Source: Patescibacteria group bacterium | GTDB taxonomy: Bacteria > Patescibacteriota > Doudnabacteria > UBA920 | NCBI GenBank assembly: GCA_013387205.1 | Contig: WARV01000008.1 | Location: forward strand, 136-64,135 | Length of the DNA: 64,000 nucleotides | Direction of reading: 5' to 3' | In this document: positions 1-64,000 of the stretch, piece after piece | Layout: each line of letters starts with the position of its first letter | How positions within the stretch are numbered: position 1 is the stretch's first letter | The notes under the pieces: generated by a model | What the model saw: the letters and a program-made list of their open reading frames with translations, nothing else | Told to the model about the DNA's origin: nothing | Database searches by the model: none | Position numbers and translations under genes: made by a program

Positions 1-1437
1 GGCGATAATATCGTACTGATAAGCTCTGATATCCAAGGGATCTTTGGTGTTTAAAGCCTCGAGTCCGCCTTGCGGCATGGAAAACGGGTTGTGCATGAAG
101 TCTATCTTCTTTTCCTTATCGTTATATTCATACATCGGGAAATCGGTAATCCAGGCCCAGGCAATAACATTCGGATCTTTTAATCCAAACGTATCACCAA
201 GCTGGTTGCGCAATTTGCCCAAAACTTTATTGACCAAATCTTTGCTGTCAGCGCCAAAGAAAATAATGTCGCCTTTATCAGCTTTGGTTTTGGTGATTAT
301 GGCCTTGGTTTCATCTTCGCTTAAGAATTTTAAGATAGGCGAGCGCATGCCGCCTTCATCCAAAACAATGTAAGCCAGCCCGCCGGCGCCTTCTTTTCTG
401 ACCATTTCGGTCAATTCGTCAATTTGGCTGCGGGTCAACTTGGCGCCGCCCTGGCAGCAAATGGCTTTTATTACACCACCGTTTTTTATCGCGTTTCCAA
501 AAACCGAGAATTGGGTATTCTTTAGATCTTCGGTTAAATTTGCCATTTCCATGCTAAACCTTAAATCCGGCCTGTCAGAACCGTATTTGTCCATGGCTTC
601 CAAGAAAGGCAAGCGGGGGAATGGCTTTTGCAAAACTTTTTTGCCGGCAAATTCTTCGGTCAGTTTAACGAACAAAGGCTCCATGACAGTAAACACGTCT
701 TCGTCTTTTTGGGCGAAGGCGATTTCCAAATCCAATTGGTAAAATTCTCCCGGGCTTCTGTCTGCGCGCGGGTCTTCGTCCCTAAAGCATGGAGCAACTT
801 GATAGTATCTGGGCACGCCACCGACCATAAGCAGCTGTTTGAATTGCTGCGGAGCCTGCGGCAGCGCGTAAAATTTTCCAGGATGCAAACGGGACGGTAC
901 CAAAAAGTCGCGCGCGCCTTCGGGCGAAGACGAAGTCAAAATTGGAGTGGTAATTTCTATAAAACCGTGCTCGTCCATGTATTCTCGAATCATCTTTATC
1001 ATTTCGTGGCGCTTTTTGAGCATGTTTTGCATTTTGTCACGGCGCAAATCCAAAAAGCGGAACTTTAAGCGCAAGTCCTCATTGACGTTTTCGTCAGCGT
1101 AAGCGATTTGGAACGGTAATGGTTTGGAAGAGTTCAGCAGGGTGATATCAGTAGTCAAAATTTCCACTGTTCCGGTCGGTAAGTTTGGATTTACGGTTTC
1201 TTTTGACCTTTCAACAACCTGGCCAGCGGCTTTTATCACGAATTCATCGCGGCACTTGTCAGCCGCAGCAAAAGCTTCCTTGTTTTCCGGGTGGATTGCC
1301 AGCTGGATTAGCCCTGTATGGTCCCTTAAATCAATAAAAATAACTCCTCCGTGGTCACGGCGGGAGTTGACCCATCCTTCTACAGTTATGGTTTGTCCAG
1401 TAAGTTTTGGCGTTTCTAAAGCTAGAGTTCGTTGCAT
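1..1437 (-). CDS. aspS: aspartyl-tRNA synthetase, N-terminal ~480 aa (gene continues past window start)
   Basis: Minus-strand translation from ATG at 1437 reads MQRTLALETPKLTGQTITVEGWVNSRRDHGGVIFIDLRDHTG...FYALPQAPQQFKQLLMVGG...APCFRDEDPRADRSPGEFYQLDLE.... These are class II AspRS OB-fold and motif 1/2 signatures. No in-window stop, so the ORF track lists only its antisense fragments (44-1462 +). Confidence 0.9.
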   Translation of the reverse strand, partial: MQRTLALETPKLTGQTITVEGWVNSRRDHGGVIFIDLRDHTGLIQLAIHPENKEAFAAADKCRDEFVIKAAGQVVERSKETVNPNLPTGTVEILTTDITLLNSSKPLPFQIAYADENVNEDLRLKFRFLDLRRDKMQNMLKKRHEMIKMIREYMDEHGFIEITTPILTSSSPEGARDFLVPSRLHPGKFYALPQAPQQFKQLLMVGGVPRYYQVAPCFRDEDPRADRSPGEFYQLDLEIAFAQKDEDVFTVMEPLFVKLTEEFAGKKVLQKPFPRLPFLEAMDKYGSDRPDLRFSMEMANLTEDLKNTQFSVFGNAIKNGGVIKAICCQGGAKLTRSQIDELTEMVRKEGAGGLAYIVLDEGGMRSPILKFLSEDETKAIITKTKADKGDIIFFGADSKDLVNKVLGKLRNQLGDTFGLKDPNVIAWAWITDFPMYEYNDKEKKIDFMHNPFSMPQGGLEALNTKDPLDIRAYQYDIIA

Positions 1438-1527
1438 ATATTTTTGCCGTATGCCTATCTAAAAAGCTTTGAAGATAGGTTTAACCGATAAACAGTCGGC
1501 ACGGCGAAGAGTTAAGAATTTACATAC

Positions 1528-1556
1528 ATTTTACCAGATTTTTTTGGTTTTGCCAA
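1528..1556 (-). promoter_or_regulatory. candidate sigma70-type promoter for aspS (TTGGCA-17-TAAAAT on minus strand)
   Basis: rc of 1551-1556 is TTGGCA, rc of 1528-1533 is TAAAAT, 17-nt spacer, about 90 nt upstream of the aspS ATG. Confidence 0.4.
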
Positions 1557-1599
1557 ATTTTTATTGCAAGTTTGTTAAGAGTGATATATGCTTTAGGTA

Positions 1600-1975
1600 A
1601 GCGAATTTCGCGAAATATACAAAAGGGAGGAAGTTCTATTAAGAAAACCATTTAAAAAAATACACTGCGTCGGGAAATCGCATCTGAGCGATAAGCCGTT
1701 TGCTTACGGCGTAAGCAGGATGGGGTTGGAGTAACGGTCTCCTGATGGTTGATTTTTTAGGTAGGCGAGCCAAAAGATATTAGCCATTCAGGGTCCTTGT
1801 GTCTGCCCGAAGGCCAGACAGGGAAACCTTTCAATCGTTGCATGACAATATCGCTAAGGCGCAAGCCTTACCCATCCAGTAATGCATTAATGGGCAAAAG
1901 GGAGTAGTGGCGAGCGAAACCTTAAAGCTTTAGGCGCCCCCTGTTTGATACTGGCAGACAGGGGTTTTTCTTTTG
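1600..1975 (+). ncRNA. unclassified structured RNA candidate ending in an intrinsic terminator
   Basis: ORF-free about 375 nt. Candidate promoter TTGCAA(1565)-17-TATGCT(1588). Local hairpins gcttacGGCgtaagc (1702-1716) and taaggcGCAAgcctta (GNRA loop, 1853-1868). Long-range complementarity caggatggg (1717) with cccatccag (1869). Terminator cccctgt...acaggggTTTTTCTTTT at 1936-1975. Confidence 0.35.
1936..1975 (+). terminator. rho-independent terminator (GC stem + T-run)
   Basis: ccctgtttgatactggcagacaggg followed by tttttctttt. Confidence 0.6.
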
Positions 1976-2049
1976 GGTTTTGCGAATGGAATGGCTCAAC
2001 CGTCGGTTGAGGTGTTCAGATGTCTATGTTTATTGGGTATTTTAATATA

Positions 2050-2152
2050 ATCCAAATTTACAGATATTATCCGAATCTACAGATATCTACAGATGTTTAC
2101 TAAGTGAATTTGTAGTTATCTGTATATCTGGATAATATCTGTAAATTTGGAT
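2050..2152. promoter_or_regulatory. large imperfect palindrome / candidate operator upstream of exonuclease gene
   Basis: 23-bp perfect inverted repeat atccaaatttacagatattatcc (2050-2072) and ggataatatctgtaaatttggat (2130-2152), flanking direct repeats of ctacagat, 70 bp upstream of the ATG at 2222. Confidence 0.45.
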
Positions 2153-2221
2153 TTATTTTGTCATTTTACCCAAAAACTTTTATAATTAACCTGAATCATT
2201 AAACAAAAATTTACATAATAC

Positions 2222-2806
2222 ATGGCTAATCTGAAAAAAATAGTTTTGGACTTAGAGACGCAAAAAGAATTCGCGGAGGTCGGGGGGCGGGGAAAAAACC
2301 ATTTGCTCAAAGTTTCCGTGTGCTGCATTTACGATTATTCGACAGGGAAGTATTCATCTTACGAAGAAGCGGAATTGCCAAAGCTGGCGCCGATCTTGCA
2401 AACCGCTGACCAGATAATAGGCTATAATATAAAAGATTTTGACTTCCAGGTTATCCAGCCATATTTGAATTTTGACATAAGCCAGGTGCCTTATTTGGAC
2501 TTGCTGGAAGAAATTGAAAAAACTTTGGGACACAGGATAAAACTAGAAGATGTCGCCCAGGCGACTTTAGGGACAGGCAAGTCAGGTTCTGGAAAAGAAG
2601 CATTGCTCTATTTTAAAAACGGGCGCATGGATTTGCTGAAAAAATATTGTCTGGATGACGTGAGAATAACCAAACAAGTTTACGAATACGGGCTTAAAAA
2701 CCAAAAATTGCTGTTCCGCGACTTCTTTAAAATGAAAGAAGTGACGGTAAAAATATCAGAGCCTGTTCCCAGGACCGGAGTAAAACATCAAGCAGCTTTA
2801 TTTTAG
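2222..2806 (+). CDS. DEDD-family 3'-5' exonuclease-like protein (RNase H-like fold)
   Basis: Motifs VLDLETQ (exo I), GYNIKDFDF (exo II), YCLDDVRITKQVY (exo III, YxxxD), consistent with DnaQ/DEDDy exonucleases. Confidence 0.6.
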   Translation: MANLKKIVLDLETQKEFAEVGGRGKNHLLKVSVCCIYDYSTGKYSSYEEAELPKLAPILQTADQIIGYNIKDFDFQVIQPYLNFDISQVPYLDLLEEIEKTLGHRIKLEDVAQATLGTGKSGSGKEALLYFKNGRMDLLKKYCLDDVRITKQVYEYGLKNQKLLFRDFFKMKEVTVKISEPVPRTGVKHQAALF

Positions 2807-2814
2807 CCTTGGCT

Positions 2815-3035
2815 AAAATAAATTGACCTAATTGCTCTAAATTATTATTAACTCATCCTGTCCTTCTCTTTAGCAAAGAGAAGGAACCAGCTTAGCAAGG
2901 CTATAATCTTTCTTAGCATGTTCTCCCTCTTTATCATGGAGACAGAGGGAGTTAGTATTAGAAATTAGAAATTGGGAATTGTTTAGTCCGCCAGCTGGCG
3001 GAAATTAGGTCAATTAGGTTAATTAGAAATTCGCA
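2815..3035. repeat. composite intergenic palindromic element: family A termini (aattgacctaattgctctaa ... ttaggtcaattaggttaattagaaat) enclosing family B core and a CCGCCAGCTGGCGG palindrome
   Basis: Family A 5' module at 2821-2840 and 3' module at 3005-3030. B core 2851-2952 with hairpins tccttctctttAGCaaagagaagga and ctccctct..agagggag. Same composite found inverted at 30005-30177. Confidence 0.7.
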
Positions 3036-3039
3036 GCCT

Positions 3040-3918
3040 ATGAAAAATAATCAGCAGATAATAATTGTTCTAGTGTTTTCTATTCTTTTGGCATTATTTC
3101 TGTCATCAGTCTTTTCAGGTAGAGTAATCCTTCCTCAATATTTTAGTTTGGGCCCTGTTACAATCAGGTATTATGGGATAACAATAGTGGTCGCTATTTT
3201 AGCGGCTTATTATTTGGCGATGAAACGCAGAATGGTTTACGGAATTGAAAATAAGGATGCGGAAAATATAATTTTTTGGACAATTATCGGGGGATTTCTC
3301 GGCGCGCGGGTGTATCACGTGTTTTCCAGTTTTGGTTTTTATTTACATCATCCTTTGCAAATTCTACAGGTCTGGAAAGGCGGCCTTTCAATTTACGGCG
3401 CTTTAATCGGCGGCGTAACCTCGATAATTATTTGCCATGAAATCTTAAATCTTAAATCTAAAATCTTAAATCTTTTTGACTGGCTCGCGCCATCCCTTCT
3501 ACTCGGCCAGATTATCGGCAGATTCGGTAATATGTTTAATTACGAAGCGTTCGGTTATCCAACGAATTTGCCTTGGAAAATGTTCGTGCCAATAGGCTTC
3601 AGACCGGAAAATTTATCTCAAAGCAACTATTTTCATCCTCTCTTTTTATACGAAGCTCTTGGTAATGCCATAATTTTGTTTTTCTTATTGAGATACGAAA
3701 AAAAGATGGGCCAAAGCGGTTACTTAGGGGCAAGGCCGGGACGGCTTTTCTTTATATATCTTTTATTGTATAATATATTAAGGTTTTGCCTGGAATTTTT
3801 AAGAGTGGACAGCACTTTTATTGGCATGTTCAGGTTGAATTCCATCACAAGCTTTGTTTTAGTATTAATATCTTTAGGCTTTTTACTTTTTAACCGACGC
3901 GATGCAAAAATATCATAA
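3040..3918 (+). CDS. lgt: prolipoprotein diacylglyceryl transferase
   Basis: Polytopic membrane protein with Lgt signature GGFLGARVYH ... GGLSIYGALIGG ... GRFGNMFNYEAFGYPTNLPW. Contains an in-frame atcttaa heptad repeat (3441-3472, LNLKSKILNL). Confidence 0.85.
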   Translation: MKNNQQIIIVLVFSILLALFLSSVFSGRVILPQYFSLGPVTIRYYGITIVVAILAAYYLAMKRRMVYGIENKDAENIIFWTIIGGFLGARVYHVFSSFGFYLHHPLQILQVWKGGLSIYGALIGGVTSIIICHEILNLKSKILNLFDWLAPSLLLGQIIGRFGNMFNYEAFGYPTNLPWKMFVPIGFRPENLSQSNYFHPLFLYEALGNAIILFFLLRYEKKMGQSGYLGARPGRLFFIYLLLYNILRFCLEFLRVDSTFIGMFRLNSITSFVLVLISLGFLLFNRRDAKIS

Positions 3919-4660
3919 TGTAATATCATTGGTAATCGGGATAGCTTTTTTGGTGCTGTTGCGCGAATTTTCCAATCCTGACCCGATTTTCAGAATTTTA
4001 GTTCCGGTCTTTTTGGTTTATCTTATCTTAGTGCTGCTATATAATTATTGGTATTTAAAAACCATACAAAAGTATAATTTTTGGATGCTTATTAAGCTGC
4101 TGATGCTGCTGATTAGCGGGTTCGGGATTTTTTTGGTCATGCCGACGGTGGGCTTAAGAAGCCTTTTTTTAGTAGCCAGTGTTTTCGTCGTTGCCTTGTT
4201 TGAATATGCCATTGGCAATTATTCGGAAAACGTGCAGATAAACGAAACAATACTCACGGCTTTCGGTATGTTTGTCGCTATCTTAGGCGCGGCTCTTTAT
4301 ATTCCGCCGTTTTTCAAGCCCTATGTAAATTTGCTATACTTGTCAGGGATTTTCTTGTCTTCGACAATAATTTCCAGGACATTTTTTGAATTCATCCCCC
4401 AGCCGGGCAAGATAAAAACAGCAGCCTCCGTCACCATGGGCCTTTACACCACCGAAGTTTTTTGGGCTTTAAGTTTCCTGCCTTTCCATTATTCCGCCCT
4501 GGCCCTGCTTTTGTTCGTGGTGTTTTATTTGTGTTTAATGCTTAATTATTATTATTTTTTCCAGACACTAAGCTTTAAAAAATTCCAGTTCCATTTGATT
4601 TTGGCATTGGTTTGCGTAAGCCTGGTAATGGTTTCAACTCCCTGGAAGATTGCAGCTTAA
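3902..4660 (+). CDS. hypothetical polytopic membrane protein
   Basis: 252-aa ORF with about 8 hydrophobic helices, 17-nt overlap with lgt, no recognisable motif. Confidence 0.55.
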   Translation: MQKYHNVISLVIGIAFLVLLREFSNPDPIFRILVPVFLVYLILVLLYNYWYLKTIQKYNFWMLIKLLMLLISGFGIFLVMPTVGLRSLFLVASVFVVALFEYAIGNYSENVQINETILTAFGMFVAILGAALYIPPFFKPYVNLLYLSGIFLSSTIISRTFFEFIPQPGKIKTAASVTMGLYTTEVFWALSFLPFHYSALALLLFVVFYLCLMLNYYYFFQTLSFKKFQFHLILALVCVSLVMVSTPWKIAA

Positions 4661-4682
4661 AATTTAACAATATTTTGATCTT

Positions 4683-5753
4683 ATGACAAAAAGTTCTTTG
4701 GCAAAAATTATTCTGCTTTGTGTAGTTTTATCTCTTTTAATGAACGTGTTTTTTGGCAGGTTCCTGGCGGCAAAAATTTCAACACTGCCGGCATTAAACC
4801 GCTTAAAGCTCATAAGCCCGCAAGCGCCCATAGTCATCAATACCCGGCAGGAGGTTAGGATTAGCGATACCGGCGACGCCATCCAGACAATTGATTCCAC
4901 CAAATCCAAACTGAGTCTGGTAATGGAGCAAAACGGCAACCAGCTAAGCCAGGTTGGAGCGGCGGTTAACTTAACCGGCGACGGATTGTTTTTGACAACA
5001 AAAACCGTTCTCGGCTCCATAAAGCCTGAGAATCTTTTAGTTAAACTGGAAGACGGCACCACAGGTGCTGTTAAAAATATCGCCTTGGATCCGGCAAGTA
5101 ATTTGGCGATTATAAAAACCGATTTGAAAAATGTCCAAGTGGCAAACATCGGGGATTCTAAAAGCCTGGTTACCGGGCAAAAAATAATATTTATAATAAA
5201 TTCTGTTTTGGACCGATCTGTGCAGTTTCAAAACAGTTTCGTCACCACAAGGCAGAATGAGTCAGGTTTTTTGCAGCAGTTGTCAGACTTTCCGGCCAGG
5301 GCTTTTGCCGCGCAGGCCGTGGGACAGTTGTCTAACGGTGAAGCCGTGGCTAATATGGACGGGCAGGTTGTAGGCATTTGGGATGGATCGAAAATAATTT
5401 CCAGCGATGTTGCCAAGGCCTTCGTCAGCAAGTATTTGGGCAATAAAGGCATTGTCCAAAGGCCGGCGTTCGGCTTTAAATATAAGACGCTCTTTCCTAT
5501 TGAAGCGAAAACTTTAAACCTTGCCCAGGGCGCGTATGTTTATGAAGCGGCCGCCGGGTCGGCATCGCAAAAGGCCGGCCTGCTTGCAGGGGATGTGATA
5601 GTTTCTGTTGATAATTCCAAAATTGACGAAAGCAACCAATTGGAAGAAATTTTACAAAATTACAAGCCCGGCGATAAGGCGGTATTCAACGTCGTTAGGG
5701 ATAATAAAAACATTAGCCTGACAATTGCCCCGGGAGTGCTCGCTACAAAATAA
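4683..5753 (+). CDS. HtrA/DegP-like trypsin-fold + PDZ protein, membrane anchored, apparently catalytically degenerate
   Basis: N-terminal TM, trypsin-like region (GDGLFLTTKTVLG, ANIGDSKSLVTGQKIIFI, LSNGEAVANMDGQVVGI) and C-terminal PDZ (GLLAGDVIVSVDNSKIDESNQLEEIL...GDKAVFNVVRDNK). Expected His (TTKTVL in place of TNNHVV-like) and Asp (NLAIIK) positions are substituted. Confidence 0.55.
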   Translation: MTKSSLAKIILLCVVLSLLMNVFFGRFLAAKISTLPALNRLKLISPQAPIVINTRQEVRISDTGDAIQTIDSTKSKLSLVMEQNGNQLSQVGAAVNLTGDGLFLTTKTVLGSIKPENLLVKLEDGTTGAVKNIALDPASNLAIIKTDLKNVQVANIGDSKSLVTGQKIIFIINSVLDRSVQFQNSFVTTRQNESGFLQQLSDFPARAFAAQAVGQLSNGEAVANMDGQVVGIWDGSKIISSDVAKAFVSKYLGNKGIVQRPAFGFKYKTLFPIEAKTLNLAQGAYVYEAAAGSASQKAGLLAGDVIVSVDNSKIDESNQLEEILQNYKPGDKAVFNVVRDNKNISLTIAPGVLATK

Positions 5754-5770
5754 TCATTAAAACCAAAAAT

Positions 5771-6220
5771 ATGATTCAAGGGGTAGAAATTAAGCAGCTG
5801 AAAACTCATTTGACCGAAGACGGGTATTTTAGGGAAATTTTGCGCGACAGCGACGGAATGCTCGAAAAATTCGGGCAGTCGTCAATGTCTTTGGCCCATC
5901 CAGGGTTTATTAAAGCTTTTCACTGGCACAAAAAGCAGGATGATTTATGGTTGATTGTCTCCGGACAGGTCAGGACAGTTTTATATGATACCAGGCAGGA
6001 CAGCAAGACCTTCAAGCAAACGCAGGTAATTATTATGGGCGAAGACGATCCGAAACTCGTGCTAATCCCCAAAGGCGTAGCACATGGCTACCAGGTTTTG
6101 GGCAACAAGCCGGCGGTGTTGTTTTATCACACCACCGAGCATTATGACCCGGAAGACGAATGCAGGATTGGTTTTGACGATAAGGAAATTAATTTCGATT
6201 GGTCAATTAAAAACGGATAA
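5771..6220 (+). CDS. rfbC: dTDP-4-dehydrorhamnose 3,5-epimerase
   Basis: Cupin RmlC signature FHWHKKQDDLWLIVSGQVRTVLYDTRQDSKTF ... GVAHGYQVLG. Confidence 0.85.
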   Translation: MIQGVEIKQLKTHLTEDGYFREILRDSDGMLEKFGQSSMSLAHPGFIKAFHWHKKQDDLWLIVSGQVRTVLYDTRQDSKTFKQTQVIIMGEDDPKLVLIPKGVAHGYQVLGNKPAVLFYHTTEHYDPEDECRIGFDDKEINFDWSIKNG

Positions 6221-6226
6221 AAATTT

Positions 6227-6769
6227 ATGGATAAAGAAGATTGGAAAGTATTATCGAGCACAAAAGCTCATGAGAATCCTTGGTTTGCCGTTATTGATGA
6301 CGAAATTATCCATTACAGCGGATATAAAAAACATTACTTTACTGTAGAAACTAAACCTGGAGTCTTTGCAATTCCTTTTGACGGCGAGAAAATTTTAATG
6401 GTCAGCCAATACCGCCATCCGCTGCGGCAAAGGATTTGGAGTTTTCCGGCAGGCAGTTGCGAAACGGATGATATTTTGGGAAATGCCAAAAAGGAATTGA
6501 AAGAAGAAACGGGTTATTCAGCAGGCAAATGGACGCTGATTGCAAATTTTGCCAGCAATACATCTTTGAATAACGCCGACTTGTCAGTTTATCTGGCGGA
6601 AGATTTGTCGGAAGGCCAGCACCAGCGCGAAGGAGGGGAAGTTGACATGACAATGGAGTTTAAAACTATAGATGAAATAGAAAATATGCTGCACGGAGAC
6701 GGGCTTGTAGGAAGCGATACGGTTGCCGCTTTTTATTATTTGAAAAAACATCTAAAGAATAGAAAATGA
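6227..6769 (+). CDS. NUDIX hydrolase
   Basis: Nudix box GSCETDDILGNAKKELKEETGY (Gx5Ex7REUxEExGU pattern). Confidence 0.85.
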   Translation: MDKEDWKVLSSTKAHENPWFAVIDDEIIHYSGYKKHYFTVETKPGVFAIPFDGEKILMVSQYRHPLRQRIWSFPAGSCETDDILGNAKKELKEETGYSAGKWTLIANFASNTSLNNADLSVYLAEDLSEGQHQREGGEVDMTMEFKTIDEIENMLHGDGLVGSDTVAAFYYLKKHLKNRK

Positions 6770-6863
6770 AAATTTTAGATTTATGCAGGGCGGGGCTTGT
6801 CCCGCCCCTCCTTTGACTAGAAAGTTATCGCAATGTGATTATTAAAATTGCAAGTATCAAATC

Positions 6864-7871
6864 ATGAAAATTCTTATTACCGGAGGGGCGGGGTTTATCG
6901 GATCCAACTTTGTCCACTATTGGCTGGAAAAGCATCCGGAAGATAAAATTACTGTTTTGGATAAGCTGACTTATGCCGGCAATTTGGAAAACCTGGAACC
7001 TGTCAAAGATAAAATATCCTTTATAAAAGTTGATATCTGCGACGAAGAAGCAGTCGAAAAAGCAATAAATGGAATTGATACCATTGTCCATTTTGCTGCA
7101 GAAAGCCATGTTGACCGTTCCATCACCGGGCCGGATGAATTTATCCGTACCAATATTTTGGGCACGCACGTGCTGCTTAAAGCCGCCCTCAAAAATGGGA
7201 TAAAAAAATTCCATCATGTCTCAACCGATGAAGTATTCGGACAGATTCCTTTGGAATCAAACGAGCAGTGGACTGAAACTAGCCCTTATAACCCGCGCAG
7301 TCCTTACGCGGCCAGCAAAGCTGCGAGCGATCATTTGGTCCGAGCTTACTTTACAACATACGGACTTCCAATTACCATCACGAACTGTTCCAATAATTTC
7401 GGGCCTTACCATTTTCCGGAAAAATTCATCCCGCTGGCTATCACTAATATTTTGGAAGGCAAAAAAATTCCTTTATACAAGCCTGGTAACCAGGTGAGGG
7501 ATTGGCTGCATGTTAAAGACCATTGCCGCGCGATAGACTTAGTGTTGCAAGGCGGCAAGGCAGGGGAAACTTATTTGGTCGGCAGCCAGCACAAGGAATA
7601 TACAAACTTAGATGTTGCCAAAATGATCTGCGCGTTTTTGGGAGTGTCGGAAGACATGATGGAATTTGTCGGCGACAGGCCGGGTCATGACGTAAAATAC
7701 GCCATTGACGCATCGAAAATCAAAAACGAGCTTGGCTGGCAGCCAGAATTCGAATTTGAACAATGGCTGAAAGCTACGGTCGACTGGTATAAACAAAACC
7801 AAGTTTGGTGGAAGAGAATCAAGTCCGGAGAATATCAAGAATATTATCAACAGCAATATTCAAAAAAATAA
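6864..7871 (+). CDS. rfbB: dTDP-glucose 4,6-dehydratase
   Basis: MKILITGGAGFIGSNFV ... YAASKAASDHLVRAY, extended SDR with YxxxK, RmlB-length. Confidence 0.9.
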   Translation: MKILITGGAGFIGSNFVHYWLEKHPEDKITVLDKLTYAGNLENLEPVKDKISFIKVDICDEEAVEKAINGIDTIVHFAAESHVDRSITGPDEFIRTNILGTHVLLKAALKNGIKKFHHVSTDEVFGQIPLESNEQWTETSPYNPRSPYAASKAASDHLVRAYFTTYGLPITITNCSNNFGPYHFPEKFIPLAITNILEGKKIPLYKPGNQVRDWLHVKDHCRAIDLVLQGGKAGETYLVGSQHKEYTNLDVAKMICAFLGVSEDMMEFVGDRPGHDVKYAIDASKIKNELGWQPEFEFEQWLKATVDWYKQNQVWWKRIKSGEYQEYYQQQYSKK

Positions 7872-7874
7872 GGG

Positions 7875-7912
7875 TTACTACGAAAAATGACGGCCGTCAT
7901 TTTTCGTAGTAA
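7875..7912. terminator. 38-bp perfect palindrome hairpin after rfbB
   Basis: ttactacgaaaaatgacggccgtcatttttcgtagtaa immediately after the rfbB stop. Confidence 0.5.
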
Positions 7913-7920
7913 TAAAAACT

Positions 7921-8763
7921 ATGGAAAATATTTTAGTGCTGGGGGCCAAGGGAATGCTTGGCGGACAATTCGTGAAAATTCTTAAAAATCCTGTCGGATG
8001 GGACAGGGATGATTGCGATGTTACTAAATATGATGAATTGGCAGCTAAAATCCGGAATTTGAACCCTCTACCCTCAGTCATAATAAATTGCGCCGCTTTT
8101 AACGATGTGGACGGTGCGGAAATAAAACCAGATGCCGCTTTTAAGCTTAATAAGGAAGCTGTTGGGAATTTGGCAAAGATTGCATCGAAATTAGATATTA
8201 CGCTCGTGCATTTTTCAACCAACTACGTATTTGACGGCGGCCAGGAAGAATATGCCGAAAATGACGAACCCCGCCCGATTTCCGTTTACGGCGCTTCCAA
8301 AGCAGAAGGGGAAAAAGAGGTAGAAAAGCATGCAAAGAAATTTTATATCATAAGGACATCGGTATTGTTTGGGCCAAAAGGAGAAAGCGAATTAAGCAAA
8401 AAAAGCTTTATTGATTTAATGCTGGCGCTTAAAGATGCCGAGTATGACATTAAGGCGGTGTCAGACGAAACTAACAGCATTACCTACGCGCCGGATTTGG
8501 CTACGGCCGTGGAGAGGATGATTGAAGACAGGTATCCTTACGGAATTTACCATATTACCAACCAGGGCTCCGCAAGCTGGTATAATTTGGCCCAGGAAAT
8601 ATTTTCCATAAAGAAAATTCCTGTTAATGTGGTGCCTGTTTCCTCAGATGAATTCCCAAGGAAAGCCCAAAGGCCAAAAAAAGCGCTTTTGCTGAATACC
8701 AAGTTTCCGCCATTGCGCCCTTGGCAAGAAGCCCTTAAAGAATATTTATCAACTGTCTCATAA
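7921..8763 (+). CDS. rfbD: dTDP-4-dehydrorhamnose reductase
   Basis: ILVLGAKGMLGGQF ... YGASKAEGEK (YxxxK) and RmlD-like substrate-binding C-terminal half. Confidence 0.85.
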   Translation: MENILVLGAKGMLGGQFVKILKNPVGWDRDDCDVTKYDELAAKIRNLNPLPSVIINCAAFNDVDGAEIKPDAAFKLNKEAVGNLAKIASKLDITLVHFSTNYVFDGGQEEYAENDEPRPISVYGASKAEGEKEVEKHAKKFYIIRTSVLFGPKGESELSKKSFIDLMLALKDAEYDIKAVSDETNSITYAPDLATAVERMIEDRYPYGIYHITNQGSASWYNLAQEIFSIKKIPVNVVPVSSDEFPRKAQRPKKALLLNTKFPPLRPWQEALKEYLSTVS

Positions 8764-8811
8764 GACATATAGGACTTATAGGACAAATATGACTAATAAG
8801 ATTATAAATTT

Positions 8812-9594
8812 ATGAAAGGGATAATTCTTTCCGGAGGGAGCGGCACCAGGCTTAGCCCGCTGACCAAAGTAACCAGCAAGCAGCTTTTGCCGGTTTATAA
8901 CAAACCGATGATTATGTATCCGGTAGAAACTCTGCTTAAGGCAGGTATTAAGGATATTTTAATCATCATTGCGCCGGACCACCCAGGCGATTACATGAAA
9001 CTGCTTGGAAGCGGCAAGGATTTTGGCGCCAGGTTTACGTATGAAATCCAGGACAAGCCGGAAGGGCTGGCGCAGGCTTTTTTAATTGGCGCGGATTTTA
9101 TCGACAACGACAGCGTGTGCATGATTTTAGGGGATAATATTTTTGAAGATGATTTTTCCGAAACCATCAGGAATTTCAAAAGCGGCGCGCACCTGTTCGC
9201 CAAGGAAGTTGAAGATCCGGAGCGTTTTGGAGTGGTAAAGTTTGACGAAAATATGAAGGCTGTGAAGATTGAGGAAAAACCGAAGGAATATTTGTCCAAC
9301 TATGCCATCACTGGCTTGTATTTATATGATAATCGCGTGGTAGAGGTTGCCGAGCAGGCCAAGCCTTCGGCTAGAGGCGAATTAGAAATTACGGAATTGC
9401 ACAATTGGTATTTAAAGCAGGGCGATATTAAAGTAGATATAGTCAATGGAGAATGGGTGGACGCAGGAACGTTTGAGTCTTTGTTTAAGGCAAACGAAAT
9501 CGCGAGAAAAAAACATTCTCTACTAAATACTAAAAGTACTAAATATACTAAAAATATCAAAGAATGCTTTAATGATATCATTGCTGGTGTATAG
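8812..9594 (+). CDS. rfbA: glucose-1-phosphate thymidylyltransferase
   Basis: MKGIILSGGSGTRLSPLT...KQLLPVYNKPMIMYPVETL, RmlA signature. Last ~25 codons are encoded by a family F repeat element. Confidence 0.9.
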   Translation: MKGIILSGGSGTRLSPLTKVTSKQLLPVYNKPMIMYPVETLLKAGIKDILIIIAPDHPGDYMKLLGSGKDFGARFTYEIQDKPEGLAQAFLIGADFIDNDSVCMILGDNIFEDDFSETIRNFKSGAHLFAKEVEDPERFGVVKFDENMKAVKIEEKPKEYLSNYAITGLYLYDNRVVEVAEQAKPSARGELEITELHNWYLKQGDIKVDIVNGEWVDAGTFESLFKANEIARKKHSLLNTKSTKYTKNIKECFNDIIAGV

Positions 9595-9633
9595 CTTTAG
9601 TATATTTAGTATTATTTCGTATTTAGTAGAAAA
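9521..9633. repeat. family F palindromic element (ctactaaatac...gtatttagtag), copy 1, overlapping rfbA 3' end
   Basis: About 75-80% identical by eye, in inverted orientation, to 53931-54045. Self-complementary termini. Confidence 0.6.
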
Positions 9634-9636
9634 TAT

Positions 9637-10581
9637 ATGACACTTAAAACTCAAAAAATTATATCAGCGGTAATGGTTGGCACGGCGGTTTTTGGCGGCT
9701 TTGAATTGCTTGCTGTGATTTTGAATTTAAACCAGGTTTCCATTTATTTGAATACGGCATTTTGGATTTATGGCTTTTTGCTTTTGTTCATGGCAATTTT
9801 ATTCGATCTGCATTTTAAAAATCCCGGCGCTTTGAAAAGGGCGATGCTCAGGCACGAAAACGTGCAGCATCGCCTGGTTAGGATGGCCAAAATAACCATA
9901 AGCGCTGTTTTTGACAGGGTGAGCCACATCCATACCTGGAAATACCTAAAGCGGCTTTTGGTGTCGTTTATAATTCCCGGCTTCGCCTACTGGGCGACCA
10001 TCGCGCTTTTATACGTGAATTTCGGCAACGTTAAACTGCAACAGGCGTTTATTCTGCTGTCATCTTTGGCGTTAATTGCCATCTATTGGTTTTTCAAAGA
10101 AACATTTTCCAGGCAGAAAGAAGTAGTCGATAGCGACATATTCGTAATCTCAACTGTCGTAAAAATTTATACGTCGGCAATTTTGTTCGCCGCGTCAATC
10201 TCTTTGGTAAGAAGATATTGCCTTGGCTCCGAGCTGCTCGTTTTAGGCACGTTCAGTTTTACTTTTTTGCTGATTTACCAGGCGCTTGTCCAGCACAAAA
10301 TGAATAGCTTTAAAAACATTTTAATTACCTTGGCGATATCTTTAATAATGGCCCATATTGGGTATTTTATTTTGGTTTACTGGGGGTTTAATTTTTATAC
10401 GGCAGCCGCATTTTGGACGGTCTGTTACAATTTGTTTTGGGGAATTTTCCACTATTATTTGGATAGGGCTTTGACCAAACTGGCTTTTTTTGAAATTTTG
10501 GCCGTTTCTTTGCTGATAGGATTCATGCTTTTTAATGTGACGAATTTTAAAGCCCAGTTGCTTGACGCTTGCGTATATTAG
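9637..10581 (+). CDS. hypothetical polytopic membrane protein
   Basis: 314-aa ORF, multiple TM helices, no motif recognised. Confidence 0.5.
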   Translation: MTLKTQKIISAVMVGTAVFGGFELLAVILNLNQVSIYLNTAFWIYGFLLLFMAILFDLHFKNPGALKRAMLRHENVQHRLVRMAKITISAVFDRVSHIHTWKYLKRLLVSFIIPGFAYWATIALLYVNFGNVKLQQAFILLSSLALIAIYWFFKETFSRQKEVVDSDIFVISTVVKIYTSAILFAASISLVRRYCLGSELLVLGTFSFTFLLIYQALVQHKMNSFKNILITLAISLIMAHIGYFILVYWGFNFYTAAAFWTVCYNLFWGIFHYYLDRALTKLAFFEILAVSLLIGFMLFNVTNFKAQLLDACVY

Positions 10582-10606
10582 GTTCAAATCAAAATTTGAT
10601 AGATTA

Positions 10607-10644
10607 AAAAAACTACCCGAAGGCTAAGCTCTCGGGTAGTTTTG
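10607..10644. terminator. bidirectional intrinsic terminator between convergent genes
   Basis: aaaaaactacccgaaggctaagctctcgggtagtttt. Confidence 0.6.
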
Positions 10645-10684
10645 TAAATTCTTATATCTTATATCATACATCTTAAATCATAAC

Positions 10685-11782
10685 TCAGGCGAAATACATC
10701 AATGCAATTACAATCAAAGAAATAATAAGTATTGTAATGTTGTTTATTTTGCGGTCGAAGTTCGCAAGTTTTTTTTGCAGGACTACTTTCGCGTCAGCCA
10801 AAAGGAAATAAAGCACGACAATCCCTAATCCCAAAACAAAATAACGGTTAAGGCTGTTTTTTCCCTGGGCTTCATCGATTAAATTTTGCGGTATAACGGC
10901 ATCAGCAGAGGTTTTAAACGTATTATTACTTTGAGTGGTATCGGCCGTTGAAGCTTTGGCGGTTGCAGTTGTAGTTGGGCTTTTGGCCTGTGTGGAATTT
11001 TGCTCCAGGCTGTCTCGCGGTTTTAAACTAGCTGAAGACGTAGAATTTTGGGTAGCTGCAGGCTTTGCATCGGCAATTTGCACAGGAGCGGGGGTGGGTG
11101 TGGAAATTGGCGCGGGTTTTGCCGCTGGAGTTGCTGGCTTTGGCGCAGGCTGTGGAGCTGGTTTTGGGGTCGGAGCAGGCGGCGGGGGAGTGGTTTTTTG
11201 CGCCTTAACAAGCAAAGCGCCAAAAGTATTTACAATAGCTGAATGGTATTGTTCCAAAGACGAATTGCCAAAGTCCAAACCCATTCCTTGGTCTTTAAAA
11301 CCTTCCTGCAAAATGTTGGCGCGGTGGGTCGGGCTGTTCATCCAGGCGGAAACCAAACTTTCTGTGCTTGAAAATTCAATGGCCAAATTTTCGCCGAGCT
11401 GCAAATACGGCGAATACCCCGCAGCTACAATTTTATCCCAAATATAATTTCCTTCAGGATCGATATGGCTAAAGTAGTGCCTGGCAATCATGTCGTCGGC
11501 CTTGCTTTGCGCGGCTGACGACAGTTTAAAATTCGTATTTAAGGCGGCTAAATTCCGCATGGTGCGCTCTTTGTTTATCGCGCTCAGAATATTTTCCGGA
11601 GTCAAATCTGAAGCGAAAGAATTCGGTACAGGCTTAAAAAGCAAAGAAATGGCGATTTTGAAAATCAAAAATAGCAGCAAAATAATTGCCAGGGATTCAA
11701 GCTTGAGTATTTTAGGAAAAGTGGCAGCCGGGGCTGTGACAGAAATGCCGGCTTCGTCGTTTAACGGGTTAATGTTCTCCAT
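10685..11782 (-). CDS. CAP/SCP/PR-1 domain protein with Pro/Ala/Thr-rich linker and C-terminal TM anchor
   Basis: HYFSHIDPEGN ... AWMNSPTHRANIL CAP motifs, (PAPKP)n linker, C-terminal hydrophobic segment. Confidence 0.8.
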   Translation of the reverse strand: MENINPLNDEAGISVTAPAATFPKILKLESLAIILLLFLIFKIAISLLFKPVPNSFASDLTPENILSAINKERTMRNLAALNTNFKLSSAAQSKADDMIARHYFSHIDPEGNYIWDKIVAAGYSPYLQLGENLAIEFSSTESLVSAWMNSPTHRANILQEGFKDQGMGLDFGNSSLEQYHSAIVNTFGALLVKAQKTTPPPPAPTPKPAPQPAPKPATPAAKPAPISTPTPAPVQIADAKPAATQNSTSSASLKPRDSLEQNSTQAKSPTTTATAKASTADTTQSNNTFKTSADAVIPQNLIDEAQGKNSLNRYFVLGLGIVVLYFLLADAKVVLQKKLANFDRKINNITILIISLIVIALMYFA

Positions 11783-11907
11783 TAGGGTATGTCATTATCA
11801 TTAATAGCGCTTTTAAGGTAATGGCGGCTTTCTCGCATTGGCCGACCAATGGCCAAAATGCTTGTTTGGCCTTATTCATAAGGTATTTTAGCATTTATCC
11901 TATGCTC

Positions 11908-11940
11908 TTGACAAATCTATAAAATTATGCTAAGATAAGC
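11908..11940 (+). promoter_or_regulatory. candidate promoter of sortase gene (TTGACA-17-TAAGAT)
   Basis: ttgacaaatctataaaattatgctaagat about 55 nt upstream of the ATG at 11992. Confidence 0.35.
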
Positions 11941-11991
11941 AGTTAAATGATTATTCTTTACCCATAAATCCCCAACAAAACTATCAAAACT

Positions 11992-13434
11992 ATGTCCGAC
12001 CACAGCCTCAAAAAAACTGAAAAAAAGTATCCGATTGCAACCGCGGAAATCGCGCAGATTTTTGGCTTGCCTGAATCTAGCATTGCGGAAGGCGCTTTGC
12101 CGGTTGTCAGCGATAAGGACAGTAGCGGACATGTTCCGGGATTTTCCAATGCTGCCGGCAATTTACCCGTAAAAGATTTGCCTGTTTTAGACAGCCATAC
12201 TCCTGAAAATATTCCACACGTTGCGGGTTTAAGCGAAGCCAGGCCCGTGCAAAAAGATTTAACTAAAAATATTGCTGCTTTAACAGGCTCTGGCAAAATT
12301 CCGCCGACCGGCCATATGAATGATGCAAATTTGTTAAACCAAAACCCCGGCGGTTCTAAGTTTGTAAAATTTTTGAAAAACATCGCTCCTTACGTTGCGG
12401 TTTTTTCCATCGGCATATTTTTGTATTTCTTTTTCTTCACCAAAACCGATTTTTCAAAAATCTTCAACATAAAACCGAAAGCGGAAACTCCGCAGCAAAG
12501 CGCCATTAAGCAGCTTGAAAGCAAGAGTATGGTTGGTTACCAGAACTGGATAAGCGGCTTTTACTTTGATGTTTCAGATCCGGAAGTGCTGAATCCTGAC
12601 GCTGATAATTCCGGCAATGGCTTGTCTAACTTCCAAAAATATCTTTTGAATTTAAACCCTAAATCTTACGATACTTTGGGACTTGGCATGGCTGACAGCG
12701 AAGCGCTGGCCCAGGGGATAAACCCGCTTACCGGCGGAAAGCTTAATGAGAACCAAAAAAATATCATCAGCAAATACTTTGACATGGAAGTCATTATGAA
12801 CAGGCTGGCTTTAAGCCAATTGCAAAAAAACGGCCAGGTTGCAGGGACAAATGTCGGCATCAACAACAGCATGGGCGCATACAGAAGTTTTGGCAGCCAA
12901 CCGGCACAGTCTGGCAATGTCAATGCCAATGTTGCCGCTAACGGAAACGTTGACCCGGTCATGCTAAGCGAATCTGACGTGAACACTTCCATTCCGGGCA
13001 GGTTGGAAATTCCTGACCTTGGAGTAAATGTGCCGATTATCTGGTCAAGCGACCCTAAAAACTTTGAGCAGGATTTAAAGAGCGGCGTGGTGCATTATCC
13101 TGGCACTGCCATGCCGGGGCAAATCGGCACTGCTTACATTTCCGGACACTCCAGCAACTACGCATGGGCAAAAGGAAATTACAATAAAGTATTTTCCAAA
13201 CTTGGCGATTTGGCAGATAACACTTCATTTAAAATCACTGTAGTAAACAAATCCGGCAAAGACGTGATATATCATTACGTGGTTGTCGGCAGGCAGCAGT
13301 ACGATGCCAAAGACCAGGCTCAATTCAGGAACGCGGGCCAGTCAGTCGTGGCTTTATCCACTTGCTGGCCAGTCGGTACTACTGCCAAGAGATTGGTCGT
13401 GTACGGACAAATGACACAGGTAGAAAATAAGTAA
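11992..13434 (+). CDS. sortase-family transpeptidase with long N-terminal region and TM anchor
   Basis: C-terminal domain shows the His (AYISGHSS), Cys (VALSTCWP) and Arg (TTAKRLVVYG) triad arrangement of sortases. TM at about residues 125-147. Confidence 0.7.
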   Translation: MSDHSLKKTEKKYPIATAEIAQIFGLPESSIAEGALPVVSDKDSSGHVPGFSNAAGNLPVKDLPVLDSHTPENIPHVAGLSEARPVQKDLTKNIAALTGSGKIPPTGHMNDANLLNQNPGGSKFVKFLKNIAPYVAVFSIGIFLYFFFFTKTDFSKIFNIKPKAETPQQSAIKQLESKSMVGYQNWISGFYFDVSDPEVLNPDADNSGNGLSNFQKYLLNLNPKSYDTLGLGMADSEALAQGINPLTGGKLNENQKNIISKYFDMEVIMNRLALSQLQKNGQVAGTNVGINNSMGAYRSFGSQPAQSGNVNANVAANGNVDPVMLSESDVNTSIPGRLEIPDLGVNVPIIWSSDPKNFEQDLKSGVVHYPGTAMPGQIGTAYISGHSSNYAWAKGNYNKVFSKLGDLADNTSFKITVVNKSGKDVIYHYVVVGRQQYDAKDQAQFRNAGQSVVALSTCWPVGTTAKRLVVYGQMTQVENK

Positions 13435-13440
13435 AATAGA

Positions 13441-13583
13441 ATTGACCTAATTAACCTAATTATTTCTAATTATTCTAAATAAATCCTAATGACTAAACCC
13501 CAAAATCTGGTCGTAATTGGGTATTGGGACTTAGACATTATTTAGGTCAATTAGAGTAATTAGAATAATTAGGTTAATTCTTT
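13441..13583. repeat. family A palindromic intergenic element
   Basis: aattgacctaattaacctaattatttctaatt ... ttaggtcaattagagtaattagaataattaggttaatt. Confidence 0.7.
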
Positions 13584-13717
13584 GCTGAGTAGATCGTATT
13601 CATTAGCTTATAACGAATACTATTCTACTCGGCTATTCGGCCGGTAGATGCCTCCGAAAGGCGGCAAAAAATACGGTCGAAAAGACGAGTGACGAATTCT
13701 AAGGAGGAATTCAAGTT

Positions 13718-15235
13718 ATGAAGAACGCTATGAACGCGATGTTTTTTGCGGTGATGGCTGCTATTCTCGCCGCAGGTACGGTTTTCGGACAGGAGACGCT
13801 GTTTCAGCTTCCTGTGGAGAAATCTTCAACCCAGCTTCTGCAGGAAATGCAGAAGCCGCGGGAAAAAACCATCACGGTTGCCGGCGTCAGGCTTTTCCAG
13901 CCTTTGCCGACTGAGAAATCGGTCGTCGACGACGAACATATGATCAGCGCCCTGCAAATGATCCTGACCGGCCCGAACGCCGACAGGTTTCGTGCAGATT
14001 ACGGGCAATTGCCAACTAGGCAGGAGCAAGAAGCGTTGGTTTTGTTGTACAAGCCAGACGCGGCAACAGCGACTGTCACCAGAAGGCTGTTTAAACCGGA
14101 CGAAGTTACCATTATCAACGACCCGGCATTAGTCCTTGAGCCAGGTGACTGGCGCGTGTTCCATCGCTGGAATGTTGACCCGATTTTGAATCGGGAAAAG
14201 CAGACCAGCGAGAACCGCATCACGCAGATATCTGACCTCAAGCGGTTTTTGCCGCTCATCAATTCCCGGATTGATCAAACAAGCTATCCGGCGGAAATTA
14301 AAGATGAGTGGAAGACTGTTCTCGAGAACTGCATTGACGGCTTAACTGGAGAATATGCCGGGTACTGCAAAGAAGTTGTGGTGTCCGAGTGGGCCCAGTA
14401 TTGGGAATTGATGCTCGGCGGCAGGTCTCACGCAGCCAAAGTGCATTACGTTCCTGACCCGGAATGGCGCGACGCCAAAGCAGTGGCCATGTTCTTGCCA
14501 AAAGCGGGAATGTGGGTAGCACAAGGCTTTGCATGCTGGGGAAATCCGTTTGTTCCGTACCAGTCGCATCGCTTTGATGTGACGAAGACGGAAGTGCAGC
14601 CAATCCCAGGATTCGGCTGTAAGATCTCCCAAGACAAGTCTGTCCTGTCCAGCAGGACAGATAGCGCAGCTTTCAAGCTTTCGGTATTCAGCGACAGTAC
14701 GCCGATTAAGATGGATTTTACAAGTCCATACTCTTCGGTAGATTGGTACCTGGATGCCAGGCTTATGACTCGAAATGTAATGAATGTTGAAGTGTTCGGG
14801 TCAGATCTCGGCGCTCCCGGCGGACCTTATCGGGTCCTCGCACGCGTGACCATTGGCAAGCAGCAAGTGGAATGTTACGGTGATTTGATGTATAAGGAAC
14901 TTCCACCTGTTGTTCCGCCTAAAGTTGTTATTCCGCCGCCAACTCCAATAGTACCGCCTCCAGTAGTTACGCCGCCGCCAAAGCCGGAATGTCCGGAATG
15001 CAAGCACAAGGTTTGGCCTTGGATTCTGGGAGCAGCGGTCGCTGGCGGAGCTGTATGCGGCATCACGTATGCAGCGCACGTCGCGCCATGCGGTCACGAA
15101 GAAAAAGTAACACCGACCAAAACACCAATAGGCCCCGGACAAATAATGGGATCGAGCGCAACAACAATCACGCCATCAGTATTTATCGATCCTAGGACAC
15201 GTACCAAAGCCTTCGGCTTTAAGGTTCGCTTCTAG
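13718..15235 (+). CDS. secreted/membrane-anchored hypothetical protein, compositionally foreign (high GC, strong SD)
   Basis: Signal peptide MKNAMNAMFFAVMAAILAAGTVFGQE, Pro-rich PPVVPPKVVIPPPTPIVPPPVVTPPPKPECPEC, then TM WPWILGAAVAGGAVCGI. aaggagga SD 8 nt upstream. Visibly GC-richer than its flanks, with many spurious antisense ORFs. Confidence 0.7.
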   Translation: MKNAMNAMFFAVMAAILAAGTVFGQETLFQLPVEKSSTQLLQEMQKPREKTITVAGVRLFQPLPTEKSVVDDEHMISALQMILTGPNADRFRADYGQLPTRQEQEALVLLYKPDAATATVTRRLFKPDEVTIINDPALVLEPGDWRVFHRWNVDPILNREKQTSENRITQISDLKRFLPLINSRIDQTSYPAEIKDEWKTVLENCIDGLTGEYAGYCKEVVVSEWAQYWELMLGGRSHAAKVHYVPDPEWRDAKAVAMFLPKAGMWVAQGFACWGNPFVPYQSHRFDVTKTEVQPIPGFGCKISQDKSVLSSRTDSAAFKLSVFSDSTPIKMDFTSPYSSVDWYLDARLMTRNVMNVEVFGSDLGAPGGPYRVLARVTIGKQQVECYGDLMYKELPPVVPPKVVIPPPTPIVPPPVVTPPPKPECPECKHKVWPWILGAAVAGGAVCGITYAAHVAPCGHEEKVTPTKTPIGPGQIMGSSATTITPSVFIDPRTRTKAFGFKVRF

Positions 15236-15413
15236 CGTTTAATCGGCGAAGGGGTGGGGGATTAGCCAAAAGCTATTCTCCCATCCCTCTCATACCTTTA
15301 AGGAAAAATTAAGATCTCTGGTTAAAATCCGTCAAAATCATCAGAATTAAGCGGAATTTAACGAGGGATGTTATAAATACGATAAAAATATAAAAAATCT
15401 AAATTTTTTTAGT

Positions 15414-15570
15414 GTCATTGCGAGCGATTTAAGGTCCGCCAGCTGGCGGATTGGCTTAAATTGCGTGGCAATCTAAGCAGGGAAAGATTACTTCCCCCTT
15501 CGCTAAAGCTACGTCGGACAAGTCGGATGCCCCAAAGGAGCCTCTTTGAGGCACTCCTCCTCGCAATGAC
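15414..15570. repeat. family C element (GTCATTGCGAG ... CTCGCAATGAC terminal inverted repeats) carrying a CCGCCAGCTGGCGG palindrome
   Basis: gtcattgcgag at 15414, ctcgcaatgac ending 15570, internal tcggatgccccaaaggagcctctttgaggcactcc module shared with 23296-23358. Confidence 0.7.
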
Positions 15571-15682
15571 AGGTAATTAATTGCATTTCACAAATCTCAA
15601 AAATCAGCTATAATAATATATCTTATTAATGCGAGAAATTATTAAATTAGCCTTGTTTTAAGGATTTTTTAGTAAATTAGCC

Positions 15683-15711
15683 TTGACAAAGAGGGGAAAA
15701 AGGCGTATAAT
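15683..15711 (+). promoter_or_regulatory. consensus sigma70 promoter TTGACA-17-TATAAT
   Basis: ttgacaaagaggggaaaaaggcgtataat, 24 nt upstream of the ATG at 15735. Confidence 0.6.
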
Positions 15712-15734
15712 AGTAGGTCATTAAAATATAATAT

Positions 15735-18700
15735 ATGAACCAAATGTTTTCAAAAATCTCTATAAAGACAGCTTTTCTGGCCGCTTTTGCAGTACTTGCT
15801 TTGTTAGCTTTGGCGCCAAGAAAGATTGATATAACCCAGGCCGAAAGCTGCTCAAACCCTCCGACTCATCCGGCATTTAATGTCTATCAAATAGATTTTT
15901 CCGGAAGCGGCTGTACTGATTACCCGACCATGATGGCCAGGGTTTTGCGTAATGGCCAGGAAATCCAAGGCTACCAGAGCGTGTATAATTCAGGCGCCAA
16001 TGCCCAAGCTGGCGATGAATTAGACGTTGTTGTTTACGTGCACAACGGCGCTGCGGAAAACTTAGACCCAGAACAAACTACCGCACGCGGAATTTATTTG
16101 AATACTACAGTCGACGGCACCTTTGAACCGGAACATACCATTAGCGTGACTGTCACTTCGCAGAACGCTGCTACCGTAAACGGCGCTTTTGGCATACATA
16201 CCGCTTCCAATGAAGCTTTGCAGGTTATCCCGAATAGCGGAGCCGTCTACGAACGCGGCAATCCAAACGCAATCCAGAGCGGATTGAACATCGGCGATAA
16301 TTCTTTTTCTTTGGGCGACATGCACGCCTGCTACCAATATTTGCGCTTCGTGCACTTTAGGGTTAAAGTCGTTGCCAAGCAAGTCCAGCCGACCGCAAAC
16401 ATTAGCGCCCAAGTCGGCTCGCAGGTCAACGGACAGTGCTTGCTTAACGGCAGCGTTACCTGGTCTTCGGAAAATGTCACTAACCCGCGCGTTTACGTAA
16501 AAGACGTGAATGATAATTTTGAACAATTGTTGGCTTCTGCTCCAAACGGCACTTCTGACACGCCTTGGCTTAAGCCGAACGATTCTTACATTTTTACTTT
16601 CAGGGGCGATAATATCCAGGACAAAACCGCCAATGTCACGACCGGCAATTTGAGCTGCGCTGTTCCGCCTGCCGGCAAAAACACTATCACTGCCCAAGCC
16701 GGCAACCAGATTGGCGCGCAGTGTTTGAGGGATGGTACTGTGAGCTGGACCAACGCTTCCAATGTCTCTATTGTGGAAGTTACTGTCCAGGATATTACCA
16801 CCAGTTCTCCGGTTAACAGCATAACCGGCCCTGCCGGCTTTCCCAACAGCAGCAGCGACACTCCTTGGCTGACCCCGGGCGATACTTTTCGCTATATTTT
16901 GTACGATACTACCAATGGCCAGCATACGGAACTGGCCAGGTATGATTTAAACGTGCCCACTTTAAACTGTGTCGTCACGCCTCCTGTCAGCTACACCCTG
17001 ACTACCAACAAGACTGATTATTGCGTGGGCGACATCCCGCAGTACACCATCACTTCTTCTCCAGCTTTGGCCGGCAAGAAAATCTTGTGGTCTTCTTTCT
17101 TCAACGGCCAGCCGACTGGCGAAATTAACACGGACTACGGTTTTTACCTGGACGCCAACGGCTTCTGGTCTGCTTATGGCAGCGGCTGGTACAGCAAAGA
17201 CATTGGTTCCTGGGTCAAGGAAGCCAACATTGACGGCGTGAAAAAGTCTGTCAGCTTTACCGTAAGGAACTGCGCGGCTCCGGTACCTACTTTAACCTGT
17301 ACTCCAGAAAACCAGACAACTGACATAGGCACAATCGTGTTCTTTACTGCTAATGGTGGAACTAGTCCTTATACCTTTACCGCTCCGGAAGGCGTAAATT
17401 CTTTCCCGAACGGAAGTAGTGGTTTCCATACCACGTATTTCAGCGCGGGCGACAAAGTTGTGACTGTTAAAAGCACTGATGGCCAGACAGCCATTTGTAA
17501 TGTGCATGTAAAAACCCCCCCGTCCCAGACTTTAGTTTGTTCTCCTTCTAGCCAGACTGTAAATGTAAACCAATCAGCCCTCTTTTCGGCAACCGGCGGC
17601 AAGGGAAGTTATACCTGGATAGCCAACGGCGGCAGCCCGGCGTCCGGAGCCGGCGGTTCTTTCTCTACGCAATACGCGTCCAGTGGCAGTAAGACCGTAA
17701 CTGTAGCCAGCAGCGACGGGCAGACGGCAAATTGTTACGTGCAGGTGAGCCCGCCGATTGAGCAGAATTTGGTTTGTACCACTTTAACTCCTTCTGTTGA
17801 TATTAACCAGACAGCCAATTTTTCCGCTACAGGCGGCAATGGCTCGTATTCCTGGTCTGCGGTTGAAGGATATCCTTCAAGCGGGGTTGGAAACAGCTTT
17901 TCTTCAAAATTCGCTACCAGCGGCAGCAAGACAGCTGTGGTAACAAGTGGCAGCAAAACCGCCACATGTTACGTGCAGGTTAGCCAGCCCGTAGTACAAA
18001 AAGGCGTATTGCAGATTTCCAAAGAAGTCAGGAATGTGACAAGCGGCGGGGATTTCAGCCATACAGCTTTCGCCAACCAGAATGACATAGTGGAATACCG
18101 CATTAAGGTATCGGCTGCGACTAATGTAGTGTTACAAAACGTTAAAGTAACCGATACTAGCAATTCCGGAATCGCTTACGTTGACGGAACTTTAACCCAG
18201 GACGGCGCAGTCCATGCTCCGGGGCTAACCTCTGGCGGCATTATTATCAGCCAGGTTGGGCAGACTCCGGTAGTGTTTACCTATAGGGCAAAAGTTTTAA
18301 TCAATAGCGGATCTGTCATAAACACGGCTTCGGCTTCTGCTGATAACGCCATTAACACTCCTTATGACCAGGCAGTTGTTACTGTTACTTTTATACAGCC
18401 CGGCCAGCCATCTATGACCATTACCAAGCAGGTGATGAATGTTACCAAAAATACCGGCTTTAGCTCTTCTGTTTCCGCAACCAAAGGCGATACTGTAAAA
18501 TACCAGATTGTTGTTTCTAACGTAGGAAACGCGGATGCTACTAATGTTTTCGTTAATGACAGCAACCCGATTGGCAACATAACAGGATTAACAGTATCAA
18601 GAAGCGGTTTTGGCGGAACGTTCGGCGCAAGCGGGATTTCTTTGGGCACTTTGGCCAAAGGAGAAAGCGTGACCATAACTTACAGCGGTACTGTGAATAT

Positions 18701-19853
18701 TGACAACGGGAATATCTTGAATGTTGCCACTGTTTCAGCCAGCAACGCGGCTTCGCAAAACGCCAGTGCGAATGTTTATGTCTCAACCAGCGTAATCCCA
18801 CCGATTATCCCTCCGAGCAATTATTACTACTACAATAACACCAGCAATAATTGCGTCAATAATTCCTGCAATACAACTACAACTACAACCAATACGTACA
18901 ACAATACCTATTATTACTACTCCAATCAAACCACTCCGGTTCCTTCCGCTGAATTTAGGCAATTAGGAATCAGGAAATTGGTCAGGAATATCAATGGCGG
19001 CACTTTCCAGGAAAGCATTACTGCCAATAACGGCGATATTGTGGAATACGAAGTTGTCGTGACCAACATTGGCAACCAGGTTGTGAATAATGTTAAGCTG
19101 ACTGACAGCAGCAACAACGGCGGTTTGTCTTGGACCAATTCCACTTATGTGGATGGCAGCCAGGCAACTTGGAATGGCAACGCTTTGTATTTGGGAAGCT
19201 TGTTCACTGGACAGCAAAAGCGCGTAGTTTATCAGGCCAGGGTGAATGGCGCTTCGGGCGCGAGCATCCAGAATATCGCAGTCGCTTCGGGAGACAATAC
19301 CAACTCTGTGCAGGATAGCGCTTGGGTATTCATTAGCGGCGTGGCCGGCAGTAATGTCAATTTGACTTACAGCAAGCGCGCGTTCAATGACACTAAGAAT
19401 GTCGATGCGACTACAATACCGGCTAATAGGGAAGAATATATCACTTACACTTTGACTGTTTTTAATAACGGTAACGCTCCTGCCAACAACTTTGTCATTT
19501 CCGATGATTTGTCCCAGGTCCTGCCTTACGCGGATTTGGCTGACAACGGCGGCGGTACGATTTCCGGAAACGTTATCAGCTTCCCGGGGATTACGGTTCC
19601 GCAGGGCGGCAGCGTGCAAAGGAGTTTCAAGGTCAGGATTAAATACCATTTGGCCGAGAACTTGAATTACGTGATGACCAACACTTACGGAAATACCGTA
19701 ACTATAAACATCAACACCCCGCAGGTTAAGGGAGCGTTCATTGCCCCAAGGACCGGCGCAGATACTATGGCTTTGGCCTTCGGCGGATTACTCACATCAG
19801 CCTTTGCGTTGATTAAAAAGAGAAAGTATTTAATGACTTTGATCTTTACCTAA
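15735..19853 (+). CDS. giant (1372 aa) secreted surface protein with DUF11-type repeats, N/T/Y-rich low-complexity segment and sorting-signal-like C-terminus
   Basis: Signal peptide. Repeated motifs such as EYRIKVSAATNVVLQNVKVTDTSN, KYQIVVSNVGNADATNVFVNDSN, EYEVVVTNIGNQVVNNVKLTDSSN (DUF11 / conserved repeat domain). C-terminus FIAPRTGADTMALAFGGLLTSAFALIKKRKY (motif + hydrophobic stretch + basic tail). Confidence 0.85.
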   Translation: MNQMFSKISIKTAFLAAFAVLALLALAPRKIDITQAESCSNPPTHPAFNVYQIDFSGSGCTDYPTMMARVLRNGQEIQGYQSVYNSGANAQAGDELDVVVYVHNGAAENLDPEQTTARGIYLNTTVDGTFEPEHTISVTVTSQNAATVNGAFGIHTASNEALQVIPNSGAVYERGNPNAIQSGLNIGDNSFSLGDMHACYQYLRFVHFRVKVVAKQVQPTANISAQVGSQVNGQCLLNGSVTWSSENVTNPRVYVKDVNDNFEQLLASAPNGTSDTPWLKPNDSYIFTFRGDNIQDKTANVTTGNLSCAVPPAGKNTITAQAGNQIGAQCLRDGTVSWTNASNVSIVEVTVQDITTSSPVNSITGPAGFPNSSSDTPWLTPGDTFRYILYDTTNGQHTELARYDLNVPTLNCVVTPPVSYTLTTNKTDYCVGDIPQYTITSSPALAGKKILWSSFFNGQPTGEINTDYGFYLDANGFWSAYGSGWYSKDIGSWVKEANIDGVKKSVSFTVRNCAAPVPTLTCTPENQTTDIGTIVFFTANGGTSPYTFTAPEGVNSFPNGSSGFHTTYFSAGDKVVTVKSTDGQTAICNVHVKTPPSQTLVCSPSSQTVNVNQSALFSATGGKGSYTWIANGGSPASGAGGSFSTQYASSGSKTVTVASSDGQTANCYVQVSPPIEQNLVCTTLTPSVDINQTANFSATGGNGSYSWSAVEGYPSSGVGNSFSSKFATSGSKTAVVTSGSKTATCYVQVSQPVVQKGVLQISKEVRNVTSGGDFSHTAFANQNDIVEYRIKVSAATNVVLQNVKVTDTSNSGIAYVDGTLTQDGAVHAPGLTSGGIIISQVGQTPVVFTYRAKVLINSGSVINTASASADNAINTPYDQAVVTVTFIQPGQPSMTITKQVMNVTKNTGFSSSVSATKGDTVKYQIVVSNVGNADATNVFVNDSNPIGNITGLTVSRSGFGGTFGASGISLGTLAKGESVTITYSGTVNIDNGNILNVATVSASNAASQNASANVYVSTSVIPPIIPPSNYYYYNNTSNNCVNNSCNTTTTTTNTYNNTYYYYSNQTTPVPSAEFRQLGIRKLVRNINGGTFQESITANNGDIVEYEVVVTNIGNQVVNNVKLTDSSNNGGLSWTNSTYVDGSQATWNGNALYLGSLFTGQQKRVVYQARVNGASGASIQNIAVASGDNTNSVQDSAWVFISGVAGSNVNLTYSKRAFNDTKNVDATTIPANREEYITYTLTVFNNGNAPANNFVISDDLSQVLPYADLADNGGGTISGNVISFPGITVPQGGSVQRSFKVRIKYHLAENLNYVMTNTYGNTVTININTPQVKGAFIAPRTGADTMALAFGGLLTSAFALIKKRKYLMTLIFT

Positions 19854-19904
19854 AATAGAATTTTGAATTCTGAATTTGGAATACAGAATTAAGAACAAAA
19901 AACA

Positions 19905-19936
19905 AAGGGCATTCCGATTTATCGGAATGCCCTTTT
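19905..19936 (+). terminator. intrinsic terminator after giant ORF
   Basis: aaagggcattccgatttatcggaatgcccttttat. Confidence 0.6.
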
Positions 19937-20237
19937 ATGGTATTTTAATCTCCCTTAATCCCTCCTTTGAATAGGAGGGAAACTCTGCAGATCTCTCCCG
20001 TGTCTTAGGAGAGGTTAGGTGAGGGTATTATAAGAAATTTAAACGGCTAAATCCTAGGAAATCTACGATTTTGCCGTTTATTTTTATGTGCATCTGGATC
20101 CCGGATAACCCATCGGATGCTCTTCGGGATTCCGGGATGGGACGGTGGTGTAAAAGATGGTCATTGACAATAATTACTATCTGAACTTTGACGTTCTTAA
20201 TGAATTATGAGAAAATTATTTATACCAACAAAATAAA

Positions 20238-20741
20238 ATGTATACAAAAGAAACAAATTTTGCATTCGTAGATAGCCAGAATCTAAACCTGGGGATTAAA
20301 AGCTTGGGGTGGGATTTAGATTTTAAAAAATTCAGAATATATTTACAAGAAAAATATCATGTAAAAGTGGCGTATCTATTTATCGGCTACATGCAGCAAA
20401 ACCAAGACTTGTATGCCCAGCTACAAAAGTATGGTTACGTGTTAATATTCAAACCCACCCTGCCTGACAAGGACGGTAAAATTAAAGGGAATGTAGATGC
20501 TGATTTGGTTTTGCAAGCAATGATAGATTTAAAAAATTACGACCAGGCGTTAATAGTTACTAGTGACGGAGATTTCTATTCGTTAGTTAAATATTTATAT
20601 GAACAGGAAAAATTAAAATTAGTAATAAGCCCTTATGTAAAGACCTGTTCCTCCTTGCTTAAGAAGTCCGCTAAAGAAAAGATTGTATTTATGGATAATC
20701 TGAAGGGAAAACTGGAATATAAAGGAAAAAGCACCGCTTAA
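20238..20741 (+). CDS. NYN (LabA-like, PIN-fold) domain protein
   Basis: FAFVDSQNLN ... GNVDADLVLQAMID ... IVTSDGDFYSLV, the acidic motif pattern of NYN/LabA nucleases. Confidence 0.75.
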   Translation: MYTKETNFAFVDSQNLNLGIKSLGWDLDFKKFRIYLQEKYHVKVAYLFIGYMQQNQDLYAQLQKYGYVLIFKPTLPDKDGKIKGNVDADLVLQAMIDLKNYDQALIVTSDGDFYSLVKYLYEQEKLKLVISPYVKTCSSLLKKSAKEKIVFMDNLKGKLEYKGKSTA

Positions 20742-20993
20742 GGACGAAACCTTAAGAGGTGCTTTTTCGTATGTATTCTACGTATATTATAGACGGTTTA
20801 TAGGTGTTTGTCAATACACAGAAAAAAGCTTGCATTATTTTTAATTGATGTTATTATAAAGTTAGAGAAAATTTTAGGCTTTAGACCTATCAAAAACCAA
20901 AACAAACCACAGCATAATATTCATATTGCTGTGGAATTTTTATAAATATTTAGTTTATTCCTAAATCTTATATCTTAAATCCTAAATTCAAAA

Positions 20994-22172
20994 ATGGACA
21001 ATAATTATCTCAATGATTTAATTAATGAAACGCAAAGCAGGGGAGGTGGGTTGCTTTTGAATTTTAACGAAAAGCCTGCAGTAGTAGTGCTGACAGTTGA
21101 AAAATATAACGAGTTGCTGCAAAAACCGGATGTGGTTTTTAAGCAGCAGATGGTTTTGGGAGACATGGCTGAACAGGTTTCTGAAAAAGGAAAAATTTTG
21201 GTGACCGGCGGGGCAGGGTATATTGGTTCACACCTTGTCAGGCAATTATTAGAGCACGGATACGAAGTAGTGATTTTGGATAACTTAAGCACCGGGAAAA
21301 AAGAGAATATTCCGGCAGGCGCGAGTTTTATTGAAGGAGATTTGAAAGATGTGAATTTGTTGCGCGATATTTTTGCCGCGCATCGCATTAGTGCGGTCGT
21401 CCACATGGCGGCCAGCATCGAGGTTGAAGAGTCTGTCAGGGAGCCGGAAAAATATTTTGAAAACAATGTGGGTAACACGGAAAAGCTGCTGGTCGCCATG
21501 AACGAGGCTGGCGTAAAAAAAATAATTTTTTCTTCCACCGCAGCAGTTTATGGGGAGCAGGAAAAAATGCCGATTACGGAAAATTCCCCGGCCAGGCCGA
21601 ATAATCCATACGGCTATACCAAACTTTTGGCGGAAAAAGCCATAAAGTATTACACGAAATACGCCGGGCTGAAAGCGATAATTTTCAGGTATTTCAATGC
21701 CTGTGGCTGTGATTTTGACGGGTCTATTATTCCAACACACGAATCGCATTTAATCCCAATAGTATTAGAAGTTGCCAAGGGCATAAGACCGCACCTGCAA
21801 GTGTATGGCGGCGATTATAAAACTTTTGACGGCACATGCATTAGGGACTACGTGCATGTCTTGGATATTGCCAAAGCGCACGTTGCTGCTTTGGAAAAAA
21901 TTGACGGAATGGATAATTTTAATATAATCAACATCGGCACAGGCCGCGGCAGCAGCGTTAAAGAAGTCATAAATGCGGCATCAGAAGTTTTAAATAAAAT
22001 TATTCCCATGGAAATCGGCGCGCGAAGGGCCGGTGATTCTGTAATCACGGTTGCGGATAATACAAAGCTAAAACAAATTCTCGGATACGAACTCAAGCAT
22101 AGTGACCTTGAAACCATTATTAAGACTTCCTGGAATCAGATTAGCAATAAAGTTTCAGCTGCCTTATCTTAA
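20994..22172 (+). CDS. galE: UDP-glucose 4-epimerase with ~65-aa N-terminal Phd/YefM-antitoxin-like extension
   Basis: GalE core KILVTGGAGYIGSHLV ... YGYTKLLAEK. N-terminus NFNEKPAVVVLTVEKYNELL resembles the Phd/YefM antitoxin fold motif. An internal Met (MAEQVSEKGKILVTGG) could give a standalone GalE. Confidence 0.8.
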   Translation: MDNNYLNDLINETQSRGGGLLLNFNEKPAVVVLTVEKYNELLQKPDVVFKQQMVLGDMAEQVSEKGKILVTGGAGYIGSHLVRQLLEHGYEVVILDNLSTGKKENIPAGASFIEGDLKDVNLLRDIFAAHRISAVVHMAASIEVEESVREPEKYFENNVGNTEKLLVAMNEAGVKKIIFSSTAAVYGEQEKMPITENSPARPNNPYGYTKLLAEKAIKYYTKYAGLKAIIFRYFNACGCDFDGSIIPTHESHLIPIVLEVAKGIRPHLQVYGGDYKTFDGTCIRDYVHVLDIAKAHVAALEKIDGMDNFNIINIGTGRGSSVKEVINAASEVLNKIIPMEIGARRAGDSVITVADNTKLKQILGYELKHSDLETIIKTSWNQISNKVSAALS

Positions 22173-22200
22173 GAAACCAAAATATAAAAGGAGGATGTTG

Positions 22201-22395
22201 ATGGGTAACACCAAAGAAGAAAGATGTAAGATTTTGTATATGGAAAACGGCAAGCCTCAGGAGTGCGGTGGAAAAATTGAGCCGGCAGATTTCAGGGTGC
22301 CGGCTAATCCCCATAACCCGCTTCATGGTGGCGTTTTGGGGAAGCCTTTTCTATACAGGTTTTGTACCAAATGCCATGTTTTAACGAGCGGCTAA
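22201..22395 (+). CDS. small Cys-rich (zinc-ribbon-like) hypothetical protein
   Basis: MGNTKEERCKILYMENGKPQECGG ... FCTKCHV, aaaggagga SD upstream. Track ORF 22102-22395 probably over-extended. Confidence 0.5.
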   Translation: MGNTKEERCKILYMENGKPQECGGKIEPADFRVPANPHNPLHGGVLGKPFLYRFCTKCHVLTSG

Positions 22396-22414
22396 AGATA
22401 TGCCGTAATAAATA

Positions 22415-22457
22415 CCGCCGCTTTCTCACTGTGAATGTGAGAAAGCGGCGTTTTTTT
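22415..22457. terminator. bidirectional intrinsic terminator
   Basis: ccgccgctttctcactgtgaatgtgagaaagcggcgttttttt between convergent genes. Confidence 0.7.
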
Positions 22458-22467
22458 GGTTCCCGAA

Positions 22468-23070
22468 TCAGTTGCTATATAGCAGTTGATGGCCTCTCGC
22501 AATCGTTTGCAGGTTTTCGGCTTCGCGGCACGCGCCGCCAAAGTTGTGGTGGGTTTTCACCTCCTGGATGACTTTGGTCGCTTTCCGGTAAATACTGGCC
22601 ATCAAGCAGAACCTCGTTGCCATGTCGCAGAAAGTGAGAACGTTCCTTCCAAAGCAGCAGTTGGAATAAATATCATAAATCATCCAACTGTACTTGTCGT
22701 TTCCGCCGTACGTAACCTTGCCGTCGGAAATTTTAATCTCACAAGCACTGTTGGTGATTCCACTGCGCACAGTGATGGTCACTTGCGAAATCATTTCACT
22801 TATAGGCAAGATATCGATCTTGTCATTGACCAAAGGCCTGTTCCAGCTTGTTAGCTGATCGAACGTTCCATAAATCTGGGATGGGCTTATAACCATCTCA
22901 GTTTCCAACTCTCTGGTCGGCAGGAGTTTTTTACCTAGGATTATGCCCTTTTGCTGGTTTGGGACAATGCGGAAGCGCAACTCACGGAACTGATCGAGTG
23001 TTTCCTGGTAAAACCGTTCCTCGAATTTCGGAGGAATTATCGGGTGCGTCAAAAGGCTCAGGTTAACCAT
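22468..23070 (-). CDS. hypothetical Cys-rich protein, compositionally foreign (high GC, SD present)
   Basis: Likely start ATG at 23070 (aagaggaaaggcaatATG on minus). Track ORF extends to 23325. GC visibly higher than surroundings, with both strands open. No family assigned. Confidence 0.55.
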   Translation of the reverse strand: MVNLSLLTHPIIPPKFEERFYQETLDQFRELRFRIVPNQQKGIILGKKLLPTRELETEMVISPSQIYGTFDQLTSWNRPLVNDKIDILPISEMISQVTITVRSGITNSACEIKISDGKVTYGGNDKYSWMIYDIYSNCCFGRNVLTFCDMATRFCLMASIYRKATKVIQEVKTHHNFGGACREAENLQTIARGHQLLYSN

Positions 23071-23295
23071 ATTGCCTTTCCTCTTTCTTGTTTTGCCGCT
23101 GTTAAGCGGAACGACAGAAATTTTTAGGACCTGTCGCACATCCCGTTTGAGTAGCAATATAATACCATTTATGTCTTTGTTAATCAATCCTGTGTTACAA
23201 AACAGCAAATTTGTCGTTATATTATATATAATGCGAAATAGGATCAAGTTGTCATTACGAGGAGCCCGCAGGGCGACGTGGTAATCTTTGTACCA

Positions 23296-23491
23296 TGATA
23301 AGATTGCTTCGGTCGGATGCCCCAAAGGGGCCTCTTTGAGGCACTCCCTCGCAATGACATTGCTTGTTTGCTGTCATTGCGAACCCTGATATTTTATAGC
23401 TTTTAAATATCATGGTGAAGCAATCTGTTTAAGAGATTCTTCGCTACGCTCAGAATGACGCCTGAGGAGTAGTGGATTCGCTCGCAATGAC
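23296..23491. repeat. family C elements: one 3' half-copy (23296-23358) plus one full copy (23374-23491)
   Basis: ctcgcaatgac at 23348-23358 and 23481-23491, gtcattgcga at 23374. Internal gaagcaatctgtt..aagagattcttcg hairpin as in the 51322 copy. Confidence 0.7.
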
Positions 23492-23658
23492 GATAAAAAT
23501 TCGCATTAAAACATCAATTATGATATAATAATGGAAACTAATTTACCCCGCACACCAATTTTCACCAGGTTTTGATATATATCAAGACTAATTATAATCG
23601 GTGAGTATTCAATACGCACGATATTAAATGGTAATTGGTGTGGGGTCAAGACAAAAAT

Positions 23659-24393
23659 ATGAAAAAATTATCCGTGGTTATTCCCGCCTATAACGAAGAG
23701 CAACGCATTGCCAAAACTTTGCTTGCCGTAGGCGAATATTTATCGAAACAAAATTACGATTACGAGATTTTGGTGGTTAATGATGGCTCAAAAGACAACA
23801 CCGCAGGAGTTGTCAGGGCGCAGATGGATAAAATAAAAAACCTGCATTTAATTGACCATCATGAAAATCATGGCAAAGGCTGGGTGACAAAAGACGGCAT
23901 GCTGCATGCAAACGGCGATGTACGCGTATTTTTGGATGCGGATAATTCCACCAAAATTGATGAAATTGGCAAAATGCTGCCATTTTTCGACCAGGGTTTT
24001 GATATTGTGGTCGGCTCCAGGCGCATAGAAGGTTCGCATTTAGATGTTAAGCAGAATTTTCTCAGGGATACTTTGGGCGGAATTTTCAGGCTGATTGTGC
24101 ATACCGTGGTACCAGTCGGCGTCACTGATACCCAATGCGGCTTTAAGGCTTTTTCCGCAAAATCAACCGAAGCCATTTTTCCCAAACAGACAATTTTCCG
24201 CTGGGCTTTTGACGTAGAGATTCTGGCTTTAGCCAGAAAGCAGGGTTTTAAAATAAAAGAAGCACCGGTTACTTGGGTTAACGACGGAGCCAGCCATGTT
24301 AAGCTCTCCGGAATGATTAAAATGCTTTTGGAAATAATACAGATCCGATTTAATTTGTGGTGCGGAAAATACAATAGTAATGACAAAAATTAA
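23659..24393 (+). CDS. GT2-family polyprenyl-phosphate glycosyltransferase (DPM-synthase/GtrB-like)
   Basis: KLSVVIPAYNEEQRIAKTL ... ILVVNDGSKDNT ... FLDADNS. Stop lies within a family D element. Confidence 0.85.
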   Translation: MKKLSVVIPAYNEEQRIAKTLLAVGEYLSKQNYDYEILVVNDGSKDNTAGVVRAQMDKIKNLHLIDHHENHGKGWVTKDGMLHANGDVRVFLDADNSTKIDEIGKMLPFFDQGFDIVVGSRRIEGSHLDVKQNFLRDTLGGIFRLIVHTVVPVGVTDTQCGFKAFSAKSTEAIFPKQTIFRWAFDVEILALARKQGFKIKEAPVTWVNDGASHVKLSGMIKMLLEIIQIRFNLWCGKYNSNDKN

Positions 24394-24470
24394 AAAAATG
24401 ACAAGATTGACATAAATAATCTGCAGTTAATATTTTGTCATTTCCGTCGTTTTTGTCATTTTTGTCAATA
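24380..24470. repeat. family D (TGACA-rich) palindromic element
   Basis: aatgacaaaaattaaaaaaatgacaagattgacataaataat ... ttttgtcatttccgtcgtttttgtcatttttgtcaat, near-identical to 36145-36233. Confidence 0.6.
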
Positions 24471-24478
24471 AAAATATA

Positions 24479-26344
24479 GTGGAAAAAGAAATAAGGAAAA
24501 AATCTAGACACAAATATCAGGCATTGCTGTCGATAGTATCGATTGGTTTTTTTGTCTTGTCTGTTTTTCCTTTAGCTGCATCGGCAAGTTCTCCGTCACC
24601 GAAAGATTATATAATCAAGTTGTCCTCAAATGCCAATCCAAAAGTGTTGGATTACGTGGCAGACAAAACACAGCGGCTTTTTGAGTTTTCGTATGATGAT
24701 AATTTTAAGAATATATACGCGCTAAAATCGCCTTTTGCCAAAAGCGAAATTGAAAAAGAATTAAATGGCCAGTTTGAATATCTGGAAGAAGAAAAGCCGT
24801 TGAACGTTGCGGATGTTTATGTCAACGATCCCGGATTTACATCCCGCGCAGAAGACACGGACAAGCAATGGGGACTTGCCAAAACCGGATTCAACCAGGT
24901 TTGGGAAAAAACAACGGGGTCGTATAACAACATTGTTGCGGTAATTGATACCGGCATAGACGAAACTCACGAAGATTTGCAGGCAATAAATTTTGTTGAA
25001 GGTTTTGATTTTGTCAGCCGCCAGAAAATAACCGGACGGGTCAATTCCGACAATAACGGGCATGGCACGCTGGTTGCCGGAGTTTTGGGCGCCACTGCCA
25101 ATAACGGGCTCGGCATAACCGGGACCAACTGGATGACAAGCTTGATGCCTCTTAAAGCTTTAGATGACCGCGGCAAGGGCGAATCGGCTTTGATTTCCGA
25201 AGCGATTGTCTGGGCAGTAGATAACGGCGCAAAATTCATAAATTTAAGCGTGGGCGGGGTCGGATTCGGGCACGATACGACATTGGCCAACGCAATTTCT
25301 TACGCGTTCGAAAAAGGCGCGGTAATCGTTTCCGCAGCCGGCAATGATACTTCGTCGCAAGGCATTAGCCTCGACGACGAGCCGGTTTACCCGATTTGCG
25401 ACGACAACAACCAGAATATGGTAATTGGCGTGACAGCTACTGACAGCAATGATTTAAAACCGGAATTCGCGAACTACGGGAAAAATTGCATAGACGTTGC
25501 CGCACCAGGAAAAAGGATCCTTTCTACCATCAATTACGACCCTTTAACCAAAAAGCCGGCGCCGAATTCATACGCATACGCTTCCGGAACTTCTTTGGCC
25601 GTGCCTTTCGTGGTCGGCCAGGCTGCTTTGATAAAATCTTTGCATCCGGAATTTACCAACGTGCAAATTCGGGACAAAATCCTCTCCACGGCCGACCCGA
25701 TAGATAATTTGAACATAAGCCAATGCAAGGGGGTGTCCTGTAAAGGAATGCTTGGCGCGGGCCGGATTAACGTCAAAAAAAGTTTGGAAAGCCAGACTGT
25801 GGCAATTGCGTTAAACGAGGGAGATTTAGTTAAAATGGATAGTAATAATGCCGTGTATCAGATTTCCGGCGGGCAAAAAAGGCTGGTATCGACTTTTGTC
25901 CTAAACCAGCAGTTTTCCAATGCCTATATTAAGCCTGTGACGCCAGACGCGCTGGCTAACATGCCGGATGGCCCTTATGTCACGCCAAAAGACGGCACGC
26001 TGGTGAAAATCGAGAATAACCCGACTGTTTTTTATATGTCCAAAGGACAAAAGCTTCCTATTACTTACAACGTATTCAAGCAAAGGCAGTTGAGTTTTTC
26101 GAATATTAACACGGTCAGCTTTTCAGAATTGAATTCATGGGTCACTGGATCTTTTTTGCCGCCTTCAGAAGGCACGCTGGTGAAAACTGCCAGGAATAAA
26201 ACAGTGTATTGGGTAGTGGGGGATGCGCTGCATGCGATTAATTATGCTTTTTACGTGCAAAAAGGTTTAAATATCTTTCCGGTATTGGTCTTGCCGGATA
26301 AAGACATAGCCGGATTTCCAAAAGGAGAAACGTATTTAAGATAA
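24479..26344 (+). CDS. subtilisin-like serine protease (S8) with N-terminal propeptide and C-terminal ~58-aa repeats
   Basis: Catalytic triad contexts VIDTGID, HGTLVAGV, GTSLAVP. C-terminal repeats (GTLVKIENNPTVFYMSKGQKLPI...) shared with the next gene. Confidence 0.9.
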   Translation: MEKEIRKKSRHKYQALLSIVSIGFFVLSVFPLAASASSPSPKDYIIKLSSNANPKVLDYVADKTQRLFEFSYDDNFKNIYALKSPFAKSEIEKELNGQFEYLEEEKPLNVADVYVNDPGFTSRAEDTDKQWGLAKTGFNQVWEKTTGSYNNIVAVIDTGIDETHEDLQAINFVEGFDFVSRQKITGRVNSDNNGHGTLVAGVLGATANNGLGITGTNWMTSLMPLKALDDRGKGESALISEAIVWAVDNGAKFINLSVGGVGFGHDTTLANAISYAFEKGAVIVSAAGNDTSSQGISLDDEPVYPICDDNNQNMVIGVTATDSNDLKPEFANYGKNCIDVAAPGKRILSTINYDPLTKKPAPNSYAYASGTSLAVPFVVGQAALIKSLHPEFTNVQIRDKILSTADPIDNLNISQCKGVSCKGMLGAGRINVKKSLESQTVAIALNEGDLVKMDSNNAVYQISGGQKRLVSTFVLNQQFSNAYIKPVTPDALANMPDGPYVTPKDGTLVKIENNPTVFYMSKGQKLPITYNVFKQRQLSFSNINTVSFSELNSWVTGSFLPPSEGTLVKTARNKTVYWVVGDALHAINYAFYVQKGLNIFPVLVLPDKDIAGFPKGETYLR

Positions 26345-26490
26345 ATTAACCTAATTATTCTAATTGCTCTAATTGACCCCGTGTCAGGCACGGGGCAGGC
26401 TCTAAATAAATCACAATACCCAAATCCAAAATTAAAAATTAGGTATTAGGATTTGATTAGACTAATTAGGTCAATTAGGTTAATTAGAAA
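26345..26490. repeat. family A palindromic element (contains ccccgtgtcaggcacgggg hairpin)
   Basis: aattaacctaattattctaattgctctaattgacc ... ttaggtcaattaggttaattagaaat. 3' module abuts the start codon of the next gene exactly as at 3005-3039. Confidence 0.7.
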
Positions 26491-26500
26491 TTTGCAGTCT

Positions 26501-28354
26501 ATGAAAACACAAAAATTATTTTTAGCGGCATTAATAACTATTTTACTCGCGCAGCCTATACTGTCTTTGGCTCAAGGCATTGAAACTGGGTTTGACCCGA
26601 ATAAGATTATTGACGACAAGATATTTTCCGATACCCAGACTTTCGGCGGGCCGGAAGGCGTACAGAAATTTTTGGAAGTTAAGGGCTCGATTCTTGCCAA
26701 TACCAGTCCGGATTTCATCGCCAAATTAAAAGAGCCGGACATAACCATGCTTAAGCAAGGACTGGAAGATCCAAGGCCTAATTTGGGGCGGATGAGGACG
26801 GCAGCCGAGCTTATTTGGGACGCGTCCATACAAAGCGGCCTTAACCCGCAGGTAATCATTGTGACTTTAAACAAAGAGCAGAGCCTTATTACCGGCCATC
26901 AGGATTCTTCTCCGGACAAAATGCAGAAAGCTTTGGATAGGGCCATGGGTTTTGATTGCCCGGACGCGACCGGGTGCGGTAATTTGTTTCCCGGGTTTTA
27001 TTACCAATTATTCGGCAATTTCGACTCAGACGGCAACCGCTATTTGGGCGCTGCCAAATCTTTAATGAAATCTTTCAATACTGACGGCGGCCGCGGCCCG
27101 CAAATTGACGGGCATATATCCAGAGTCGGGGATGTTGTTACTTTAGATAACACCATGGGCGGGTTTGACGGCGTGTCACCCAGCCAGACAATTACAATAA
27201 TGAACCGGGCTACCGCAGCTTTATACCGTTTTACTCCGCACGTGTTTAACGGCAATTATAATTTTTGGAGATTTTTTAATTCCTGGTTCAGGTACCCGAA
27301 CGGCACGCTTTTGTCTTTGGCAGGGGATATAAAAACTTATATCATCCAAAACGGCACCAAGCAGCTGGTTCCGGATTTTGTGGCCAAGGCGCGCAATTTG
27401 AACTTGGCATCGAAAATCACCATCTCGCCTAACGAATACGACAGCTATCCGACAGATAAAGTGTTCGGGCCGAAAGACGACACTATTGTAAAAACTACAG
27501 ATAACAGTAAGACTTACGTGTTTATTAATAATATAAAGCACCCGGCATCAAGTTTTGTAATTTCGCAGAGGGGACTTAATCCAACCCAGGCTTTGGAAGT
27601 TTCAAGCAGCGAAGCTTCGTTGTTCGATACTGGAAATGTTTTGCCGCCAAAAGACGGGACAATTATCCGAGGAGTAACTAATCCGGCAATATATTTGGTT
27701 GATGGCGGCAGGATAAAACTTTTCAGCGAGTATACTTTCAAGCAGAGAAAGATTGCAGCCAAACAGGTTACGCCAGTGCCCGATGATGAAATTACTACGT
27801 ATGAAAAACAGGGTTTTGTGCCGCCGCTCGACAACACTTTAATCAAGTCAACGGATAAAGGGACTGTATATTTGGTTGATAAAGGCTTAAAGCGGCCGGT
27901 GACCGCGGAGTTATTCAAAAACCGCGGGTTTAAAGTTAAAGATGTAGTCAGCTTGAGTCCGGACGAAGTTACGTCTTTGACGGTCGGTGCTTACGCCACG
28001 CCTAAAGATAAAACATTCTTTAAAGTTGCCGAGACCGGCCAGCTGTATATGTTTAAGGAAGGAAGCAAACATCCGATTTCCAGTTTTGTAGCTAAGCAGC
28101 GCGGTATAACTCCAGATTACACTTTTGGCCAGAGCATGGCTTACGAATGGTATGATGGTATTTCAATTCCGCCGAAAGATAACACTTTGGTTAAAGGCGC
28201 TAAAGACGGTACAGTATATTTAGTCAGTAAAGGACAGTTAAGACCGCTCACAGCCAAAGCGTTCAAGGCGAGGAAGTATAACATAAAAAACATCAAGACT
28301 TTGCCCCAAGACGAAGTTGACGCGTATGCGAAAGGGGATGTGGTAAATAAGTAA
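26501..28354 (+). CDS. secreted protein with six tandem ~58-aa repeats (PPKDGTxVK...TVYLVxxGxKRPI motif)
   Basis: Signal peptide MKTQKLFLAALITILLAQPILSLAQG. Repeats PPKDGTIIRGVTNPAIYLVDGGRIKLF / PPLDNTLIKSTDKGTVYLVDKGLKRPV / PPKDNTLVKGAKDGTVYLVSKGQLRPL etc. Track ORF start 26453 lies inside the repeat element. Confidence 0.75.
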   Translation: MKTQKLFLAALITILLAQPILSLAQGIETGFDPNKIIDDKIFSDTQTFGGPEGVQKFLEVKGSILANTSPDFIAKLKEPDITMLKQGLEDPRPNLGRMRTAAELIWDASIQSGLNPQVIIVTLNKEQSLITGHQDSSPDKMQKALDRAMGFDCPDATGCGNLFPGFYYQLFGNFDSDGNRYLGAAKSLMKSFNTDGGRGPQIDGHISRVGDVVTLDNTMGGFDGVSPSQTITIMNRATAALYRFTPHVFNGNYNFWRFFNSWFRYPNGTLLSLAGDIKTYIIQNGTKQLVPDFVAKARNLNLASKITISPNEYDSYPTDKVFGPKDDTIVKTTDNSKTYVFINNIKHPASSFVISQRGLNPTQALEVSSSEASLFDTGNVLPPKDGTIIRGVTNPAIYLVDGGRIKLFSEYTFKQRKIAAKQVTPVPDDEITTYEKQGFVPPLDNTLIKSTDKGTVYLVDKGLKRPVTAELFKNRGFKVKDVVSLSPDEVTSLTVGAYATPKDKTFFKVAETGQLYMFKEGSKHPISSFVAKQRGITPDYTFGQSMAYEWYDGISIPPKDNTLVKGAKDGTVYLVSKGQLRPLTAKAFKARKYNIKNIKTLPQDEVDAYAKGDVVNK

Positions 28355-28434
28355 CAAGTGGTATATAGTAAGTAGCAAGCAAGAGCGGGCGTTTCATCGC
28401 CCGCTCTTTATCTTATCTGTCTAATTTGTCCTGT

Positions 28435-28478
28435 ACCACCTTGATGGTCACCATCCGGATGGTGACCATCAAGGTGGT
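28435..28478. repeat. 44-bp perfect palindrome
   Basis: accaccttgatggtcaccatccggatggtgaccatcaaggtggt, preceded by hairpin agagcgggcgtttcatcgcccgctct (28382-28407) and followed by ccgccagccggcgg. Confidence 0.6.
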
Positions 28479-28560
28479 ATCTTGCTCCGCCAGCCGGCGG
28501 ATGATGCAAGGTGTCCTCTTGTTTTAAGGTATTGGATAATTCTGATATAATTAAACAGCA

Positions 28561-30015
28561 ATGAGCAAGGCTGTATCAAAAAACATATTTTGGCTGTCGT
28601 TGTCCAGGGTTTTTGCCATGGTGCTGCTGTTTTTGGCGTATCGAAATCTTTTTAGATACTTGGGACCGTATAATTCCGGACAATACCAGTTTATTCTTTC
28701 GTACGTGCTGATGTTTTCCACTGTGGTGGATTTTGGCATCCAGCAGTTCATTATAAAAAAGATGAGCGAAAAGCCGGAAGAGACGGAGAATTATTTCCGG
28801 CAATTTTTAGCCTTTGAGTCCGCAGTTTCATTTTTTCTCTACGCGCTATTAATATCTATTGCATATTTCCGGCATTTCGACCCTCAGGTCTTACAAGGCA
28901 TTGCCTTGGCTGGCCTTGGTATGGTCGCTAATGCTTTAACTTATCCGTTTTTGTCTGTAATGAGCGCGAGACAAGACTTGCGCAAAGTTGCCTTTATAAA
29001 TTTTTTAAACTCCCTGGTAAATGTCAGTGTGATTGCCCTGGCAATTATTTTCCATAAAGGGATTGTATTCTTGGCCAGCATCCAGCTGATTTTTGGTTTA
29101 CTGGATTTGGCTTTATACAGGGTTTTTGTTTTAAAGCATTTGCCTGCGCCTAAAGTATTATCTTCCTTAAAGCATATTCATTTTGAGCTAATTTGGAGCA
29201 TTATCAATAATGCCTGGCCGTTTGTTTTGCTGGTGGGTTTTAGCGCGATTTACAACCGCATAGACGTGGTCATTTTGACTTTTTTAAAAGGCTACCAGGA
29301 AACCGGATATTACACGGCCGCTTATAAGATTTACGATTTGCTTGGTTTTTTCCCGTCCGTAGTTTCGTTTACATTGTTCCCGTTTTTTACTGGCTTGATG
29401 GCGAAAAATGCCATACTCGAAATAAAAGACAGTTTGGAAAAATATACAAGATTAATGTTGATGTTCGCGCTTCCAATGGCCGTAGGCGGCACTATTTTGG
29501 CACAGAAATTAATTATTTTGGTAACCGCGTCGCGGGAATTTTTGCCCGGCGCGCAAGCTTTGGCGATTTTAATTTGGGCGCCAGCTCTGCTGTTTATTTA
29601 TATTCCGGTGAACTCTTTGGTGATATCGCAGTTAACCAGGAAAGCGTTAATTATTACCGGAACTAATGTGGTTGTTAATATTGTGGGAAATTTGCTGTTA
29701 ATTCCGCGTTTTGGCATTCAGGCTGCGGCGGTTATGACTGTTTTAAGCGAAAGCTTGCAGGGAATTTTTTATTTTTATTTTGTCAGGAAAAATATTACAG
29801 ATTTCAAATTTTGGGGCTCGGTTTTTAAACCCGCGTTTGCGGCTTTGGTGATGGGCTTGGTATTGTGGCCGATAAGGGATATGAGTTTGTTGATTACTTT
29901 GGCGGCAGGCGCAGCGGTTTATATGGCAATGCTAACGATCACCAGGTTCATAGGGAAAGATGATATTGTGGTGATAAAAGGGTTATTCAGAAGAGAGAGC
30001 GGGGAATTGACCTAA
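28561..30015 (+). CDS. Wzx-like oligosaccharide flippase / polysaccharide biosynthesis protein (MOP superfamily)
   Basis: 484 aa, about 12-14 TM helices, N-terminal pattern typical of Polysacc_synt family. Confidence 0.75.
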   Translation: MSKAVSKNIFWLSLSRVFAMVLLFLAYRNLFRYLGPYNSGQYQFILSYVLMFSTVVDFGIQQFIIKKMSEKPEETENYFRQFLAFESAVSFFLYALLISIAYFRHFDPQVLQGIALAGLGMVANALTYPFLSVMSARQDLRKVAFINFLNSLVNVSVIALAIIFHKGIVFLASIQLIFGLLDLALYRVFVLKHLPAPKVLSSLKHIHFELIWSIINNAWPFVLLVGFSAIYNRIDVVILTFLKGYQETGYYTAAYKIYDLLGFFPSVVSFTLFPFFTGLMAKNAILEIKDSLEKYTRLMLMFALPMAVGGTILAQKLIILVTASREFLPGAQALAILIWAPALLFIYIPVNSLVISQLTRKALIITGTNVVVNIVGNLLLIPRFGIQAAAVMTVLSESLQGIFYFYFVRKNITDFKFWGSVFKPAFAALVMGLVLWPIRDMSLLITLAAGAAVYMAMLTITRFIGKDDIVVIKGLFRRESGELT

Positions 30016-30177
30016 TTGCTCTAATTACTAACTCCCTCTGTCTCCCTCTTTAGTAAAGAGGGAGAACCTGCCAAGAAAGGTTAGCTGATTGATAACAATC
30101 AGGTCTTCCTTAGTTTGTTCCTTCTCTTTGCTAAAGAGAAGGACAGGATGAGTTCTGGGTAGGTTAATTAGAAATTT
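30005..30177. repeat. composite family A/B element, inverted copy of 2815-3035
   Basis: rc of 30031-30152 aligns with 2851-2952 (actcatcctgtccttctctttagcaaagagaagga ... gagacagagggagt). A termini at 30005-30026 and 30161-30177. Confidence 0.7.
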
Positions 30178-30208
30178 TCCAAAAAGTGTGTTATAATTTA
30201 ATTAATAT

Positions 30209-30415
30209 ATGAAATCTAAGGAAACAAAAAACAATCAAATATTAGACAGCTTTTGGCCTATGATTTTTGTTGCGGTTGCGGCGGTGATATCGGTAGGGAT
30301 AATTATGTGGTCTGCTAATATGTCAAAGCTTCAGGAAGATTTGACATCTTTGAGCGTGGCCAAGCATAGCACCCAGACACAGGCAAAGGTTTTGGGCGAG
30401 GCTGTGAAGCGGTAG
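30209..30415 (+). CDS. small hypothetical membrane protein
   Basis: 68-aa ORF with one TM, no SD, TATAAT-like box directly upstream. Confidence 0.35.
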   Translation: MKSKETKNNQILDSFWPMIFVAVAAVISVGIIMWSANMSKLQEDLTSLSVAKHSTQTQAKVLGEAVKR

Positions 30416-30667
30416 TCTTCTTGCTTATAAAATATCGATTATGTGGTTTTTTAACGCGGCCAAATGGCCGTTTTCTTTACGCTTTTTTTAGGTTATAATT
30501 AAGGAGTATTATCAAAAAGTAAATGACCCTGTAGAGCTTCTTTGCAAACCTCCTGTTGTAAGCGGTAAATAATAGGTCGGCCTATAGGGATATCAACATT
30601 TTTTTAATTGCAATAGCTTTCGTTGTCGGTAAAATACAGCGAACAATTGCAAAGAAATTCTACAGGG

Positions 30668-31768
30668 ATGAAGATTGGAATTGAAGCAGAAAGGGCTAAT
30701 CTTGGCCAGAAGACCGGGGTTGAGCATTATGCCAAGCAGCTCATTCTGCACCTAGCCGAAATAGACCAAAAAAACCAATATATTTTATATTTGCGAACCA
30801 AACCGGAAAGCTGGTTTTTGAATTTGCCAAAAAACTTTTCTATAAAAGTAATGCCGTTTCCGATTTTCTGGACGCAGGTCAGGCTGTCTTTGGAAATGGT
30901 TTTTAATCCGGTTGATGTTTTATTTATTCCAGCTTCCGCGCTGCCTTTGTTACACCCGAAAAACAGCGTTGTGACAATCCATGATTTAGCCTGGCTGTTT
31001 TATCCGGATACTTTTACCTGGTTTAACCGCAGCTTCTTAAAATGGTCGACAAAATTTGCAACCAGGAATGCGAGAAAAATAATTGCGGTTTCTGAGGCGA
31101 CTAAGAATGATTTGGTTAAATATTATCGCGTAGATGATAAAAAGGTTGGTGTAGTGCATCATGGGTATGAGAATAACAATTACGGATTACGGATTACGGA
31201 TTACGGATTAAAATCGCCACTACCGGAAAAATTTATTTTATTTTTATCGACCTTACAACCAAGGAAGAATTTGGAAGGGCTGATTGACGCTTTTAAGGAA
31301 TTAAAACAGGAAAATCCGGAATTGCCGCACAGGCTGGTGGTGGTCGGCAGACTCGGGTGGAAATTTGAAAGTATTTTAAAGAAGATTGATGAAAATAAGG
31401 ATTTGGTTGCTTATTTAAACCATGTATCAGACGAAGACCGTTTGGCGATTATGCGCAAAGCCGATTTATTAGTTTTGCCAAGTTTCTATGAAGGTTTCGG
31501 CATGCAGATTTTGGAAGCGTTTGACGCAAAAGTGCCGGTTGCCGCATCAAAAGTTTCCAGCATGCCGGAAGTGGCGGGGGAAGCTGCTGTTTATTTTGAT
31601 CCTCATGATACAAAAGAGATAAAAAACGCCATTAAGTGTGTTTTGTTGGACAAGTCCATGTCAGACTGCTTAAAAGACTTGGGGCAAAAGAGGCTTGAAA
31701 GTTTCAGCTGGAATAAGTGTGCAAAAGAAACCCTGGAAGTAATGACAAAATTGACGGAAATGACATAA
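30668..31768 (+). CDS. GT4-family glycosyltransferase
   Basis: Start MKIGIEAERANL. C-terminal LPSFYEGFGMQILEAFDAKVPV (GT4 E-x7-E region). In-frame ttacgga x4 heptad repeat at 31189-31216 (LRITDY). 3' end inside a family D element. Confidence 0.85.
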   Translation: MKIGIEAERANLGQKTGVEHYAKQLILHLAEIDQKNQYILYLRTKPESWFLNLPKNFSIKVMPFPIFWTQVRLSLEMVFNPVDVLFIPASALPLLHPKNSVVTIHDLAWLFYPDTFTWFNRSFLKWSTKFATRNARKIIAVSEATKNDLVKYYRVDDKKVGVVHHGYENNNYGLRITDYGLKSPLPEKFILFLSTLQPRKNLEGLIDAFKELKQENPELPHRLVVVGRLGWKFESILKKIDENKDLVAYLNHVSDEDRLAIMRKADLLVLPSFYEGFGMQILEAFDAKVPVAASKVSSMPEVAGEAAVYFDPHDTKEIKNAIKCVLLDKSMSDCLKDLGQKRLESFSWNKCAKETLEVMTKLTEMT

Positions 31769-31895
31769 ATTAACCTTCATACAGGCGTCATTCCGAGTGC
31801 AGCCGAGGAATCTCCTTTTGTAGTTTAAGAGATCCTTCGCTCGGATGCACTCGCTCAGGATGACGCCGGAGCGTCATTTTTGTCATTTATTTAAT
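31741..31895. repeat. family D element with a family C-like element nested inside
   Basis: aatgacaaaattgacggaaatgacataaatt ... [gtcattccgagtgcagccgagg...gctcaggatgacgccggagcgtca] ... tttttgtcatttatttaa. Confidence 0.55.
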
Positions 31896-31906
31896 TTTTT
31901 TAATTT

Positions 31907-33520
31907 TTGCTCATTGTATTTATGTTTTTAACTGACGAAAATAAAATATTTTCCTGGCCAAAAGCCGCCATGTCATTATTATACGTATGGCAGGCGCTTA
32001 CCATATTGCTTGTGATTTTTGGAATACTGCAGCCTTGGGCTGTCTGGATTGTCCTGATTTTAGGGCTTTTATATATCGCAATTTTCCCGGAATTCTATTC
32101 TTTGATGTTCCTGATTGTTTCTATCCCATTTTATCTGGCAATACCGAACCAGCGTTTTGACACGCTTTCAATTTGGAGAATTTGGTTTGCATTTATTTTT
32201 CTTGTTTGGTTTTTCAGGTTTACTATCAGGTTTTACCGAAAAGAGAAAAAGATTAACCTAAGAAAAATATGGTCAGAAATTTACTTTATGCCTTGGGATA
32301 AGGCATTGGGCTTGTTTTTCTTTATTGCGGTTATTTTGGTCCCGTTTTCTAAATTTGCCGTACCAAGCCTTAAGCAGCTAATGTTTATTTTGAATGCTTA
32401 TTTTATATATGTAGTTTTGGTAAATACCATAAAAACAAAAGAGCAGATAATCAGCGCGGTCAGGTTCGCAATAATTTCTTTAGGCACCATTGTGCTTGTA
32501 GGTTACATCCAGCTCATTTCGACATTTTTCACCAGCTTTGATACGTTTTGGGTTTACTGGGCCAGCTTCATTTCAAAGTTATATTACGGCCAAAACCTGG
32601 CAAGCGTTTTGTTATATTCCAACTCCTGGTTTTCTTATAATGGCGCCAGGGAATTGCGCATGTTCAGCATAATGCCGGATTCGCATTCTTTCGCGGTCAT
32701 CTCGGTATTTTTAATTTCATTCCTTTTGTCCTTAACTTATTTTTACGCGAAAAGGGACAGGTATATGCTTTGGACCGTTGTCAGGACAACCGGTCTTGCG
32801 GTAATCCTTTCCGGCACGCGCGGCGTGTGGGCCGGCATGGCCGCTCCTTTTTTGGCGACGATTTTCATGATAACAAAAAATTATTTCAGGCCTATCGCGG
32901 AAAAGATTTTTTGGTCTTTGGCTATGATCCTTTTGTTTTTTGCTATGGCCCCGGCATTTAACAAAGCATTTGATTTTATGCGCGTTAGGAGCTTTAAGGA
33001 AAACTTTTTGGACCGGGCCAAGACAATGTATGACGTCAGCGAGGATTCCAATCAGGCCAGAATAGAAATTTGGAAGCACAGTATCAGATACGCGGTCAGC
33101 CATCCTGTGGGCGTGGGTTTTGGCAATTTCTTAGTCTCAATATCAAGCGATACAAACCAAAAGACATTTTCGGAACTGAGCCAGGTTAATAACAAGCGAT
33201 ACAACCTTCCCCAAAAATACGTTACAGCGCATAATTTATATCTAAACGTTTTAGTCGAATTGGGGGTTTTTGGCTTAGCGGCATTCTTGTGGTTCTGGTG
33301 GAAATATTTTAAAACAGTTTGGGATTTTATGGTGAGATTCCGCGACCAGGATAATTTTTATATGTTTTTCGTAATAGTTTCCGCGCTGACTTTTTTGTGG
33401 CTTTTGGCGTATGGCCTGTTTGACGTAACACTATTTAATGACAAAGTCTTAATGTATAGTTTCATCAGTTTGGGGCTTTCTGGGATTATCATAACTAGGT
33501 ACCGCGATTTGAAAAAATGA
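31907..33520 (+). CDS. O-antigen ligase/polymerase-like (Wzy_C family) membrane protein
   Basis: About 12 TM helices with periplasmic-loop region TGLAVILSGTRGVWAGMAAPFLATIF typical of O-antigen ligase family. Confidence 0.6.
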   Translation: MLIVFMFLTDENKIFSWPKAAMSLLYVWQALTILLVIFGILQPWAVWIVLILGLLYIAIFPEFYSLMFLIVSIPFYLAIPNQRFDTLSIWRIWFAFIFLVWFFRFTIRFYRKEKKINLRKIWSEIYFMPWDKALGLFFFIAVILVPFSKFAVPSLKQLMFILNAYFIYVVLVNTIKTKEQIISAVRFAIISLGTIVLVGYIQLISTFFTSFDTFWVYWASFISKLYYGQNLASVLLYSNSWFSYNGARELRMFSIMPDSHSFAVISVFLISFLLSLTYFYAKRDRYMLWTVVRTTGLAVILSGTRGVWAGMAAPFLATIFMITKNYFRPIAEKIFWSLAMILLFFAMAPAFNKAFDFMRVRSFKENFLDRAKTMYDVSEDSNQARIEIWKHSIRYAVSHPVGVGFGNFLVSISSDTNQKTFSELSQVNNKRYNLPQKYVTAHNLYLNVLVELGVFGLAAFLWFWWKYFKTVWDFMVRFRDQDNFYMFFVIVSALTFLWLLAYGLFDVTLFNDKVLMYSFISLGLSGIIITRYRDLKK

Positions 33521-33530
33521 CATCCTCAAA

Positions 33531-33580
33531 TGTCATTCCGGGAGCTACAAGCGTAGCGAGGGCTACCCGGAATCTACGCT
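33531..33580. repeat. family C-like short element
   Basis: gtcattccgggagctacaagcgtagcgagggctacccggaatctacgc. Confidence 0.4.
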
Positions 33581-33647
33581 TTGATTATTATCCAGATATG
33601 GATCCCGGATTTAATCTGGGGTGGAACAAAAAAACACTAAAATTTTT

Positions 33648-34763
33648 ATGCCAAAAGTAACAGTTGTCCAAGTAATCTATAACAACCGCCGATTCATTGA
33701 ACCGGTTTTTAACGCTGTATTTAACCAGACTTTTAAGGATATTGAAGTAGTGGCAGTTATTGCAGGCAACGAAGATGGTTCAAAAGAATTGCTCGCAGAA
33801 AAATTTCCCCAGGTTAAAATAATCGATCCCGGTTACAATATCGGTTTTGCAAAAGGGCATAACCTGGTTTTTGAAAAGTATGATCCGGAATTCTTCCAGC
33901 TGGTCAATCCCGACTTGGTAATGGAGCCGAATTATATTGAAGAGATGCTAAAAGCGTTTGATGATGAAAAAGTAGGCGCGGTTACAGGGAAGTTGTTGAA
34001 ATGTAATTTTGTAGGGGCGGATCCCATCCGCCCAGATGAAGGGAAGATAATATCTTCCACTACAAAAGTGCAAAAAACCAATATTATCGATTCTACCGGC
34101 GTTGTTATTTATAAATCCGGCGCAGCGCGTGACCGCGGGCAGCACGAGACTGACAACGGCCAATACGACGATTTAGCCGTTGTTCAGGCAGTATCCGCTG
34201 CCGGAGCCATGTATAGAAGAGCGGCTTTGGAATCAACTAAGTTATCAAAAATTTCTACCACCCCGGCTGCTAACGCAGCCACCCCTCCTGTAAAGGAGGA
34301 GTACTCCACATTAGTGGAGGGAGGTGGTATTAAGTATGAATACTTCGACGAGGATTTTCATTCTTACTGGGAAGACGTGGATTTGGCCTGGAGGATGAGC
34401 AATGGCGGGTGGAAATGCATGTTTCAACCAGCTGCGATTGCACATCATGGCAGAGGGTCGGGTTCGCATCCTGGCGGATACAAAAAAGTTTTTTCCTACA
34501 TTAAATTCCACAGGCAAATTCCGCCCCGCATCCGCCAGCTTAACTACCAAAACCACATTTTCATGTATTTGAAAAATTCCTCGTGGTTTTATCCGCAATT
34601 TTTTATCCGCGAATTTTTCATGGCTTGTTATATGCTGTTGTTTGAAATTAGCACCTTCAAAGTCGTTCCCAATATGTTTAAGCTGTTTCCCAAAATGTGG
34701 CAGAAGCGGAAAAATATCCTAGTTTGTAAAAATCGCGGCCGTGATTTTTACAAACAGAAGTAA
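33648..34763 (+). CDS. GT2-family glycosyltransferase
   Basis: MPKVTVVQVIYNNRRFIEPVFNAV ... YFDEDFHSYWEDVDLAWRM (DxD / ED motif region). About 25-aa low-complexity insertion encoded by three consecutive hairpins at 34258-34330. Confidence 0.8.
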   Translation: MPKVTVVQVIYNNRRFIEPVFNAVFNQTFKDIEVVAVIAGNEDGSKELLAEKFPQVKIIDPGYNIGFAKGHNLVFEKYDPEFFQLVNPDLVMEPNYIEEMLKAFDDEKVGAVTGKLLKCNFVGADPIRPDEGKIISSTTKVQKTNIIDSTGVVIYKSGAARDRGQHETDNGQYDDLAVVQAVSAAGAMYRRAALESTKLSKISTTPAANAATPPVKEEYSTLVEGGGIKYEYFDEDFHSYWEDVDLAWRMSNGGWKCMFQPAAIAHHGRGSGSHPGGYKKVFSYIKFHRQIPPRIRQLNYQNHIFMYLKNSSWFYPQFFIREFFMACYMLLFEISTFKVVPNMFKLFPKMWQKRKNILVCKNRGRDFYKQK

Positions 34764-34831
34764 AAATTAAATAGCGCCACCAAGATTTGAAATCAAGGCG
34801 GCGCTAAGGATGGCATCTTTCGGCCGAGTTG

Positions 34832-35176
34832 TTACCAGTTTTTTGCGGGATTGAAAAGTTCTCCGTCGACTTGCAAGAGATCGCCGTTGGTAAGGAGTTC
34901 GGGTGATATCGTTGTTTCCCCATCCGCCTTACCCCTGTCTTCGCAAAAGGTATAAAGGCTACCTTGGAACCAAACTTTGGTTCCATCGGAGATAATTAGG
35001 CATTCTTTCGGGTGCTGCTGGTGGTTGATTGATGAAAAGTGGGAACTTTTCCAATTCACGCCAGAGCTTTCATGAAACATGATTAACTCGCCGGGATCTG
35101 CTGTTCTGACTGGTGCGCCAGAACTGGTGTGGTCTACGATCATATTTCCTCCGTTCACAGGATTTGCGTTCAACAT
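34832..35176 (-). CDS. hypothetical small protein
   Basis: 114-aa ORF between convergent terminator and divergent GT2 gene. No motif, weak translation signals. Confidence 0.35.
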   Translation of the reverse strand: MLNANPVNGGNMIVDHTSSGAPVRTADPGELIMFHESSGVNWKSSHFSSINHQQHPKECLIISDGTKVWFQGSLYTFCEDRGKADGETTISPELLTNGDLLQVDGELFNPAKNW

Positions 35177-35210
35177 AATTTAACACGTAATTAAGCCAGA
35201 AGTCAATAAT

Positions 35211-36143
35211 ATGGATATATCAATAATTATCCTTTCCTACAAATCCAAAGAGCATTTGAAGGTGCTTTTGCCGAGTATTAAGCAGCAAACCGGCATCTGT
35301 TGGGACGGCTCCGGTGATGGATATAGCGGCGAAGTAATTATTGTCGACAACGGTTCGAACGACGGCACGGTTGAATGGGTTGAAGATCAGATTGATAAAT
35401 TACGGATTACGGATTACGAATTGAATGTTAACGAATCCGCAATCCGCAATCCGCAATTGTGTTTAATTAAAAATACTAATTCCGGTTTTGCGGCTGGAAA
35501 TAACATCGGCATAAAAAAAGCCGCGGGCAGGCATATCTTAATTTTAAATCCTGACACGAAATTGGAACCGGATACGCTGGAAACCATGCTTGATTTTATG
35601 GAAAAGCGGCAAGATGTCGGAATTAGCGGATGCAAACTTATCAAAGCTGACGGAAAATTGGATTTAGCATGCAGAAGAAGATTTCCAAACCCTTGGAACA
35701 GTTTTTCGCGGTTGTTTTTGAAAAATAATACCAATTACAATTACAGCGATATAGATGAAAACCAGGAAATGGAAGTTGATAGCGTGGTCGGCGCTTTTAT
35801 GCTTGTCAGAAAATCGGTGATTGATAAAATCGGGCTTTTGGATGAAACATTTTTTATGTATGGCGAAGATTTGGATTGGTGCTGGCGCTGCAAGGAAGCT
35901 GGTTTTAAGGTTTGGTATCATCCGAAAACTTTTATTTACCATTACAAAGGCGAATCATCAAAAAAAATTCCTTTTAAGGCTTTAAAGTGGTTTCATGACG
36001 CCATGTGGACTTTTTACAGTAAGCATTACGCAAAAAAGTATCCGTTTTTCTTTAATTGGATAGTTTGGGCGGGGATTTATTTAAGGATGTTGGTTTTAAT
36101 AGTAATCAATTTACCCAGGAAAGAGGCAAGGGTAAGCAAATAG
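35211..36143 (+). CDS. GT2-family glycosyltransferase
   Basis: MDISIIILSYKSKEHL ... VIIVDNGSNDGT ... YGEDLDWCWR. In-frame palindromic heptad insert 35400-35460 (LRITDY...AIRNPQL). Confidence 0.85.
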   Translation: MDISIIILSYKSKEHLKVLLPSIKQQTGICWDGSGDGYSGEVIIVDNGSNDGTVEWVEDQIDKLRITDYELNVNESAIRNPQLCLIKNTNSGFAAGNNIGIKKAAGRHILILNPDTKLEPDTLETMLDFMEKRQDVGISGCKLIKADGKLDLACRRRFPNPWNSFSRLFLKNNTNYNYSDIDENQEMEVDSVVGAFMLVRKSVIDKIGLLDETFFMYGEDLDWCWRCKEAGFKVWYHPKTFIYHYKGESSKKIPFKALKWFHDAMWTFYSKHYAKKYPFFFNWIVWAGIYLRMLVLIVINLPRKEARVSK

Positions 36144-36144
36144 A

Positions 36145-36233
36145 AATGACAAAAATTAAAAAAATGACAGAATTGACATAAATAATTGGCCCAATAATTT
36201 TGTCATTTACGTCGTTTTTGTCATTTTTGTCAA
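36145..36233. repeat. family D (TGACA-rich) palindromic element
   Basis: aaatgacaaaaattaaaaaaatgacagaattgacataaataat ... tttgtcatttacgtcgtttttgtcatttttgtcaat. Confidence 0.6.
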
Positions 36234-36289
36234 TGTGATTATTTTTGTGGTATTATTAAATTAATTATTATTATCTTCTTACTTTAATT

Positions 36290-37549
36290 ATGGACATTGA
36301 ACAGAATCCAGGCGGTACAAATTCAGCACCGGAAAGAAAGACTTTAAGAAATCCTTTAAAATCAACCACTATAATAGTGTTGGTTGCGATTTTAGTAGGG
36401 TATGTTTTCGGCTTTCAGACCGGTAAAAAAGGCTACACTTTTGTCCCAAAGGAATTTAAGATAGTCAACCAGGCTGACCAGCCAAAAACAGTAGATTACC
36501 AGCTATTGTGGGACGCGATTAACGTGATTAACGAAAAATATATAGACAAGCCGGTCGACCAGCAGAAAATTTTGTATGGCGCAGTTAAGGGTGCAGTGGC
36601 TGCAACAGGAGACCCGTACACTGACTTTTTTGAACCGAAAGATTTAGAAAGCTTTAAGACAGATTTAAAAGGTTCGTTTGACGGAATTGGTGCGGAGATC
36701 GGCAAGAAGGATGGTAATATTGTTGTTATTGCTCCGATTGATGACAGTCCGGCAAAGAAAGCAGGAATCCAGCCGAAAGATATTATCCTTCAGGTTGATG
36801 GAAAGTCTACGGCCGATTGGTCAGTGGAAGAAGCGGTTAGCCACATCCGCGGGCAAAAAGGCACGGATGTTACTTTGACTATTTTCCGTGAAGGAAAAAA
36901 CAAGCCGTTTGACGTCAAGGTTACCAGGGCGCAAATTCAAGTTAAAAGCGTAAAGTGGCAGGTTAAAGATGTGAACGGCAAGAAAATTGCAGTTATTACA
37001 ATTTCCCGTTTTGGTGATGATACCAAGCCTTTGTTCGACCAGGCGGTAAATGACGTACTGACAAAGAATATTAACGGATTGGTTGTGGATTTGCGCAATA
37101 ACCCGGGCGGGTATCTGCAGACTGCGGTTGATTTGGCTTCCAATTGGGTTCCCTTGGGCAAGGTTGTTGTTACAGAAGCCAGGAGCCAGGACGGGTCCCA
37201 ACAGTATACGGCAAACGGACATACAAGGCTTTCGGGAATTAAAACCGTGGTGCTGATTAACGGTGGCAGCGCTTCGGCGTCGGAAATTTTGTCCGGTGCT
37301 TTGCAGGATTATAAAATTGCTGAGTTAATCGGGGAAAAAAGCTTCGGTAAGGGAAGCGTACAGGAATTGGTGGACTTGCGCGGGGGCAGTGCGGTTAAAG
37401 TAACTGTCGCAAAATGGATTACGCCAAACGGAAAGAACTTGAATAAGGACGGTTTGAATCCGGATGTCGAAGTTAAACTGTCTGATGATGATATTACTAA
37501 CAATCGCGACCCGCAAATGGACAAGGCATTGCAGGAAGTTACAAAATAA
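36290..37549 (+). CDS. ctpA: C-terminal processing peptidase (S41, tail-specific protease)
   Basis: PDZ GIQPKDIILQVDGKST, catalytic region LVVDLRNNPGGYL ... INGGSASASEILSGAL ... KSFGKGSVQ. Confidence 0.85.
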   Translation: MDIEQNPGGTNSAPERKTLRNPLKSTTIIVLVAILVGYVFGFQTGKKGYTFVPKEFKIVNQADQPKTVDYQLLWDAINVINEKYIDKPVDQQKILYGAVKGAVAATGDPYTDFFEPKDLESFKTDLKGSFDGIGAEIGKKDGNIVVIAPIDDSPAKKAGIQPKDIILQVDGKSTADWSVEEAVSHIRGQKGTDVTLTIFREGKNKPFDVKVTRAQIQVKSVKWQVKDVNGKKIAVITISRFGDDTKPLFDQAVNDVLTKNINGLVVDLRNNPGGYLQTAVDLASNWVPLGKVVVTEARSQDGSQQYTANGHTRLSGIKTVVLINGGSASASEILSGALQDYKIAELIGEKSFGKGSVQELVDLRGGSAVKVTVAKWITPNGKNLNKDGLNPDVEVKLSDDDITNNRDPQMDKALQEVTK

Positions 37550-37648
37550 ATTAACCTAATTATTCTAAACAAATCCCAATTCCTAATTTCTAAAATTAGA
37601 CATTATTTAGAATAATTAGAGCAATTAGAATAATTAGGAATAATTATA
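37550..37648. repeat. family A palindromic element
   Basis: aattaacctaattattctaaac ... ttagaataattagagcaattagaataattagg. Confidence 0.65.
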
Positions 37649-37650
37649 CC

Positions 37651-39441
37651 ATGTCTAAAATAACAGCACAGCAACTGCGAACTAAATATCTCGAATTCTT
37701 CAAATCCAAAGGCCATACCGTTATCCCTTCGGCGTCTTTGGTGCCGGAAAACGATTCTTCAGTTTTGTTTACCACAGCGGGAATGCATCCTTTGGTTCCT
37801 TATCTTTTAGGGCAGCAGCATCCGGGCGGAAAAAGGGTGACAAACGTGCAAAAGTGCATCAGGACCGGCGATATTGACGAAGTTGGGGATAATACCCATC
37901 TGACCTTTTTTGAGATGCTTGGAAACTGGAGCTTTGGGGATTATTTCAAGAAAGAGGCGATTTCCTGGAGCTTTGAATTTTTGACAAGCAAAGATGGTTT
38001 GAATTTGCCGCTGGAGCGTTTGGCGTTTTCAGTTTTTGCCGGAGACCAGGATGCTCCGCGCGATGAAGAAGCCGCCGGCATTTGGAAGTCGTTAGGCGTT
38101 AAGGAAGAAAGAATCGCGTATTTGCCGAAAGAAGATAACTGGTGGATAGCGGGAAACACCGGGCCATGCGGACCTGACACGGAAATGTTTTATTGGATAG
38201 ACGATGGCACGCCGGCTCCGGCAAATTTCCAGGAGACTAAAGAAGACAAGCGTTGGGTGGAAATTTGGAATGACGTGTTTATGCAGTTTGAAAAACAGCC
38301 GGATGGCAAGCTTGTTCCCTTAAAACAGCAAAACGTGGATACTGGGATGGGTTTGGACAGGACCTTGGCAGTTTTAAACGGACAAAAATCTGTTTATGAC
38401 ACAGAAATCTTTAAGCCATTGTTCGATGTTTTGTCTTTGGGCCAGGAAGTAATGTCTAACGATGAAATCCGCAAAGCCAGGATAATCTTAGACCACATTC
38501 GCGCATCAGTTTTTATTGTTGCCGACGGTGTCGAGCCGTCTAATAAAGACAGGGGTTATGTTTTAAGAAGGCTCCTGCGGCGCAGTATGGTTTACGGCAA
38601 GCTTTTGAATCTGCAAAACCATTGGCTCAAGGCGCTTATTGGCCAAGTTATGGCGATTTATGGCGATGCGTATCCGGGAATTGTCAGAGACAGCAATAGG
38701 ATTTTTGAAGTAATAGAAGCAGAGCAGAAAAAATTCGGCTTAACGCTCGAAAAAGGACTTAAACAATTAGAATCAAGAATCAAGAATCAAGAATCAGGCG
38801 GACTGACAGGCAAGGAAGCTTTTGATTTGTATCAATCATTCGGTTTTCCATGGGAGCTGACCAAGGAGATGGCGGAAGCGATTGGGCAAAAAATCAATAA
38901 GGAAGAATTTGAAACTGAATTCAAAAAGCACCAGGAATTATCCCGCACCGCCAGTGCCGGTCAGTTTAAAGGCGGGCTTGGCGGCAATAGCGAAAAAATC
39001 GTGAAATATCATACTGCTACGCACTTGATGAACGCAGCGTTAAGGCAAGTGCTTGGAGAGCATGTCTGGCAAAAGGGGAGCAACATCACCGAAGAGCGCA
39101 CCAGGTTCGATTTTACACATCCTCAAAAAATGACCGAAGAGGAAAAATTGAGCGTTGAAGCTTTGGTTAACGGATGGATTAGCCAAGATTTGCAGGTTAA
39201 AAAAGACATTATGCCTATTGAAGAGGCTAGAAAATTAAACGCCATTGGGGTGTTCGGCGAGAAATATTCTGACACAGTATCCGTTTATACAATTGCCGAC
39301 ACCAATACGGGCGAAGTGGTATCCCGCGAACTTTGCGGCGGCCCGCACGTCGAACATACCGGGGTGATAGGAAAATTCAAGATACAAAAAGAAGAAGCGT
39401 CCAGTGCAGGTATCCGCCGCATAAAAGCAACTATAGAATAG
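37651..39441 (+). CDS. alaS: alanyl-tRNA synthetase, short form (catalytic + editing domains, no C-Ala domain)
   Basis: N-terminus FFKSKGHTVIPSASLVPENDSSVLFTTAGMHP ... FFEMLGNWSFGDYFK. Editing HxxxH region HTATHLMNAALRQVLGEHVWQKGS and CGGPHV. In-frame aatcaag x3 heptad at 38769-38796. Confidence 0.9.
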   Translation: MSKITAQQLRTKYLEFFKSKGHTVIPSASLVPENDSSVLFTTAGMHPLVPYLLGQQHPGGKRVTNVQKCIRTGDIDEVGDNTHLTFFEMLGNWSFGDYFKKEAISWSFEFLTSKDGLNLPLERLAFSVFAGDQDAPRDEEAAGIWKSLGVKEERIAYLPKEDNWWIAGNTGPCGPDTEMFYWIDDGTPAPANFQETKEDKRWVEIWNDVFMQFEKQPDGKLVPLKQQNVDTGMGLDRTLAVLNGQKSVYDTEIFKPLFDVLSLGQEVMSNDEIRKARIILDHIRASVFIVADGVEPSNKDRGYVLRRLLRRSMVYGKLLNLQNHWLKALIGQVMAIYGDAYPGIVRDSNRIFEVIEAEQKKFGLTLEKGLKQLESRIKNQESGGLTGKEAFDLYQSFGFPWELTKEMAEAIGQKINKEEFETEFKKHQELSRTASAGQFKGGLGGNSEKIVKYHTATHLMNAALRQVLGEHVWQKGSNITEERTRFDFTHPQKMTEEEKLSVEALVNGWISQDLQVKKDIMPIEEARKLNAIGVFGEKYSDTVSVYTIADTNTGEVVSRELCGGPHVEHTGVIGKFKIQKEEASSAGIRRIKATIE

Positions 39442-39489
39442 TTTATAGTTTGTAGTAAGTAGTTTATAGAAAATAAAACAAAATAATCA

Positions 39490-39513
39490 GCCCCAAAGGG
39501 GCCCCTTTGGGGC
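39490..39513. terminator. 24-bp perfect GC-rich palindrome after alaS
   Basis: gccccaaaggggcccctttggggc. Confidence 0.5.
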
Positions 39514-39556
39514 ATTAAAATCCGCGCAGCAGATCCGCGTTAAGATCTGTGGTCAT

Positions 39557-40726
39557 ATGAAATTGGATTTTTTTAATTGTCCAAGTCCAGAAGGTTTGGA
39601 TAAGGCAATATTGCCAAAAGAAAAGCCTTTGTTTTTAACTTACAAGCCGCAGTTTGATTTGTTGGAGCAAATGGCCGGGAAGTATAAAAATTACAAAAAT
39701 ATTTTAGTTATCGGACATGGCGGAAGCATTAACAGCTTTTATGGCGTTTATAATGCCTTGATTGAACTAACGGACAAAAAAGCTTATTTCTTGAACACTA
39801 CAGATCCGGATTACATCAATCGTTTAAAAAAAGAACTGAACCCTAAAGATACCCTAGTTATCCCAATCAGCAAATCCGGGGAAACTGTTACTTTGCTCGA
39901 AGCTTTGGCCCAGTTTGCTGATTTTCCATTGCTGTTTATTGCCGGCAGGGACAGTGCTTTGTGGGAAATTGCGAAAAAAATGAATGCCGATGTCGTGCCG
40001 CATCCTGCAATTGGAGGCAGGTTCAACGGAGTTACGGAAATTACTCTGCTGCCGGCGGCTTTGGTAGGTTTAAATATCAAAAAATTATTTGATGGCGCCG
40101 GTAAGTTTTATCAGATGTACGATGTTGATAATTTGGCGTTTAAGGCTGCTTCAGTTTTTTGGCAATTGGAACAAAAAGGATTTGTGGATGTCTTTATGCC
40201 TTTTTATTCCCATAACCTTTTTTACATGAGCAATATAATTGTGCAGCTTTGCCATGAAAGTTTTGGGAAAAATGGAATGGGGCAAACATATTTTGCGCAC
40301 GAAGCGCCGGAATCGCAACACCATACCAACCAAAGGTTTTTTGGCGGCAAAAAAAATATTGCCGGGTTTTTTGTGGGAACCGATAGTTTCCTATATCCGA
40401 CGCAGAATTCCATGCCAGCCGCAATCCACAGCGTTCAGATAAAAAACCACGCGCTTTTTGACCTGAATAATATTCCTTTGGAAGTTTCAATGGACAGCGA
40501 ATTGCACGGTACCTTGGAGGATGCAAAAATCAACAGCATACCGGCAGCGCATCTTTCCATTTCCGGTTTTTCTGAAAATGAGATAGGCAACCTTATGGCT
40601 TTTTGGCAGTTATACGCGGTTTATTCTTCACTGCTTAGGAAAGTGGACCCTTTTGACCAGCCGCAGGTAGAAAATAGTAAAGTGATATCGTTTAATAAGC
40701 GGTTAAAATATAAAAATTTGATATAA
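39557..40726 (+). CDS. pgi: glucose-6-phosphate isomerase (short SIS-type PGI)
   Basis: ISKSGETVTLLEA and IGGRFNGVTEITLLPAALVGLNI match PGI SIS-domain motifs. Confidence 0.7.
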   Translation: MKLDFFNCPSPEGLDKAILPKEKPLFLTYKPQFDLLEQMAGKYKNYKNILVIGHGGSINSFYGVYNALIELTDKKAYFLNTTDPDYINRLKKELNPKDTLVIPISKSGETVTLLEALAQFADFPLLFIAGRDSALWEIAKKMNADVVPHPAIGGRFNGVTEITLLPAALVGLNIKKLFDGAGKFYQMYDVDNLAFKAASVFWQLEQKGFVDVFMPFYSHNLFYMSNIIVQLCHESFGKNGMGQTYFAHEAPESQHHTNQRFFGGKKNIAGFFVGTDSFLYPTQNSMPAAIHSVQIKNHALFDLNNIPLEVSMDSELHGTLEDAKINSIPAAHLSISGFSENEIGNLMAFWQLYAVYSSLLRKVDPFDQPQVENSKVISFNKRLKYKNLI

Positions 40727-40748
40727 CTTTAAAGCTTAATCGTCTTGA

Positions 40749-40840
40749 TTGACAAAATTGTCATAATTTAAAAAATTGACACAAATATTACTGCAGTTTA
40801 TTTATGTCAATTTTGTCATTTTTTTATTTTTGTCATTTCA
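40749..40840. repeat. family D (TGACA-rich) palindromic element
   Basis: gacaaaattgtcataattt ... ttatgtcaattttgtcatttttttatttttgtcattt. Confidence 0.55.
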
Positions 40841-40880
40841 TTTGCTATTGCTTTATTAACAAAATAAGCATAAAATAAGG

Positions 40881-42686
40881 TTGAAAACAGTTTTTAACCT
40901 CATGTTTGTTATGGTTCCCAGTATTTATATCAACCTAGAAGATGATGTTGCCAAAATAACTGCCCGCATCAAAAAACAGAAAGCGGACAAGCTGGTTTTG
41001 GTATGCCCAAAAAGGTGTTTTTTATTCAATGACAGCATAAATTTAAGGCTTCTGAAAAAACAGGTAGATTTGCTGAAAAAGGAGGTTTATATTTTGACAA
41101 TGGATGAACGGGGCCAGATGTATGCCAAAGAAGCCGGGTTCCAATTAAAGTTTTTACCGAAACAGGTAACTAGCAAGGGCATTTCTGATGTAAAAGTTGC
41201 CGCCAAGCCTGAGAAAATACAACCGCAAAAAGTAGAAGATGCTTCAGTAAAAAAACAGGAAACGCATAAGAAAAAAGAAGAGCGGGTTTTCGTGCCGGAA
41301 GAAGTCGTTGAAGAACAGGAAAAATACGGGTTGGAAGAAGAGCCTGGGGCTATCCCGCAATCATTTAATAAACCAAGCCAGTTTGGGCAAAAATCCGAAC
41401 CTGCAAAAGGCAAGATTAAAATTTCCGTGCCTAAGGTGTCAATGAGCCAGGCATTTTTTCCCAGGGAGATAGAACAGTCTTATAAATCTGATGGAAAAAA
41501 ACCATCAGGAAAAAATTGGATTATATCCATAATGTTAATTTTGGTGCTGCTGGCCGGGACCGCTGTTGTGGTTTTCTTCGTTCTTCCTAAAGCCACGGTT
41601 GTCGTATATCCAAAAACTGAAGCTGTTACAAGGGATATGGAAGTTACAATAAGCACCAATGTAAAAAATCCGGATACATCAAAACTTTTGTTGCCGGCTA
41701 CCAAAGTCACGGACGAATTGGATGTTACCCAAAAATTCCAAAGCCAGGGTAAAAAAGAAGTTGGAAATAAAGCTGTTGGAACGGTATATATTTATAATTT
41801 CACCAGACAGCCGCTGAATTTGAAGGCTAACACTACGACTTTAACTGTCGGAAGCAAAAATTACGTCTTAACGAGCGATGTGAACCAGTTAAAACCGACC
41901 CTTTACAAGAACGCCAAAACAAAAGAAATTGACGAAAATTCTTTGGCGGCTCCCGTCGAAGTTGAGGCGGCAGAAGGCGGTGACAGCTCAAATGTTCCCG
42001 CGGGGACCAGAATGGAAATATCTAACCAGGTATTTGGCAGCAAGCCCCAGTTTTTATATGCCAAAACAGCGACTTCCGTAACCGGCGGGACATCGAGGTA
42101 CTTGTCTTTTGTATCCGATTTGGATATTTCCAATTCCCAAAAAAGCTTGGGCGATGCGTTGATAAGCCAAGAGCAGCAAAAACTTTCGCAGCAAAACTTG
42201 GTTATCCCTGACAAAGCTTATATTATAGAACCTGAGCAGTTTTCTACGGATAAGCCGTCGGGTACTAATAGTCCAAACTTTGAAGCTGTGCTTAAAGCCA
42301 AAATAACCGCGCTGGCAATTAACAAGCAAGATTTATTTAAGCTGGCTGGCGACCGTATTAAGCAAACTTTGGCTACAAACAAAAGTTTGGAAGACATAAG
42401 CGATAACCAGCTTAGCTACAAAATTAAAAGCATTGACTTGAGCAATGAACTTGCGGTTCTTTTTGTCCATTATGAAGGCCAGGCAGTCTTAAACGTCAAT
42501 TTGGACGGGTTAAATGAAGAATTGGCTGGAAAAAGCCAGGACCAGGTTAATGAATTTTTATCTTCAAAAGCGGAAATTAATAAAATAGATATTACACTGG
42601 CGCCTTCCTGGCAGAAAAATTTTCCCAGATTTGCCAATAGAATTGGCGTAACACTGGGGAAATTTAACGTTCAAAATAGTCAGTAA
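40881..42686 (+). CDS. hypothetical single-pass membrane protein (cytoplasmic N-domain, K/E-rich linker, large extracytoplasmic domain)
   Basis: 601-aa ORF. TM WIISIMLILVLLAGTAVVVFFVL at about residue 200. No family recognised. Confidence 0.6.
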   Translation: MKTVFNLMFVMVPSIYINLEDDVAKITARIKKQKADKLVLVCPKRCFLFNDSINLRLLKKQVDLLKKEVYILTMDERGQMYAKEAGFQLKFLPKQVTSKGISDVKVAAKPEKIQPQKVEDASVKKQETHKKKEERVFVPEEVVEEQEKYGLEEEPGAIPQSFNKPSQFGQKSEPAKGKIKISVPKVSMSQAFFPREIEQSYKSDGKKPSGKNWIISIMLILVLLAGTAVVVFFVLPKATVVVYPKTEAVTRDMEVTISTNVKNPDTSKLLLPATKVTDELDVTQKFQSQGKKEVGNKAVGTVYIYNFTRQPLNLKANTTTLTVGSKNYVLTSDVNQLKPTLYKNAKTKEIDENSLAAPVEVEAAEGGDSSNVPAGTRMEISNQVFGSKPQFLYAKTATSVTGGTSRYLSFVSDLDISNSQKSLGDALISQEQQKLSQQNLVIPDKAYIIEPEQFSTDKPSGTNSPNFEAVLKAKITALAINKQDLFKLAGDRIKQTLATNKSLEDISDNQLSYKIKSIDLSNELAVLFVHYEGQAVLNVNLDGLNEELAGKSQDQVNEFLSSKAEINKIDITLAPSWQKNFPRFANRIGVTLGKFNVQNSQ

Positions 42687-42732
42687 TTATTAAAGTGGCT
42701 TATTTAGGCCAAGTTTAATAATATTGTTGTAT

Positions 42733-42761
42733 TTGACTTTTTTTAAATTATTGTGTAGAAT
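42733..42761 (+). promoter_or_regulatory. candidate promoter TTGACT-17-TAGAAT upstream of infA/r-protein cluster
   Basis: ttgactttttttaaattattgtgtagaat. Confidence 0.45.
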
Positions 42762-42787
42762 TACAGCAAATCATTTAAATAGACAAT

Positions 42788-43042
42788 TTGATATACAGTA
42801 ATCAAGACTTAGGAAAGTCCGGTAAAAATAAGAAAGATGTCATCGAACTTGAGGGCAAAGTCATTGAAAATTTGCCTAATGCTATTTTTCGTGTCCAGCT
42901 GGATTCAGGTCAGGTTGTTGTGGGCCATCTATCCGGAAAAATGAGAGTGAATATGATAAAGGTTCTGCCTGGCGACAGGGTTATTATTGAAATGACTCCT
43001 TATGATTTATCAAAAGGCAGAATTACAAGAAGAATGAGATAA
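42788..43042 (+). CDS. infA: translation initiation factor IF-1
   Basis: [38 protein letters not shown]...[24 protein letters not shown]. Start is TTG at 42788 or further in. Confidence 0.85.
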
Positions 43043-43045
43043 GTA

Positions 43046-43133
43046 ATATAATCCGAATTATCCGAATATAATCCAAATGACCCGAAATAGGACTCATTTG
43101 GGCATTCGGATGGTAATTCGGGGAATTAGGATT
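43046..43133. repeat. family E long imperfect inverted-repeat element
   Basis: taatccgaattatccgaatataatccaaatgacccgaa ... catttgggcattcggatggtaattcggggaattaggatta, ends 6 nt before the rpmJ ATG. Confidence 0.65.
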
Positions 43134-43139
43134 ATATCT

Positions 43140-43253
43140 ATGAAAGTCAGGGCAAGTGTTAAACCAATGTGCAAGAAGTGCAAAGTTGTTAAAAGATTCG
43201 GCAGGATTTACATTATTTGCGAAAATCCAAAGCATAAGCAGCGCCAAGGCTAA
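43140..43253 (+). CDS. rpmJ: 50S ribosomal protein L36
   Basis: [37 protein letters not shown]. Below ORF-track size cutoff. Confidence 0.85.
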
Positions 43254-43374
43254 CGCCTTGTCTGCAGGCGAAAAGCCAAAAAGTTTGTAAAGTTACAAAG
43301 AATACAACAACGCAACTTTTAGCAATACGAACTTCAAGGTTTTATAAACATTAAAATTTTATTAACTTAATTTT

Positions 43375-43764
43375 ATGGCACGTATCGCAGGGATAAACAT
43401 TCCTAACGAAAAAAGAATAGAAGCTGCTTTGCCGGTTATATACGGGATAGGCTTTACTCTGTCCAAAAAGATTTTGGCGGCGACCAATGTGGATCCGAAT
43501 AAGAGAACCAAGGACTTGTCGGAAGAAGAACTGAACAGGATCCGCGAATACATTGAAAAAAACTTCAAAGTAGAAGGCGAGTTAAGGCAGCAGATTTTAT
43601 TGAACATCAAGAGGCTTAAAGAAATCAGCGCTTACCGCGGGATAAGGCATATTAGAGGTTTGCCGGTCCGCGGCCAAAGGACAAAAACCAACTCCAGAAC
43701 CAGAAGGGGTAATGTCCGTAAAACTGCCGGAAGCGGCCGTAAAGCAGCTTCAGAAAAAACATAA
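43375..43764 (+). CDS. rpsM: 30S ribosomal protein S13
   Basis: [26 protein letters not shown] ... [20 protein letters not shown]. Confidence 0.95.
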
Positions 43765-43765
43765 C

Positions 43766-43871
43766 ATAATCCGAATTATCCGAATAATCCGCCAGCTGGC
43801 GGACCAAATGACCCGAAAAAGGGAGAAGCCATTTGGGGCATTCGGATGGTAATTCGGGGTATTAGGATTAA
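43766..43871. repeat. family E element carrying an inserted CCGCCAGCTGGCGG palindrome (43789-43802)
   Basis: cataatccgaattatccgaataatc[cgccagctggcgg]accaaatgacccgaaaaagg ... catttggggcattcggatggtaattcggggtattaggatta. Confidence 0.65.
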
Positions 43872-43880
43872 TATTACATT

Positions 43881-44351
43881 ATGGCGGAAGAAACCACACA
43901 ACCAAATATCGCGACTCCAATCGAGGCTGCTCCTGCGCCGGCGGCGGAAGCCACCGAAGCTGCGGCTAAGATCAAGTCAGGTAAGAAGAAGAAATCCAAG
44001 GCCAAGGTCACTAAGGGAAAGATTTACATCAACTCCACTTACAACAACACCATCGTTTCAGTCACTGACATGTCAGGCAATGTCCTGATTTGGAGCAGTG
44101 CTGGAAAAATCGGTTTTAAGGGATCAAAGAAATCCACTCCTTATGCCGGCCAAAAGACCATGGATGACGCTTTGGCAAGAATTAAGGAAAGAGGGTTGTC
44201 TGAAGTTGATGTATTCATTAAAGGCATTGGATCCGGCAGGGAATCGGCAGTAAGGGCTTTGCAGGGTTCTGGCTTGAATGTTATTTCCATTAAAGACCAA
44301 ACCCCGATTCCTCACGGAGGAGTCAGGCCGAAGAAGCCGAGAAGAGTATAA
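43881..44351 (+). CDS. rpsK: 30S ribosomal protein S11 with Ala/Lys-rich N-terminal extension
   Basis: [44 protein letters not shown]. Confidence 0.95.
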
Positions 44352-44425
44352 TTATATAAACATTTAAACATATAAACATTTAAACATTAATGCATGTTCG
44401 CATGCTTAAATGCTTAAATGCTCAA

Positions 44426-45040
44426 ATGATTATGAGATACACAGGTCCAAAAGTAAAAAAAGCCAGAAGGCTCGGAATGGCTTTTACTGCAAAAGACGCA
44501 AAGATTTTGCAGAAGAGAAACTTTCCCCCGGGACAGCACGGCCAAAACAGGGTCAGGCTTTCTGAATACGGGATGCAGCTCAGGGAAAAGCAAAAAGCCA
44601 AAATCACTTACGGCGTATTAGAACGCCAATTCGAAAAATATTTCAACAAGGCCCTAAAACAGGCCGGAGTTACCGGTGATAATTTGCTCAAACTCTTAGA
44701 ACTGAGGCTGGATAGCGTGGTTTTCCGCTTGGGTTTTGCGGAAACCAGGGCTCAGGCCAGGCAGTTAGTTGGCCACGGTTTCTTTGAAGTCAATGGCAAG
44801 AAGGTTAATATCCCTTCTTATTCCGTAAAAGTTGGCGATACGATTGCAATCAGGGAAGTTAAGCAGAAATCCAAGTATATAGAAAAGATCAAGGAAAAAA
44901 TCAAGAACTTCCAAACCCAGGAATGGCTGGAACTTAATTCTTCCAAGCTGTCCGGAAAAGTCCTGACATCCCCAGAACCGGAAATGATTGGCAATACAAT
45001 CAACACCCAGCTGATAGTTGAACACTACAGCAGGACATAA
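44426..45040 (+). CDS. rpsD: 30S ribosomal protein S4
   Basis: MRYTGPKVKKARRLG ... LERQFEKYF ... LELRLDSVVFRLGFAETRAQARQLVGHGFFEVNGKKV (S4 domain). Track ORF start 44390 extends into a heptad-repeat region. Confidence 0.9.
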   Translation: MIMRYTGPKVKKARRLGMAFTAKDAKILQKRNFPPGQHGQNRVRLSEYGMQLREKQKAKITYGVLERQFEKYFNKALKQAGVTGDNLLKLLELRLDSVVFRLGFAETRAQARQLVGHGFFEVNGKKVNIPSYSVKVGDTIAIREVKQKSKYIEKIKEKIKNFQTQEWLELNSSKLSGKVLTSPEPEMIGNTINTQLIVEHYSRT

Positions 45041-45085
45041 AAAAAGCGCTAAGCGCATTAATAATTATTTTTGGAGGCAAATTTT

Positions 45086-46018
45086 ATGGAAGCTATTCCA
45101 CTTCCTAATCACTCAAAAGTACAAGATTTAGGCAATAATAAATACAGCTTAATTCTGGAGCCGTTATATCCCGGCTACGGCGTTACTATTGGTAATGCCA
45201 TGAGGCGCGTGTTGCTTTCTTCCATGCCCGGAGCTGCGGTTACGGCTGTAAAAATTAAATTTGTCGACCACGAATTTTCCACTATTCCGCATGTTAAAGA
45301 AGACGTAATCCAGATTATTTTGAACCTCAAGCAGTTGAGGATCAAAAGCTTTAGCGCTGAACCGGTTAGATTATCCTTAAAGGTTAAGGGTGAAAAAACC
45401 GTTACCGCGGCCGATATAAAAGAAATCGACCAGGTCCAAATTATCAGCAAGGATTTGCACATTGCGACTTTGGACAACAAGAATGCGGAACTGGATATGG
45501 AATTGGTTGTAGAGCAGGGCAGGGGATACTTGCCGGTTGAAGCCAGGGAAAACCAGAAGCTGGAAGTCGGCATGATTGCCTTGGACGCGATATTTACTCC
45601 GTTGAAATCTGTGCACTTTGATGTTTCTAATGTACGTGTCGGCCAATTGACCAACTTTGACAAGCTGGAAATCTTCATGGAAACTGACGGTACAATGGAT
45701 GGACAGGAAGCGGTTGATATTGCAGCCCATATCTTGGTTGACCACTTTACCATGATGTTCTCCAATGATTTTGGTAAAATCGAAACTCCGGTTGAAACTG
45801 AAATTGCCGTTGCTGAAGAAATGGTTCCGGTAATCGCTTCTGCCGAGAATGAAATTGAAAATTCTACTCTTTCGACTAGGGCGAAAAACGCCTTGTCCAA
45901 GAACGGGGTTACTTCAATCGCGGCTTTGCAGAAACTCAGCAACGAAGAAATCGGCAGCCTTTCCGGTTTAGGCGATAAAACCATCAAGGAAATTTACGAT
46001 TTCCTTGGCAGACAATAA
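45086..46018 (+). CDS. rpoA: DNA-directed RNA polymerase subunit alpha
   Basis: EPLYPGYGVTIGNAMRRVLLSSMPGAAVTAVKI ... C-terminal CTD. ggagg SD 9 nt upstream of ATG at 45086. Confidence 0.9.
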   Translation: MEAIPLPNHSKVQDLGNNKYSLILEPLYPGYGVTIGNAMRRVLLSSMPGAAVTAVKIKFVDHEFSTIPHVKEDVIQIILNLKQLRIKSFSAEPVRLSLKVKGEKTVTAADIKEIDQVQIISKDLHIATLDNKNAELDMELVVEQGRGYLPVEARENQKLEVGMIALDAIFTPLKSVHFDVSNVRVGQLTNFDKLEIFMETDGTMDGQEAVDIAAHILVDHFTMMFSNDFGKIETPVETEIAVAEEMVPVIASAENEIENSTLSTRAKNALSKNGVTSIAALQKLSNEEIGSLSGLGDKTIKEIYDFLGRQ

Positions 46019-46086
46019 AACAATGACAAAATTGACATAATTGACAAAAATGACAAAAATATTGCAGCAAAATTATGTTCAATTTT

Positions 46087-46141
46087 ATTAGCTCCTCAGC
46101 TCGGAAATTTAATTAATTAAATTTCCGAGCTGAGGAGCTAA
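46087..46141. terminator. 54-bp perfect palindrome between rpoA and rplQ (terminator/attenuator candidate)
   Basis: ttagctcctcagctcggaaatttaattaattaaatttccgagctgaggagctaa, preceded by a family D fragment (46021-46060). Confidence 0.5.
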
Positions 46142-46181
46142 TACAGGGTATTTAATTATTTAAAGTATGATCAATTAATTT

Positions 46182-46526
46182 ATGCGCCATCAAAAGAAGA
46201 AAAAAATAGGCAAAGGAACTGACCATAGGAGAAAATTACTCAGAACACTTGCATCCTCGGCAATTCTTTACGAGAAGATTGAGACTTCTTATGCTAATGC
46301 CAGGGCCGTAAAGCCGTATCTGGAAAAAGCCATAACCCAAGCTAAAGATAATTCCTTGTATAGCAGGAGATTGTTGCTTTCCAGGCTGAGCACCATGGCC
46401 ACGAAAAAAGCTTTGGAAGTTTTAGGGCCTAAGTATAAGGAAAGAAAAGGCGGTTATACCAGGATGATTAAGCTGAATAATCCGCATGAAGGAAAGTCAA
46501 AAGTAATTTTGGAATTAGTAGAGTAA
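46182..46526 (+). CDS. rplQ: 50S ribosomal protein L17
   Basis: MRHQKKKKIGKGTDHRRKLLRTLASS ... GGYTRMIKL. Confidence 0.9.
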   Translation: MRHQKKKKIGKGTDHRRKLLRTLASSAILYEKIETSYANARAVKPYLEKAITQAKDNSLYSRRLLLSRLSTMATKKALEVLGPKYKERKGGYTRMIKLNNPHEGKSKVILELVE

Positions 46527-46528
46527 CA

Positions 46529-46619
46529 TAATCCGAATTATCCGAATATTATCCAAATGACCCGAATAGGGAAGAACTCATTTGGGGCATTCGGATGCTG
46601 ATTCGGGGGATTAGGATTA
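46529..46619. repeat. family E long imperfect inverted-repeat element
   Basis: cataatccgaattatccgaatattatccaaatgacccgaatagg ... catttggggcattcggatgctgattcgggggattaggatta, ends 6 nt before the rplM ATG. Confidence 0.65.
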
Positions 46620-46625
46620 ATAATT

Positions 46626-47045
46626 ATGCAATCACAGAAAATTACATTACCAAAGACAGTCAAACGCGTCTGGTATCAGATTGATGCATCTTCCCAAACC
46701 ATGGGCAGGGTGGCATCTAAAATCGCCAATTTGCTCAGGGGCAAGCATAAGAGGAATTTTACGCCTCATATGGACATGGGTGATTTTGTCGTAGCCGTAA
46801 ATGTAGACAAGCTCAAATTTACCGGCAAGAAAATGGAACAGAAGATGTACTACAGGCACTCCGGCTACTTGGGCGGCTTAAAAAGCTCTACTTTGAAGAC
46901 CGAGTTTCTTAAGCACCCGGACCAGGTTTTGAGGAAAGCGGTTTATAACATGCTTGACGACATTAAGTTCAGGAAGACACTTGTTTCTAGAATGAAATTA
47001 GTCAAAGGTACAGAACATAATTATAAGATAGACGAAACATTATAA
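46626..47045 (+). CDS. rplM: 50S ribosomal protein L13
   Basis: VKRVWYQIDASSQTMGRVASKIANLLRGKHKRNFTPHMDMGDFVV. Confidence 0.95.
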   Translation: MQSQKITLPKTVKRVWYQIDASSQTMGRVASKIANLLRGKHKRNFTPHMDMGDFVVAVNVDKLKFTGKKMEQKMYYRHSGYLGGLKSSTLKTEFLKHPDQVLRKAVYNMLDDIKFRKTLVSRMKLVKGTEHNYKIDETL

Positions 47046-47069
47046 CATTTAACATTTGACATTTAACCT

Positions 47070-47657
47070 TTGACAGAAAACAGTCAAATGTCACATGTCA
47101 AAGGTCACAGGTTTATTAAGATGCCAACTAAGACTACTACAACTAAAAAGACTACCAAGCCCAGAGCGCCCAGGAAAACTGCGGCTAAGCCTGCTGCGGC
47201 TCATGCCAAAAAGGCGGCAGAGCCCAAAGCGGAAGCTGCCAAAACGGCAGAGGTACAGCATTTGCCAAAAGGCGAATACGTTTTTGCCACAGGCAGGAGA
47301 AAAACTTCCATTGCCAATGTCAGATTGTTTTCCGGAAAAGGCGAAAGCATTGTAAACAAGAAGCCATTCGCTACTTACTTTGGCTATACCATTTACCAAA
47401 ATGAAGTAAACAGGCCTTTTGAGGTAACCGGTTTGGTTAACCACTATCATTTTGTTTGCAGCGTAAACGGCGGCGGCCCGCACTCGCAAGCGCAGGCTTT
47501 GCGCCACGGAATTTCTTTGGCTTTAAGCAGGATCTCTCCCGAAGTCAGGAAAGTTTTAAAGAAGAACGGATATCTTACCCGCGATGACAGGCAAAAAGAA
47601 AGAAAGAAACCAGGCTTAAAAAGAGCCCGCCGCGCACCACAGTGGGCGAAACGTTAA
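47070..47657 (+). CDS. rpsI: 30S ribosomal protein S9 with K/A/T-rich N-terminal extension
   Basis: GRRKTSIANVRLFSGKGESIVN ... VNGGGPHSQAQALRHGISLAL ... RDDRQKERKKPGLKRARRAPQWAKR. Start may be the internal Met at 47121. Confidence 0.9.
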   Translation: MTENSQMSHVKGHRFIKMPTKTTTTKKTTKPRAPRKTAAKPAAAHAKKAAEPKAEAAKTAEVQHLPKGEYVFATGRRKTSIANVRLFSGKGESIVNKKPFATYFGYTIYQNEVNRPFEVTGLVNHYHFVCSVNGGGPHSQAQALRHGISLALSRISPEVRKVLKKNGYLTRDDRQKERKKPGLKRARRAPQWAKR

Positions 47658-47666
47658 TTTTACTAT

Positions 47667-47699
47667 CAGACCACCCGTCATTGGGTGGTCTTTTGTTTT
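47667..47699 (+). terminator. intrinsic terminator after rpsI
   Basis: agaccacccgtcattgggtggtcttttgtttt. Confidence 0.7.
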
Positions 47700-47831
47700 G
47701 CATCAAGATATTTACCGCAATTTTCATAAGTTTAATCTTAAGATATTACAAAATTTAATGTTGATAACCGCGCGTTACCTTTTTCACTAAATATCGTATA
47801 ATTAAGTAAGAATTAAAAATTAAAAAATAAT

Positions 47832-48614
47832 ATGGACTCACAAAACAATACGTTTCCAAGGGCGCTTATTTGGTTACTCGGCATCTTTTTAATATTAGTC
47901 ATGGTAGTTTATATTGGCGATAAAGCTTTCCAAATATCAAAGCAGGCCAAGGAAAGCAAGGAACCGCAAAAAACCATTTCCATTTCCGCAGAGGGAAAGG
48001 TTAAGGCAGTGCCCGATTTGGCTGTGGTCAATTTGGGCGTTATAACCCAAGGCACGACTGCTGCTGAAGTGCAGGACCAAAACAGCAAAAAAATCAATCA
48101 GATAATCGATTTCGTTAAGCAGCAAGGGATTAACAAAGAGGATATTTCAACATCCAATTTTAATATTTATCCTCAATACGATTACCGCAACGGAAAAAAT
48201 AATATTACCGGATATCAGGCAAACCAGACCGTCAGCATAAAAGTCAGGGGAGTTGATAAATCCACTGAAGCTTTGGGCAAAATAATAGATGGCGCGACAA
48301 ATAATGGCGCCAACGAAGTAAACGGCGTGTCTTTGAGTTTTGATGATCCGGATAACTTAAAAGAAAAAGCCAGGGAAAATGCGATTGAAAGAGCCAAGCA
48401 AAAAGCCCAGGAGATGGCCAGGGTAGCAGGGTTGACCTTGGGTAAAGTGGTTAGCGTTTCCGAATCCAACATGGGCGGATACCCGGTACCAATGGCGGAT
48501 GTGGCTTATGGCATGGGCGGAGCCGGAATTGCGCAAAAATCCATTTCTCCAAATATTGAGCCGGGCACGCAGGACATAACAGCCCAAATGACAGTGGTGT
48601 TTGAGATTAAATAG
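47832..48614 (+). CDS. SIMPL/DUF541 domain protein (periplasmic/oxidative-stress associated family)
   Basis: N-terminal TM then ISISAEGKVKAVPDLAVVNLGVITQG ... VSIKVRGVDKSTEALGKIIDGATNNGANEVNGVSLSFDD pattern typical of SIMPL. Confidence 0.8.
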   Translation: MDSQNNTFPRALIWLLGIFLILVMVVYIGDKAFQISKQAKESKEPQKTISISAEGKVKAVPDLAVVNLGVITQGTTAAEVQDQNSKKINQIIDFVKQQGINKEDISTSNFNIYPQYDYRNGKNNITGYQANQTVSIKVRGVDKSTEALGKIIDGATNNGANEVNGVSLSFDDPDNLKEKARENAIERAKQKAQEMARVAGLTLGKVVSVSESNMGGYPVPMADVAYGMGGAGIAQKSISPNIEPGTQDITAQMTVVFEIK

Positions 48615-48647
48615 TTAATAGTGAATAGGCAATAGGAAATAGTTTAT

Positions 48648-48684
48648 CAAGGGGCATCCTGTATCAGATACAGGATGCCCCTTG
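48648..48684. terminator. 37-bp perfect palindrome hairpin
   Basis: caaggggcatcctgtatcagatacaggatgccccttg. A second bidirectional terminator aaaaaactccggaatttccggagtttttt lies at 48757-48786. Confidence 0.6.
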
Positions 48685-48786
48685 ATGCATCTGGCGAATG
48701 GCTTGAGCCTACGGTTGAGCCATTCGTTTTGGCTTACTTAAGGCAAAAATTAAAACTAAAAAACTCCGGAATTTCCGGAGTTTTTT

Positions 48787-49120
48787 AGTGCTTTAAGCAA
48801 ACTCATAAGCCGAATTCTGTTTCTAAATAATCATCTGTCTAGCCCTTAAATTGCTCTAAGGGTCAAGCAGCCTACCTAACTTGGCTTTGCACTCAAGTAA
48901 GAGTTTAGCCGTTTCACCTTGGCATTGCTACCAAGACGATCCAATTGCTTGGATCTCCTAGCCTTTCGGCATCGGACGTTTCTGTTCGCATCTCGCACCT
49001 TGCGGTGGACGGGAATTACCCGCTACCCTTTTTGATAACTCTATAGAGGCTATCAAACAAGTGTTCGGACTTTCCTACCCAATTTTTACATTGGATTGAT
49101 TATTCGATTTGCTTAAAGCT
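48787..49120 (-). ncRNA. rnpB: RNase P RNA (bacterial type)
   Basis: Minus-strand sequence contains CR-I GGUAGGAAAGUCCGAACAC (rc of about 49061-49079), GGUGCGAGAUGCGAACAG region, and CR-IV/V AACAGAAUUCGGCUUAUGAG (rc of about 48800-48820). P1 helix gcuuuaagcaaa (49119-49108) pairs with uuugcuuaaagc near the 3' end. Terminator follows at 48757-48786. Promoter TTGACA-17-TAGAAT on minus at 49154-49126. Confidence 0.75.
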
Positions 49121-49125
49121 TCAAT

Positions 49126-49154
49126 ATTCTATCAGATATTATCAAAATTGTCAA
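49126..49154 (-). promoter_or_regulatory. sigma70-type promoter of rnpB (TTGACA-17-TAGAAT on minus strand)
   Basis: rc of 49149-49154 is TTGACA, rc of 49126-49131 is TAGAAT, 17-nt spacer. Predicted TSS coincides with the P1 5' strand. Confidence 0.5.
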
Positions 49155-49198
49155 GTATAAGCTGGAAAAAAGCAGTTAAAATTGATATAATATTTTAT

Positions 49199-50635
49199 AT
49201 GAAGAAAGCGGAGCTTATTTTTAACTTGGTGACCATACCAATGGACGGCTTAATGATAATAGCCGCCGGTGTGGTATCGTTTTTTATTAGGCAAAGGTCA
49301 ATAAATTTTATCGGACCCATTATCTACCAGCTGAATTTGGGCGATTTTGTCAGTACCGTTTACAAGCTTGCCCCTATTTTGATTCTTATTTTCGCTGTGC
49401 TAGGCTTGTATAACTTAAGAGGGACAAGAAAGTTTTCCGACGAGTTTTCCAAAATTGTCATCGGAATTTCCCTGGGGCTTTTGATTGTCATGCTCTTATT
49501 CTTCTTTAACCAGACAATTTTCCCTTCCAGGTTCATAATTTTAGCCACCTGGGGGTTGGGAATTTTGTTCGTGGTAGCCGGCCGCCTTGCATTAAAATTA
49601 GTCCAGCAGCTTTTGTTCTACCAAAACATCGGCCTGCATAAATTGGTTGTTATAAATAGCGAAAGCGGAAACATTTCGGTAATTGAACAGGTTTATAAAA
49701 ATAAAAAATACGGATACGAAATAACCAGCGAGTTGGAATATTCGGAAAGTATTTTTGAAAAGCTGCAAAATTTATACGACAATAAAAAAATCGACGAAAT
49801 TTTACAGGCTAATCCAGGGCTGGGAGACGAAATAAACTTGAGACTAGTCCAATTTGCCCGGAATAAAGGCTTGCAGTTCAGTTTCGTGCCGAACCTTTTT
49901 GAAGTCCAGAGAAATTCGATAGAAACTTACAACTTAAAAGGCGTTCCGGTAATCAGCCTGAAAAATACTCCGCTGGACGGCTGGGGAAAAGTCGCCAAAA
50001 GGATTTTGGATATTACAGCATCAACAATTTGCCTGGTTATAACCAGTCCGCTGTTTTTAATTATCTATATTGCCATTAAAATCGACAGTGAAGGCAAGGT
50101 GATTTATTCCGCTTTGCGCGGCGGCTGCGGCAGGGATTTTCCGTTTTACAAATTTAGGAGCATGTACAGCCACTTAAGCGTAGGCGCAATGTATGGCGGC
50201 GATGGAGCGGAAAAAGTCAGGCAGGAGCTTTGGAAAGTCAACAGCCGCGGCGGGGCAAGCGGACCGTTCTTGAAAATCAAAGATGACCCAAGAGTTACCA
50301 AGGTTGGAAAGTTTTTGCGTAAAACCAAGCTCGACGAAATTCCGCAATTTTGGAACGTGCTTAAAGGCGATATGAGCATGGTTGGCCCAAGAGCCCACGT
50401 TTTGGATGAAGTTGATCGGTACAGAAACCGCTACCGCAGGATGTTTTCAATAAAGCCCGGAATTTTTGGTATGTCGCAAATAGCGCAAAGTTCCTGGCCG
50501 GATTTGCCGTTTGAGGAAGAAATCAAGCTCAACACGTTTTATATTGAAAACTGGAGCCTATGGCTGGATTTGAAAATTTTGGCAAAAAGCTTTTGGCTTA
50601 TCTTTTTCGGCAGCAAAGCCAGGGAAGATTATTAA
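49199..50635 (+). CDS. polyprenyl-phosphate sugar phosphotransferase (bacterial sugar transferase, WbaP/EpsB-like)
   Basis: C-terminal LDEIPQFWNVLKGDMSMVGPRA conserved motif, N-terminal TM bundle. Start ATG 49199 preceded by tgatataat box (near-leaderless). Track start 49109 would overlap rnpB. Confidence 0.85.
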   Translation: MKKAELIFNLVTIPMDGLMIIAAGVVSFFIRQRSINFIGPIIYQLNLGDFVSTVYKLAPILILIFAVLGLYNLRGTRKFSDEFSKIVIGISLGLLIVMLLFFFNQTIFPSRFIILATWGLGILFVVAGRLALKLVQQLLFYQNIGLHKLVVINSESGNISVIEQVYKNKKYGYEITSELEYSESIFEKLQNLYDNKKIDEILQANPGLGDEINLRLVQFARNKGLQFSFVPNLFEVQRNSIETYNLKGVPVISLKNTPLDGWGKVAKRILDITASTICLVITSPLFLIIYIAIKIDSEGKVIYSALRGGCGRDFPFYKFRSMYSHLSVGAMYGGDGAEKVRQELWKVNSRGGASGPFLKIKDDPRVTKVGKFLRKTKLDEIPQFWNVLKGDMSMVGPRAHVLDEVDRYRNRYRRMFSIKPGIFGMSQIAQSSWPDLPFEEEIKLNTFYIENWSLWLDLKILAKSFWLIFFGSKAREDY

Positions 50636-50642
50636 TATATAA

Positions 50643-50733
50643 TCCGAATTACCCGAAATATTTATCCAAATGCCCCAAATAAAATAAGATGCATTCGGAT
50701 AATTCGGATGTTAATTCGGGGCATTAGGATTAC
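50643..50733. repeat. family E long imperfect inverted-repeat element
   Basis: ataatccgaattacccgaaatatttatccaaatgccccaaat ... gcattcggataattcggatgttaattcggggcattaggatta, ends 4 nt before the GT4 ATG. Confidence 0.65.
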
Positions 50734-50737
50734 ATTA

Positions 50738-51949
50738 ATGAGGGTTGCTTTAGCACATGATTCGTTTACTCAATTAGGCGGAGCGGAAAGGGTAATTGCA
50801 GAATTACACGAGATGTTTCCGGAAGCCCCGATTTTTACTTTGGTTTTAGACCGGAAGTTAAAGGGTGATTTTGCCGGCTGGGATATTAGGACATCATGGC
50901 TTCAGGTGTTATACAATTTCATTCCCAAGTTGCAGTACCTTTTGCCATTTATTCCTCTTGCTGTTTCGTCCTTGGATTTGTCCGGGTACGATGTGGTAAT
51001 TTCTTCCAGCTCAAGCTGGATTAAGAATATCAAGACGCCGAAAAATTGCATCCATATCTGCTATTGCCACACGCCTACCAGGTTTTTATGGGTAGATAAA
51101 GATTATGTGTCGCAAGAAGTGCCGAAATTTTTAAAGCCTTTGGTAAATTGGCTGCTTAAATTAATGAAAAAGTGGGATTTTAAAAAGGCGCAAAAAATCA
51201 ATTTTTTTATTGCCAACTCCAAAGAAGTCCAAAATAGGATTTCCCAATATTACCATCGTGACAGCGTAATAATTTACCCGCCGGTTGATACAAATTTTTG
51301 GCATCCAATCGCCCCGTCATCGTCATTGCGAGTGCAGCCGAAGCAATCTGTTAGATCAAACCAAGAGATTGCTTCGTCCACCTTCGCTGAAGCTACGGCG
51401 GACCTGCGATCGGATGCACTTCTCGCAATGACATCAAAAAAGGATTATTTCCTTATTGCCGGACGCCTGCAAGCGCACAAAAAGAATAATTTAATTGTTG
51501 AGATATTTAACGAGATCGGCTTGCCTTTGCACGTAGCGGGGACAGGACGCCAGGAAGATTATTTGCAATCCATTGCCAAGCCAAATATCAAATTTTTAGG
51601 CAGGATTAGCGACGAACAACTTAGGGATGAATACAGCGGAGCAAAAGGTTTAATTTTCCCGCAGCTCGAAGATTTAGGGCTAATTCCCATAGAAGCGGCC
51701 AGCTGCGGCACGGCAACTATCGCTCTTGCCAAAGGAGGTTCTTTGGAAACTGTAGTTCCCGGAGTAACAGGGGAATTATTTGAAACTTACGATAAGGAAA
51801 AAATCAAACAGATAATTCTTTCATGGAACCCGGATAAATATTCCCAAGAAAATTTAACGGTTCACGCTAAAAAGTTCGGCAAAAATTCATTTAAGGAAAA
51901 ATTATTGGAATTCATAAATAAAAATAATCTCAATGAAAGAAAGGTTTGA
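50738..51949 (+). CDS. GT4-family glycosyltransferase with in-frame 37-codon repeat-element insertion
   Basis: MRVALAHDSFTQLGGAERV (GT4 N-domain) ... FLIAGRLQAHKKNNLIVEIF ... FPQLEDLGLIPIEAASCGTATIA (GT4 C-domain). Inserted segment SLRVQPKQSVRSNQEIASSTFAEATADLRSDALLAMT corresponds to the family C element. Confidence 0.85.
   Translation: MRVALAHDSFTQLGGAERVIAELHEMFPEAPIFTLVLDRKLKGDFAGWDIRTSWLQVLYNFIPKLQYLLPFIPLAVSSLDLSGYDVVISSSSSWIKNIKTPKNCIHICYCHTPTRFLWVDKDYVSQEVPKFLKPLVNWLLKLMKKWDFKKAQKINFFIANSKEVQNRISQYYHRDSVIIYPPVDTNFWHPIAPSSSLRVQPKQSVRSNQEIASSTFAEATADLRSDALLAMTSKKDYFLIAGRLQAHKKNNLIVEIFNEIGLPLHVAGTGRQEDYLQSIAKPNIKFLGRISDEQLRDEYSGAKGLIFPQLEDLGLIPIEAASCGTATIALAKGGSLETVVPGVTGELFETYDKEKIKQIILSWNPDKYSQENLTVHAKKFGKNSFKEKLLEFINKNNLNERKV
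51322..51432. repeat. family C element (GTCATTGCGAG...CTCGCAATGAC), 111 bp, inserted in-frame within GT4 coding sequence
   Basis: gtcattgcgag 51322-51332, ctcgcaatgac 51422-51432, internal gaagcaatctgtt..aagagattgcttc hairpin. 111 = 3 x 37, reading frame preserved. Confidence 0.7.
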
Positions 51950-52826
51950 ATCTTCAGAAAATATCTATAACAAAATAAGCCCTACCGCTTGGTCTGTGGC
52001 TTATGGCAGGACTTTTACCGATATCCCATTTTCCAATGAAATTTATTCAGAACTAAAAAATGATAACCCGGCTTTTTTGCGATTGGAAAAAGACGGTATG
52101 TTAAGCGCCAGGCCGGTAGCCGTCCAATTCGAAGCTAGATACAAGTTAATTAATAAACTTACAAAGTTAAACGGTCAGAGACAAATTTTAGAGTTAGCAT
52201 CCGGTTTATCGCCGCGTGGAATGGAGCTTTCCAGTCAGGATTGTGATGTTTTTGTCGAAACGGATTTGCCGGAAATGATTGACCTTAAAAATGACATAGT
52301 AAGAAAAGTTTTACATCACAAAAATATTGCATTAGACGGGCGTTTATTCATCGAACATGGCAATGCCATAGAACCGGGAGGTTTGGCACAAGCTGCTAGC
52401 CATTTCAAACCGAATGAGCACGTTTGTGTGATTACCGAAGGGTTGTTGCGTTATTTGGACTTTGATGAGAAAACCAAAGTGGCAAAAAATGTAATATCTG
52501 TACTCAATAAATATGGCGGTTATTGGCTTACATCAGACACACAAACTTTGGCCGACGTGCCCGAATCACATAAAACCGATAATGCAAAATTTTCCAAGTT
52601 AGTCGGTAGGGAAATTTCAAAAAATTATTTTGAGACCCCGAAACACGCCGAAGATTTTTTTGAGAATTTGGGCTTTACGGTAAAGCCTTATTCGTTCAGC
52701 GAAATCGAAGATTGTTTGGTTTCTCCCATGCGTCTGGGCCTGGATAAAAAAACAGTTAACGAAGAGCTGTCTAAGCGCAGGGTATTCTTAATGAGATTAA
52801 AAGAATCGAATGAAAATAACCATTGA
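51933..52826 (+). CDS. class I SAM-dependent methyltransferase (LCM/TcmP-like)
   Basis: ILELASGLSPRG motif-I-like glycine-rich segment, size and pattern like leucine-carboxyl/TcmP O-methyltransferases. Overlaps upstream GT4 by 17 nt. Confidence 0.5.
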   Translation: MKERFESSENIYNKISPTAWSVAYGRTFTDIPFSNEIYSELKNDNPAFLRLEKDGMLSARPVAVQFEARYKLINKLTKLNGQRQILELASGLSPRGMELSSQDCDVFVETDLPEMIDLKNDIVRKVLHHKNIALDGRLFIEHGNAIEPGGLAQAASHFKPNEHVCVITEGLLRYLDFDEKTKVAKNVISVLNKYGGYWLTSDTQTLADVPESHKTDNAKFSKLVGREISKNYFETPKHAEDFFENLGFTVKPYSFSEIEDCLVSPMRLGLDKKTVNEELSKRRVFLMRLKESNENNH

Positions 52827-53931
52827 TTTACGAAGCTTGTCGAGCGGGAATGTTTCGGGCGTGGAAAACTACACTTTGAACCTTTTGGAACATTTGCTGA
52901 CAATTGATAAGAAAAATACATATACGCTGTATTATAATTCCTGGAAAAAAGCCAGCTTGCCGGATTTGCATTTTATTAATTCGAAGATTGTAAAGACCAG
53001 TTTTCCGAATAAAGTTTTAAACTTGATGCTGATGGCAAAGCTGGTTGATATGGAAAAATTATCCGGACCGACTGACTGCCTGTTCATGCCGAATTTGAAC
53101 CAGTTTAACATCAATCCTAATGTGAAACTAGTTTTAACTGTCCACGACTTATCGCCGATTGTAACGCCTGAATATTATGATGCAAAAAGGAACCTTTGGC
53201 ACAAGCTTTTAAGGTACAAACAGGCTTTTAATAGGGCTGACTTGATATTCGCCGTATCGGATTTCACTAAATATGATTTAATGAAGCATTTCAATTTGCC
53301 GGAAAATAAAATTCACGTTGTACATTCTGGGATTGACCATAAACATTTTAATACAGAAATACCAGATGAAAAATTAAGGGAAGTGAGGAATATTTACGGC
53401 TTGCCAGGCGATTATATTTTGTTTTTAAACACCATTGAACCAAGGAAAAATTTATCAGGAGTGATAAAAGCGTTTGAATTATTGGACCATCCTGTAAATT
53501 TAGTCATTGCCGGAAAGAAAGGTTGGAAAAACGGGGGTTTGTTTAATCAAATCAGAAAAAGCCGCAAAGCAAAGAAAATTAAATATTTGGGTTACATTAA
53601 AGAAGAAGACAAACCGGCAATTATCAAGCTTTCTCGGGGCTTAGTTTATCCTTCGTTTTACGAAGGTTTTGGTTTTCAGCCTCTTGAGGCAATGGCGTGC
53701 GGAGTGCCTACTGTAGTATCCCAGGTTTCAGCTCTGCCGGAAGTAGTAAAAGATAGTTCTTTGTTGATTAATCCTTATGACCCAAACAGTATGGCTTTGG
53801 CTTTAGAGCAAATTTTATCTGATGAGGAATTGTCGGGTCAACTAGTCCAAAAAGGACTGAATTTGGTTAAGGAATATAATTGGGATAAATTTGCAGGGCA
53901 GATTTTGGAAGGGTTGAATAGTCTCTACTAA
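52810..53931 (+). CDS. GT4-family glycosyltransferase
   Basis: YPSFYEGFGFQPLEAMACGVPTVVSQVSALPEVV. Confidence 0.85.
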   Translation: MKITIDLRSLSSGNVSGVENYTLNLLEHLLTIDKKNTYTLYYNSWKKASLPDLHFINSKIVKTSFPNKVLNLMLMAKLVDMEKLSGPTDCLFMPNLNQFNINPNVKLVLTVHDLSPIVTPEYYDAKRNLWHKLLRYKQAFNRADLIFAVSDFTKYDLMKHFNLPENKIHVVHSGIDHKHFNTEIPDEKLREVRNIYGLPGDYILFLNTIEPRKNLSGVIKAFELLDHPVNLVIAGKKGWKNGGLFNQIRKSRKAKKIKYLGYIKEEDKPAIIKLSRGLVYPSFYEGFGFQPLEAMACGVPTVVSQVSALPEVVKDSSLLINPYDPNSMALALEQILSDEELSGQLVQKGLNLVKEYNWDKFAGQILEGLNSLY

Positions 53932-54045
53932 ATACTAATATGTACTAAATATACTAAAGTAATATACCAGCAGTGATATCAATTAAGTATATTTGGATGA
54001 TATTTAGTACCTTTAGTATTAATTAGTATTTAGTAGAAAGATTAG
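53931..54045. repeat. family F palindromic element, copy 2 (inverted relative to 9521-9633)
   Basis: taaatactaatatgtactaaatatactaaagtaatataccagcagtgatatcaattaag ... ctttagtattaattagtatttagtag. Confidence 0.6.
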
Positions 54046-54059
54046 TAGTAAAAATATTT

Positions 54060-55190
54060 ATGATTATTGGACTAGACCTTAGAATGTTAGGCAATCGGCA
54101 TGGCGGCATAGGGCGCTACTCTTTGGAATTGGCAAAAAATATCCTAAGAACAGACAAAATAAACTATTACAAGTTATTTGTAAACCCTAAAAATTCTGAC
54201 GAAGGCGATATAAAACAATTTGAGCAATTCAGCAACGCAACAATTATTCCAGCCAATATTAGGCATTATTCTTTAATGGAACAGATTAAGTTTTGGAGAG
54301 TGCTTAATAAGGAAAACCTGGATTTGGTCCATTTCATGAATTTTAATGTCCCGATAATGTATGACCGCCCTTTTATAGTGACAATCCATGACGTAGTGCA
54401 TCACAAGATTGGCGGAGCGAAAAAAAGCCGCTTGCCGCATTTCTTGGCGTATAAAAAAGTCATTGGCAACGCGTCTAAGAAAGCAGCCAGGGTAATAACC
54501 GTTTCAGAATATTCAAAAAATGACATATCAAAATATTTGCAAATACCTTTGGAAAAAATTGATGTGGTTTACGAAGGCGCGTCCGTTAAAACCGATATTT
54601 CTGAAAGCAGGATAAGCCAGGTCAAGAAAAAGTATTTGCTAGACAAGCCTTATTTGTTGTTTGTCGGCGTCTTAGAGCGCAAAAAAAATGTCATTAACCT
54701 TGCCAGAGGTTTTGACGTACTTTTGAAAAAATACAAATTTGACATTGATTTAGTTTTTGCCGGCAAGCCCGACCCGCATTATCCGGAAATAAAATACAAA
54801 GCCATGGACATAAAGTTTAAAGACCACTTGGTTTTCACGGATTATTTGGAAGACGAAGATTTGGCGGCATTGTATAAGGGCGCGCACGCGTTCGTATCGG
54901 CATCGATGCATGAAGGGTTTGGCCTGCCGGGGGTTGAAGCCATGAAATTCGGGCTGCCATTGGTTGTTTCCAACATTGACGTGTTTAATGAAATTTATGA
55001 TAAGGCGGCTATATATTTTAATCCCTTGGATCCTGATGATATCGCGGAGAAAATCAGCCTTTTGGTGAGTGATGAAAAATTCCACGCCCAAATGCAAACG
55101 TTTAGTTTTACTCAGGGCCAAAAATTCAATTGGGAAGAAACAGCAAAGCAGACCCTGAATATTTATCAAAAAGCCTTAAATGAAATATAA
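54060..55190 (+). CDS. GT4-family glycosyltransferase
   Basis: VSASMHEGFGLPGVEAMKFGLPLVVSNIDVFNEI. Confidence 0.85.
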   Translation: MIIGLDLRMLGNRHGGIGRYSLELAKNILRTDKINYYKLFVNPKNSDEGDIKQFEQFSNATIIPANIRHYSLMEQIKFWRVLNKENLDLVHFMNFNVPIMYDRPFIVTIHDVVHHKIGGAKKSRLPHFLAYKKVIGNASKKAARVITVSEYSKNDISKYLQIPLEKIDVVYEGASVKTDISESRISQVKKKYLLDKPYLLFVGVLERKKNVINLARGFDVLLKKYKFDIDLVFAGKPDPHYPEIKYKAMDIKFKDHLVFTDYLEDEDLAALYKGAHAFVSASMHEGFGLPGVEAMKFGLPLVVSNIDVFNEIYDKAAIYFNPLDPDDIAEKISLLVSDEKFHAQMQTFSFTQGQKFNWEETAKQTLNIYQKALNEI

Positions 55191-55234
55191 TATATTTAGC
55201 TAGGAAGTGATCTCAAAATCTCATTAGTATCATT

Positions 55235-56332
55235 ATGCGCATAATTCTTGTAGGCGGAGGCACCGGAGGGTCAGTATCACCGCTGCTTGCCGTCGCCGAA
55301 GAAATTAAAATAAACCACCCTAAGGCCAGTTTTTTATTTATCGGAACCAAGACCGGGCCGGAACGGCAGATGGCTGAAGGTTCCTGTATGGAGTTTAAGA
55401 GTATTTCCGCGGGCAAATTTAGAAGGTATTTTAGCCTGGCGAATTTGGCAAGCCCGTTTTTGGTGCTTGGCGGATTTTGGCAATCCGTAAAAATCTTAAA
55501 AGAATTCAAGCCGGATTGCGTTTTTGGCACCGGAAGTTTTGTCCAGGTGCCTCTGATTTGGGCTGCCAAGTTTTTAGGTATTCCTTCGGTAATCCACCAG
55601 CAGGATATTGTGCCGAGCCTTGCCAATACTTTGTGCCAGCATGCTGTTTCAAAAATAACCGTAACTTTTGAGGATTCGTTAACAGATTTTTCGTCCGGTC
55701 TCGGGCTATTCTATAAAAAGAAGAAAAAAGACAAGATATATTGGACAGGTAACCCTTTTCGTCATAGGTTGGCGGAGGCGGTTAAGGAAAAGGCAATAAA
55801 ATCTTTTGGATTAAAGAATGATTTTCCAACCCTTTTCGTAATTGGCGGGGGCACGGGGGCAGCGGGTATCAATAAAATACTGCTTGAGTCCTTGCCTGAA
55901 TTAACCAAAACAGTACAGGTTATACACGCGACAGGAAAGAATAAGCCAAGCGGTTTTAAATCTGAGAATTACCATCCGTTTGAATTTATTTCGAATGTCG
56001 GAGAGGCTTTTGCCGCATCTGATATAGTGCTTTCAAGGGCAGGTTTGTCGACGATTACTGAATTGTCAAATTTGAAAAAAATTAGTATAATAGTTCCCAT
56101 GCCCGATTCGCACCAGGAAATGAACGCGCTATTAATGATGCAGCAGAATGCGGCAATAGTCGTGCCGCAAAACAAGCTTACTCCGAAAAGGCTCGTAATG
56201 ATTGTCAGAAAACTTTTGTTTGAGCCTGATCTGCAAAAAGCGCTAAAGAAAAATATAGGGCAAATAATGCCGAAAGATTCCGGCAAGAAAATAGCATCAA
56301 TCATTACGGAAGAGGTAATTTTAAAAAAATAA
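55235..56332 (+). CDS. murG: undecaprenyldiphospho-muramoylpentapeptide beta-N-acetylglucosaminyltransferase (GT28)
   Basis: MRIILVGGGTGGSVSPLLAVAEEI ... C-domain FVIGGGTGAAGINKIL ... ATGKNKP. Confidence 0.8.
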   Translation: MRIILVGGGTGGSVSPLLAVAEEIKINHPKASFLFIGTKTGPERQMAEGSCMEFKSISAGKFRRYFSLANLASPFLVLGGFWQSVKILKEFKPDCVFGTGSFVQVPLIWAAKFLGIPSVIHQQDIVPSLANTLCQHAVSKITVTFEDSLTDFSSGLGLFYKKKKKDKIYWTGNPFRHRLAEAVKEKAIKSFGLKNDFPTLFVIGGGTGAAGINKILLESLPELTKTVQVIHATGKNKPSGFKSENYHPFEFISNVGEAFAASDIVLSRAGLSTITELSNLKKISIIVPMPDSHQEMNALLMMQQNAAIVVPQNKLTPKRLVMIVRKLLFEPDLQKALKKNIGQIMPKDSGKKIASIITEEVILKK

Positions 56333-56335
56333 GAT

Positions 56336-57280
56336 ATGGACAACAACAAGCCGACAATCGGGGTAGCTTTAAGCGGGTCTGGAAGCAGACTGGTGTTTTA
56401 TATTGGCTTTCTAGAAGCCTTGGATGAGGCTGGTATTAAAGTTGATTATATCGCCGCATGCAGCGGCGGCAGCGTGGTAGCTGCGGCGTATGCCTGCGGC
56501 CAAATGCAGGAGTTAAAAAACACGATTTTTACACTTGATAAAAAAACCTTCTTTTCGTACTTAAAAAGAGGAAAAGGCGGCTTGTACAATTTAGATAAAA
56601 TTGAAGAACAATTCAGGACTTTTACCAATGGTTTAAGGTTTGAGGATGTTAAGCCTTTAATGGGATTTGTGGCGGCAGATTTGGAAAGCGGCAAGCAAGT
56701 TGTCATGTCGATGGGCGATATTGCAAGGGCAGCCAGGATATCATGTTCGTTGCCAGCCTTGTGCGAGCCGGTCAGGTGGGGAGGTATGACGCTGATAGAC
56801 GGAGGTTTACTCAGTATAATCCCGGTAGACGTAGTAAAAGACGCCGGCATGGACATTACCATTGGCATAAATATGAGAGGGACAAAACACCTGTTTACCA
56901 ACAGGCAGATTGCTTTGAAAAAAATATTCAATATATTTAAAAAAGCTTTCCTGATTGATTATCTGGAAAAAGCTTTGGATGCCATATTGCCAGATCCTGA
57001 TGATTACGATTTAGAAGAAAAACCGGGGATGCTGAAAATTTTGAATAAGAGCATGGATATTGCCATCGAAGCCAATAAAAAAGATTACAGCAAAATATTG
57101 GAATGCGATTTAATGATTTCGCCGAACATCACCAAGTTCCGCCTAAAAAATATTGAAAAATTAAACCAACAGCTTCTTGAATTGGGAAGAAAAACCGCGC
57201 AGGATAATATCCCAAAAATTTTAGAATTAACGGAAAAGAAAAAGAAGGCAACGCAGGTTCCCATAAAACAACAAACATGA
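56336..57280 (+). CDS. patatin-like phospholipase
   Basis: GVALSGSGSRLVFYIGFLEAL (oxyanion GGxR/K-like), ACSGGS (GxSxG), LIDGGL (DGG catalytic Asp). Confidence 0.85.
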   Translation: MDNNKPTIGVALSGSGSRLVFYIGFLEALDEAGIKVDYIAACSGGSVVAAAYACGQMQELKNTIFTLDKKTFFSYLKRGKGGLYNLDKIEEQFRTFTNGLRFEDVKPLMGFVAADLESGKQVVMSMGDIARAARISCSLPALCEPVRWGGMTLIDGGLLSIIPVDVVKDAGMDITIGINMRGTKHLFTNRQIALKKIFNIFKKAFLIDYLEKALDAILPDPDDYDLEEKPGMLKILNKSMDIAIEANKKDYSKILECDLMISPNITKFRLKNIEKLNQQLLELGRKTAQDNIPKILELTEKKKKATQVPIKQQT

Positions 57281-58701
57281 TAAATCTAGACCAAGTTAAC
57301 AAAATTTATTTTATCGGCATTGGCGGAATTGGAATGTCTGCCGCGGCAGGCTTGGCAAAATCCATGGGTTTTGAAGTCTCCGGCAGCGATTCCAAAGAGA
57401 TTTATTCGCCCGCAAAAGAAGTGCTGGATGGATATAAGATAAATTACACCGCGGGCTATGGCGAAGAAAATGCAAAAAAATTCCAGGCAGATTTGTATGT
57501 TCTTTCAGCCGGTGAAGGGATGGGGAATCCTGAAATTAAATATGTCGTGGACAACGGTTTGCCGCACGTTTCTTTTGCCGAGCTGCTTTATTATTTAAAT
57601 AAGGATAAAATTAGGATTGTGGTAACCGGAACCCATGGCAAATCAACAACGTCGGGCCTTTTAGGGTACTTGCTTAAAGATTTGGATAACGGCTCGTTTT
57701 TTACCGGCGCGGTTTTAAATAATTTAAATTCCAATTTCCATGAGGGTGACGGCCATTATATTGTCTTTGAAGGCGACGAATATAAATCCGAATTCGACGA
57801 CCCGACACCGAAATTCCATTATTATAAGCCAGACATTTTAGTTTTGACCAACCTGGAATACGACCATCCGGATATTTTTGAAAATTTGGAGGCATTGGAG
57901 CAGGAATTCGAGCAGCTAATCTCCAATTTGCCTGAAGATGGATTGATTGTCTATAACGCGGACGATCCGAACCTTTCCAGGCTTGTCCATAAAAGCGAGG
58001 TTAGTTCTATAAGTTTTGGCATAGAAAACGAAGCGGATTTTAAGGTTGAAAAGATTGAGTACGGAGAATATACGGATTTTGAAATCACAAATAAATTTTC
58101 CAAGGATATTTTGGGCAAGACTTTGGGATTAACGGAGAATTATAAAATCCAGCTTCCGGGTAAAATTAACGTGTATAATTCTTTGGCTGCAATTTCTACG
58201 CTTCGGGCGCTGGGTTTCCAGCCTGACCAATTGGCATTGAGTTTACTGTCTTTTACAGGATTAAAGAGAAGGTTTGAAATTGTTGGCATTAAAAACGGCA
58301 TTACGCTGATAGATGATTATGCCCATCATCCGACTGCTGTAAAGGAAACACTGGATGCCGCCAGGTTAAAGTTTAGCAAGGCGAAAATCTGGGCTGTTTT
58401 TGAGCCGCACACTTTTAGCAGGACAAAAGCGACTTTAAAAGATTTGGCCAAATCTTTTAATTCAGCTGATGAGGTTTTGATTTCCGAAATTTATCCAGCC
58501 AGGGAAAAAGTTCAAGATGCGACAATAACCGGCCAGGAAGTAGTTGAGGCTATACAGTCTAAAAATCCAGTTAGGTTGATTAAAAACAAGGAACAGGCGC
58601 TGGATATCCTGAAAAAAGAGGCAAAAGCCGGAGATGTGTTGGTGGTTATGGCGGTCGGGGCGTTCAATAAGCTTGCTTATGAACTGAAGGAGTTGTTGTA
58701 G
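57277..58701 (+). CDS. murC: UDP-N-acetylmuramate--L-alanine ligase
   Basis: IYFIGIGGIGMSAAAGLAKSMGFEVSGSD ... VVTGTHGKSTTSGLL. ATGA overlap with patatin gene. Confidence 0.8.
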   Translation: MINLDQVNKIYFIGIGGIGMSAAAGLAKSMGFEVSGSDSKEIYSPAKEVLDGYKINYTAGYGEENAKKFQADLYVLSAGEGMGNPEIKYVVDNGLPHVSFAELLYYLNKDKIRIVVTGTHGKSTTSGLLGYLLKDLDNGSFFTGAVLNNLNSNFHEGDGHYIVFEGDEYKSEFDDPTPKFHYYKPDILVLTNLEYDHPDIFENLEALEQEFEQLISNLPEDGLIVYNADDPNLSRLVHKSEVSSISFGIENEADFKVEKIEYGEYTDFEITNKFSKDILGKTLGLTENYKIQLPGKINVYNSLAAISTLRALGFQPDQLALSLLSFTGLKRRFEIVGIKNGITLIDDYAHHPTAVKETLDAARLKFSKAKIWAVFEPHTFSRTKATLKDLAKSFNSADEVLISEIYPAREKVQDATITGQEVVEAIQSKNPVRLIKNKEQALDILKKEAKAGDVLVVMAVGAFNKLAYELKELL

Positions 58702-58702
58702 G

Positions 58703-59785
58703 ATGGAAATACAAAAAGATGTTTTATTAGCCCCGTATACAACTTTTAAGATTGGCGGATTGGCCAAGTATTTTTGTGTTGTTTCAGATTTTAAAGGCCT
58801 AAGAGAAGCGAGAAATTTTGCCTTAGCTAATAATCTTCCAATATTCATTCTTGGCGGGGGAAGCAATGTCTTGATTAGCGATGAAGGATTTAACGGGTTG
58901 GTGGTGCTAATTGAAGTGAAGGGGGTTGAAAAAGTTTTTGAAGACGGAAAAACAGTAAGACTAAAAGTAGCGGCAGGAGAGAATTGGGACAAGCTAGTGG
59001 AATATTGCGTTGATAATAATTGGTGGGGGATAGAAAACCTTTCCCATATCCCTGGCAAAGCCGGAGCTTTTGTAGTGCAAAATGTCGGCGCTTACGGCCA
59101 GGAAGCCAGCCAGGTTGTAGATGCGGTAACCGTGTTTAATCTGGCAAATGAAGAAATTGAAATTATCAGCAATAAAAACTGCGAGTTCTCTTATAGGAGC
59201 AGTATTTTTAATGGCGGATACAAGGGAAAATTTGTTATTCTTGATATAATTATCAGCCTGTCAAAAATTCCACGGCCGAATTTAAGTTACCGCGATTTAG
59301 CCGAAAAATTTGAAGGCAAAAACCCTGGGCTTGGGGAAATAAGGCAGGCGATTATTGAAATCCGCGATAACAAATTTCCATTCCCGGATGGCGGAATAAA
59401 TGGCAATGCCGGATCGTTTTTTAAAAATCCAGTTATCAGCAGACAAGAATTCGACAATTTGTCCATACAGATAGAAAAACAATTCGGAACTCAGGCGCTG
59501 GATAACCTGCAAAAAAAAGCCAGGGAAGAAAGAGGCTTTGTCAAAATCCCTGCCGCGTATTTAATTGATGTATGCAGTTTAAAAGATGCAAAAAACGACC
59601 ATGTAGCAATAAATCACACTCAGCCTTTGGTAGTCTTGAATAAATCAGGAAAGGCAAAAGCTGGGGATATTTTGGATTTGGTGGCCTTAGTGAGAGAAAC
59701 GGTTTTTAGTAAGACGGGAATAATGCTTGATGTTGAGCCGGTTTTGGTTGGATTCGCAAAAGAAGAAGTAAAAATTGAGAATTAA
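58703..59785 (+). CDS. murB: UDP-N-acetylenolpyruvoylglucosamine reductase
   Basis: LAPYTTFKIGGLAKYF ... ILGGGSNVLISDEGFNGLVV (FAD-binding domain), long-form C-terminus. Confidence 0.8.
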   Translation: MEIQKDVLLAPYTTFKIGGLAKYFCVVSDFKGLREARNFALANNLPIFILGGGSNVLISDEGFNGLVVLIEVKGVEKVFEDGKTVRLKVAAGENWDKLVEYCVDNNWWGIENLSHIPGKAGAFVVQNVGAYGQEASQVVDAVTVFNLANEEIEIISNKNCEFSYRSSIFNGGYKGKFVILDIIISLSKIPRPNLSYRDLAEKFEGKNPGLGEIRQAIIEIRDNKFPFPDGGINGNAGSFFKNPVISRQEFDNLSIQIEKQFGTQALDNLQKKAREERGFVKIPAAYLIDVCSLKDAKNDHVAINHTQPLVVLNKSGKAKAGDILDLVALVRETVFSKTGIMLDVEPVLVGFAKEEVKIEN

Positions 59786-59867
59786 TTTTAAACCTAGTAT
59801 AATAAATGAAACAAACTAATTGGATCAGGAATAAATAGAAAAGATGATCCGCCAGGAGACCAGAGGC

Positions 59868-60176
59868 ATGAATTTAAACATCAAAGCGACAAATACTACG
59901 ATAACGGACGCCATTAGGGATTTTATTGATGAAAAAATTGAGGACCATCTTTCCAAATTTTTAAAAAATAACGAAAAAGTTTTTGTTGAACTGCAGGTTG
60001 ATAAAAAGCATAAATCCGGCGATTTGTTCAGGGTCGAAATTTCCATTAACCCACCCAAGTTTTACGCGGAAAGCAGGGGTGCGGATTTCCACGAAGCGAT
60101 GGATTTGGCAATTCCCAAGGTCAAAGAACAGTTAATCAAAGCCAAAGACAAAAAAATCTCCAACAGAAGAAAATAA
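59868..60176 (+). CDS. hpf: ribosome hibernation promoting factor / RaiA family
   Basis: MNLNIKATNTTITDAIRDFIDEKI ... FRVEISINPP ... ESRGADFHEAMDLAIPKVKEQLIKAK. Confidence 0.85.
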   Translation: MNLNIKATNTTITDAIRDFIDEKIEDHLSKFLKNNEKVFVELQVDKKHKSGDLFRVEISINPPKFYAESRGADFHEAMDLAIPKVKEQLIKAKDKKISNRRK

Positions 60177-60187
60177 TTTATTTATAA

Positions 60188-60217
60188 AAATCCCGAGATA
60201 ATACCTCGGGATTTTTT
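60188..60217 (+). terminator. intrinsic terminator after hpf
   Basis: aaatcccgagataatacctcgggatttttt. Confidence 0.7.
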
Positions 60218-60650
60218 ATTTCTTTATTTATTTAAACCGCGCAGAGTGTTAGGAGAAGCTGGTCCAGTGGTTGTGTAAGACTGATTTGTCTGGCTAGATT
60301 GTTGCTTTTTATTTTGCCATTTATAAAACCACGACATAAAAAATGCCAAAAGCGTAATTGTTAAAAAGATAATTACAATTGCCCTGCCCATAAATATAAT
60401 CCCCATGTTTTAATTGACGTAATAGGTGGGTTTATTTGCAATTTTTAATGGCTAAATCCTAGGAATATTAGGATTTAGCCTTTCGGCAAGCCCAAGGCTT
60501 TTAGCCGTTTTTATCATCATTCTGGATTCCGGTCTTGACTCGGGATGGGTCAGTTTAAATACAGAATTTAATCCGGGTTTCATCTATGCGTTTTTTCTGA
60601 TATAATGTATTAGTAAAATTTTGTTGATTAATCGAAAATTACCCATATTT

Positions 60651-63425
60651 ATGTCATTTTTTTCAAAAATATTTTCTGGCGAAAAAAGCCCTCTTGAAAG
60701 ATACGGCAAAGAATTAGCAGCTGTTAACGGTTATAAGGAAGAGGTTGCCAAATTAAGCCAGGAACAGATAAGAGAGGAAATATCAAATTTCAAATTACAA
60801 ATTTCAAAACTTCAGTCAAATGAAGAAATTTTTAAGTTGCTGAAAGAGGTGTCACCAAGGGTTTTCGCGTTAACCCGCGAATCTGCCAAAAGAACTATTG
60901 GGCAATTCCATTACGATGTCCAAATTGCCGGAGGGTTTGTATTAAGCAACGGCAAAATCGCGGAAATGAAAACCGGTGAAGGCAAAACTTTAACTGCAAC
61001 TTTGCCTTTGGTGTTGTTTGCCTTAGCCGGCAAAGGCGCGCATTTAGTCACTGTCAACGATTATTTGGCCAGGTGGCAAGCGTCCTTAATGGGCCCGGTC
61101 TATCATTATTTAGGTTTGACAGTCGCTTCCATCCAACACGAAGCATCTTTCCTGTACGACCCTTCATATAAACCGGAAGCCGACGAATTGGAAAAATTAG
61201 AAAGCGAAACCGAGGGTTTGGTCATGGATGTTAAACATATGAGGCCAGTTAACCGCCGGCAGGCTTACGACGCAGATATTACTTATGGTACCAATAACGA
61301 ATTCGGCTTTGATTATCTGCGCGACAACATGGTCCAGCACGCCAGCCAAATGGTCCAGCGCGACTTGTTCTTTACCATTGTGGACGAAGTCGATAGTATT
61401 TTGATTGATGAAGCCAGGACGCCTTTAATAATCAGCAGTCCGGATACGGACCCAACAGACAAATATTACCAGTTCGCAGCTATTGTCGAACAGTTAAATG
61501 ACGGGCCGCATTATTCCGTTGACGAAAAACATAAAGCGGCCAGCCTGACCGATGACGGCATCACTAAAATCGAAAAGATTTTAAAGGTGCCTAATATATA
61601 CGATACTTCCAAAGGCGTGACTACCATCCATCACATAGAACAAGCCTTGCGCGCCAAAACCTTGTTTAAAAATGACCGCGACTACGTGGTCAGGGAAGGC
61701 GAAATTATCATTGTCGATGAATTCACTGGCAGGTTAATGTTCGGCCGCAGGTATAGCGAAGGCTTGCACCAGGCTATTGAAGCCAAAGAGAATGTCAAAA
61801 TCCAGCAGGAAAGCCGGACTTTGGCCACTATCACTTTCCAAAATTTATTCAGGCTCTACGCCAAACTTTCGGGTATGACTGGAACGGCCAAAACCGAAGA
61901 AGAAGAATTTTTCAAAATTTACAGGTTGACCGTCGAGGCGATTCCGACTAACAAGGAGATGGTAAGGAAAGATGCGGCTGATGTGGTTTATAAAACCGAA
62001 GATGCCAAATTTACCGCCATTGCCAAAGAAATTAAAGAACGCAACAAAAAGGGCCAACCGGTTTTGATTGGTACTGTAAGCATTGCAAAAAACGAATTAT
62101 TGGCTGAATATTTGAAAAAAGAAGGGCTGAAATTCGAGATTTTGAACGCCAAGAACCATGAAAGGGAAGCCCAGATAATTTCCCAGGCCGGCAGGTTTGG
62201 CTCCATTACTTTGGCAACTAATATCGCCGGACGAGGCGTGGATATTCTGCTTGGAGGCAACCCGGTTGACCATGAAGAAGCCAAAGCTGTTAAAGCTGCG
62301 GGCGGTTTGCATATTTTAGGAACCGAACGCCATGAATCGCGCCGCATAGACAACCAGTTAAGGGGGCGCGCCGGACGCCAGGGCGACCCGGGTTCTTCGC
62401 AGTTCTATATCAGCATGGAAGATGATTTGATGCGCCTTTTTGCAGGCGAGCAAAGGATGGAACAGCTTAAAAGAATGATGACATCACTGGGCCTTCCTGA
62501 TGACCAGCCGATTGAAAACGGGATGATTTCCAAATCCATCGAGTCTGCGCAAAAGAAAATCGAGGGCCTGAACTTTGACACCAGAAAACACGTTTTGGAA
62601 TTTGACGACGTGCTTAACCATCAGCGCAACATAATTTACAAGCGCCGCAGGAAATATCTGGAAGGCACGCCGGAAAGCAAAGATTTTGTTTTGAAAGACG
62701 AAATTTTGGATTTGCTTAAAACCGAAATAGGGGAAATAGCCGCCTTACATATGAATATGGTTGATGAGCATGGCAATAAAAAGGATTCTTTTAAAGAACT
62801 GCTGGATGCCGCAAATCAGATTTTGCCGGTAACTCCTGAAGTCGTGGCTAAAGTCAAAGAAGCCAAGGCTAACGCTGCTGATGAAGAATTCGCCATAACC
62901 GATACGCTTTTTAAAGCTGCTGCAGATTTTTTTGAGCAGAAAGAAAAGGAAATGGGCCAGGAAATTTTTACAGGCGCGCAAAGGTTTATCGCGCTTCAGG
63001 CTTTGGATATGCTTTGGATGGAGCATTTGGACACCATGGACCATTTGCGCGACAGCGTCCGCCTTCGCGGCTACGGCCAGCGCGATCCGTTAGTGGAATA
63101 CAAAAAAGAAGGTTATTCCATGTTCCAAAGGTTACTCTCGGAAATAAATAAGCAAATCGTTTATAGCATTTTGCATGTTAATGTCCAGGTCCAACCGCAG
63201 CCGACCCCGCAGGTGGAATTGGTGACTAACCAATCAGGAGTCGCATCAATGACAGCAGGACAAGCATTAGCCGATCCAAAACTTGAAAACATCGGCCGCA
63301 ATGATCCTTGCCCATGCGGCAGCGGAAAAAAGTTTAAAAAGTGCGGGCTTTTAAACACGCCTGAGCATCAGATGAATATGGCCAAAGGGACCGGAGCCAA
63401 GCACCAAGCAAAAGTTGGCGGATAA
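60651..63425 (+). CDS. secA: preprotein translocase ATPase SecA
   Basis: KTGEGKTLTATLPLVLFALAGKGAHLVTVNDYLA (Walker A / DEAD motor), C-terminal zinc motif CPCGSGKKFKKC. TATAAT at 60601. Track start 60621 is TTG. Confidence 0.9.
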   Translation: MSFFSKIFSGEKSPLERYGKELAAVNGYKEEVAKLSQEQIREEISNFKLQISKLQSNEEIFKLLKEVSPRVFALTRESAKRTIGQFHYDVQIAGGFVLSNGKIAEMKTGEGKTLTATLPLVLFALAGKGAHLVTVNDYLARWQASLMGPVYHYLGLTVASIQHEASFLYDPSYKPEADELEKLESETEGLVMDVKHMRPVNRRQAYDADITYGTNNEFGFDYLRDNMVQHASQMVQRDLFFTIVDEVDSILIDEARTPLIISSPDTDPTDKYYQFAAIVEQLNDGPHYSVDEKHKAASLTDDGITKIEKILKVPNIYDTSKGVTTIHHIEQALRAKTLFKNDRDYVVREGEIIIVDEFTGRLMFGRRYSEGLHQAIEAKENVKIQQESRTLATITFQNLFRLYAKLSGMTGTAKTEEEEFFKIYRLTVEAIPTNKEMVRKDAADVVYKTEDAKFTAIAKEIKERNKKGQPVLIGTVSIAKNELLAEYLKKEGLKFEILNAKNHEREAQIISQAGRFGSITLATNIAGRGVDILLGGNPVDHEEAKAVKAAGGLHILGTERHESRRIDNQLRGRAGRQGDPGSSQFYISMEDDLMRLFAGEQRMEQLKRMMTSLGLPDDQPIENGMISKSIESAQKKIEGLNFDTRKHVLEFDDVLNHQRNIIYKRRRKYLEGTPESKDFVLKDEILDLLKTEIGEIAALHMNMVDEHGNKKDSFKELLDAANQILPVTPEVVAKVKEAKANAADEEFAITDTLFKAAADFFEQKEKEMGQEIFTGAQRFIALQALDMLWMEHLDTMDHLRDSVRLRGYGQRDPLVEYKKEGYSMFQRLLSEINKQIVYSILHVNVQVQPQPTPQVELVTNQSGVASMTAGQALADPKLENIGRNDPCPCGSGKKFKKCGLLNTPEHQMNMAKGTGAKHQAKVGG

Positions 63426-63441
63426 AATTTAAGTCATAAAT

Positions 63442-63484
63442 AAAACGGCCGGAAGGGGATAGTACCCTAACCTGGCCGTTTTTC
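63442..63484. terminator. bidirectional intrinsic terminator
   Basis: aaaacggccggaaggggatagtaccctaacctggccgttttt. Confidence 0.7.
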
Positions 63485-63648
63485 GTTGGTGACATAGCGG
63501 TCACTTTCTTACGTATTAACCTTGCGTTTCCATAAGGGTCTCAACAACACCTGGAAAAACGCCACAATGAGAGCGATTCCACACAGCCTCAAGAATGAAG
63601 CCGTGCTATTTGGTAGGTGGTTGCCCTTTAACCCAATGAAGGGTTCGG

Positions 63649-63711
63649 TCAGAAAAAAACAAGGTCTAATAAGACCAATAGAAGCGCCATTTTCAGGACA
63701 TTCTTTAGCAT
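63649..63711 (-). CDS. candidate 20-aa hydrophobic peptide ORF on promoter-driven minus transcript
   Basis: acGGAGGctttgtATG then MLKNVLKMALLLVLLDLVFF-stop. SD spacing good. Could equally be a non-coding sRNA. Confidence 0.25.
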   Translation of the reverse strand: MLKNVLKMALLLVLLDLVFF

Positions 63712-63740
63712 ACAAAGCCTCCGTAAAGATTTGATTAACA

Positions 63741-63769
63741 TTATAGCATATACTGTGATAATTGTCAAT
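63741..63769 (-). promoter_or_regulatory. consensus sigma70 promoter on minus strand (TTGACA-17-TATAAT)
   Basis: rc of 63764-63769 is TTGACA, rc of 63741-63746 is TATAAT, 17-nt spacer. Transcript would run toward the 63442-63484 terminator. Confidence 0.55.
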
Positions 63770-64000
63770 AGTATGTAACGACAAAAGTTATCTTAAATAA
63801 GGATAAATCAAGATTTTTAACACAAAAACAATGCTATTTATGGCATTTTGAAATATTAGTTGAAAAATATTGATGTAGAAAAATTAAAATTTTAGATCAT
63901 CAAACTTTTTTTTGTCAGTCAAAATCAAAATTTTAATCAGTTAGCCACAAGTAAAAACACTTGTGGAATTTTTAAAATGCGTTTAAAATAATTACATAAT

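Follow-up and report, generated by a model that had tools for sequence, protein, structure and literature searches.

An APxTG cell-wall sorting system predicted in Doudnabacteria, with a sortase linked to a giant surface protein

A locus of the Doudnabacteria likely encodes a cell-wall sorting system in which a lineage-specific sortase is linked to a very strongly promoted principal substrate and in which APxTG is the sorting motif lineage-wide. The source lineage belongs to the CPR/Patescibacteria, and the organism is an uncultured candidate-phylum bacterium. The window, i.e. the whole stretch of DNA that was analysed, is 64,000 nucleotides long. The sortase and surface-protein genes are both on the (+) strand, to which the coordinates of all genes, domains and sites given here refer.

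Organization of the locus

The sortase gene (11992..13434) encodes 480 aa, and its stop codon is separated by 2.3 kb from the gene for a giant secreted surface protein (15735..19853; 1372 aa, the NCBI start being 3 codons later). The original prediction of a membrane-anchored sortase with a His/Cys/Arg triad, followed after 2.3 kb by a 1372-aa secreted protein with DUF11 repeats and a textbook TTGACA-17-TATAAT promoter, was borne out in each of these particulars. A promoter-like site of putative function precedes the sortase gene (11908..11936; TTGACA-17-TAAGAT with an extended -10 TG, 10/12 in the consensus scan).

The gap is occupied by a gene (13718..15235) whose 505-aa product combines a signal peptide with a Pro-rich stretch and has a TM at its C-terminus (KVWPWILGAAV...), with no sorting motif and no Pfam or NCBIfam match. 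Weak homologs (23–28% identity) were found at the equivalent position in five related loci and are missing from many others; this gene is a variable component of the locus. The wider synteny around the sortase and the giant gene is kept among relatives.

The surface protein and its promoter

A Sec-type signal peptide (15735..15842, aa 1–36), conserved in homologs, was judged by eye from a basic, hydrophobic, TQA|E N-terminus, with cleavage predicted after TQA. It is followed by a distal all-beta domain with conserved Cys (15843..16382, aa 37–216), the AlphaFold2 model of which (pLDDT 75) gave no match in the PDB with E < 0.01. Three PKD-like Ig repeats (17286..17984, aa 518–750) were recognized from their repeat pattern, and their Pfam PKD and BiPBP_C matches are weak, both falling under the cut-offs.

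The membrane-proximal part consists of four CLIPPER (DUF11/DUF7507) domains (18000..19727; aa 756–885, 890–1017, 1073–1201 and 1205–1331), with an N/T/Y-rich linker containing a conserved CVNNSCN between domains 2 and 3 (aa 1018–1072). CLIPPER models matched over three to four stretches (PF24346, 75.3 bits against a cut-off of 27; PF01345, 71.0 against 24.6; TIGR01451, 79.7 against 24), and the repeat profile matches the CLIPPER crystal structure 9IFR with E = 1.9e-8. This stretch is the best-conserved part of the protein family, orthologs aligning mainly to aa 1055–1324. Lys8 in strand 1, Asp52 of V[TN]D and the C-terminal Asn116 are invariant in all four repeats; in the alignment to 9IFR the Asp falls on an Asp of that structure, and the Lys lies outside the aligned range. 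In these domains Lys-Asn isopeptide bonds are probably present, and the array would serve as a rigid stalk. Domains of the CLIPPER type are a usual feature of fibrillar adhesins that sortases anchor (PMC12617251).

The promoter of the surface-protein gene, a perfect sigma-70 consensus of TTGACA-17-TATAAT (15683..15711), was the sole 12/12 match in a consensus scan of 11700–20300. Upstream regions of orthologs contain a perfect promoter in 20/40 cases and reach a score of at least 11/12 in 27/40; random 250-nt windows contain a perfect promoter in 0.85%, so that its conservation exceeds chance. An intrinsic-terminator-like hairpin (19904..19935; stem of 14 bp with T runs flanking it on either side) closes the transcription unit.

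The C-terminal sorting signal

The surface protein ends in ...FIAPRTGADTMALAFGGLLTSAFALIKKRKYLMTLIFT*, which can be divided into the motif FIAPRTG (19737..19757; lineage consensus [FY]-x-A-P-K-T-G), a hydrophobic segment of 19 aa, ADTMALAFGGLLTSAFALI (19758..19814), and the basic cluster KKRK followed by 8 residues, YLMTLIFT (19815..19850). By analogy with characterised sortases (PMC4155245), the scissile bond is predicted to be Thr1340|Gly1341. The architecture of a sorting signal, as first proposed for this terminus, stood: NCBIfam TIGR01167 (LPXTG_anchor) gave the isolated tail 17 bits, above its cut-off of 15.9. The end had been placed at ...KKRKY, and this did not hold, as the chain runs seven residues further. 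Isolated tails of the family scored 17.0–21.9 bits with TIGR01167, a model that was not listed in the full-length scan of the surface protein at E <= 0.01, and Pfam Gram_pos_anchor (PF00746) gave the tails no more than 16.6 bits, short of its cut-off of 20. Taken from the sequence, a sortase-type tripartite signal is supported.

The pentapeptide is A-P-R-T-G and not L-P-x-T-G, in agreement with the proposal of a divergent motif with Ala in place of Leu. The residues past the basic cluster, kept as x-L-x-K-L-I-F-T in close relatives, appear as an atypical extension beyond the canonical sorting signal; exactly 9 residues follow the first basic pair in 52/80 cluster representatives.

Conservation of the linkage and the motif

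Among 50 informative loci of GTDB species representatives, 38 have a giant gene 44–3427 bp downstream of the orthologous sortase on the same strand, and this linkage includes the most divergent sortases (31–36% identity). The linked proteins are 566–2354 aa long and end in [FY]-x-A-P-(K)-T-G, a TM and a basic tail. The remaining 12 loci, which form one clade, have the sortase without an adjacent giant gene.

A, P, T and G show no substitution across 41 unique orthologous tails. In a profile search of 1.84 billion proteins, which is biased towards APxTG because it was seeded with APxTG tails, they were present in 79/80, 80/80, 80/80 and 80/80 cluster representatives, respectively; Leu was first in none, and F or Y stood two residues before the motif Ala in 72/80. 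Most of these tails are orthologs, and part of the motif conservation could therefore reflect shared ancestry.

The original prediction had suggested searching the genome for other proteins ending in [A/I]PxTG, a TM and a K/R tail, whose lack would have counted against it. Proteins with APxTG, a TM and a basic tail do occur outside the giant proteins, and two unrelated families are among them. Small APx[TS]G proteins of ~200–220 aa are encoded directly after the giant gene in three deep-branching loci, and NPFGDWTGV-repeat proteins end in [FY]VAPxTGV, a TM and KKRK. One NPFGDWTGV-repeat gene has no sortase anywhere near it; its contig shows synteny with 49109–58698 of the window, at 45–60% aa identity. 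The concern over shared ancestry is eased by these two families. No LPXTG-type signal was seen in the window or in ~1.3 Mb of related loci around sortases.

The C-terminus could be a membrane anchor only, with APKTG kept for structural reasons, the adjacency reflecting synteny without a functional link and the sortase acting on other substrates. Such a reading would fit the orthology of most tails (the last 270 aa are 50–60% identical anyway), the persistence of one sortase clade with no neighbouring giant gene and the Pfam anchor score below its cut-off. It is hardly credible given that [FY]xAPxTG with TM and basic residues recurs in two unrelated families of the lineage, that A, P, T and G stay fixed next to TM residues that vary freely, that no LPXTG-like substrate is present in 1.3 Mb around the sortases and that the linkage spans the deepest divergence of the enzyme family.

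The original suggestion of a dedicated sortase-substrate pair is therefore retained for the conserved linkage but not for exclusivity, since at least two further unrelated APxTG families exist and 12 loci are without the giant gene. Because an APxTG family is encoded away from sortases, APxTG is the sorting motif of the lineage and the pair is not exclusive. For the same reasons, the enzyme looks like the general sortase of the lineage, linked to its main substrate. The pairing and the motif are kept across the lineage, which argues for a real, lineage-specific variation on ordinary Gram-positive anchoring.

The sortase and its class

The catalytic domain (12991..13431, aa 334–480) was identified by Pfam Sortase (PF04203; aa 338–474, E = 2.5e-20, score 72.9 bits, cut-off 26.6). 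His386 (GHSSN; codon 13147–13149), Cys458 (LSTCWP; 13363–13365) and Arg467 (AKRLVV; 13390–13392) are unchanged in an alignment of 23 homologs, and the Cys and Arg occupy the same alignment positions as in the solved C. perfringens SrtC. The family is ~20–25% identical to solved sortases. A structural model (overall pLDDT 56, moderate confidence in the catalytic domain) has the eight-stranded beta-barrel sortase fold, and Foldseek matched it with probability 1.0 and E ~1e-8 to many sortase structures, classes C, A and E about equally.

The conserved membrane anchor, APYVAVFSIGIFLYFFFFT (12385..12441, aa 132–150), was read from the sequence and is modelled within a helix at 124–149. Basic residues precede the TM, from which the enzyme is predicted to be a type-II membrane protein with the catalytic domain outside. 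Two conserved regions exist beyond the catalytic domain in the alignment. The N-terminal extension, predicted to be cytoplasmic (11992..12384, aa 1–131), has KKYPxxTxEVAKMLG and then a variable low-complexity stretch, and gave no Pfam match. The juxtamembrane extracytoplasmic domain (12487..12825, aa 166–278) has the invariant core DNSGNGL-NF-K...LNPK-Y-T-G-G, and a Pfam search relaxed to E = 10 gave no match for it. This full-length architecture is kept at ~50% identity in >100 Doudnabacteria homologs.

No NCBIfam class model from A to F reached its cut-off: SrtD scored 51.5 bits against 140, class D 51.2 against 165, class C 44.4 against 160, class E 39.9 against 160 and class F 24.8 against 166, and A and B were not among the models listed. 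The generic model TIGR01076 scored 34.8 bits, under its cut-off of 39.35. By HMM, as had been proposed for assigning the class, the enzyme thus fits none of the class models and groups with no LPXTG-specific class.

A pilus-type, class C-like enzyme would go beyond attaching monomers to the wall and would polymerise the giant and small APxTG proteins into covalent fibres. Many class C sortases are among its best PDB sequence and fold matches, and the top NCBIfam models also contain that of class C, but sortases of classes A, D and E give matches of similar quality. As in pilus islands, the sortase and substrate genes lie together, and in the three deep-branching loci an additional small APx[TS]G protein is encoded immediately behind the giant one; in most loci, however, only one substrate gene is present. 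Isopeptide domains of the CLIPPER/CnaA-like kind are a typical trait of pilins (PMC12617251), whereas subunits of 900–2350 aa would be unusual for them, and no YPK pilin motif was present in the 12 giant proteins examined. The DP[FWY] lid motif is absent from the 10 sortases examined, sequence conservation is lacking ahead of the catalytic domain, and the enzyme has no C-terminal membrane anchor, the chain stopping 6 residues past the last strand. We therefore regard fibre polymerisation as very unlikely, and wall anchoring of the surface protein is retained as the preferred reading.

Comparison with known sorting systems

Class A and class E housekeeping sortases act on LPXTG and LAXTG signals and have a fold, triad and topology in common. 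The Doudnabacteria system resembles S. aureus SrtA and actinobacterial SrtE in its fold, its His/Cys/Arg triad, its type-II topology and its tripartite C-terminal signal. It differs from them in model scores far under the cut-offs (40 bits for class E, where 160 is required, and no listing of class A), in a motif that departs at position 1, whereas LAXTG departs at position 2, and in the 8 extra residues after the basic cluster of the substrate, unlike LPXTG and LAXTG signals. Class A and E sortases attach adhesins with isopeptide domains to peptidoglycan (PMC8225981), as is proposed for the Doudnabacteria enzyme.

C. difficile SrtB, the only sortase of its genome, with a handful of adhesin-like substrates, has been shown to cut (S/P)PKTG at the T–G bond and rejects LPETG (PMC4155245). 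Its motif likewise starts with a small residue other than Leu, and the third position is usually Lys (SPKTG, PPKTG); an acidic residue comes after the motif. In contrast, the Doudnabacteria motif has Ala first (79/80) and an aromatic residue two positions upstream, and the enzyme has no class B match, a cytoplasmic extension of ~130 aa and an extra extracytoplasmic domain. The host here is a CPR bacterium, and the specificity of its sortase is predicted from sequence.

As reviewed in PMC9126251, the engineered S. aureus SrtA variants F40 and F1-21 accept APXTG (Piotukh 2011, Schmohl 2017), and APKTG was the actual test peptide for F40. The pentapeptide is the same, but these variants are described there as laboratory-evolved beta6/beta7-loop mutants with low activity. 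In the natural Doudnabacteria family, unlike in F40 and F1-21, APxTG would be the native specificity. The system is a lineage-specific APxTG variation for which C. difficile SrtB and engineered SrtA are precedents, with predicted cleavage and a presumed anchoring acceptor.

A 'marine' sortase of Proteobacteria reportedly lies beside a LP[QK]T[AS]T target in an apparently one-to-one relationship. As in that pair, a lineage-specific sortase adjoins one principal substrate with a non-canonical motif; unlike it, the Doudnabacteria have at least two further substrate families and one clade without the adjacent gene. According to PMC12617251 (after Haft 2012), the archaeosortase ArtA acts on a PGF-CTERM S-layer glycoprotein, which is likewise a very abundant, glycosylation-linked envelope protein, often with CLIPPER/DUF11 repeats, and which is processed at a short C-terminal motif ahead of a TM and a basic tail. 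The fold of ArtA (polytopic membrane exosortase family) is unrelated to that of the Doudnabacteria sortase and its anchor is a lipid; the resemblance is one of functional analogy only.

Proposed mechanism and acceptor

The surface protein would be exported by Sec via its N-terminal signal peptide and held in the membrane by the C-terminal hydrophobic segment and the KKRK stop-transfer cluster. The type-II membrane sortase, with Cys458 as the nucleophile together with His386 and Arg467, would recognise [FY]-x-A-P-(K/R)-T-G and cut between Thr and Gly. Resolution of the acyl-enzyme by a peptidoglycan-precursor amine, the presumed acceptor, would leave the surface protein covalently on the wall, where the membrane-proximal CLIPPER stalk would hold out the hypervariable distal part, with plausible roles in attaching to a host or partner or in forming a coat. 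A few other APxTG proteins of the lineage are probably handled by the same sortase.

The acceptor could instead be a membrane lipid, a rhamnose-containing wall glycopolymer or water, giving a lipid- or glycan-tethered or shed S-layer-like coat from the processed APxTG signal, comparable to what ArtA does with PGF-CTERM S-layer glycoproteins. The structure of the CPR envelope is acknowledged to be unclear (PMC5220378). Genes for dTDP-rhamnose, for glycosyltransferases and for flippases surround the locus, a conserved S8 protease gene lies immediately downstream, the lineage-conserved perfect promoter argues for a very abundant envelope protein, and the enzyme, with its extra conserved extracytoplasmic domain, lies outside the characterised classes. 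However, to our knowledge all characterised sortases use an amine nucleophile from peptidoglycan or from a pilin, and peptidoglycan synthesis genes (MurG, MurC and MurB) are present within the window. The variable distal length and sequence suit an adhesin better than a lattice-forming S-layer, and the data point to no specific alternative acceptor. Such an acceptor is thus unlikely, and a peptidoglycan amine remains the preferred one.

A more far-reaching and rather doubtful reading would make the enzyme a seventh, CPR-specific sortase class with a native 7-residue specificity, [FY]-x-A-P-K-T-G, and with both extra modules (KKYPxxTxEVAKMLG and DNSGNGL...LNPKSYDT) taking part in substrate handling. 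It would install the single most abundant envelope protein of the lineage, an isopeptide-reinforced, probably glycosylated fibril or coat for host-cell contact. One possibility is that the cytoplasmic KKYPxxTxEVAKMLG peptide reads the conserved post-basic tail of the substrate, xLxKLIFT. On this reading the enzyme would also offer a natural sortase, ready for use, that is orthogonal to LPXTG enzymes.

A divergent sortase of Doudnabacteria

Both open reading frames of the original prediction are present: 11992..13434 (+), encoding a 480-aa sortase, and 15735..19853 (+), encoding a giant protein of 1372 aa. The last 145 residues of the sortase match the Pfam Sortase family (E = 2.5e-20; 72.9 bits vs a cut-off of 26.6). 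Catalytic His386 (GHSSN), Cys458 (LSTCWP) and Arg467 (AKRLVV) are invariant across 23 aligned homologs, and the Cys and Arg line up with their catalytic counterparts in a solved sortase C. An AlphaFold2 model, whose confidence is low overall (pLDDT 56) and moderate for the catalytic domain, was assigned to the sortase fold by Foldseek with probability 1.0; the model is good enough for the fold, with the specificity loops lying beyond its confidence. A hydrophobic helix at aa 132-150 is the predicted membrane anchor. More than 100 full-length homologs were found at ~50% identity, and those carrying a name belong to Candidatus Doudnabacteria or Patescibacteria.

Placed by HMM scores, the sortase fell below every NCBIfam class cut-off (class D, 51/165; class C, 44/160; class E, 40/160; class F, 25/166), and its Foldseek matches to classes C, A and E were equally good. 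Polymerisation of pili by this enzyme finds little support, since neither the DP[FWY] lid of class C sortases nor, in the substrates, the YPK pilin motif was found; the C-terminal TM segment typical of class C is absent as well. Alignment of the homologs revealed two conserved regions outside the catalytic domain, a predicted cytoplasmic N-terminal peptide (KKYPxxTxEVAKMLG) and a juxtamembrane domain of ~110 aa with the invariant core DNSGNGL-NF-K...LNPK-Y-T-G-G. Neither region matched a Pfam family, even at E = 10. Compared by eye, the alignability of the sortase N-terminus followed no clean pattern with respect to substrate-tail variants.

An APxTG sorting signal shared by unrelated families

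The C-terminus of the giant protein lies seven residues beyond the end originally quoted, and the protein terminates in ...FIAPRTGADTMALAFGGLLTSAFALIKKRKYLMTLIFT. Among 41 unique tails of this type, the A, P, T and G of the motif are invariant; position 3 is K in 35 of them, and R occurs only in the window's protein. The tails run ~8-9 residues past the basic cluster, often as xLxKLIFT. Isolated tails scored 17-22 bits with the NCBIfam LPXTG_anchor model (cut-off 15.9); with the ruminococcal NPXTG model they fell just under its cut-off, and with Pfam Gram_pos_anchor they also stayed below the cut-off. No LPXTG-type signal was found in ~1.3 Mb of sortase loci or in the 64-kb window. The gene identities, catalytic triad and signal architecture of the system are established.

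An HMM of the 43-residue tail was searched against 1.84 billion cluster representatives and returned 87 matches at E <= 1e-3, ~80 of them genuine C-terminal signals. In this search, which was seeded with APxTG tails, position 1 was Ala in 79/80 signals (Pro in the other), and Pro, Thr and Gly were each present in 80/80. An aromatic residue stands two positions ahead of the Ala in 72/80; the fuller form of the lineage's sorting motif is [FY]xAPxTG. A word-indexed protein search with a 30-tail alignment recovered one fragment only. Most HMM matches are homologs of the giant protein, sharing mainly the last 270 residues at 50-60% identity; their distal parts are variable or unalignable.

Two families unrelated to the giant protein carry the same signal, which answers the check set by the original prediction, whether other proteins share this architecture. 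The first consists of small proteins (~200-220 aa) encoded directly 3' of the giant gene in three deep-branching loci and ending in YTAPITG, YIAPTSG or YKAPKSG. Members of the second have one DUF11-like domain followed by NPFGDWTGVNN repeats and end in [FY]VAP[TKQ]TGV, a TM segment, KKRK and LFN; no sortase adjoins their genes. The contig of one repeat protein shares with the window a block of Bac_transf, three GT4, MurG, patatin and MurC genes at 45-60% amino-acid identity, which places it in the same lineage. The occurrence of one signal in two unrelated families indicates that APxTG is the sorting motif of the lineage and not peculiar to one family. It also contradicts the reading of the giant protein's C-terminus as a mere membrane anchor, which we consider highly improbable.

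Conservation of the sortase-giant gene pair

Seventy-eight loci around sortase homologs were collected from GTDB species representatives, and each ORF was scanned for C-terminal sorting-type signals; 50 loci contained enough downstream DNA to judge pairing. A giant-type protein (566-2354 aa) is encoded 3' of the sortase on the same strand in 38 of these 50, at a distance of 44-3427 bp (median, 1.4 kb). Its tail reads [QV]VLGAF-[VIT]-A-P-K-T-G-A-[DE]-T, followed by a hydrophobic stretch, 2-4 basic residues and a short tail. The 38 paired loci include the most divergent sortases (31-36% identity), which indicates that the linkage is ancestral. The remaining 12 loci have the same synteny without the giant gene, and their sortases are 35-44% identical to the query. 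The gene order kept in other genomes starts with rml genes, a membrane protein and a divergently oriented CAP-domain protein; next come the sortase and, behind it, 0-2 variable type-I membrane proteins, and then the giant protein, an epimerase, a GT2, an S8 peptidase and a protein of about 620 aa. The pair had been put forward as plausibly dedicated. Its linkage is indeed conserved, but exclusivity does not hold, given the two other families that share the APxTG signal, and the sortase is probably not exclusive to the giant protein.

The giant protein and its promoter

In a full-length search with the giant protein, DUF11 words saturated the candidate list, which left only 4 true homologs; the sortase-centred loci supplied the orthologs instead. 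The protein begins with a Sec-type signal peptide and an all-beta domain (model pLDDT 75) whose fold was not recognised in the PDB. PKD-like repeats and four DUF11/DUF7507 domains follow. The latter, CLIPPER in Pfam's new naming, make up the stalks of fibrillar adhesins and belong to a CnaA-like, isopeptide-bonded type (PMC12617251). Lys, Asp and Asn are invariant among the four repeats, and the repeat profile matches the CLIPPER crystal structure 9IFR (E = 1.9e-8). Between CLIPPER domains lies an Asn/Thr/Tyr-rich low-complexity linker (aa 1018-1072; window 18786-18950). The CVNNSCN motif embedded in it recurs in all close homologs, and the linker may be a glycosylated or disulfide-bonded hinge. 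A diversity-generating retroelement acting on the giant gene was considered and rejected, as the window holds no template/variable repeat pair.

The predicted consensus promoter, TTGACA-17-TATAAT at 15683-15711, proved to be the sole perfect match in the region, and a terminator hairpin with a 14-bp stem lies 3' of the stop codon (19904-19935). A perfect copy of the promoter occurs within 250 nt upstream of 20/40 orthologous giant genes, and 27/40 have a score of at least 11/12; when 250-nt windows are drawn at random from these loci, 0.85% reach 12/12. So conserved a promoter implies that transcription is strong and constitutive, as would fit a major envelope component. A 13-nt direct repeat, TAAATTAGCCTTG, occurs at 15640-15652 and 15673-15685, 33 nt apart, with the second copy overlapping the -35 hexamer. 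A second promoter-like site (11/12) is located at 15587-15614.

Proposed mechanism and comparison with known systems

RmlA/B/D-like enzymes, glycosyltransferases, a flippase, MurG, MurC and MurB are also encoded in the window, which points to a cell-envelope neighbourhood in a peptidoglycan-making organism. The conserved motif, linkage and promoter, the independent motif-bearing families and the peptidoglycan synthesis genes are all observed. By analogy with established sortase biology, the giant protein would be exported via Sec and held by its TM segment and KKRK, Cys458 would attack the Thr-Gly bond of FIAPRT|G, and a peptidoglycan-precursor amine would resolve the acyl-enzyme to give a covalently wall-anchored fibril. 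The CLIPPER domains, probably isopeptide-locked, would form a stalk that displays the fast-evolving distal region. A non-peptidoglycan acceptor or an S-layer-like coat appears unlikely: the glycosylation context and promoter strength are consistent with an abundant coat, but the variable distal region favours an adhesin. The hypervariable distal end, conserved stalk of predicted isopeptide domains and consensus promoter together make the giant protein a candidate for host attachment in organisms that are not yet culturable. It is nominated here as the dominant surface protein of Doudnabacteria.

The system overall is ordinary sortase biology and overturns nothing. Variation at position 1 is well precedented, as the variants NPxTG and (S/P)PxTG exist already. 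Clostridioides difficile SrtB cuts SPKTG and PPKTG at the T-G bond and does not accept LPETG (PMC4155245), a natural precedent for motifs without Leu at position 1; by analogy, APxTG could be cleaved here. APXTG recognition has been described only for laboratory-evolved SrtA variants of low activity (PMC9126251). The present enzyme is a natural candidate for a specificity that engineers had to evolve. Sortases are widespread in CPR bacteria (PMC6744442) and are named only in passing in other CPR genome papers (PMC4736985, PMC5220378); literature searches for APKTG, and for sortase with CPR/Patescibacteria or Doudnabacteria, found no description of CPR sorting motifs or substrates. The locus provides a comparatively validated enzyme, motif and substrate for one CPR phylum, and in this lineage the substrates of the sortase will escape annotation pipelines built on LPXTG.

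Neighbouring genes

The product of the intervening gene (13718..15235, +) is 505 aa long; it has a signal peptide, a Pro-rich stretch and, at the C-terminus, a TM segment, and it matches no family. Unlike the giant gene, the intervening gene is preceded by a canonical GGAGG ribosome-binding site. Weak homologs (23-28% identity) occupy the same position in only five other loci; the number of such genes in this slot ranges from 0 to 2, and their length varies. The GC content of the gene is 47-50% vs ~41-45% nearby. The raised GC at 14-18 kb was not taken as a sign of horizontal transfer, since it is explained by the composition of this ORF and the giant gene and by conserved synteny.

Divergent from the sortase gene, 10685-11782 (-) codes for a CAP/SCP/PR-1 domain protein that has a linker rich in Ala, Pro and Thr and ends with a TM segment; related genomes keep this arrangement. 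An S8 subtilase (621 aa; 24479-26344) and an uncharacterised protein of about 630 aa (26453-28354) hold the same positions in the related loci L001-L004 and most sortase loci, even in the 12 without a giant gene. Their genes share internal 41-nt repeats (25969/26146 and 27985/28156), and a role in surface-protein processing is possible.

In the NAD-dependent epimerase (20994-22172), the Rossmann domain starts at aa 68 and is preceded by an N-terminal extension of ~65 aa (…KPAVVVLTVEKYNELLQK…). Relatives, with epimerases of 386-388 aa, apparently share the extension, which may resemble Phd/YefM antitoxin N-termini. The epimerase gene is separated from the giant gene by one for an NYN-domain protein, a predicted RNase (20238-20741), and an ORF with no family match follows the epimerase (22468-23325, -). 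Both are absent at the corresponding positions in L001-L004 and are local insertions adjoining palindromic elements at 23251-23491. A patatin-like phospholipase gene between murG and murC (55235-58701) is kept in the related locus L085 (13354-16454), with proteins ~45-55% identical. A scan of the 64-kb window for tRNA genes was negative; at 48790-49115 (-) lies a bacterial RNase P RNA of class A (108 bits vs a gathering score of 100).

Repeat elements

Elements of 100-160 nt with perfect inverted termini, GTCATTGCGAG...CTCGCAATGAC, occur at 15414-15570, 23251-23358, 23373-23491 and 51322-51432, and in five of the related loci (L007, L040, L041, L043 and L081). The termini gave 9 matches vs 0.75 expected, and the elements match no Rfam family. 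Folding is strong for the copy that precedes the giant gene's promoter (-68 kcal/mol, z = -4.3). Another copy, at 51322-51432, sits in frame within a GT4 gene (50708..51949) and coincides exactly with a 40-aa insertion absent from the L085 ortholog. In such in-frame insertion into genes, the elements resemble Rickettsia palindromic elements.

Intergenic arrays of 9-bp periodic repeats are of two types, AATTAGNNN and TGACAAAAA/TTGACA-like. A first set is located at 13437-13582, 3003-3046, 26446-26507 and 37596-37657, and a second at 24373-24426, 36139-36192, 40750-40795 and 45998-46069. The array following the sortase stop codon is a long imperfect palindrome. Arrays lie just upstream of several genes and may represent elements of a promoter-proximal or terminator-like kind that only this genome has.

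Follow-up and report, generated by a model that had tools for sequence, protein, structure and literature searches.

Between the gene for a sortase and the gene for a giant repeat protein, the window (the whole 64-kb stretch of DNA that was analysed) contains an open reading frame, here called X, that runs on the forward strand from an ATG at 13718 to a stop codon at 15235 and encodes 505 residues. The locus begins with a gene on the reverse strand (10685-11782) for a membrane protein with a CAP domain (cysteine-rich secretory protein family; Pfam PF00188, E=6e-16). This first gene is conserved, with synteny in the related loci L001-L006, L014, L015, and L016. The sortase gene (11992-13434, forward strand; Pfam PF04203, E=2.5e-20), whose product is extended at its N-terminus and has a TM segment, lies directly 5' of X. 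The sortase scores under every NCBIfam class cutoff, shares 47-57% identity with its counterparts in related genomes, and in a metagenome scan had a best match of 55% identity, with no close relative of the window genome. Downstream of X, a σ70-type promoter on the forward strand (TTGACA-17-TATAAT, 15683-15711, a 12/12 match) precedes the giant gene (15735-19853, forward strand), which encodes a CLIPPER/DUF11-repeat surface protein of 1372 residues (Pfam DUF7507 and DUF11; NCBIfam TIGR01451; PF01345 is named CLIPPER in the precomputed matches). PMC12617251 associates CLIPPER and DUF11 with intramolecular isopeptide bonds. The giant protein ends in a sorting signal, IAPRTG followed by a TM segment and KKRK, and judging from its sequence it is presumably a substrate of the neighbouring sortase. 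Other genes of the neighbourhood also belong to the envelope: Lgt, an HtrA-like protease, the dTDP-rhamnose pathway, a GT2 enzyme, and a subtilase. An Rfam gathering scan detected no RNA gene near the locus.

X begins with a signal peptide (residues 1 to ~24 by hydropathy, with residues 4-26 hydrophobic; ...VFG/QE). This is followed by an ectodomain (residues 46-394), in which AlphaFold2 places an N-terminal α/β region and two β-sandwich domains; a Pro-rich stalk (residues 394-424) that leads into the motif CPEC (residues 425-428); a TM helix (residues 432-455, from hydropathy); and a short Pro/Gly-rich C-terminal tail (residues 456-505) that is predicted to be cytoplasmic. Further cysteines are C447 and C458. 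The signal peptide, Pro-rich tether, C-terminal TM segment, and Cys pairs that the first-pass annotation had listed can all be located in the protein. Relatives of X have tails of 20-50 residues, and their juxtamembrane segments are either basic/Gly or C-G-x-C-W. X was considered and rejected as an LPXTG-type sortase substrate: PPPKPECPECKHKVWPWILG holds no LPXTG- or APxTG-type motif before the hydrophobic segment, and residues 432-455 are followed by the 50-residue Pro/Gly-rich tail and not by a short K/R tail.

The AlphaFold2 model of X built with a 16-sequence alignment has a pLDDT of 89 and a pTM of 0.72; from the single sequence, the pLDDT is 35 and the model is uninformative. Foldseek matches are to generic Ig/FN3-type domains only. 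Those in the PDB are SYG-2 D3-D4 (E=1.5e-5), Dscam1 Ig domains, and CbhA FN3 modules, each over ~100-250 columns, and SYG-2 D4 alone aligns with X at a TMt of 0.70 and an rmsd of 2.8. No structural match to the N-terminal α/β region was found, and a Pfam sequence search detects no Ig/FN3 domain in X. The model thus predicts that X is an Ig/FN3-like β-sandwich domain protein. The family alignment contains an invariant C273 and N276 (a C-x-G-N motif), an invariant C386, and a nearly invariant C301, and the two β-sandwich domains are best explained as disulfide-containing. Homology between these Ig-like domains and the repeats of the giant protein was rejected (hhalign probability 0.2%).

A phmmer search of 1.84 billion representative proteins with X returned 17 matches including X itself, 5 of them at E<=1e-10. 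The 16 remote relatives are 20-34% identical and all have the same architecture; the nearest relative of the window protein is 34% identical, and the closest pair between loci (L016 vs P0007) is 49% identical. None of the homologues among these 1.84 billion representatives comes from outside this clade. X and 10 relatives have no sequence match in Pfam, NCBIfam, PHROG, or the PDB, the PHROG result meaning that no viral family appears among the homologues. Word-indexed searches with the X protein, a 5-sequence alignment, and a 16-sequence core alignment recovered the query itself only, an exact-sequence look-up of the window X among contigs gave no match, and no published description of the family or the locus was found in the literature. 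X is probably a real gene of a rare, clade-restricted, and previously undescribed family of bitopic surface proteins.

The position of this gene is fixed: X occupies a slot between the sortase and the giant CLIPPER/DUF11 substrate in Saccharibacteria-like genomes (a label taken from related MAGs). It lies directly 3' of the sortase in at least 11 distinct contigs. Slot synteny was established by tblastn in L001-L006; the gene tables of L007, L014, L019, and two contigs without DNA have X directly after the sortase, the giant gene directly follows X in L012 and L014, and L016 and L017 have the same gene order. The arrangement CAP (reverse strand)/sortase/X/giant CLIPPER-DUF11 adhesin is kept, and the same TTGACA-17-TATAAT promoter is present 5' of the giant gene in L004, L005, and L006. 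The promoter at 15683-15711 is the downstream conserved flank of the slot. The exception is L008, in which an X homologue has ftsA on one side and a weak FtsZ-like gene on the other, with no adjoining sortase.

The content of the slot turns over between close relatives, both by allele replacement on conserved flanks and by presence or absence. L002 and L003 have sortases that are 79% identical, yet their X proteins are ~17% identical (BLASTP E=0.46), even though the L003 protein is still a member of the X family (hhalign 97.8%, E=7.5e-13). The leaders of these two genes are 90.7% identical vs ~70% for the flanking genes (DNA); similarity ends 9-12 nt into the X coding sequence and returns 220-380 nt past the stop codon. 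Such a pattern is hard to obtain by divergence in place, given the sharp boundaries and the conserved flanks. The site is empty in L004 and L006, where the giant gene directly follows the sortase, and a search for such a site had been suggested in the first-pass annotation; the L006 sortase is 75% identical to that of L005. Pairwise identities of X and of the sortase are uncorrelated (Spearman -0.02), and this patchy distribution and incongruence with the flanking genes are features of a genomic island. One subgroup (B: L002, L005, L007) has X proteins that are 35-41% identical vs 52-54% for the sortases, which is compatible with partly vertical descent of X. Near-identical X alleles in divergent genomes were not found in this sparse sampling and, since no such pair was found, we infer transfer from replacement and incongruence. 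Replacement would proceed by homologous recombination. For L002/L003, the crossovers would fall at the leader/start codon on the 5' side and ahead of the giant gene promoter on the 3' side, and diversifying selection may drive the turnover. A diversity-generating retroelement was also considered and rejected: the 64-kb window has no second copy of any X segment, and no reverse transcriptase is present among the scanned neighbours.

Two repeat elements flank X. Just past the sortase stop codon lies an imperfect intergenic palindrome of family A (13438-13582), which is composed of ~9-nt AATTAGGTT-like words and inverted repeats I1-I9. A MITE-like element of family C (15414-15570), with 11-nt terminal inverted repeats GTCATTGCGAG/CTCGCAATGAC, lies between X and the giant gene promoter. 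On one proposal, X is foreign cargo that arrived recently and was either mobilised by two MITE-like elements or bracketed by them. The presence of repeats on both sides of X, the empty sites in L004 and L006, and the top GC content and unique Shine-Dalgarno (SD) sequence described below would all suit this idea. However, A and C are different families of unrelated sequence, and no direct repeat of at least 11 nt brackets 13400-15750, nor is there a target-site duplication. Both families are scattered over other intergenic spacers beside ordinary genes: family A has relatives at 2817-3046, 26330-26507, and 37545-37657, and the 11-mer GTCATTGCGAG has 9 matches in the window vs 0.75 expected, which yield 4 bounded family C copies. 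(Rfam gives the family A element only chance hairpin matches to a plant miRNA family.) Among the first 14 loci fetched, a GTCATTGCGAG match is absent from the X-giant spacer in all nine of the other sequenced X-bearing loci, and the sole match occurs elsewhere in L001. The X homologues of at least 11 contigs sit in the same slot with no such elements there. Also against the idea are the lack of any homologue beyond the clade or any PHROG match, and the finding that none of the Pfam-scanned ORFs within ±10 kb of X encodes an integrase or transposase; with no flanking direct repeats, the latter also led integron-cassette and transposon models to be rejected. The elements are bystanders whose bracketing of X is coincidental, and foreign cargo is a largely refuted and highly improbable explanation. 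Because its homologues fill this position in at least 11 contigs and none is found outside the clade, X is instead a resident variable slot. What survives of the "horizontally acquired" gene of the first-pass annotation is its deviant composition and a turnover of horizontal type; its residence in the slot and the absence of a donor outside the clade do not fit that description.

X forms a discrete unit, rich in GC, with a structured leader and a strong SD in front of the gene and a terminator-like hairpin behind it. The SD, TAAGGAGGA at 13700-13708, lies 10 nt 5' of the ATG, and its duplex with a generic anti-SD has an energy of -11.1 kcal/mol, the strongest value among 48 genes, whose mean is -1.9 (sd 3.3). 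Four of the 48 are at or below -8 kcal/mol, two of which were judged spurious (at 46626 the match falls inside a repeat element, and the ORF at 22468 is doubtful). Nearly all genes of the window, its ribosomal-protein genes included, have no SD, in line with the earlier remark that most local genes are without one. Across the X genes checked, SD energies are -9.3 to -11.6 kcal/mol, vs +2.8 to -3.8 for the sortase and CAP genes, which lack an SD. The window SD is in the loop of a GAATTC/GAATTC stem within a structured 5' leader (13584-13717, forward strand; RNAfold -50.6 kcal/mol), which also contains a hairpin at 13584-13633 and a GC-rich one at 13636-13681. A hairpin-rich leader with an SD is present in every X homologue for which it could be checked. 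RNAalifold did not recover a consensus structure (10 leaders gave 3 pairs, -0.5 kcal/mol), and Rfam has no family for the leader or flanks, chance hairpin matches aside. A promoter scan found none upstream of X. On the 3' side, a terminator-like GC-rich hairpin with a weak U tract (15250-15288, forward strand; RNAfold -29.1 kcal/mol) lies 15 nt past the stop codon. Although a simple terminator scan does not pick it up, most X homologues have a GC-rich hairpin 20-40 nt past the stop, mostly with a T run.

With a GC content of 0.524 (GC1/2/3 = 0.563/0.443/0.567), X has the highest GC of the 47 ORFs in the window (z=+3.3 relative to 0.423±0.031 for the rest; GC3 z=+2.2). It lies in a GC island at ~13600-15280 with AT-rich spacers on either side, and it contains seven antisense ORFs of 63-113 residues, the spurious frames noted earlier. 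The related statement that X is GC-richer than all that surrounds it is correct for its rank, but the downstream margin is modest because the giant ORF (15735-19853) is also GC-elevated (0.484 overall and 0.51-0.52 in 500-nt windows), the second-highest value in the window. Residue usage of X is shifted toward Pro (9.3% vs 4.0), Val, Ala, and Arg and away from Lys (5.9 vs 8.2), Asn (2.4 vs 5.7), Ile, and Leu. Synonymous codon usage deviates moderately (z=3.0). When GC and codon usage were checked against the claim of foreign composition, GC thus lay at the local extreme, but codon usage ranked only 5th of 47, and its deviations parallel those of the ribosomal-protein genes in the window (r=0.40, p=0.0016), with TAC, CAC, GAC, ATC, and AAG shifted in the same direction in both. 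These codon shifts, together with the SD and the terminator-like hairpin, are indirect pointers to high expression of X.

The amino-acid bias and the ribosomal-protein-like codon deviations argue for a purely vertical history, in which X is a fast-evolving, highly expressed surface gene that has needed no horizontal exchange. GC1 and GC2 would then follow from the amino acids and GC3 from translational selection, and the SD and terminator would be part of a high-expression design. The conserved slot, and subgroup B identities that are roughly in step with those of the sortase, are also in keeping with such a history. Yet the window X has a GC3 of 0.567, above the 0.44-0.53 of ribosomal-protein genes that themselves lack an SD; the GC3 excess of X in L005 and L007 (+0.22 to +0.29) is a great deal for translational selection to account for; X similarity is undetectable, with sharp boundaries, between L002 and L003, despite sortases that are 79% and leaders that are 91% identical; and the L006 site is empty beside its 75%-identical relative L005. 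We regard a wholly vertical origin as unlikely.

The GC-richness of X recurs throughout the family. X exceeds the mean GC of its neighbours in 10/10 loci (Wilcoxon p=0.002), ranking 1st in its locus in 7 and 2nd in 3, and its GC of 0.521-0.566 (sd 0.016) compares with 0.388-0.527 (sd 0.043) for the host. L005 is the extreme, with an X GC of 0.541 vs 0.388±0.019 and a GC3 of 0.598 vs 0.377. Measured against local backgrounds of 10-64 kb, the composition of X thus deviates from that of its host, as in genomic islands, both in the window (z=+3.3) and in 10/10 loci. GC-richness and the SD belong to the X family as a whole and do not point to a recent import of foreign DNA into this genome.

How the family came to have these traits can be explained in more than one way. 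Translational selection acting together with the amino-acid composition of X is one candidate. Another is that X alleles circulate among lineages of the clade faster than amelioration, as a gene-sized mobile cassette that integrates via flank homology, so that the composition and SD of X would reflect a donor pool made up of SD-using relatives with a GC of ~0.5. This account would explain why X GC is nearly constant as host GC varies, with an X-host correlation that is weak and non-significant (r=0.57, p=0.08; GC3 r=0.31), and why X is near background in L008 and L012, where the hosts have a GC of ~0.50 and the neighbours use SDs. Replacement and loss, and the one copy outside the sortase locus, after ftsA, also agree with it. 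Nevertheless, no near-identical alleles are common to different genomes, the nearest relative of any allele being at most 49% identical; no recombinase or att-like site was found at the X locus; and subgroup B alleles are mutual nearest relatives, yet all reside in AT-richer hosts. Circulation of this kind is somewhat unlikely. Alternatively, the slot may be a recombination hot spot under diversifying selection, where repeated tracts of GC-biased gene conversion raise GC at all codon positions and, mildly, in the giant gene. GC-biased gene conversion reportedly exists in bacteria, as Lassalle et al. are said to have found in 2015. The recombination breakpoints that flank X, the elevation of its GC at all three codon positions, and the GC of the giant gene, second in the window and also elevated in L003, L006, and L014, are consistent with this process. 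But gene conversion leaves the SD unexplained, the giant gene in L006 has no raised GC3 (0.341 vs 0.332), and in L005, L007, and L019 the other flanking gene, the sortase, shows no elevation of GC, making this a decidedly unlikely cause.

Taken together, X is probably a surface-protein cassette in a resident variable slot, hypervariable and equipped with expression signals of its own. Its architecture and context suggest that it would act as an abundantly expressed, strain-specific surface receptor/adhesin or coat component, working beside the sortase-anchored adhesin at the surface that contacts a host cell or phages. A more far-reaching and, in our judgement, unlikely proposal is that X is a "surface identity cassette" the size of one gene, passed from one episymbiont lineage to another through recombination at the conserved leader and the downstream promoter flank, carrying its own SD and terminator and a host-independent GC because hosts change faster than amelioration. 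If true, such a cassette could govern host or phage specificity in these ultrasmall bacteria. According to PMC11623550, little is known beyond type IV pili of how Saccharibacteria-like episymbionts recognise and attach to host cells. The conserved four-gene surface locus identified here comprises a CAP protein, a sortase, X, and a giant isopeptide-type adhesin. The only one of the four without annotation is X. It is hypervariable and replaceable and differs in composition in every genome, as would be expected of a specificity determinant or of a target of phage/host defence. In addition, a gene whose GC has remained ~10-15 points higher than that of AT-rich genomes over deep divergences offers a natural case for weighing transfer, biased gene conversion, and selection, and it cautions that GC-richness, an SD, and flanking repeats do not by themselves imply recent foreign cargo.

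Several known systems resemble this locus in part. As in Gram-positive sortase adhesin/pilus loci, the sortase gene neighbours that of a giant repeat protein whose sorting signal is LPXTG-like (IAPRTG, a TM segment, and KKRK), but X, between the two, keeps its TM anchor and a 20-50-residue tail, and we know of no accessory protein of X-like architecture in the Gram-positive loci. Haloarchaeal csg-type S-layer glycoproteins have a C-terminal membrane anchor. X shares with archaeal S-layer glycoproteins a signal peptide, a β-rich ectodomain, an extended stalk (Pro-rich in X), and a single C-terminal TM segment; unlike them, it is bacterial, has only a generic Ig-like likeness, and lacks a PGF-CTERM or archaeosortase signal. 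O-antigen and capsule loci are flexible genomic islands for surface structures, and the X slot is like them in its deviant composition, in an insertion point that is conserved and has core envelope genes on either side, and in its replacement and presence/absence. X is, however, one gene and not a multi-gene pathway, its family is confined to this slot in one clade, and its GC deviates upward and not downward. Finally, the Clostridioides difficile S-layer cassette (the slpA-secA2-cwp66 region) is reportedly switched between lineages by homologous recombination, a finding attributed to Dingle et al. in 2013. X differs from that cassette in being a TM-anchored, Ig-domain protein without CWB2 or SLH domains, in being GC-richer than its own genome and uniquely SD-led, and in that no identical X cassette is seen across lineages. 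What the two have in common is the presence of divergent surface-protein alleles at one chromosomal position between conserved flanks, as exemplified by L002 and L003.

X is a protein of 505 residues encoded by a genuine gene, ORF 13718-15235 (+). Its GC content of 0.524 (GC1/2/3 = 0.563/0.443/0.567) is the highest among the ORFs of the window, the others having 0.423±0.031 (z=+3.3), and its GC3 lies at z=+2.2 relative to their 0.467±0.046. At a resolution of 120 nt, the gene forms a GC island from ~13600 to 15280 with AT-rich spacers on either side, and it contains seven antisense ORFs of 63-113 residues. The downstream giant ORF is likewise GC-elevated (0.484 across its length, reaching 0.52 in 500-nt windows). 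The Shine-Dalgarno (SD) sequence of X, TAAGGAGGA at 13700-13708, is the strongest of 48 window genes (-11.1 kcal/mol; mean -1.9, sd 3.3). SD sites are nearly absent across all 48 gene starts, and are missing even at seven translation/transcription genes (S13, S11, S4, RpoA, L17, L13, and S9). Thus, the first-pass annotation was right that this ORF is GC-richer than its surroundings, riddled with spurious antisense ORFs, and preceded by a strong and locally rare SD.

The protein features proposed in that annotation have also been located: a hydrophobic, signal peptide-like N-terminus (residues 4-26), a Pro-rich tether (394-424), CPEC (425-428), a C-terminal hydrophobic transmembrane (TM) segment (432-455), and beyond it a 50-residue tail. 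X has no match in Pfam, NCBIfam, or PHROGs; a sequence search of the PDB with its family profile was likewise negative, and Pfam domains are absent from 10 of its relatives as well. Word-indexed searches of 5.8 billion proteins recovered the query alone, and HMMER run exhaustively against 1.84 billion cluster representatives yielded 16 remote relatives with 20-34% identity (5 hits, query included, reached E<=1e-10). All share one architecture, in which a signal peptide, a variable N-terminal segment, a conserved core, and at least one beta-rich module are followed by a Pro-rich linker, a basic/Cys-containing juxtamembrane segment, a Gly/Ala-rich TM helix, and a Pro/Gly-rich tail. Within the core, cysteines are conserved and a C-x-G-N motif, reading GFACWGNPF in the window, is invariant. 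An AlphaFold2 model of residues 46-394, built from a 16-sequence alignment (pLDDT 89, pTM 0.72; pLDDT 35 in a single-sequence run), shows an alpha/beta region at the N-terminus and, after it, a pair of beta-sandwich domains. X contains neither an LPXTG-type sortase motif nor S-layer anchoring domains. A pattern such as PG[VL][IV]K.P is kept in the aligned tails; speculatively, this cytoplasmic conservation may point to an intracellular partner. X is an undescribed protein family, and literature searches turned up no account of it or of its locus in Saccharibacteria.

Using the upstream sortase as a probe, we found six related MAG loci ("uncultured Candidatus Saccharibacteria bacterium") whose sortases are 47-57% identical to that of the window. 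The gene order is conserved: rhamnose-pathway genes, a CAP-domain gene on the (-) strand, the sortase gene, X where present, a giant CLIPPER/DUF11 protein, and an epimerase. An X homologue fills the slot between sortase and giant gene in four of the six (L001, L002, L003, and L005), that of L003 coming to light only when profiles are compared (hhalign 97.8%, E=7.5e-13). In L004 and L006 the slot is empty, with a sortase-giant gap of 220-380 nt; these are the empty sites for which the first-pass annotation had proposed looking. X comes immediately after the sortase gene in L007, L014, L019, and two further contigs (contig look-ups, gene order only for the last two), the giant gene comes immediately after X in L012 and L014, and a metagenome scan revealed the same order in L016 and L017. 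The sole exception is L008 (1-6223), where the homologue P0004 follows ftsA and precedes a gene for a 580-residue protein with a weak tubulin/FtsZ match. L008 also holds an unannotated 395-residue gene, and P0004 falls within the usual ftsA-ftsZ adjacency. The position expected for the giant gene, after X, is taken in L007 by an SD-led collagen-triple-helix-repeat gene (3622-4338) of high GC (0.569).

The neighborhood in the window is one of cell-envelope biogenesis (Lgt, an HtrA-like protease, RmlABCD-like genes, GT2, and a subtilase), and no integrase or transposase was present among the ORFs scanned within ±10 kb of X. The giant protein ends in IAPRTG, a TM segment, and KKRK, a sortase signal. 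PF01345 appears as CLIPPER in precomputed hits, and PMC12617251 appears to cover CLIPPER and DUF11 jointly with intramolecular isopeptide bonds. The giant gene is served by a perfect sigma-70-type promoter of its own, which relatives keep; a tandem 17-nt direct repeat, TTA(T/G)TAAATTAGCCTTG (15639-15655 and 15669-15685), abuts the -35 box and may be an operator. The GC-poorest gene in the window (0.335) is an NYN-domain gene (20238-20741) that separates the giant gene from the epimerase; at its position L012 carries two small GC-rich, SD-led genes without known function, and this looks like a second variable spot of the same locus.

The slot itself turns over. In the close relatives L002 and L003, whose sortases are 79% identical, the DNA is ~70% identical along the sortase gene, rises to 90.7% over the final 86 nt of the X leader, and extends 9-12 nt into the CDS. 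From there similarity ceases entirely, and it returns ahead of the giant gene, 220-380 nt past the stop codon of X. BLASTP detects no similarity between the two X proteins (E=0.46), yet both are family members. The L005 and L006 sortases are 75% identical, with X present in L005 and absent from L006. Across eight loci, pairwise X and sortase identities are uncorrelated (Spearman -0.02), and neighbor-joining trees of the two disagree. Together, these boundaries, the presence/absence, and the incongruence lead us to infer from sequence comparison that X alleles have probably been replaced and lost by recombination in the conserved flanks, although no near-identical allele common to two genomes was caught. 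Divergence in place would not give boundaries so sharp between L002 and L003. A DGR or integron mechanism was rejected: no segment of X recurs in the window, and the ORFs scanned within ±10 kb include neither a reverse transcriptase nor an integrase. Thus, the earlier idea of a horizontally acquired cargo gene survives as horizontal-type turnover of the slot, but a foreign origin is without support: among the 1.84 billion representatives no homologue was found outside the X architecture and locus type, and X matches no viral family in PHROGs.

X is a discrete GC-rich unit of leader, SD, CDS, and terminator-like hairpin. Most X genes have a GC-rich hairpin soon after the stop, in most cases with a T run; no promoter was identified upstream of X. 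Each leader folds into hairpins, with recurring short motifs (GCTGAGTA..., TACCCGG, and CAAAAAT). A known or demonstrable RNA element is not supported: the leader has no Rfam match, and comparing 10 leaders yielded no consensus fold. The sole Rfam gathering-level match in the window is a bacterial RNase P class A RNA (48790-49115 (-), 108 bits). The 90.7% identical leader of L002 (10535-10617) and L003 (9424-9507), set in coding DNA only ~70% identical, holds nested GC palindromes, GGCCGGCAGTAATGCCGGCC and GGCCGAACAGGCC, and may mark either a junction of recombination or an RNA under strong constraint.

GC-richness and the SD are traits of the X family rather than peculiarities of the window's genome. 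In all 10 loci having DNA and neighboring ORFs, X exceeds the mean GC of the other ORFs (Wilcoxon p=0.002), ranking first in seven and second in three. X varies little (0.521-0.566, sd 0.016) relative to the local host values (0.388-0.527, sd 0.043), with which it correlates weakly and non-significantly (r=0.57, p=0.08; GC3 r=0.31). The GC of X is 0.541 (GC3 0.598) in L005, where other ORFs have 0.388±0.019 (0.377); 0.564 (0.650) in L007, next to a sortase gene of 0.407 (0.354); and 0.513 (0.571) in L019, next to one of 0.431 (0.412). A properly spaced GGAGG/AGGAG (-9.3 to -11.6 kcal/mol) precedes every checkable X start, and for L002 and L005 that start is the internal ATG at which the encoded protein begins like the rest of the family. 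Neighboring sortase and CAP genes lack an SD in the loci checked. Several neighbors of X in the related contigs L008 and L012 are SD-led and GC-rich.

Three candidate causes of this composition can be weighed. One is amino-acid composition together with translational selection. X is high in Pro, Val, and Arg and low in Lys, Asn, Ile, and Leu, and its synonymous usage is only the fifth most deviant of 47 in the window (z=3.0). Its codon deviations correlate with those of the window's ribosomal-protein genes (r=0.40, p=0.0016), TAC, CAC, GAC, ATC, and AAG shifting alike in both, as fits a highly expressed gene. However, the GC3 of X (0.567) overshoots that of ribosomal-protein genes (0.44-0.53), which themselves lack an SD, and the GC3 excess in L005 and L007 (+0.22 to +0.29) is very large for translational selection. 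A second candidate is a circulating allele pool, in which X would mirror SD-using relatives with GC ~0.5; the L008 and L012 backgrounds, close to X in composition, are examples. The third, GC-biased gene conversion at a recombination hot spot, would also account for the mild GC elevation of the giant gene.

The flanking repeats do exist, element A upstream (13438-13582, a palindrome with relatives in three other spacers) and element C downstream (15414-15570, with GTCATTGCGAG inverted repeats at both ends). Capture of X by MITEs is nevertheless unsupported: the two belong to different families, the unit lacks flanking direct repeats, X-carrying relatives lack these elements in that spacer, and the same families fill other spacers beside ordinary genes. 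Family C has four bounded copies in the window (11-mer matches, 9 observed vs 0.75 expected), including one inside a 413-residue ORF (51322-51432 in 50708-51949) and a tandem pair (23251-23358 and 23373-23491) overlapping a doubtful ORF, 22468-23325 (-); interiors between the terminal repeats (GTCATTGCGAG...CTCGCAATGAC) differ greatly. Long imperfect palindromes made of ~9-nt words fall into at least three families in the window: AATTAGGTT-like (2817-3046, 13438-13582, 26330-26507, and 37545-37657), AATGACAAA/ATTGACATA-like (24373-24472, 31741-31921, 36138-36252, 40745-40831, and 45998-46063), and ATCCGAAT/ATTCGGAT-like (43013-43137, 43762-43874, 46493-46622, and 50635-50735). They occupy entire spacers of co-directional genes, ribosomal-protein gene surroundings included, and some reach the next start codon, as at 3003-3046 and 26464-26507, which share 95% identity over a stretch that includes an ATG.

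X is thus secreted and held by a TM anchor, its Ig-like ectodomains carried on a Pro-rich stalk. Its hypervariable and replaceable gene has strong signals for translation and termination and lies between those of a sortase and the giant protein that is the presumed substrate of this sortase. X would be abundant at the surface and specific to the strain, serving as a receptor, an adhesin, or part of a coat where cells meet other cells or phages, alongside the sortase-anchored adhesin, and diversifying selection may drive its allele switching. The S-layer cassette of C. difficile is a recombinationally switched surface-protein cassette, and its type is closest in behavior to the X slot; however, X lacks S-layer anchoring domains and cross-lineage common alleles have yet to appear. 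The slot also behaves like flexible surface-structure islands, and its gene context resembles Gram-positive sortase-adhesin loci, although X itself has no LPXTG signal. X lies outside the protein families of the C. difficile S-layer and Gram-positive sortase-adhesin systems, while its behavior is a variant of a known evolutionary pattern.

Follow-up and report, generated by a model that had tools for sequence, protein, structure and literature searches.

What kind of repeat occupies the intergenic space at 15414–15570 of this Patescibacteria contig, and how is it related to the similar stretches found elsewhere in the same DNA? An initial annotation grouped it with several other copies as family C, a set of MITE-like or REP-like elements with shared terminal inverted repeats, and reported half copies, nesting, and an in-frame copy. 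We re-examined these elements in the whole 64-kb stretch of DNA analysed (the window, to which all coordinates refer). The gene content of the window is that of a core chromosome (rfb genes, ribosomal proteins, rpoA, alaS, murG/C/B, secA, and many glycosyltransferases).

A search of both strands with at most one mismatch identified nine matches to the terminal sequence GTCATTGCGAG, compared to 0.75 expected, and none of 100 shuffles reached nine. At two mismatches the signal is lost in the background (11.8 matches expected). The nine matches form four convergent pairs (15414/15570, 23251/23358, 23373/23491, and 51322/51432) and one variant head at 31787. Multiple copies are therefore real, and their previously assigned coordinates were essentially right, with the corrections given below. 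The window contains six family C loci, of which five are inverted dimers of 78 to 157 nt and one is a single unit. No additional copy was detected in the window with a profile built from 249 related units. The copies fold into long branched hairpins with z-scores of −4.3 to −5.4 relative to dinucleotide shuffles; the short copy at 33531 has a value of −2.2.

Four of the loci are bounded by GTCATTGCGAG and CTCGCAATGAC (15414–15570, 23251–23358, 23373–23491, and 51322–51432). The 157-nt dimer at 15414–15570 has a left unit at 15414–15474, a spacer at 15475–15484, and a right unit at 15485–15570. It is bordered by T...A, has a TGTC tag at both ends, and starts 179 nt past the stop codon of the ORF at 13718–15235. 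Promoter-like sites at 15587–15614 and 15683–15711 follow it and precede ORF 15735. The variable tip hairpin of its right unit, GTCGGATGCCCCAAAGGAGCCTCTTTGAGGCACTCC (15522–15557), is 97% identical to 23312–23347. A looser relative stands alone at 39483–39518.

The next two loci are separated by only 14 nt. The copy thought to be a right half at 23296–23358 is a complete 108-nt dimer at 23251–23358, because a left head, GTCATTACGAG, is present at 23251. Its left unit (23251–23287, with the tip GCCCGCAGGGC), spacer (23288–23300), and right unit (23301–23358) are flanked by TGTC tags, and its left arm has 95% identity over 39 nt to arms in five IMG/VR contigs. The neighboring copy, first placed at 23374–23491, does exist and begins at 23373, but it is a composite. 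A heterodimer at 23373–23459 (tags TGTC/CGTC) consists of an ATTGC unit (23373–23426), a spacer (23427–23433), and an inverted ATTCT unit (23434–23459; reverse complement CGTCATTCTGAGCGTAGCGAAGAATCT, with a head match at 23449–23459 containing two mismatches). It is followed by an extra partial unit on the minus strand at 23461–23491, which has the head CTCGCAATGAC at 23481–23491 and no GCAAT tail.

The remaining three loci differ in context and composition. The 78-nt dimer at 31787–31864 has the variant termini GTCATTCCGAG and CTCAGGATGAC, CGTC tags at both ends, an ATTCC unit (31787–31813), a spacer (31814–31829), and an inverted ATCCT unit (31830–31864). It is enclosed by the arms of a family D palindrome (31741–31770 and 31873–31905). 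These arms are 102 nt apart, compared to 0–25 nt at other family D copies, which bears out the proposed nesting. The short variant described at 33531–33580 is genuine, but it has one head only and is a single plus-strand unit at 33531–33575 with the structure TGTC-ATTCCGGG-(23-nt loop)-CCCGGAAT-CT and an 8-bp stem of the CGTC-1 type. It begins 11 nt past the stop codon of the ORF at 31907–33520. The last copy, at 51322–51432 (tags CGTC/TGTC), is a dimer of 111 nt, or 37 codons, that is open in the frame of the ORF at 50708–51949, as initially annotated. It has a left unit at 51322–51349, a spacer at 51350–51365, and a right unit at 51366–51432 that contains a nested hairpin, GTCCACCTTCGCTGAAGCTACGGCGGAC.

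Comparison of the window copies side by side revealed a common plan. The left half reads [Y]GTC-ATTGC-GAG-(variable)-G(A/T)(A/G)-GCAAT-CT and is followed by a spacer of 7–16 nt, and the right half reads AG-ATTGC-TTC-(variable)-CTC-GCAAT-GAC[R]. A family C element is thus two REP-like units of about 26–60 nt each, inverted with heads outward. Each unit has an unpaired YGTC tag, a 5-bp ATTGC/GCAAT closing stem, GAG...GAA shoulders, a variable distal hairpin, and a CT or CC tail; in the window, CTN follows GCAAT in every unit. Stems start with AT(T), and ATTGC is replaced by ATTCC, ATTCT, or ATCCT in the 31787 copy, the inner right unit of the 23373 copy, and the 33531 unit. The Watson-Crick stem is 5 bp in ATTGC units, to which the GAG/GAA shoulders might contribute non-canonical pairs, and reaches 8 bp only in 33531. 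Loops of the ATTGC-type units are 7–57 nt long and themselves form hairpins. Because the tags of a dimer point outward, its two heads resemble terminal inverted repeats of 11 bp, and a single long hairpin forms from the whole element. The copies do align beyond these 11-bp termini, sharing head, tail, and architecture. What had been described as shared terminal repeats around a conserved internal module is therefore partly upheld: the heads, a tail pair, and the architecture are common to the copies, but the apparent terminal repeat is the head of a REP-like unit.

The two internal module types had been taken to suggest subfamilies, an interpretation that is not supported in that form. One of them, GAAGCAATCT...AGATTGCTTC or its GTGGCAATCT/GTGGTAATCT variant, is the tail pair of the units and was found in all window dimers. 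The other, TCGGATGCCCCAAAGGRGCCTCTTTGAGGCACTCC, is a variable tip hairpin that occurs only in the two copies at 15522–15557 and 23312–23347. This hairpin (TCGGATGC-CCCAAAGGRGCCTCTTTGAGG-CACTCC) is nested in a TCGGATGCACT segment, which runs without interruption in 51322 and 31787. Other tips include an AT-rich hairpin in 23373 and a two-level hairpin in 15414. A further hairpin, CCTTCGCTRAAGCTACGKCGGAC, lies just inside the tail at an equal position in 15414 and 51322, and recurs in a metagenome element with 82% identity to 51322. The true heterogeneity of the family is in unit type (ATTGC, ATTCC, ATTCT, and ATCCT stems) and in the hypervariable tips.

We searched for the pattern GTCATTGCGAG-N80-110-CTCGCAATGAC in IMG/VR, GTDB species representatives, and plasmids, and the family proved very widespread. 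The pattern was identified in 46 viral contigs in IMG/VR and in at least 120 stretches from GTDB species representatives of many phyla. Hosts among the matches listed include many Bradyrhizobium and other Alphaproteobacteria, Chloroflexus, Anaerolineae, Bacteroidota, Ignavibacteriota, Armatimonadota, Legionellales, Coxiellaceae, a Parcubacteria MAG, Clostridiales, Planctomycetota, Atribacterota, and Helicobacter rodentium. The family is also present on plasmids of Methylosinus, Novosphingobium, Methylocystis, Calothrix, and Legionella, including an ATTGC homodimer on pNL2 of N. aromaticivorans. The exact 28-nt left unit of the 51322 copy was found in 32 JGI metagenome contigs. In these contigs, the most frequent form is a homodimer of 73–74 nt (GTCATTGCGAGTGCAGCCGAAGCAATCT-loop-AGATTGCTTCGTCGGATGCACTCCTCGCAATGAC), and many heterodimers occur as well, in which the right unit has another tip and tail.

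Sequence conservation within the family is confined to specific parts of the unit. The inner GCAATC and GATTGC are both kept in 165 of 205 elements, despite a locus GC content of 30%–73%, and about 60% of elements have C as the base preceding GTC. Among 494 units in the fetched loci there are essentially three tails (GAA-, GTG-, and GCG-GCAATC[CT]) but 279 distinct tips; after GCAAT, 226 units have CC and 268 have CT. Most tips of at least 9 nt (200 out of 253) fold as hairpins, with a minimum free energy of −7.2 kcal/mol compared to −4.1 kcal/mol for shuffles (P = 5e-29). Since three main tails accompany 279 tips, and these tips are more stable than shuffles, conservation of head and tail is at the level of sequence, and that of the tip only at the level of shape. 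Of 563 heads in the fetched loci, 412 are paired, 72 are single, and 79 are tandem. The existence of single and tandem heads identifies the half, not the whole element, as the repeat unit, and extra tandem heads like that at 23461–23491 are common elsewhere. Single units also occur in frame in phage genes (for example, as VIASKSEAI), and in-frame units were identified in a phage portal-like protein and an ABC ATPase.

Prokaryotic REPs comprise two superfamilies, one GTAG-tagged and one CGTC-tagged (Di Nocera, De Gregorio, and Rocco 2013, BMC Genomics 14:522, PMC3733652). As described there, CGTC repeats have an unpaired CGTC tag (often TGTC, with CCTC also admitted), an AT stem start, a stem of 8–9 bp, a loop of 4–5 nt, and a 3-nt tail that is mostly CCA. 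They are found mostly as inverted homo- and heterodimers that can fold into one hairpin, with clusters being rare, and lie chiefly downstream of ORFs, although in-frame intragenic copies are known. They "apparently lack a dedicated transposase." The superfamily is divided into CGTC-1 to CGTC-4 and includes Rickettsia RPE-4 (CGTC-4) and RPE-6 (CGTC-1) and Neisseria dRS3 (CGTC-1).

Family C has CGTC or TGTC tags at all loci and a short unpaired tail, which is CT in this genome and CCA or CCN in high-GC relatives. Dimers predominate in the window and in the fetched loci, both homodimers and heterodimers are present, and tags point outward, as in the R. conorii dimers translated as SFLRKQES...LDSRFRGND. 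Copies are mainly intergenic and downstream of ORFs, and in-frame copies likewise occur (in the glycosyltransferase gene at 50708–51949, its orthologues, the phage portal-like protein, and the ABC ATPase). There is likewise no linked transposase, either among the ~50 window ORFs or in 1.3 Mb of fetched loci. Published units could be reconstructed from the supplementary peptides of PMC3733652. The CGTC-1 peptide VIPAKAGI corresponds to GTCATTCCCGCGAAAGCGGGAATC, and the 8-bp stem of unit 33531 is of the ATTCCNGG type found in CGTC-1. The CGTC-2 peptide RHSE... corresponds to CGTCATTCCGAG, which is the head of copy 31787; that head, GTCATTCCGAG, matches the peptide.

Several properties of family C depart from the published description. 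The Watson-Crick stem of the ATTGC unit is shorter than 8–9 bp, and in place of a 4–5 nt loop there are GAG...GAA shoulders and a hypervariable hairpin of 7–57 nt. Five phyla are reported for CGTC repeats, Patescibacteria (CPR) not among them, whereas family C is much wider in range and includes Chloroflexota, Armatimonadota, Planctomycetota, Atribacterota, Bacillota, and viral contigs. Peptides of the ATTGC units (VIAS... and ...LLAMT) are absent from the intragenic repeat list of PMC3733652. The ATTGC unit may nevertheless be CGTC-2 of N. aromaticivorans, because this species, to which the paper attributes CGTC-2 homodimers, carries an ATTGC homodimer. Taken as a whole, family C probably consists of copies of a CGTC-tagged REP-type element of the superfamily of Di Nocera et al., and we class it as a member with an expanded tip, to which we give no family number.

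Two other groups of repeats share features with family C. RPEs are palindromic, occur in frame in protein genes and also between genes, are translated as surface loops, and have nearly all frames open. They are confined to Rickettsia, RPE-6 has an ATTCCYGC stem unlike that of family C, and no sequence identity extends past the GTCATT head. REPINs and GTAG REPs with RAYT (TnpA-REP) are similar to family C in having two inverted units, a long hairpin, an unpaired end tetranucleotide, clusters, and BIME-like mosaics, and in being non-autonomous without target-site duplication. They differ in having a GTAG or GTGG tag and a RAYT flanked by units; family C has a CGTC tag and no unit-flanked RAYT in the 64-kb window. 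REPIN-RAYT systems are also lineage-specific and vertically inherited, and family C sequence is kept across phyla.

Could the elements instead be classical MITEs, that is, deletion derivatives of an IS whose DDE transposase binds the 11-bp inverted termini and duplicates the target? Their perfect 11-bp inverted termini, length of 78–157 nt, multiple copies, and non-coding character are what this would predict, and they resemble bacterial MITEs such as Correia/NEMIS, ERIC, and Nezha in size, in having inverted termini, in the potential to form hairpin RNA, and in occasionally being inserted in frame. Such MITEs, however, have target-site duplications and IS-derived terminal repeats and transpose as whole elements, and the half elements found here as singles and tandems mark the half as the unit. 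Direct repeats of 2–5 nt at offsets of 0–3 showed no excess over shuffled flanks in 194 non-redundant elements, and none of the window copies has a target-site duplication. The sole signal in the flanks is a palindrome longer by one base (C...G) in 154 of the 194 elements. Pfam searches of the ~50 window ORFs identified no transposase, integrase, HUH protein, or Y1_Tnp. A cognate gene was also sought by clustering 4,995 ORFs from 166 loci and by checking ORFs bracketed by two heads separately. In the 1.3 Mb of fetched loci, no gene family was recurrent beside or between units; clustering recovered only ABC ATPases, SDRs, and phage/GTA structural genes, the last of these on two groups of syntenic viral contigs. 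A search confined to the window and the fetched loci identified no parent IS or transposase sharing family C termini. Clusters of IS-derived MITEs are restricted to one genus in 98% of cases (PMC11602168), unlike these termini, which are conserved from Patescibacteria to Bradyrhizobium. That census, from 2024, makes no reference to CGTC repeats. We also considered the QMITE1/2 elements of Coxiella (PMC5896051), which are different elements. Of the two labels first proposed, REP-like and non-autonomous is retained and MITE with terminal inverted repeats fits less well; a DDE-type MITE is very unlikely.

The lack of target-site duplication, linked transposase, Rfam match, and orientation bias argues against both a DDE-type MITE and a strand-specific RNA gene. 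A second rival reading is that the repeats serve the host in cis, as mRNA 3'-end stabilizers, attenuators, terminators, or sites for gyrase or nucleoid proteins, with their spread being incidental. Their folds are very stable, four of the five intergenic copies have an ORF upstream and a promoter-like site downstream, and Di Nocera et al. (PMC3733652) make the case that many REPs are transcribed. T-tract terminators are missing at the elements, with no match in 15200–15800 and one weak match in the flank of 23373. Units have no orientation bias relative to flanking ORFs, and no Rfam family was matched at the gathering score, in a search of the window plus three canonical loci, or at E ≤ 1 in two window stretches. 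Conservation of head and tail extends to sequence and is not limited to structure, and copies sit in frame inside genes, including phage structural genes. We consider this reading unlikely; an exapted role as a cis-acting RNA is possible but unsupported. Units might also be attachment sites for a site-specific recombinase, an IS110/IS1111-type transposase, or a phage integrase, and spread along with these agents. Neisseria dRS3 is used as a target by Nf prophages. Membership of dRS3 in CGTC-1 (PMC3733652), the abundance of elements in viral and GTA-like contigs, and the nesting of other repeats at or near units are all in keeping with such a role. No integrase, IS110-type gene, or prophage lies beside the window copies, though, and none recurs in the fetched loci; copy number, dimers, and in-frame copies would be left unexplained. 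This reading is also very unlikely, and a CGTC-tagged REP-type element remains the preferred one.

The host gene of the in-frame copy at 51322–51432 (the gene at 50708–51949, plus strand) encodes a GT4 glycosyltransferase of 413 amino acids, with a Glyco_transf_4 domain at residues 24–196 and a Glycos_transf_1 domain at residues 243–389. The copy encodes residues from about 205 to 242 (...SSLRVQPKQSVRSNQEIASSTFAEATADLRSDALLAMT...), between the two domains. This is the same situation as that of RPEs, which are in-frame, translated repeats in proteins. The closest homologues bear the names Patescibacteria group or Candidatus Doudnabacteria and share with the window the gene order SIMPL, Bac_transf, GT4, GT4, GT4, and MurG, which places the window in a CPR bacterium. 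We compared the linker in 93 homologues in which both linker anchors could be located. In 61 of these the linker between FW and DYFL is short, with seven residues in 59 of them. The other 32 have 13–73 extra residues at exactly this site.

At least 20 of the 32 inserts are translated CGTC-type units. ATTGC units yield VIAS...LAMT, ATTCC and ATCCT units yield RHSE...QDD, and five inserts come from another palindrome type (PPFKGG). Two syntenic orthologues have ATTGC dimers in the VIAS frame, and the window copy is in the SLRV frame. Junctions at filled orthologous sites differ by a few nucleotides, with no consistent duplication. Because reading frames and junctions differ in this way, these dimers represent independent insertions at a single hot spot. 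An IS200/IS605-like mode, with insertion 3' of a CGTC already in place, was considered and rejected: TCGTCA is present at one empty orthologue and lacking in three others. No conserved CGTC-like target is shared by these four empty orthologous sites, and tetranucleotide-targeted, IS200/IS605-like insertion therefore has no support.

An AlphaFold2 model of the GT4 protein, built from 24 sequences, has a confident two-domain fold (mean pLDDT 84.6, pTM 0.80). Values of pLDDT fall below 50 only at residues 1–5 and 205–243. Since low confidence is confined to these residues in an otherwise confident fold, the model suggests that the copy is tolerated as a disordered linker loop.

We propose that family C units are non-autonomous DNA and that a trans-acting enzyme would recognize their folded, single-stranded hairpins. 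This enzyme could be an HUH/Y1-type nuclease that cuts at the YGTC tag, modelled on RAYT/TnpA-REP cleavage at the GTAG tag of GTAG REPs. We hold this step tentatively, at somewhat short of an even chance, because CGTC repeats have no known dedicated enzyme. Units would join new sites without target duplication, often beside or inside existing hairpins, which would account for dimers, heterodimers, extra heads, nested tips, and nesting in family D. Selection would then leave harmless copies, just downstream of ORFs and upstream of promoters, and a copy of suitable length and frame could survive in a protein linker, where it would be translated as a disordered loop, as in GT4. Any effect at the RNA level, such as transcript stabilization, would be secondary. 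Mobility itself we infer from the distribution of the family, from filled and empty orthologous sites, and from nesting. A more speculative and rather unlikely extension is that the ATTGC unit represents a distinct pan-bacterial, phage-borne CGTC branch with an invariant head (YGTCATTGCGAG), an invariant tail (GAAGCAATC), and a hypervariable hairpin. Its mobiliser would be a non-dedicated replication, repair, or HUH-type enzyme, present even in CPR genomes of roughly 1 Mb, with a preference for hairpins and certain protein linkers.

Elements of this kind are already known, RPEs since 2000 and CGTC REPs since 2013. The additions made here are the host phylum, the breadth of this head and tail, the expanded hypervariable tip, and the recurrent linker hot spot. 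Literature searches with the 11-mer or with typical translated peptides returned only primers and noise. No paper in the literature collection searched connects CPR bacteria to REP, MITE, or RPE terms, which is weak evidence of novelty.

Settling the repeats as REP-type hairpin units, and not transposons with terminal inverted repeats and target-site duplications, matters for annotation. Units yield spurious ORFs, such as a 285-aa minus-strand ORF at 22468–23325, and also lengthen real proteins. The range of CGTC-tagged repeats is extended to Patescibacteria, many other phyla, and viral contigs. Repeated, independent in-frame colonization of one GT4 linker constitutes a natural experiment on insertion tolerance in proteins. 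A minimal-genome host also narrows the search for the mobiliser of CGTC repeats and RPEs, without solving it. If the ATTGC unit is indeed a pan-bacterial branch moved by a non-dedicated enzyme, the small repertoire of CPR bacteria would provide a short list of candidates for the machinery that mobilizes CGTC repeats and RPEs.

The alignment of GT4 orthologues (alignment A2), proteins related to the glycosyltransferase that carries an in-frame family C copy in the window, revealed a second in-frame insertion hot spot. It lies C-terminal to the GVTGE[LF]F motif at alignment columns 418–447, equivalent to approximately position 51790 of the window, and was defined from eight orthologues (P0004, P0020, P0040, P0050, P0056, P0057, P0062, and P0066). 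Peptides at this site derive from a different palindromic-element family (VVAPFMG...DKSGNY and AATGRHN...EAGGLRY), and in the alignment of orthologues the window's own GT4 gene is unoccupied there. Outside the window, in-frame family C units occur in a phage portal-like protein (…TPSARNDSPFVSLRGAEHRSNL…; portal-like ORF of L005), in another phage protein (VIASKSEAI; L003 2085), and in an ABC transporter, where the unit separates the two ATPase halves (L130). Viral contigs carry tandem arrays of two to four head units, the YGTC-tagged outer ends of family C, followed by one right unit (L039 692–893, 3350–3552, and 5503–5672; L032 4628–4801). Each head unit in these arrays has an identical 11-nt left flank, TGCTTTAATCC, and this head-to-tail amplification pattern was not observed in the window.

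Pfam identified no recognizable plus-strand gene across the 1.46 kb between 22172 and 23635. A 285-aa minus-strand ORF at 22468–23325 has no family match, its N-terminus reads through the family C element at 23251 (…ALRAPRND…), and it is probably spurious, at least in part. In ribosomal proteins S9 (ORF 47070–47657) and S11 (ORF 43881–44351), the N-terminus extends 74 and 45 residues, respectively, beyond the Pfam domain. An intergenic palindrome (47044–47113) overlaps the start of the S9 ORF, and the mechanically called start codons of both ORFs are therefore probably too far upstream. A class A bacterial RNase P RNA (48790–49115; score 108 bits, gathering threshold 100), flanked by SIMPL and sugar transferase genes, is on the minus strand. 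The plus strand holds almost every protein gene of the window.

Family D consists of long AT-rich palindromes of 9-nt periodic words (TGACAnnnn / nnnnTGTCA) that are intergenic and exactly separate successive genes in the window (24373–24469, 36139–36252, 40745–40838, 45998–46069, and 31741–31914, the last being host to the family C element at 31787). Three stand-alone palindromes, perfect or nearly so, measure 58 nt (46086–46143), 46 nt (28434–28479), and 41 nt (48646–48686). A fourth, GCCCCAAAGGGGCCCCTTTGGGGC (39483–39518), directly follows alaS and is similar to the tip hairpin, the variable inner hairpin, of two family C copies.

Several more palindrome families composed of short periodic words (AATTAGGTN; ATCCGAAT/ATTCGGAT; ACTAAATA; ACAGATAT) lie between genes in the window. 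Their coordinates form four groups: 2817–3046, 13439–13581, 26330–26507, 30004–30154, and 37545–37657; 43013–43137, 43762–43874, 46493–46622, and 50628–50735; 9520–9645 and 53909–54037; and 2045–2167. Nearly all intergenic gaps of this CPR window contain a palindrome from these further families, a high density of structured repeats for a reduced genome.
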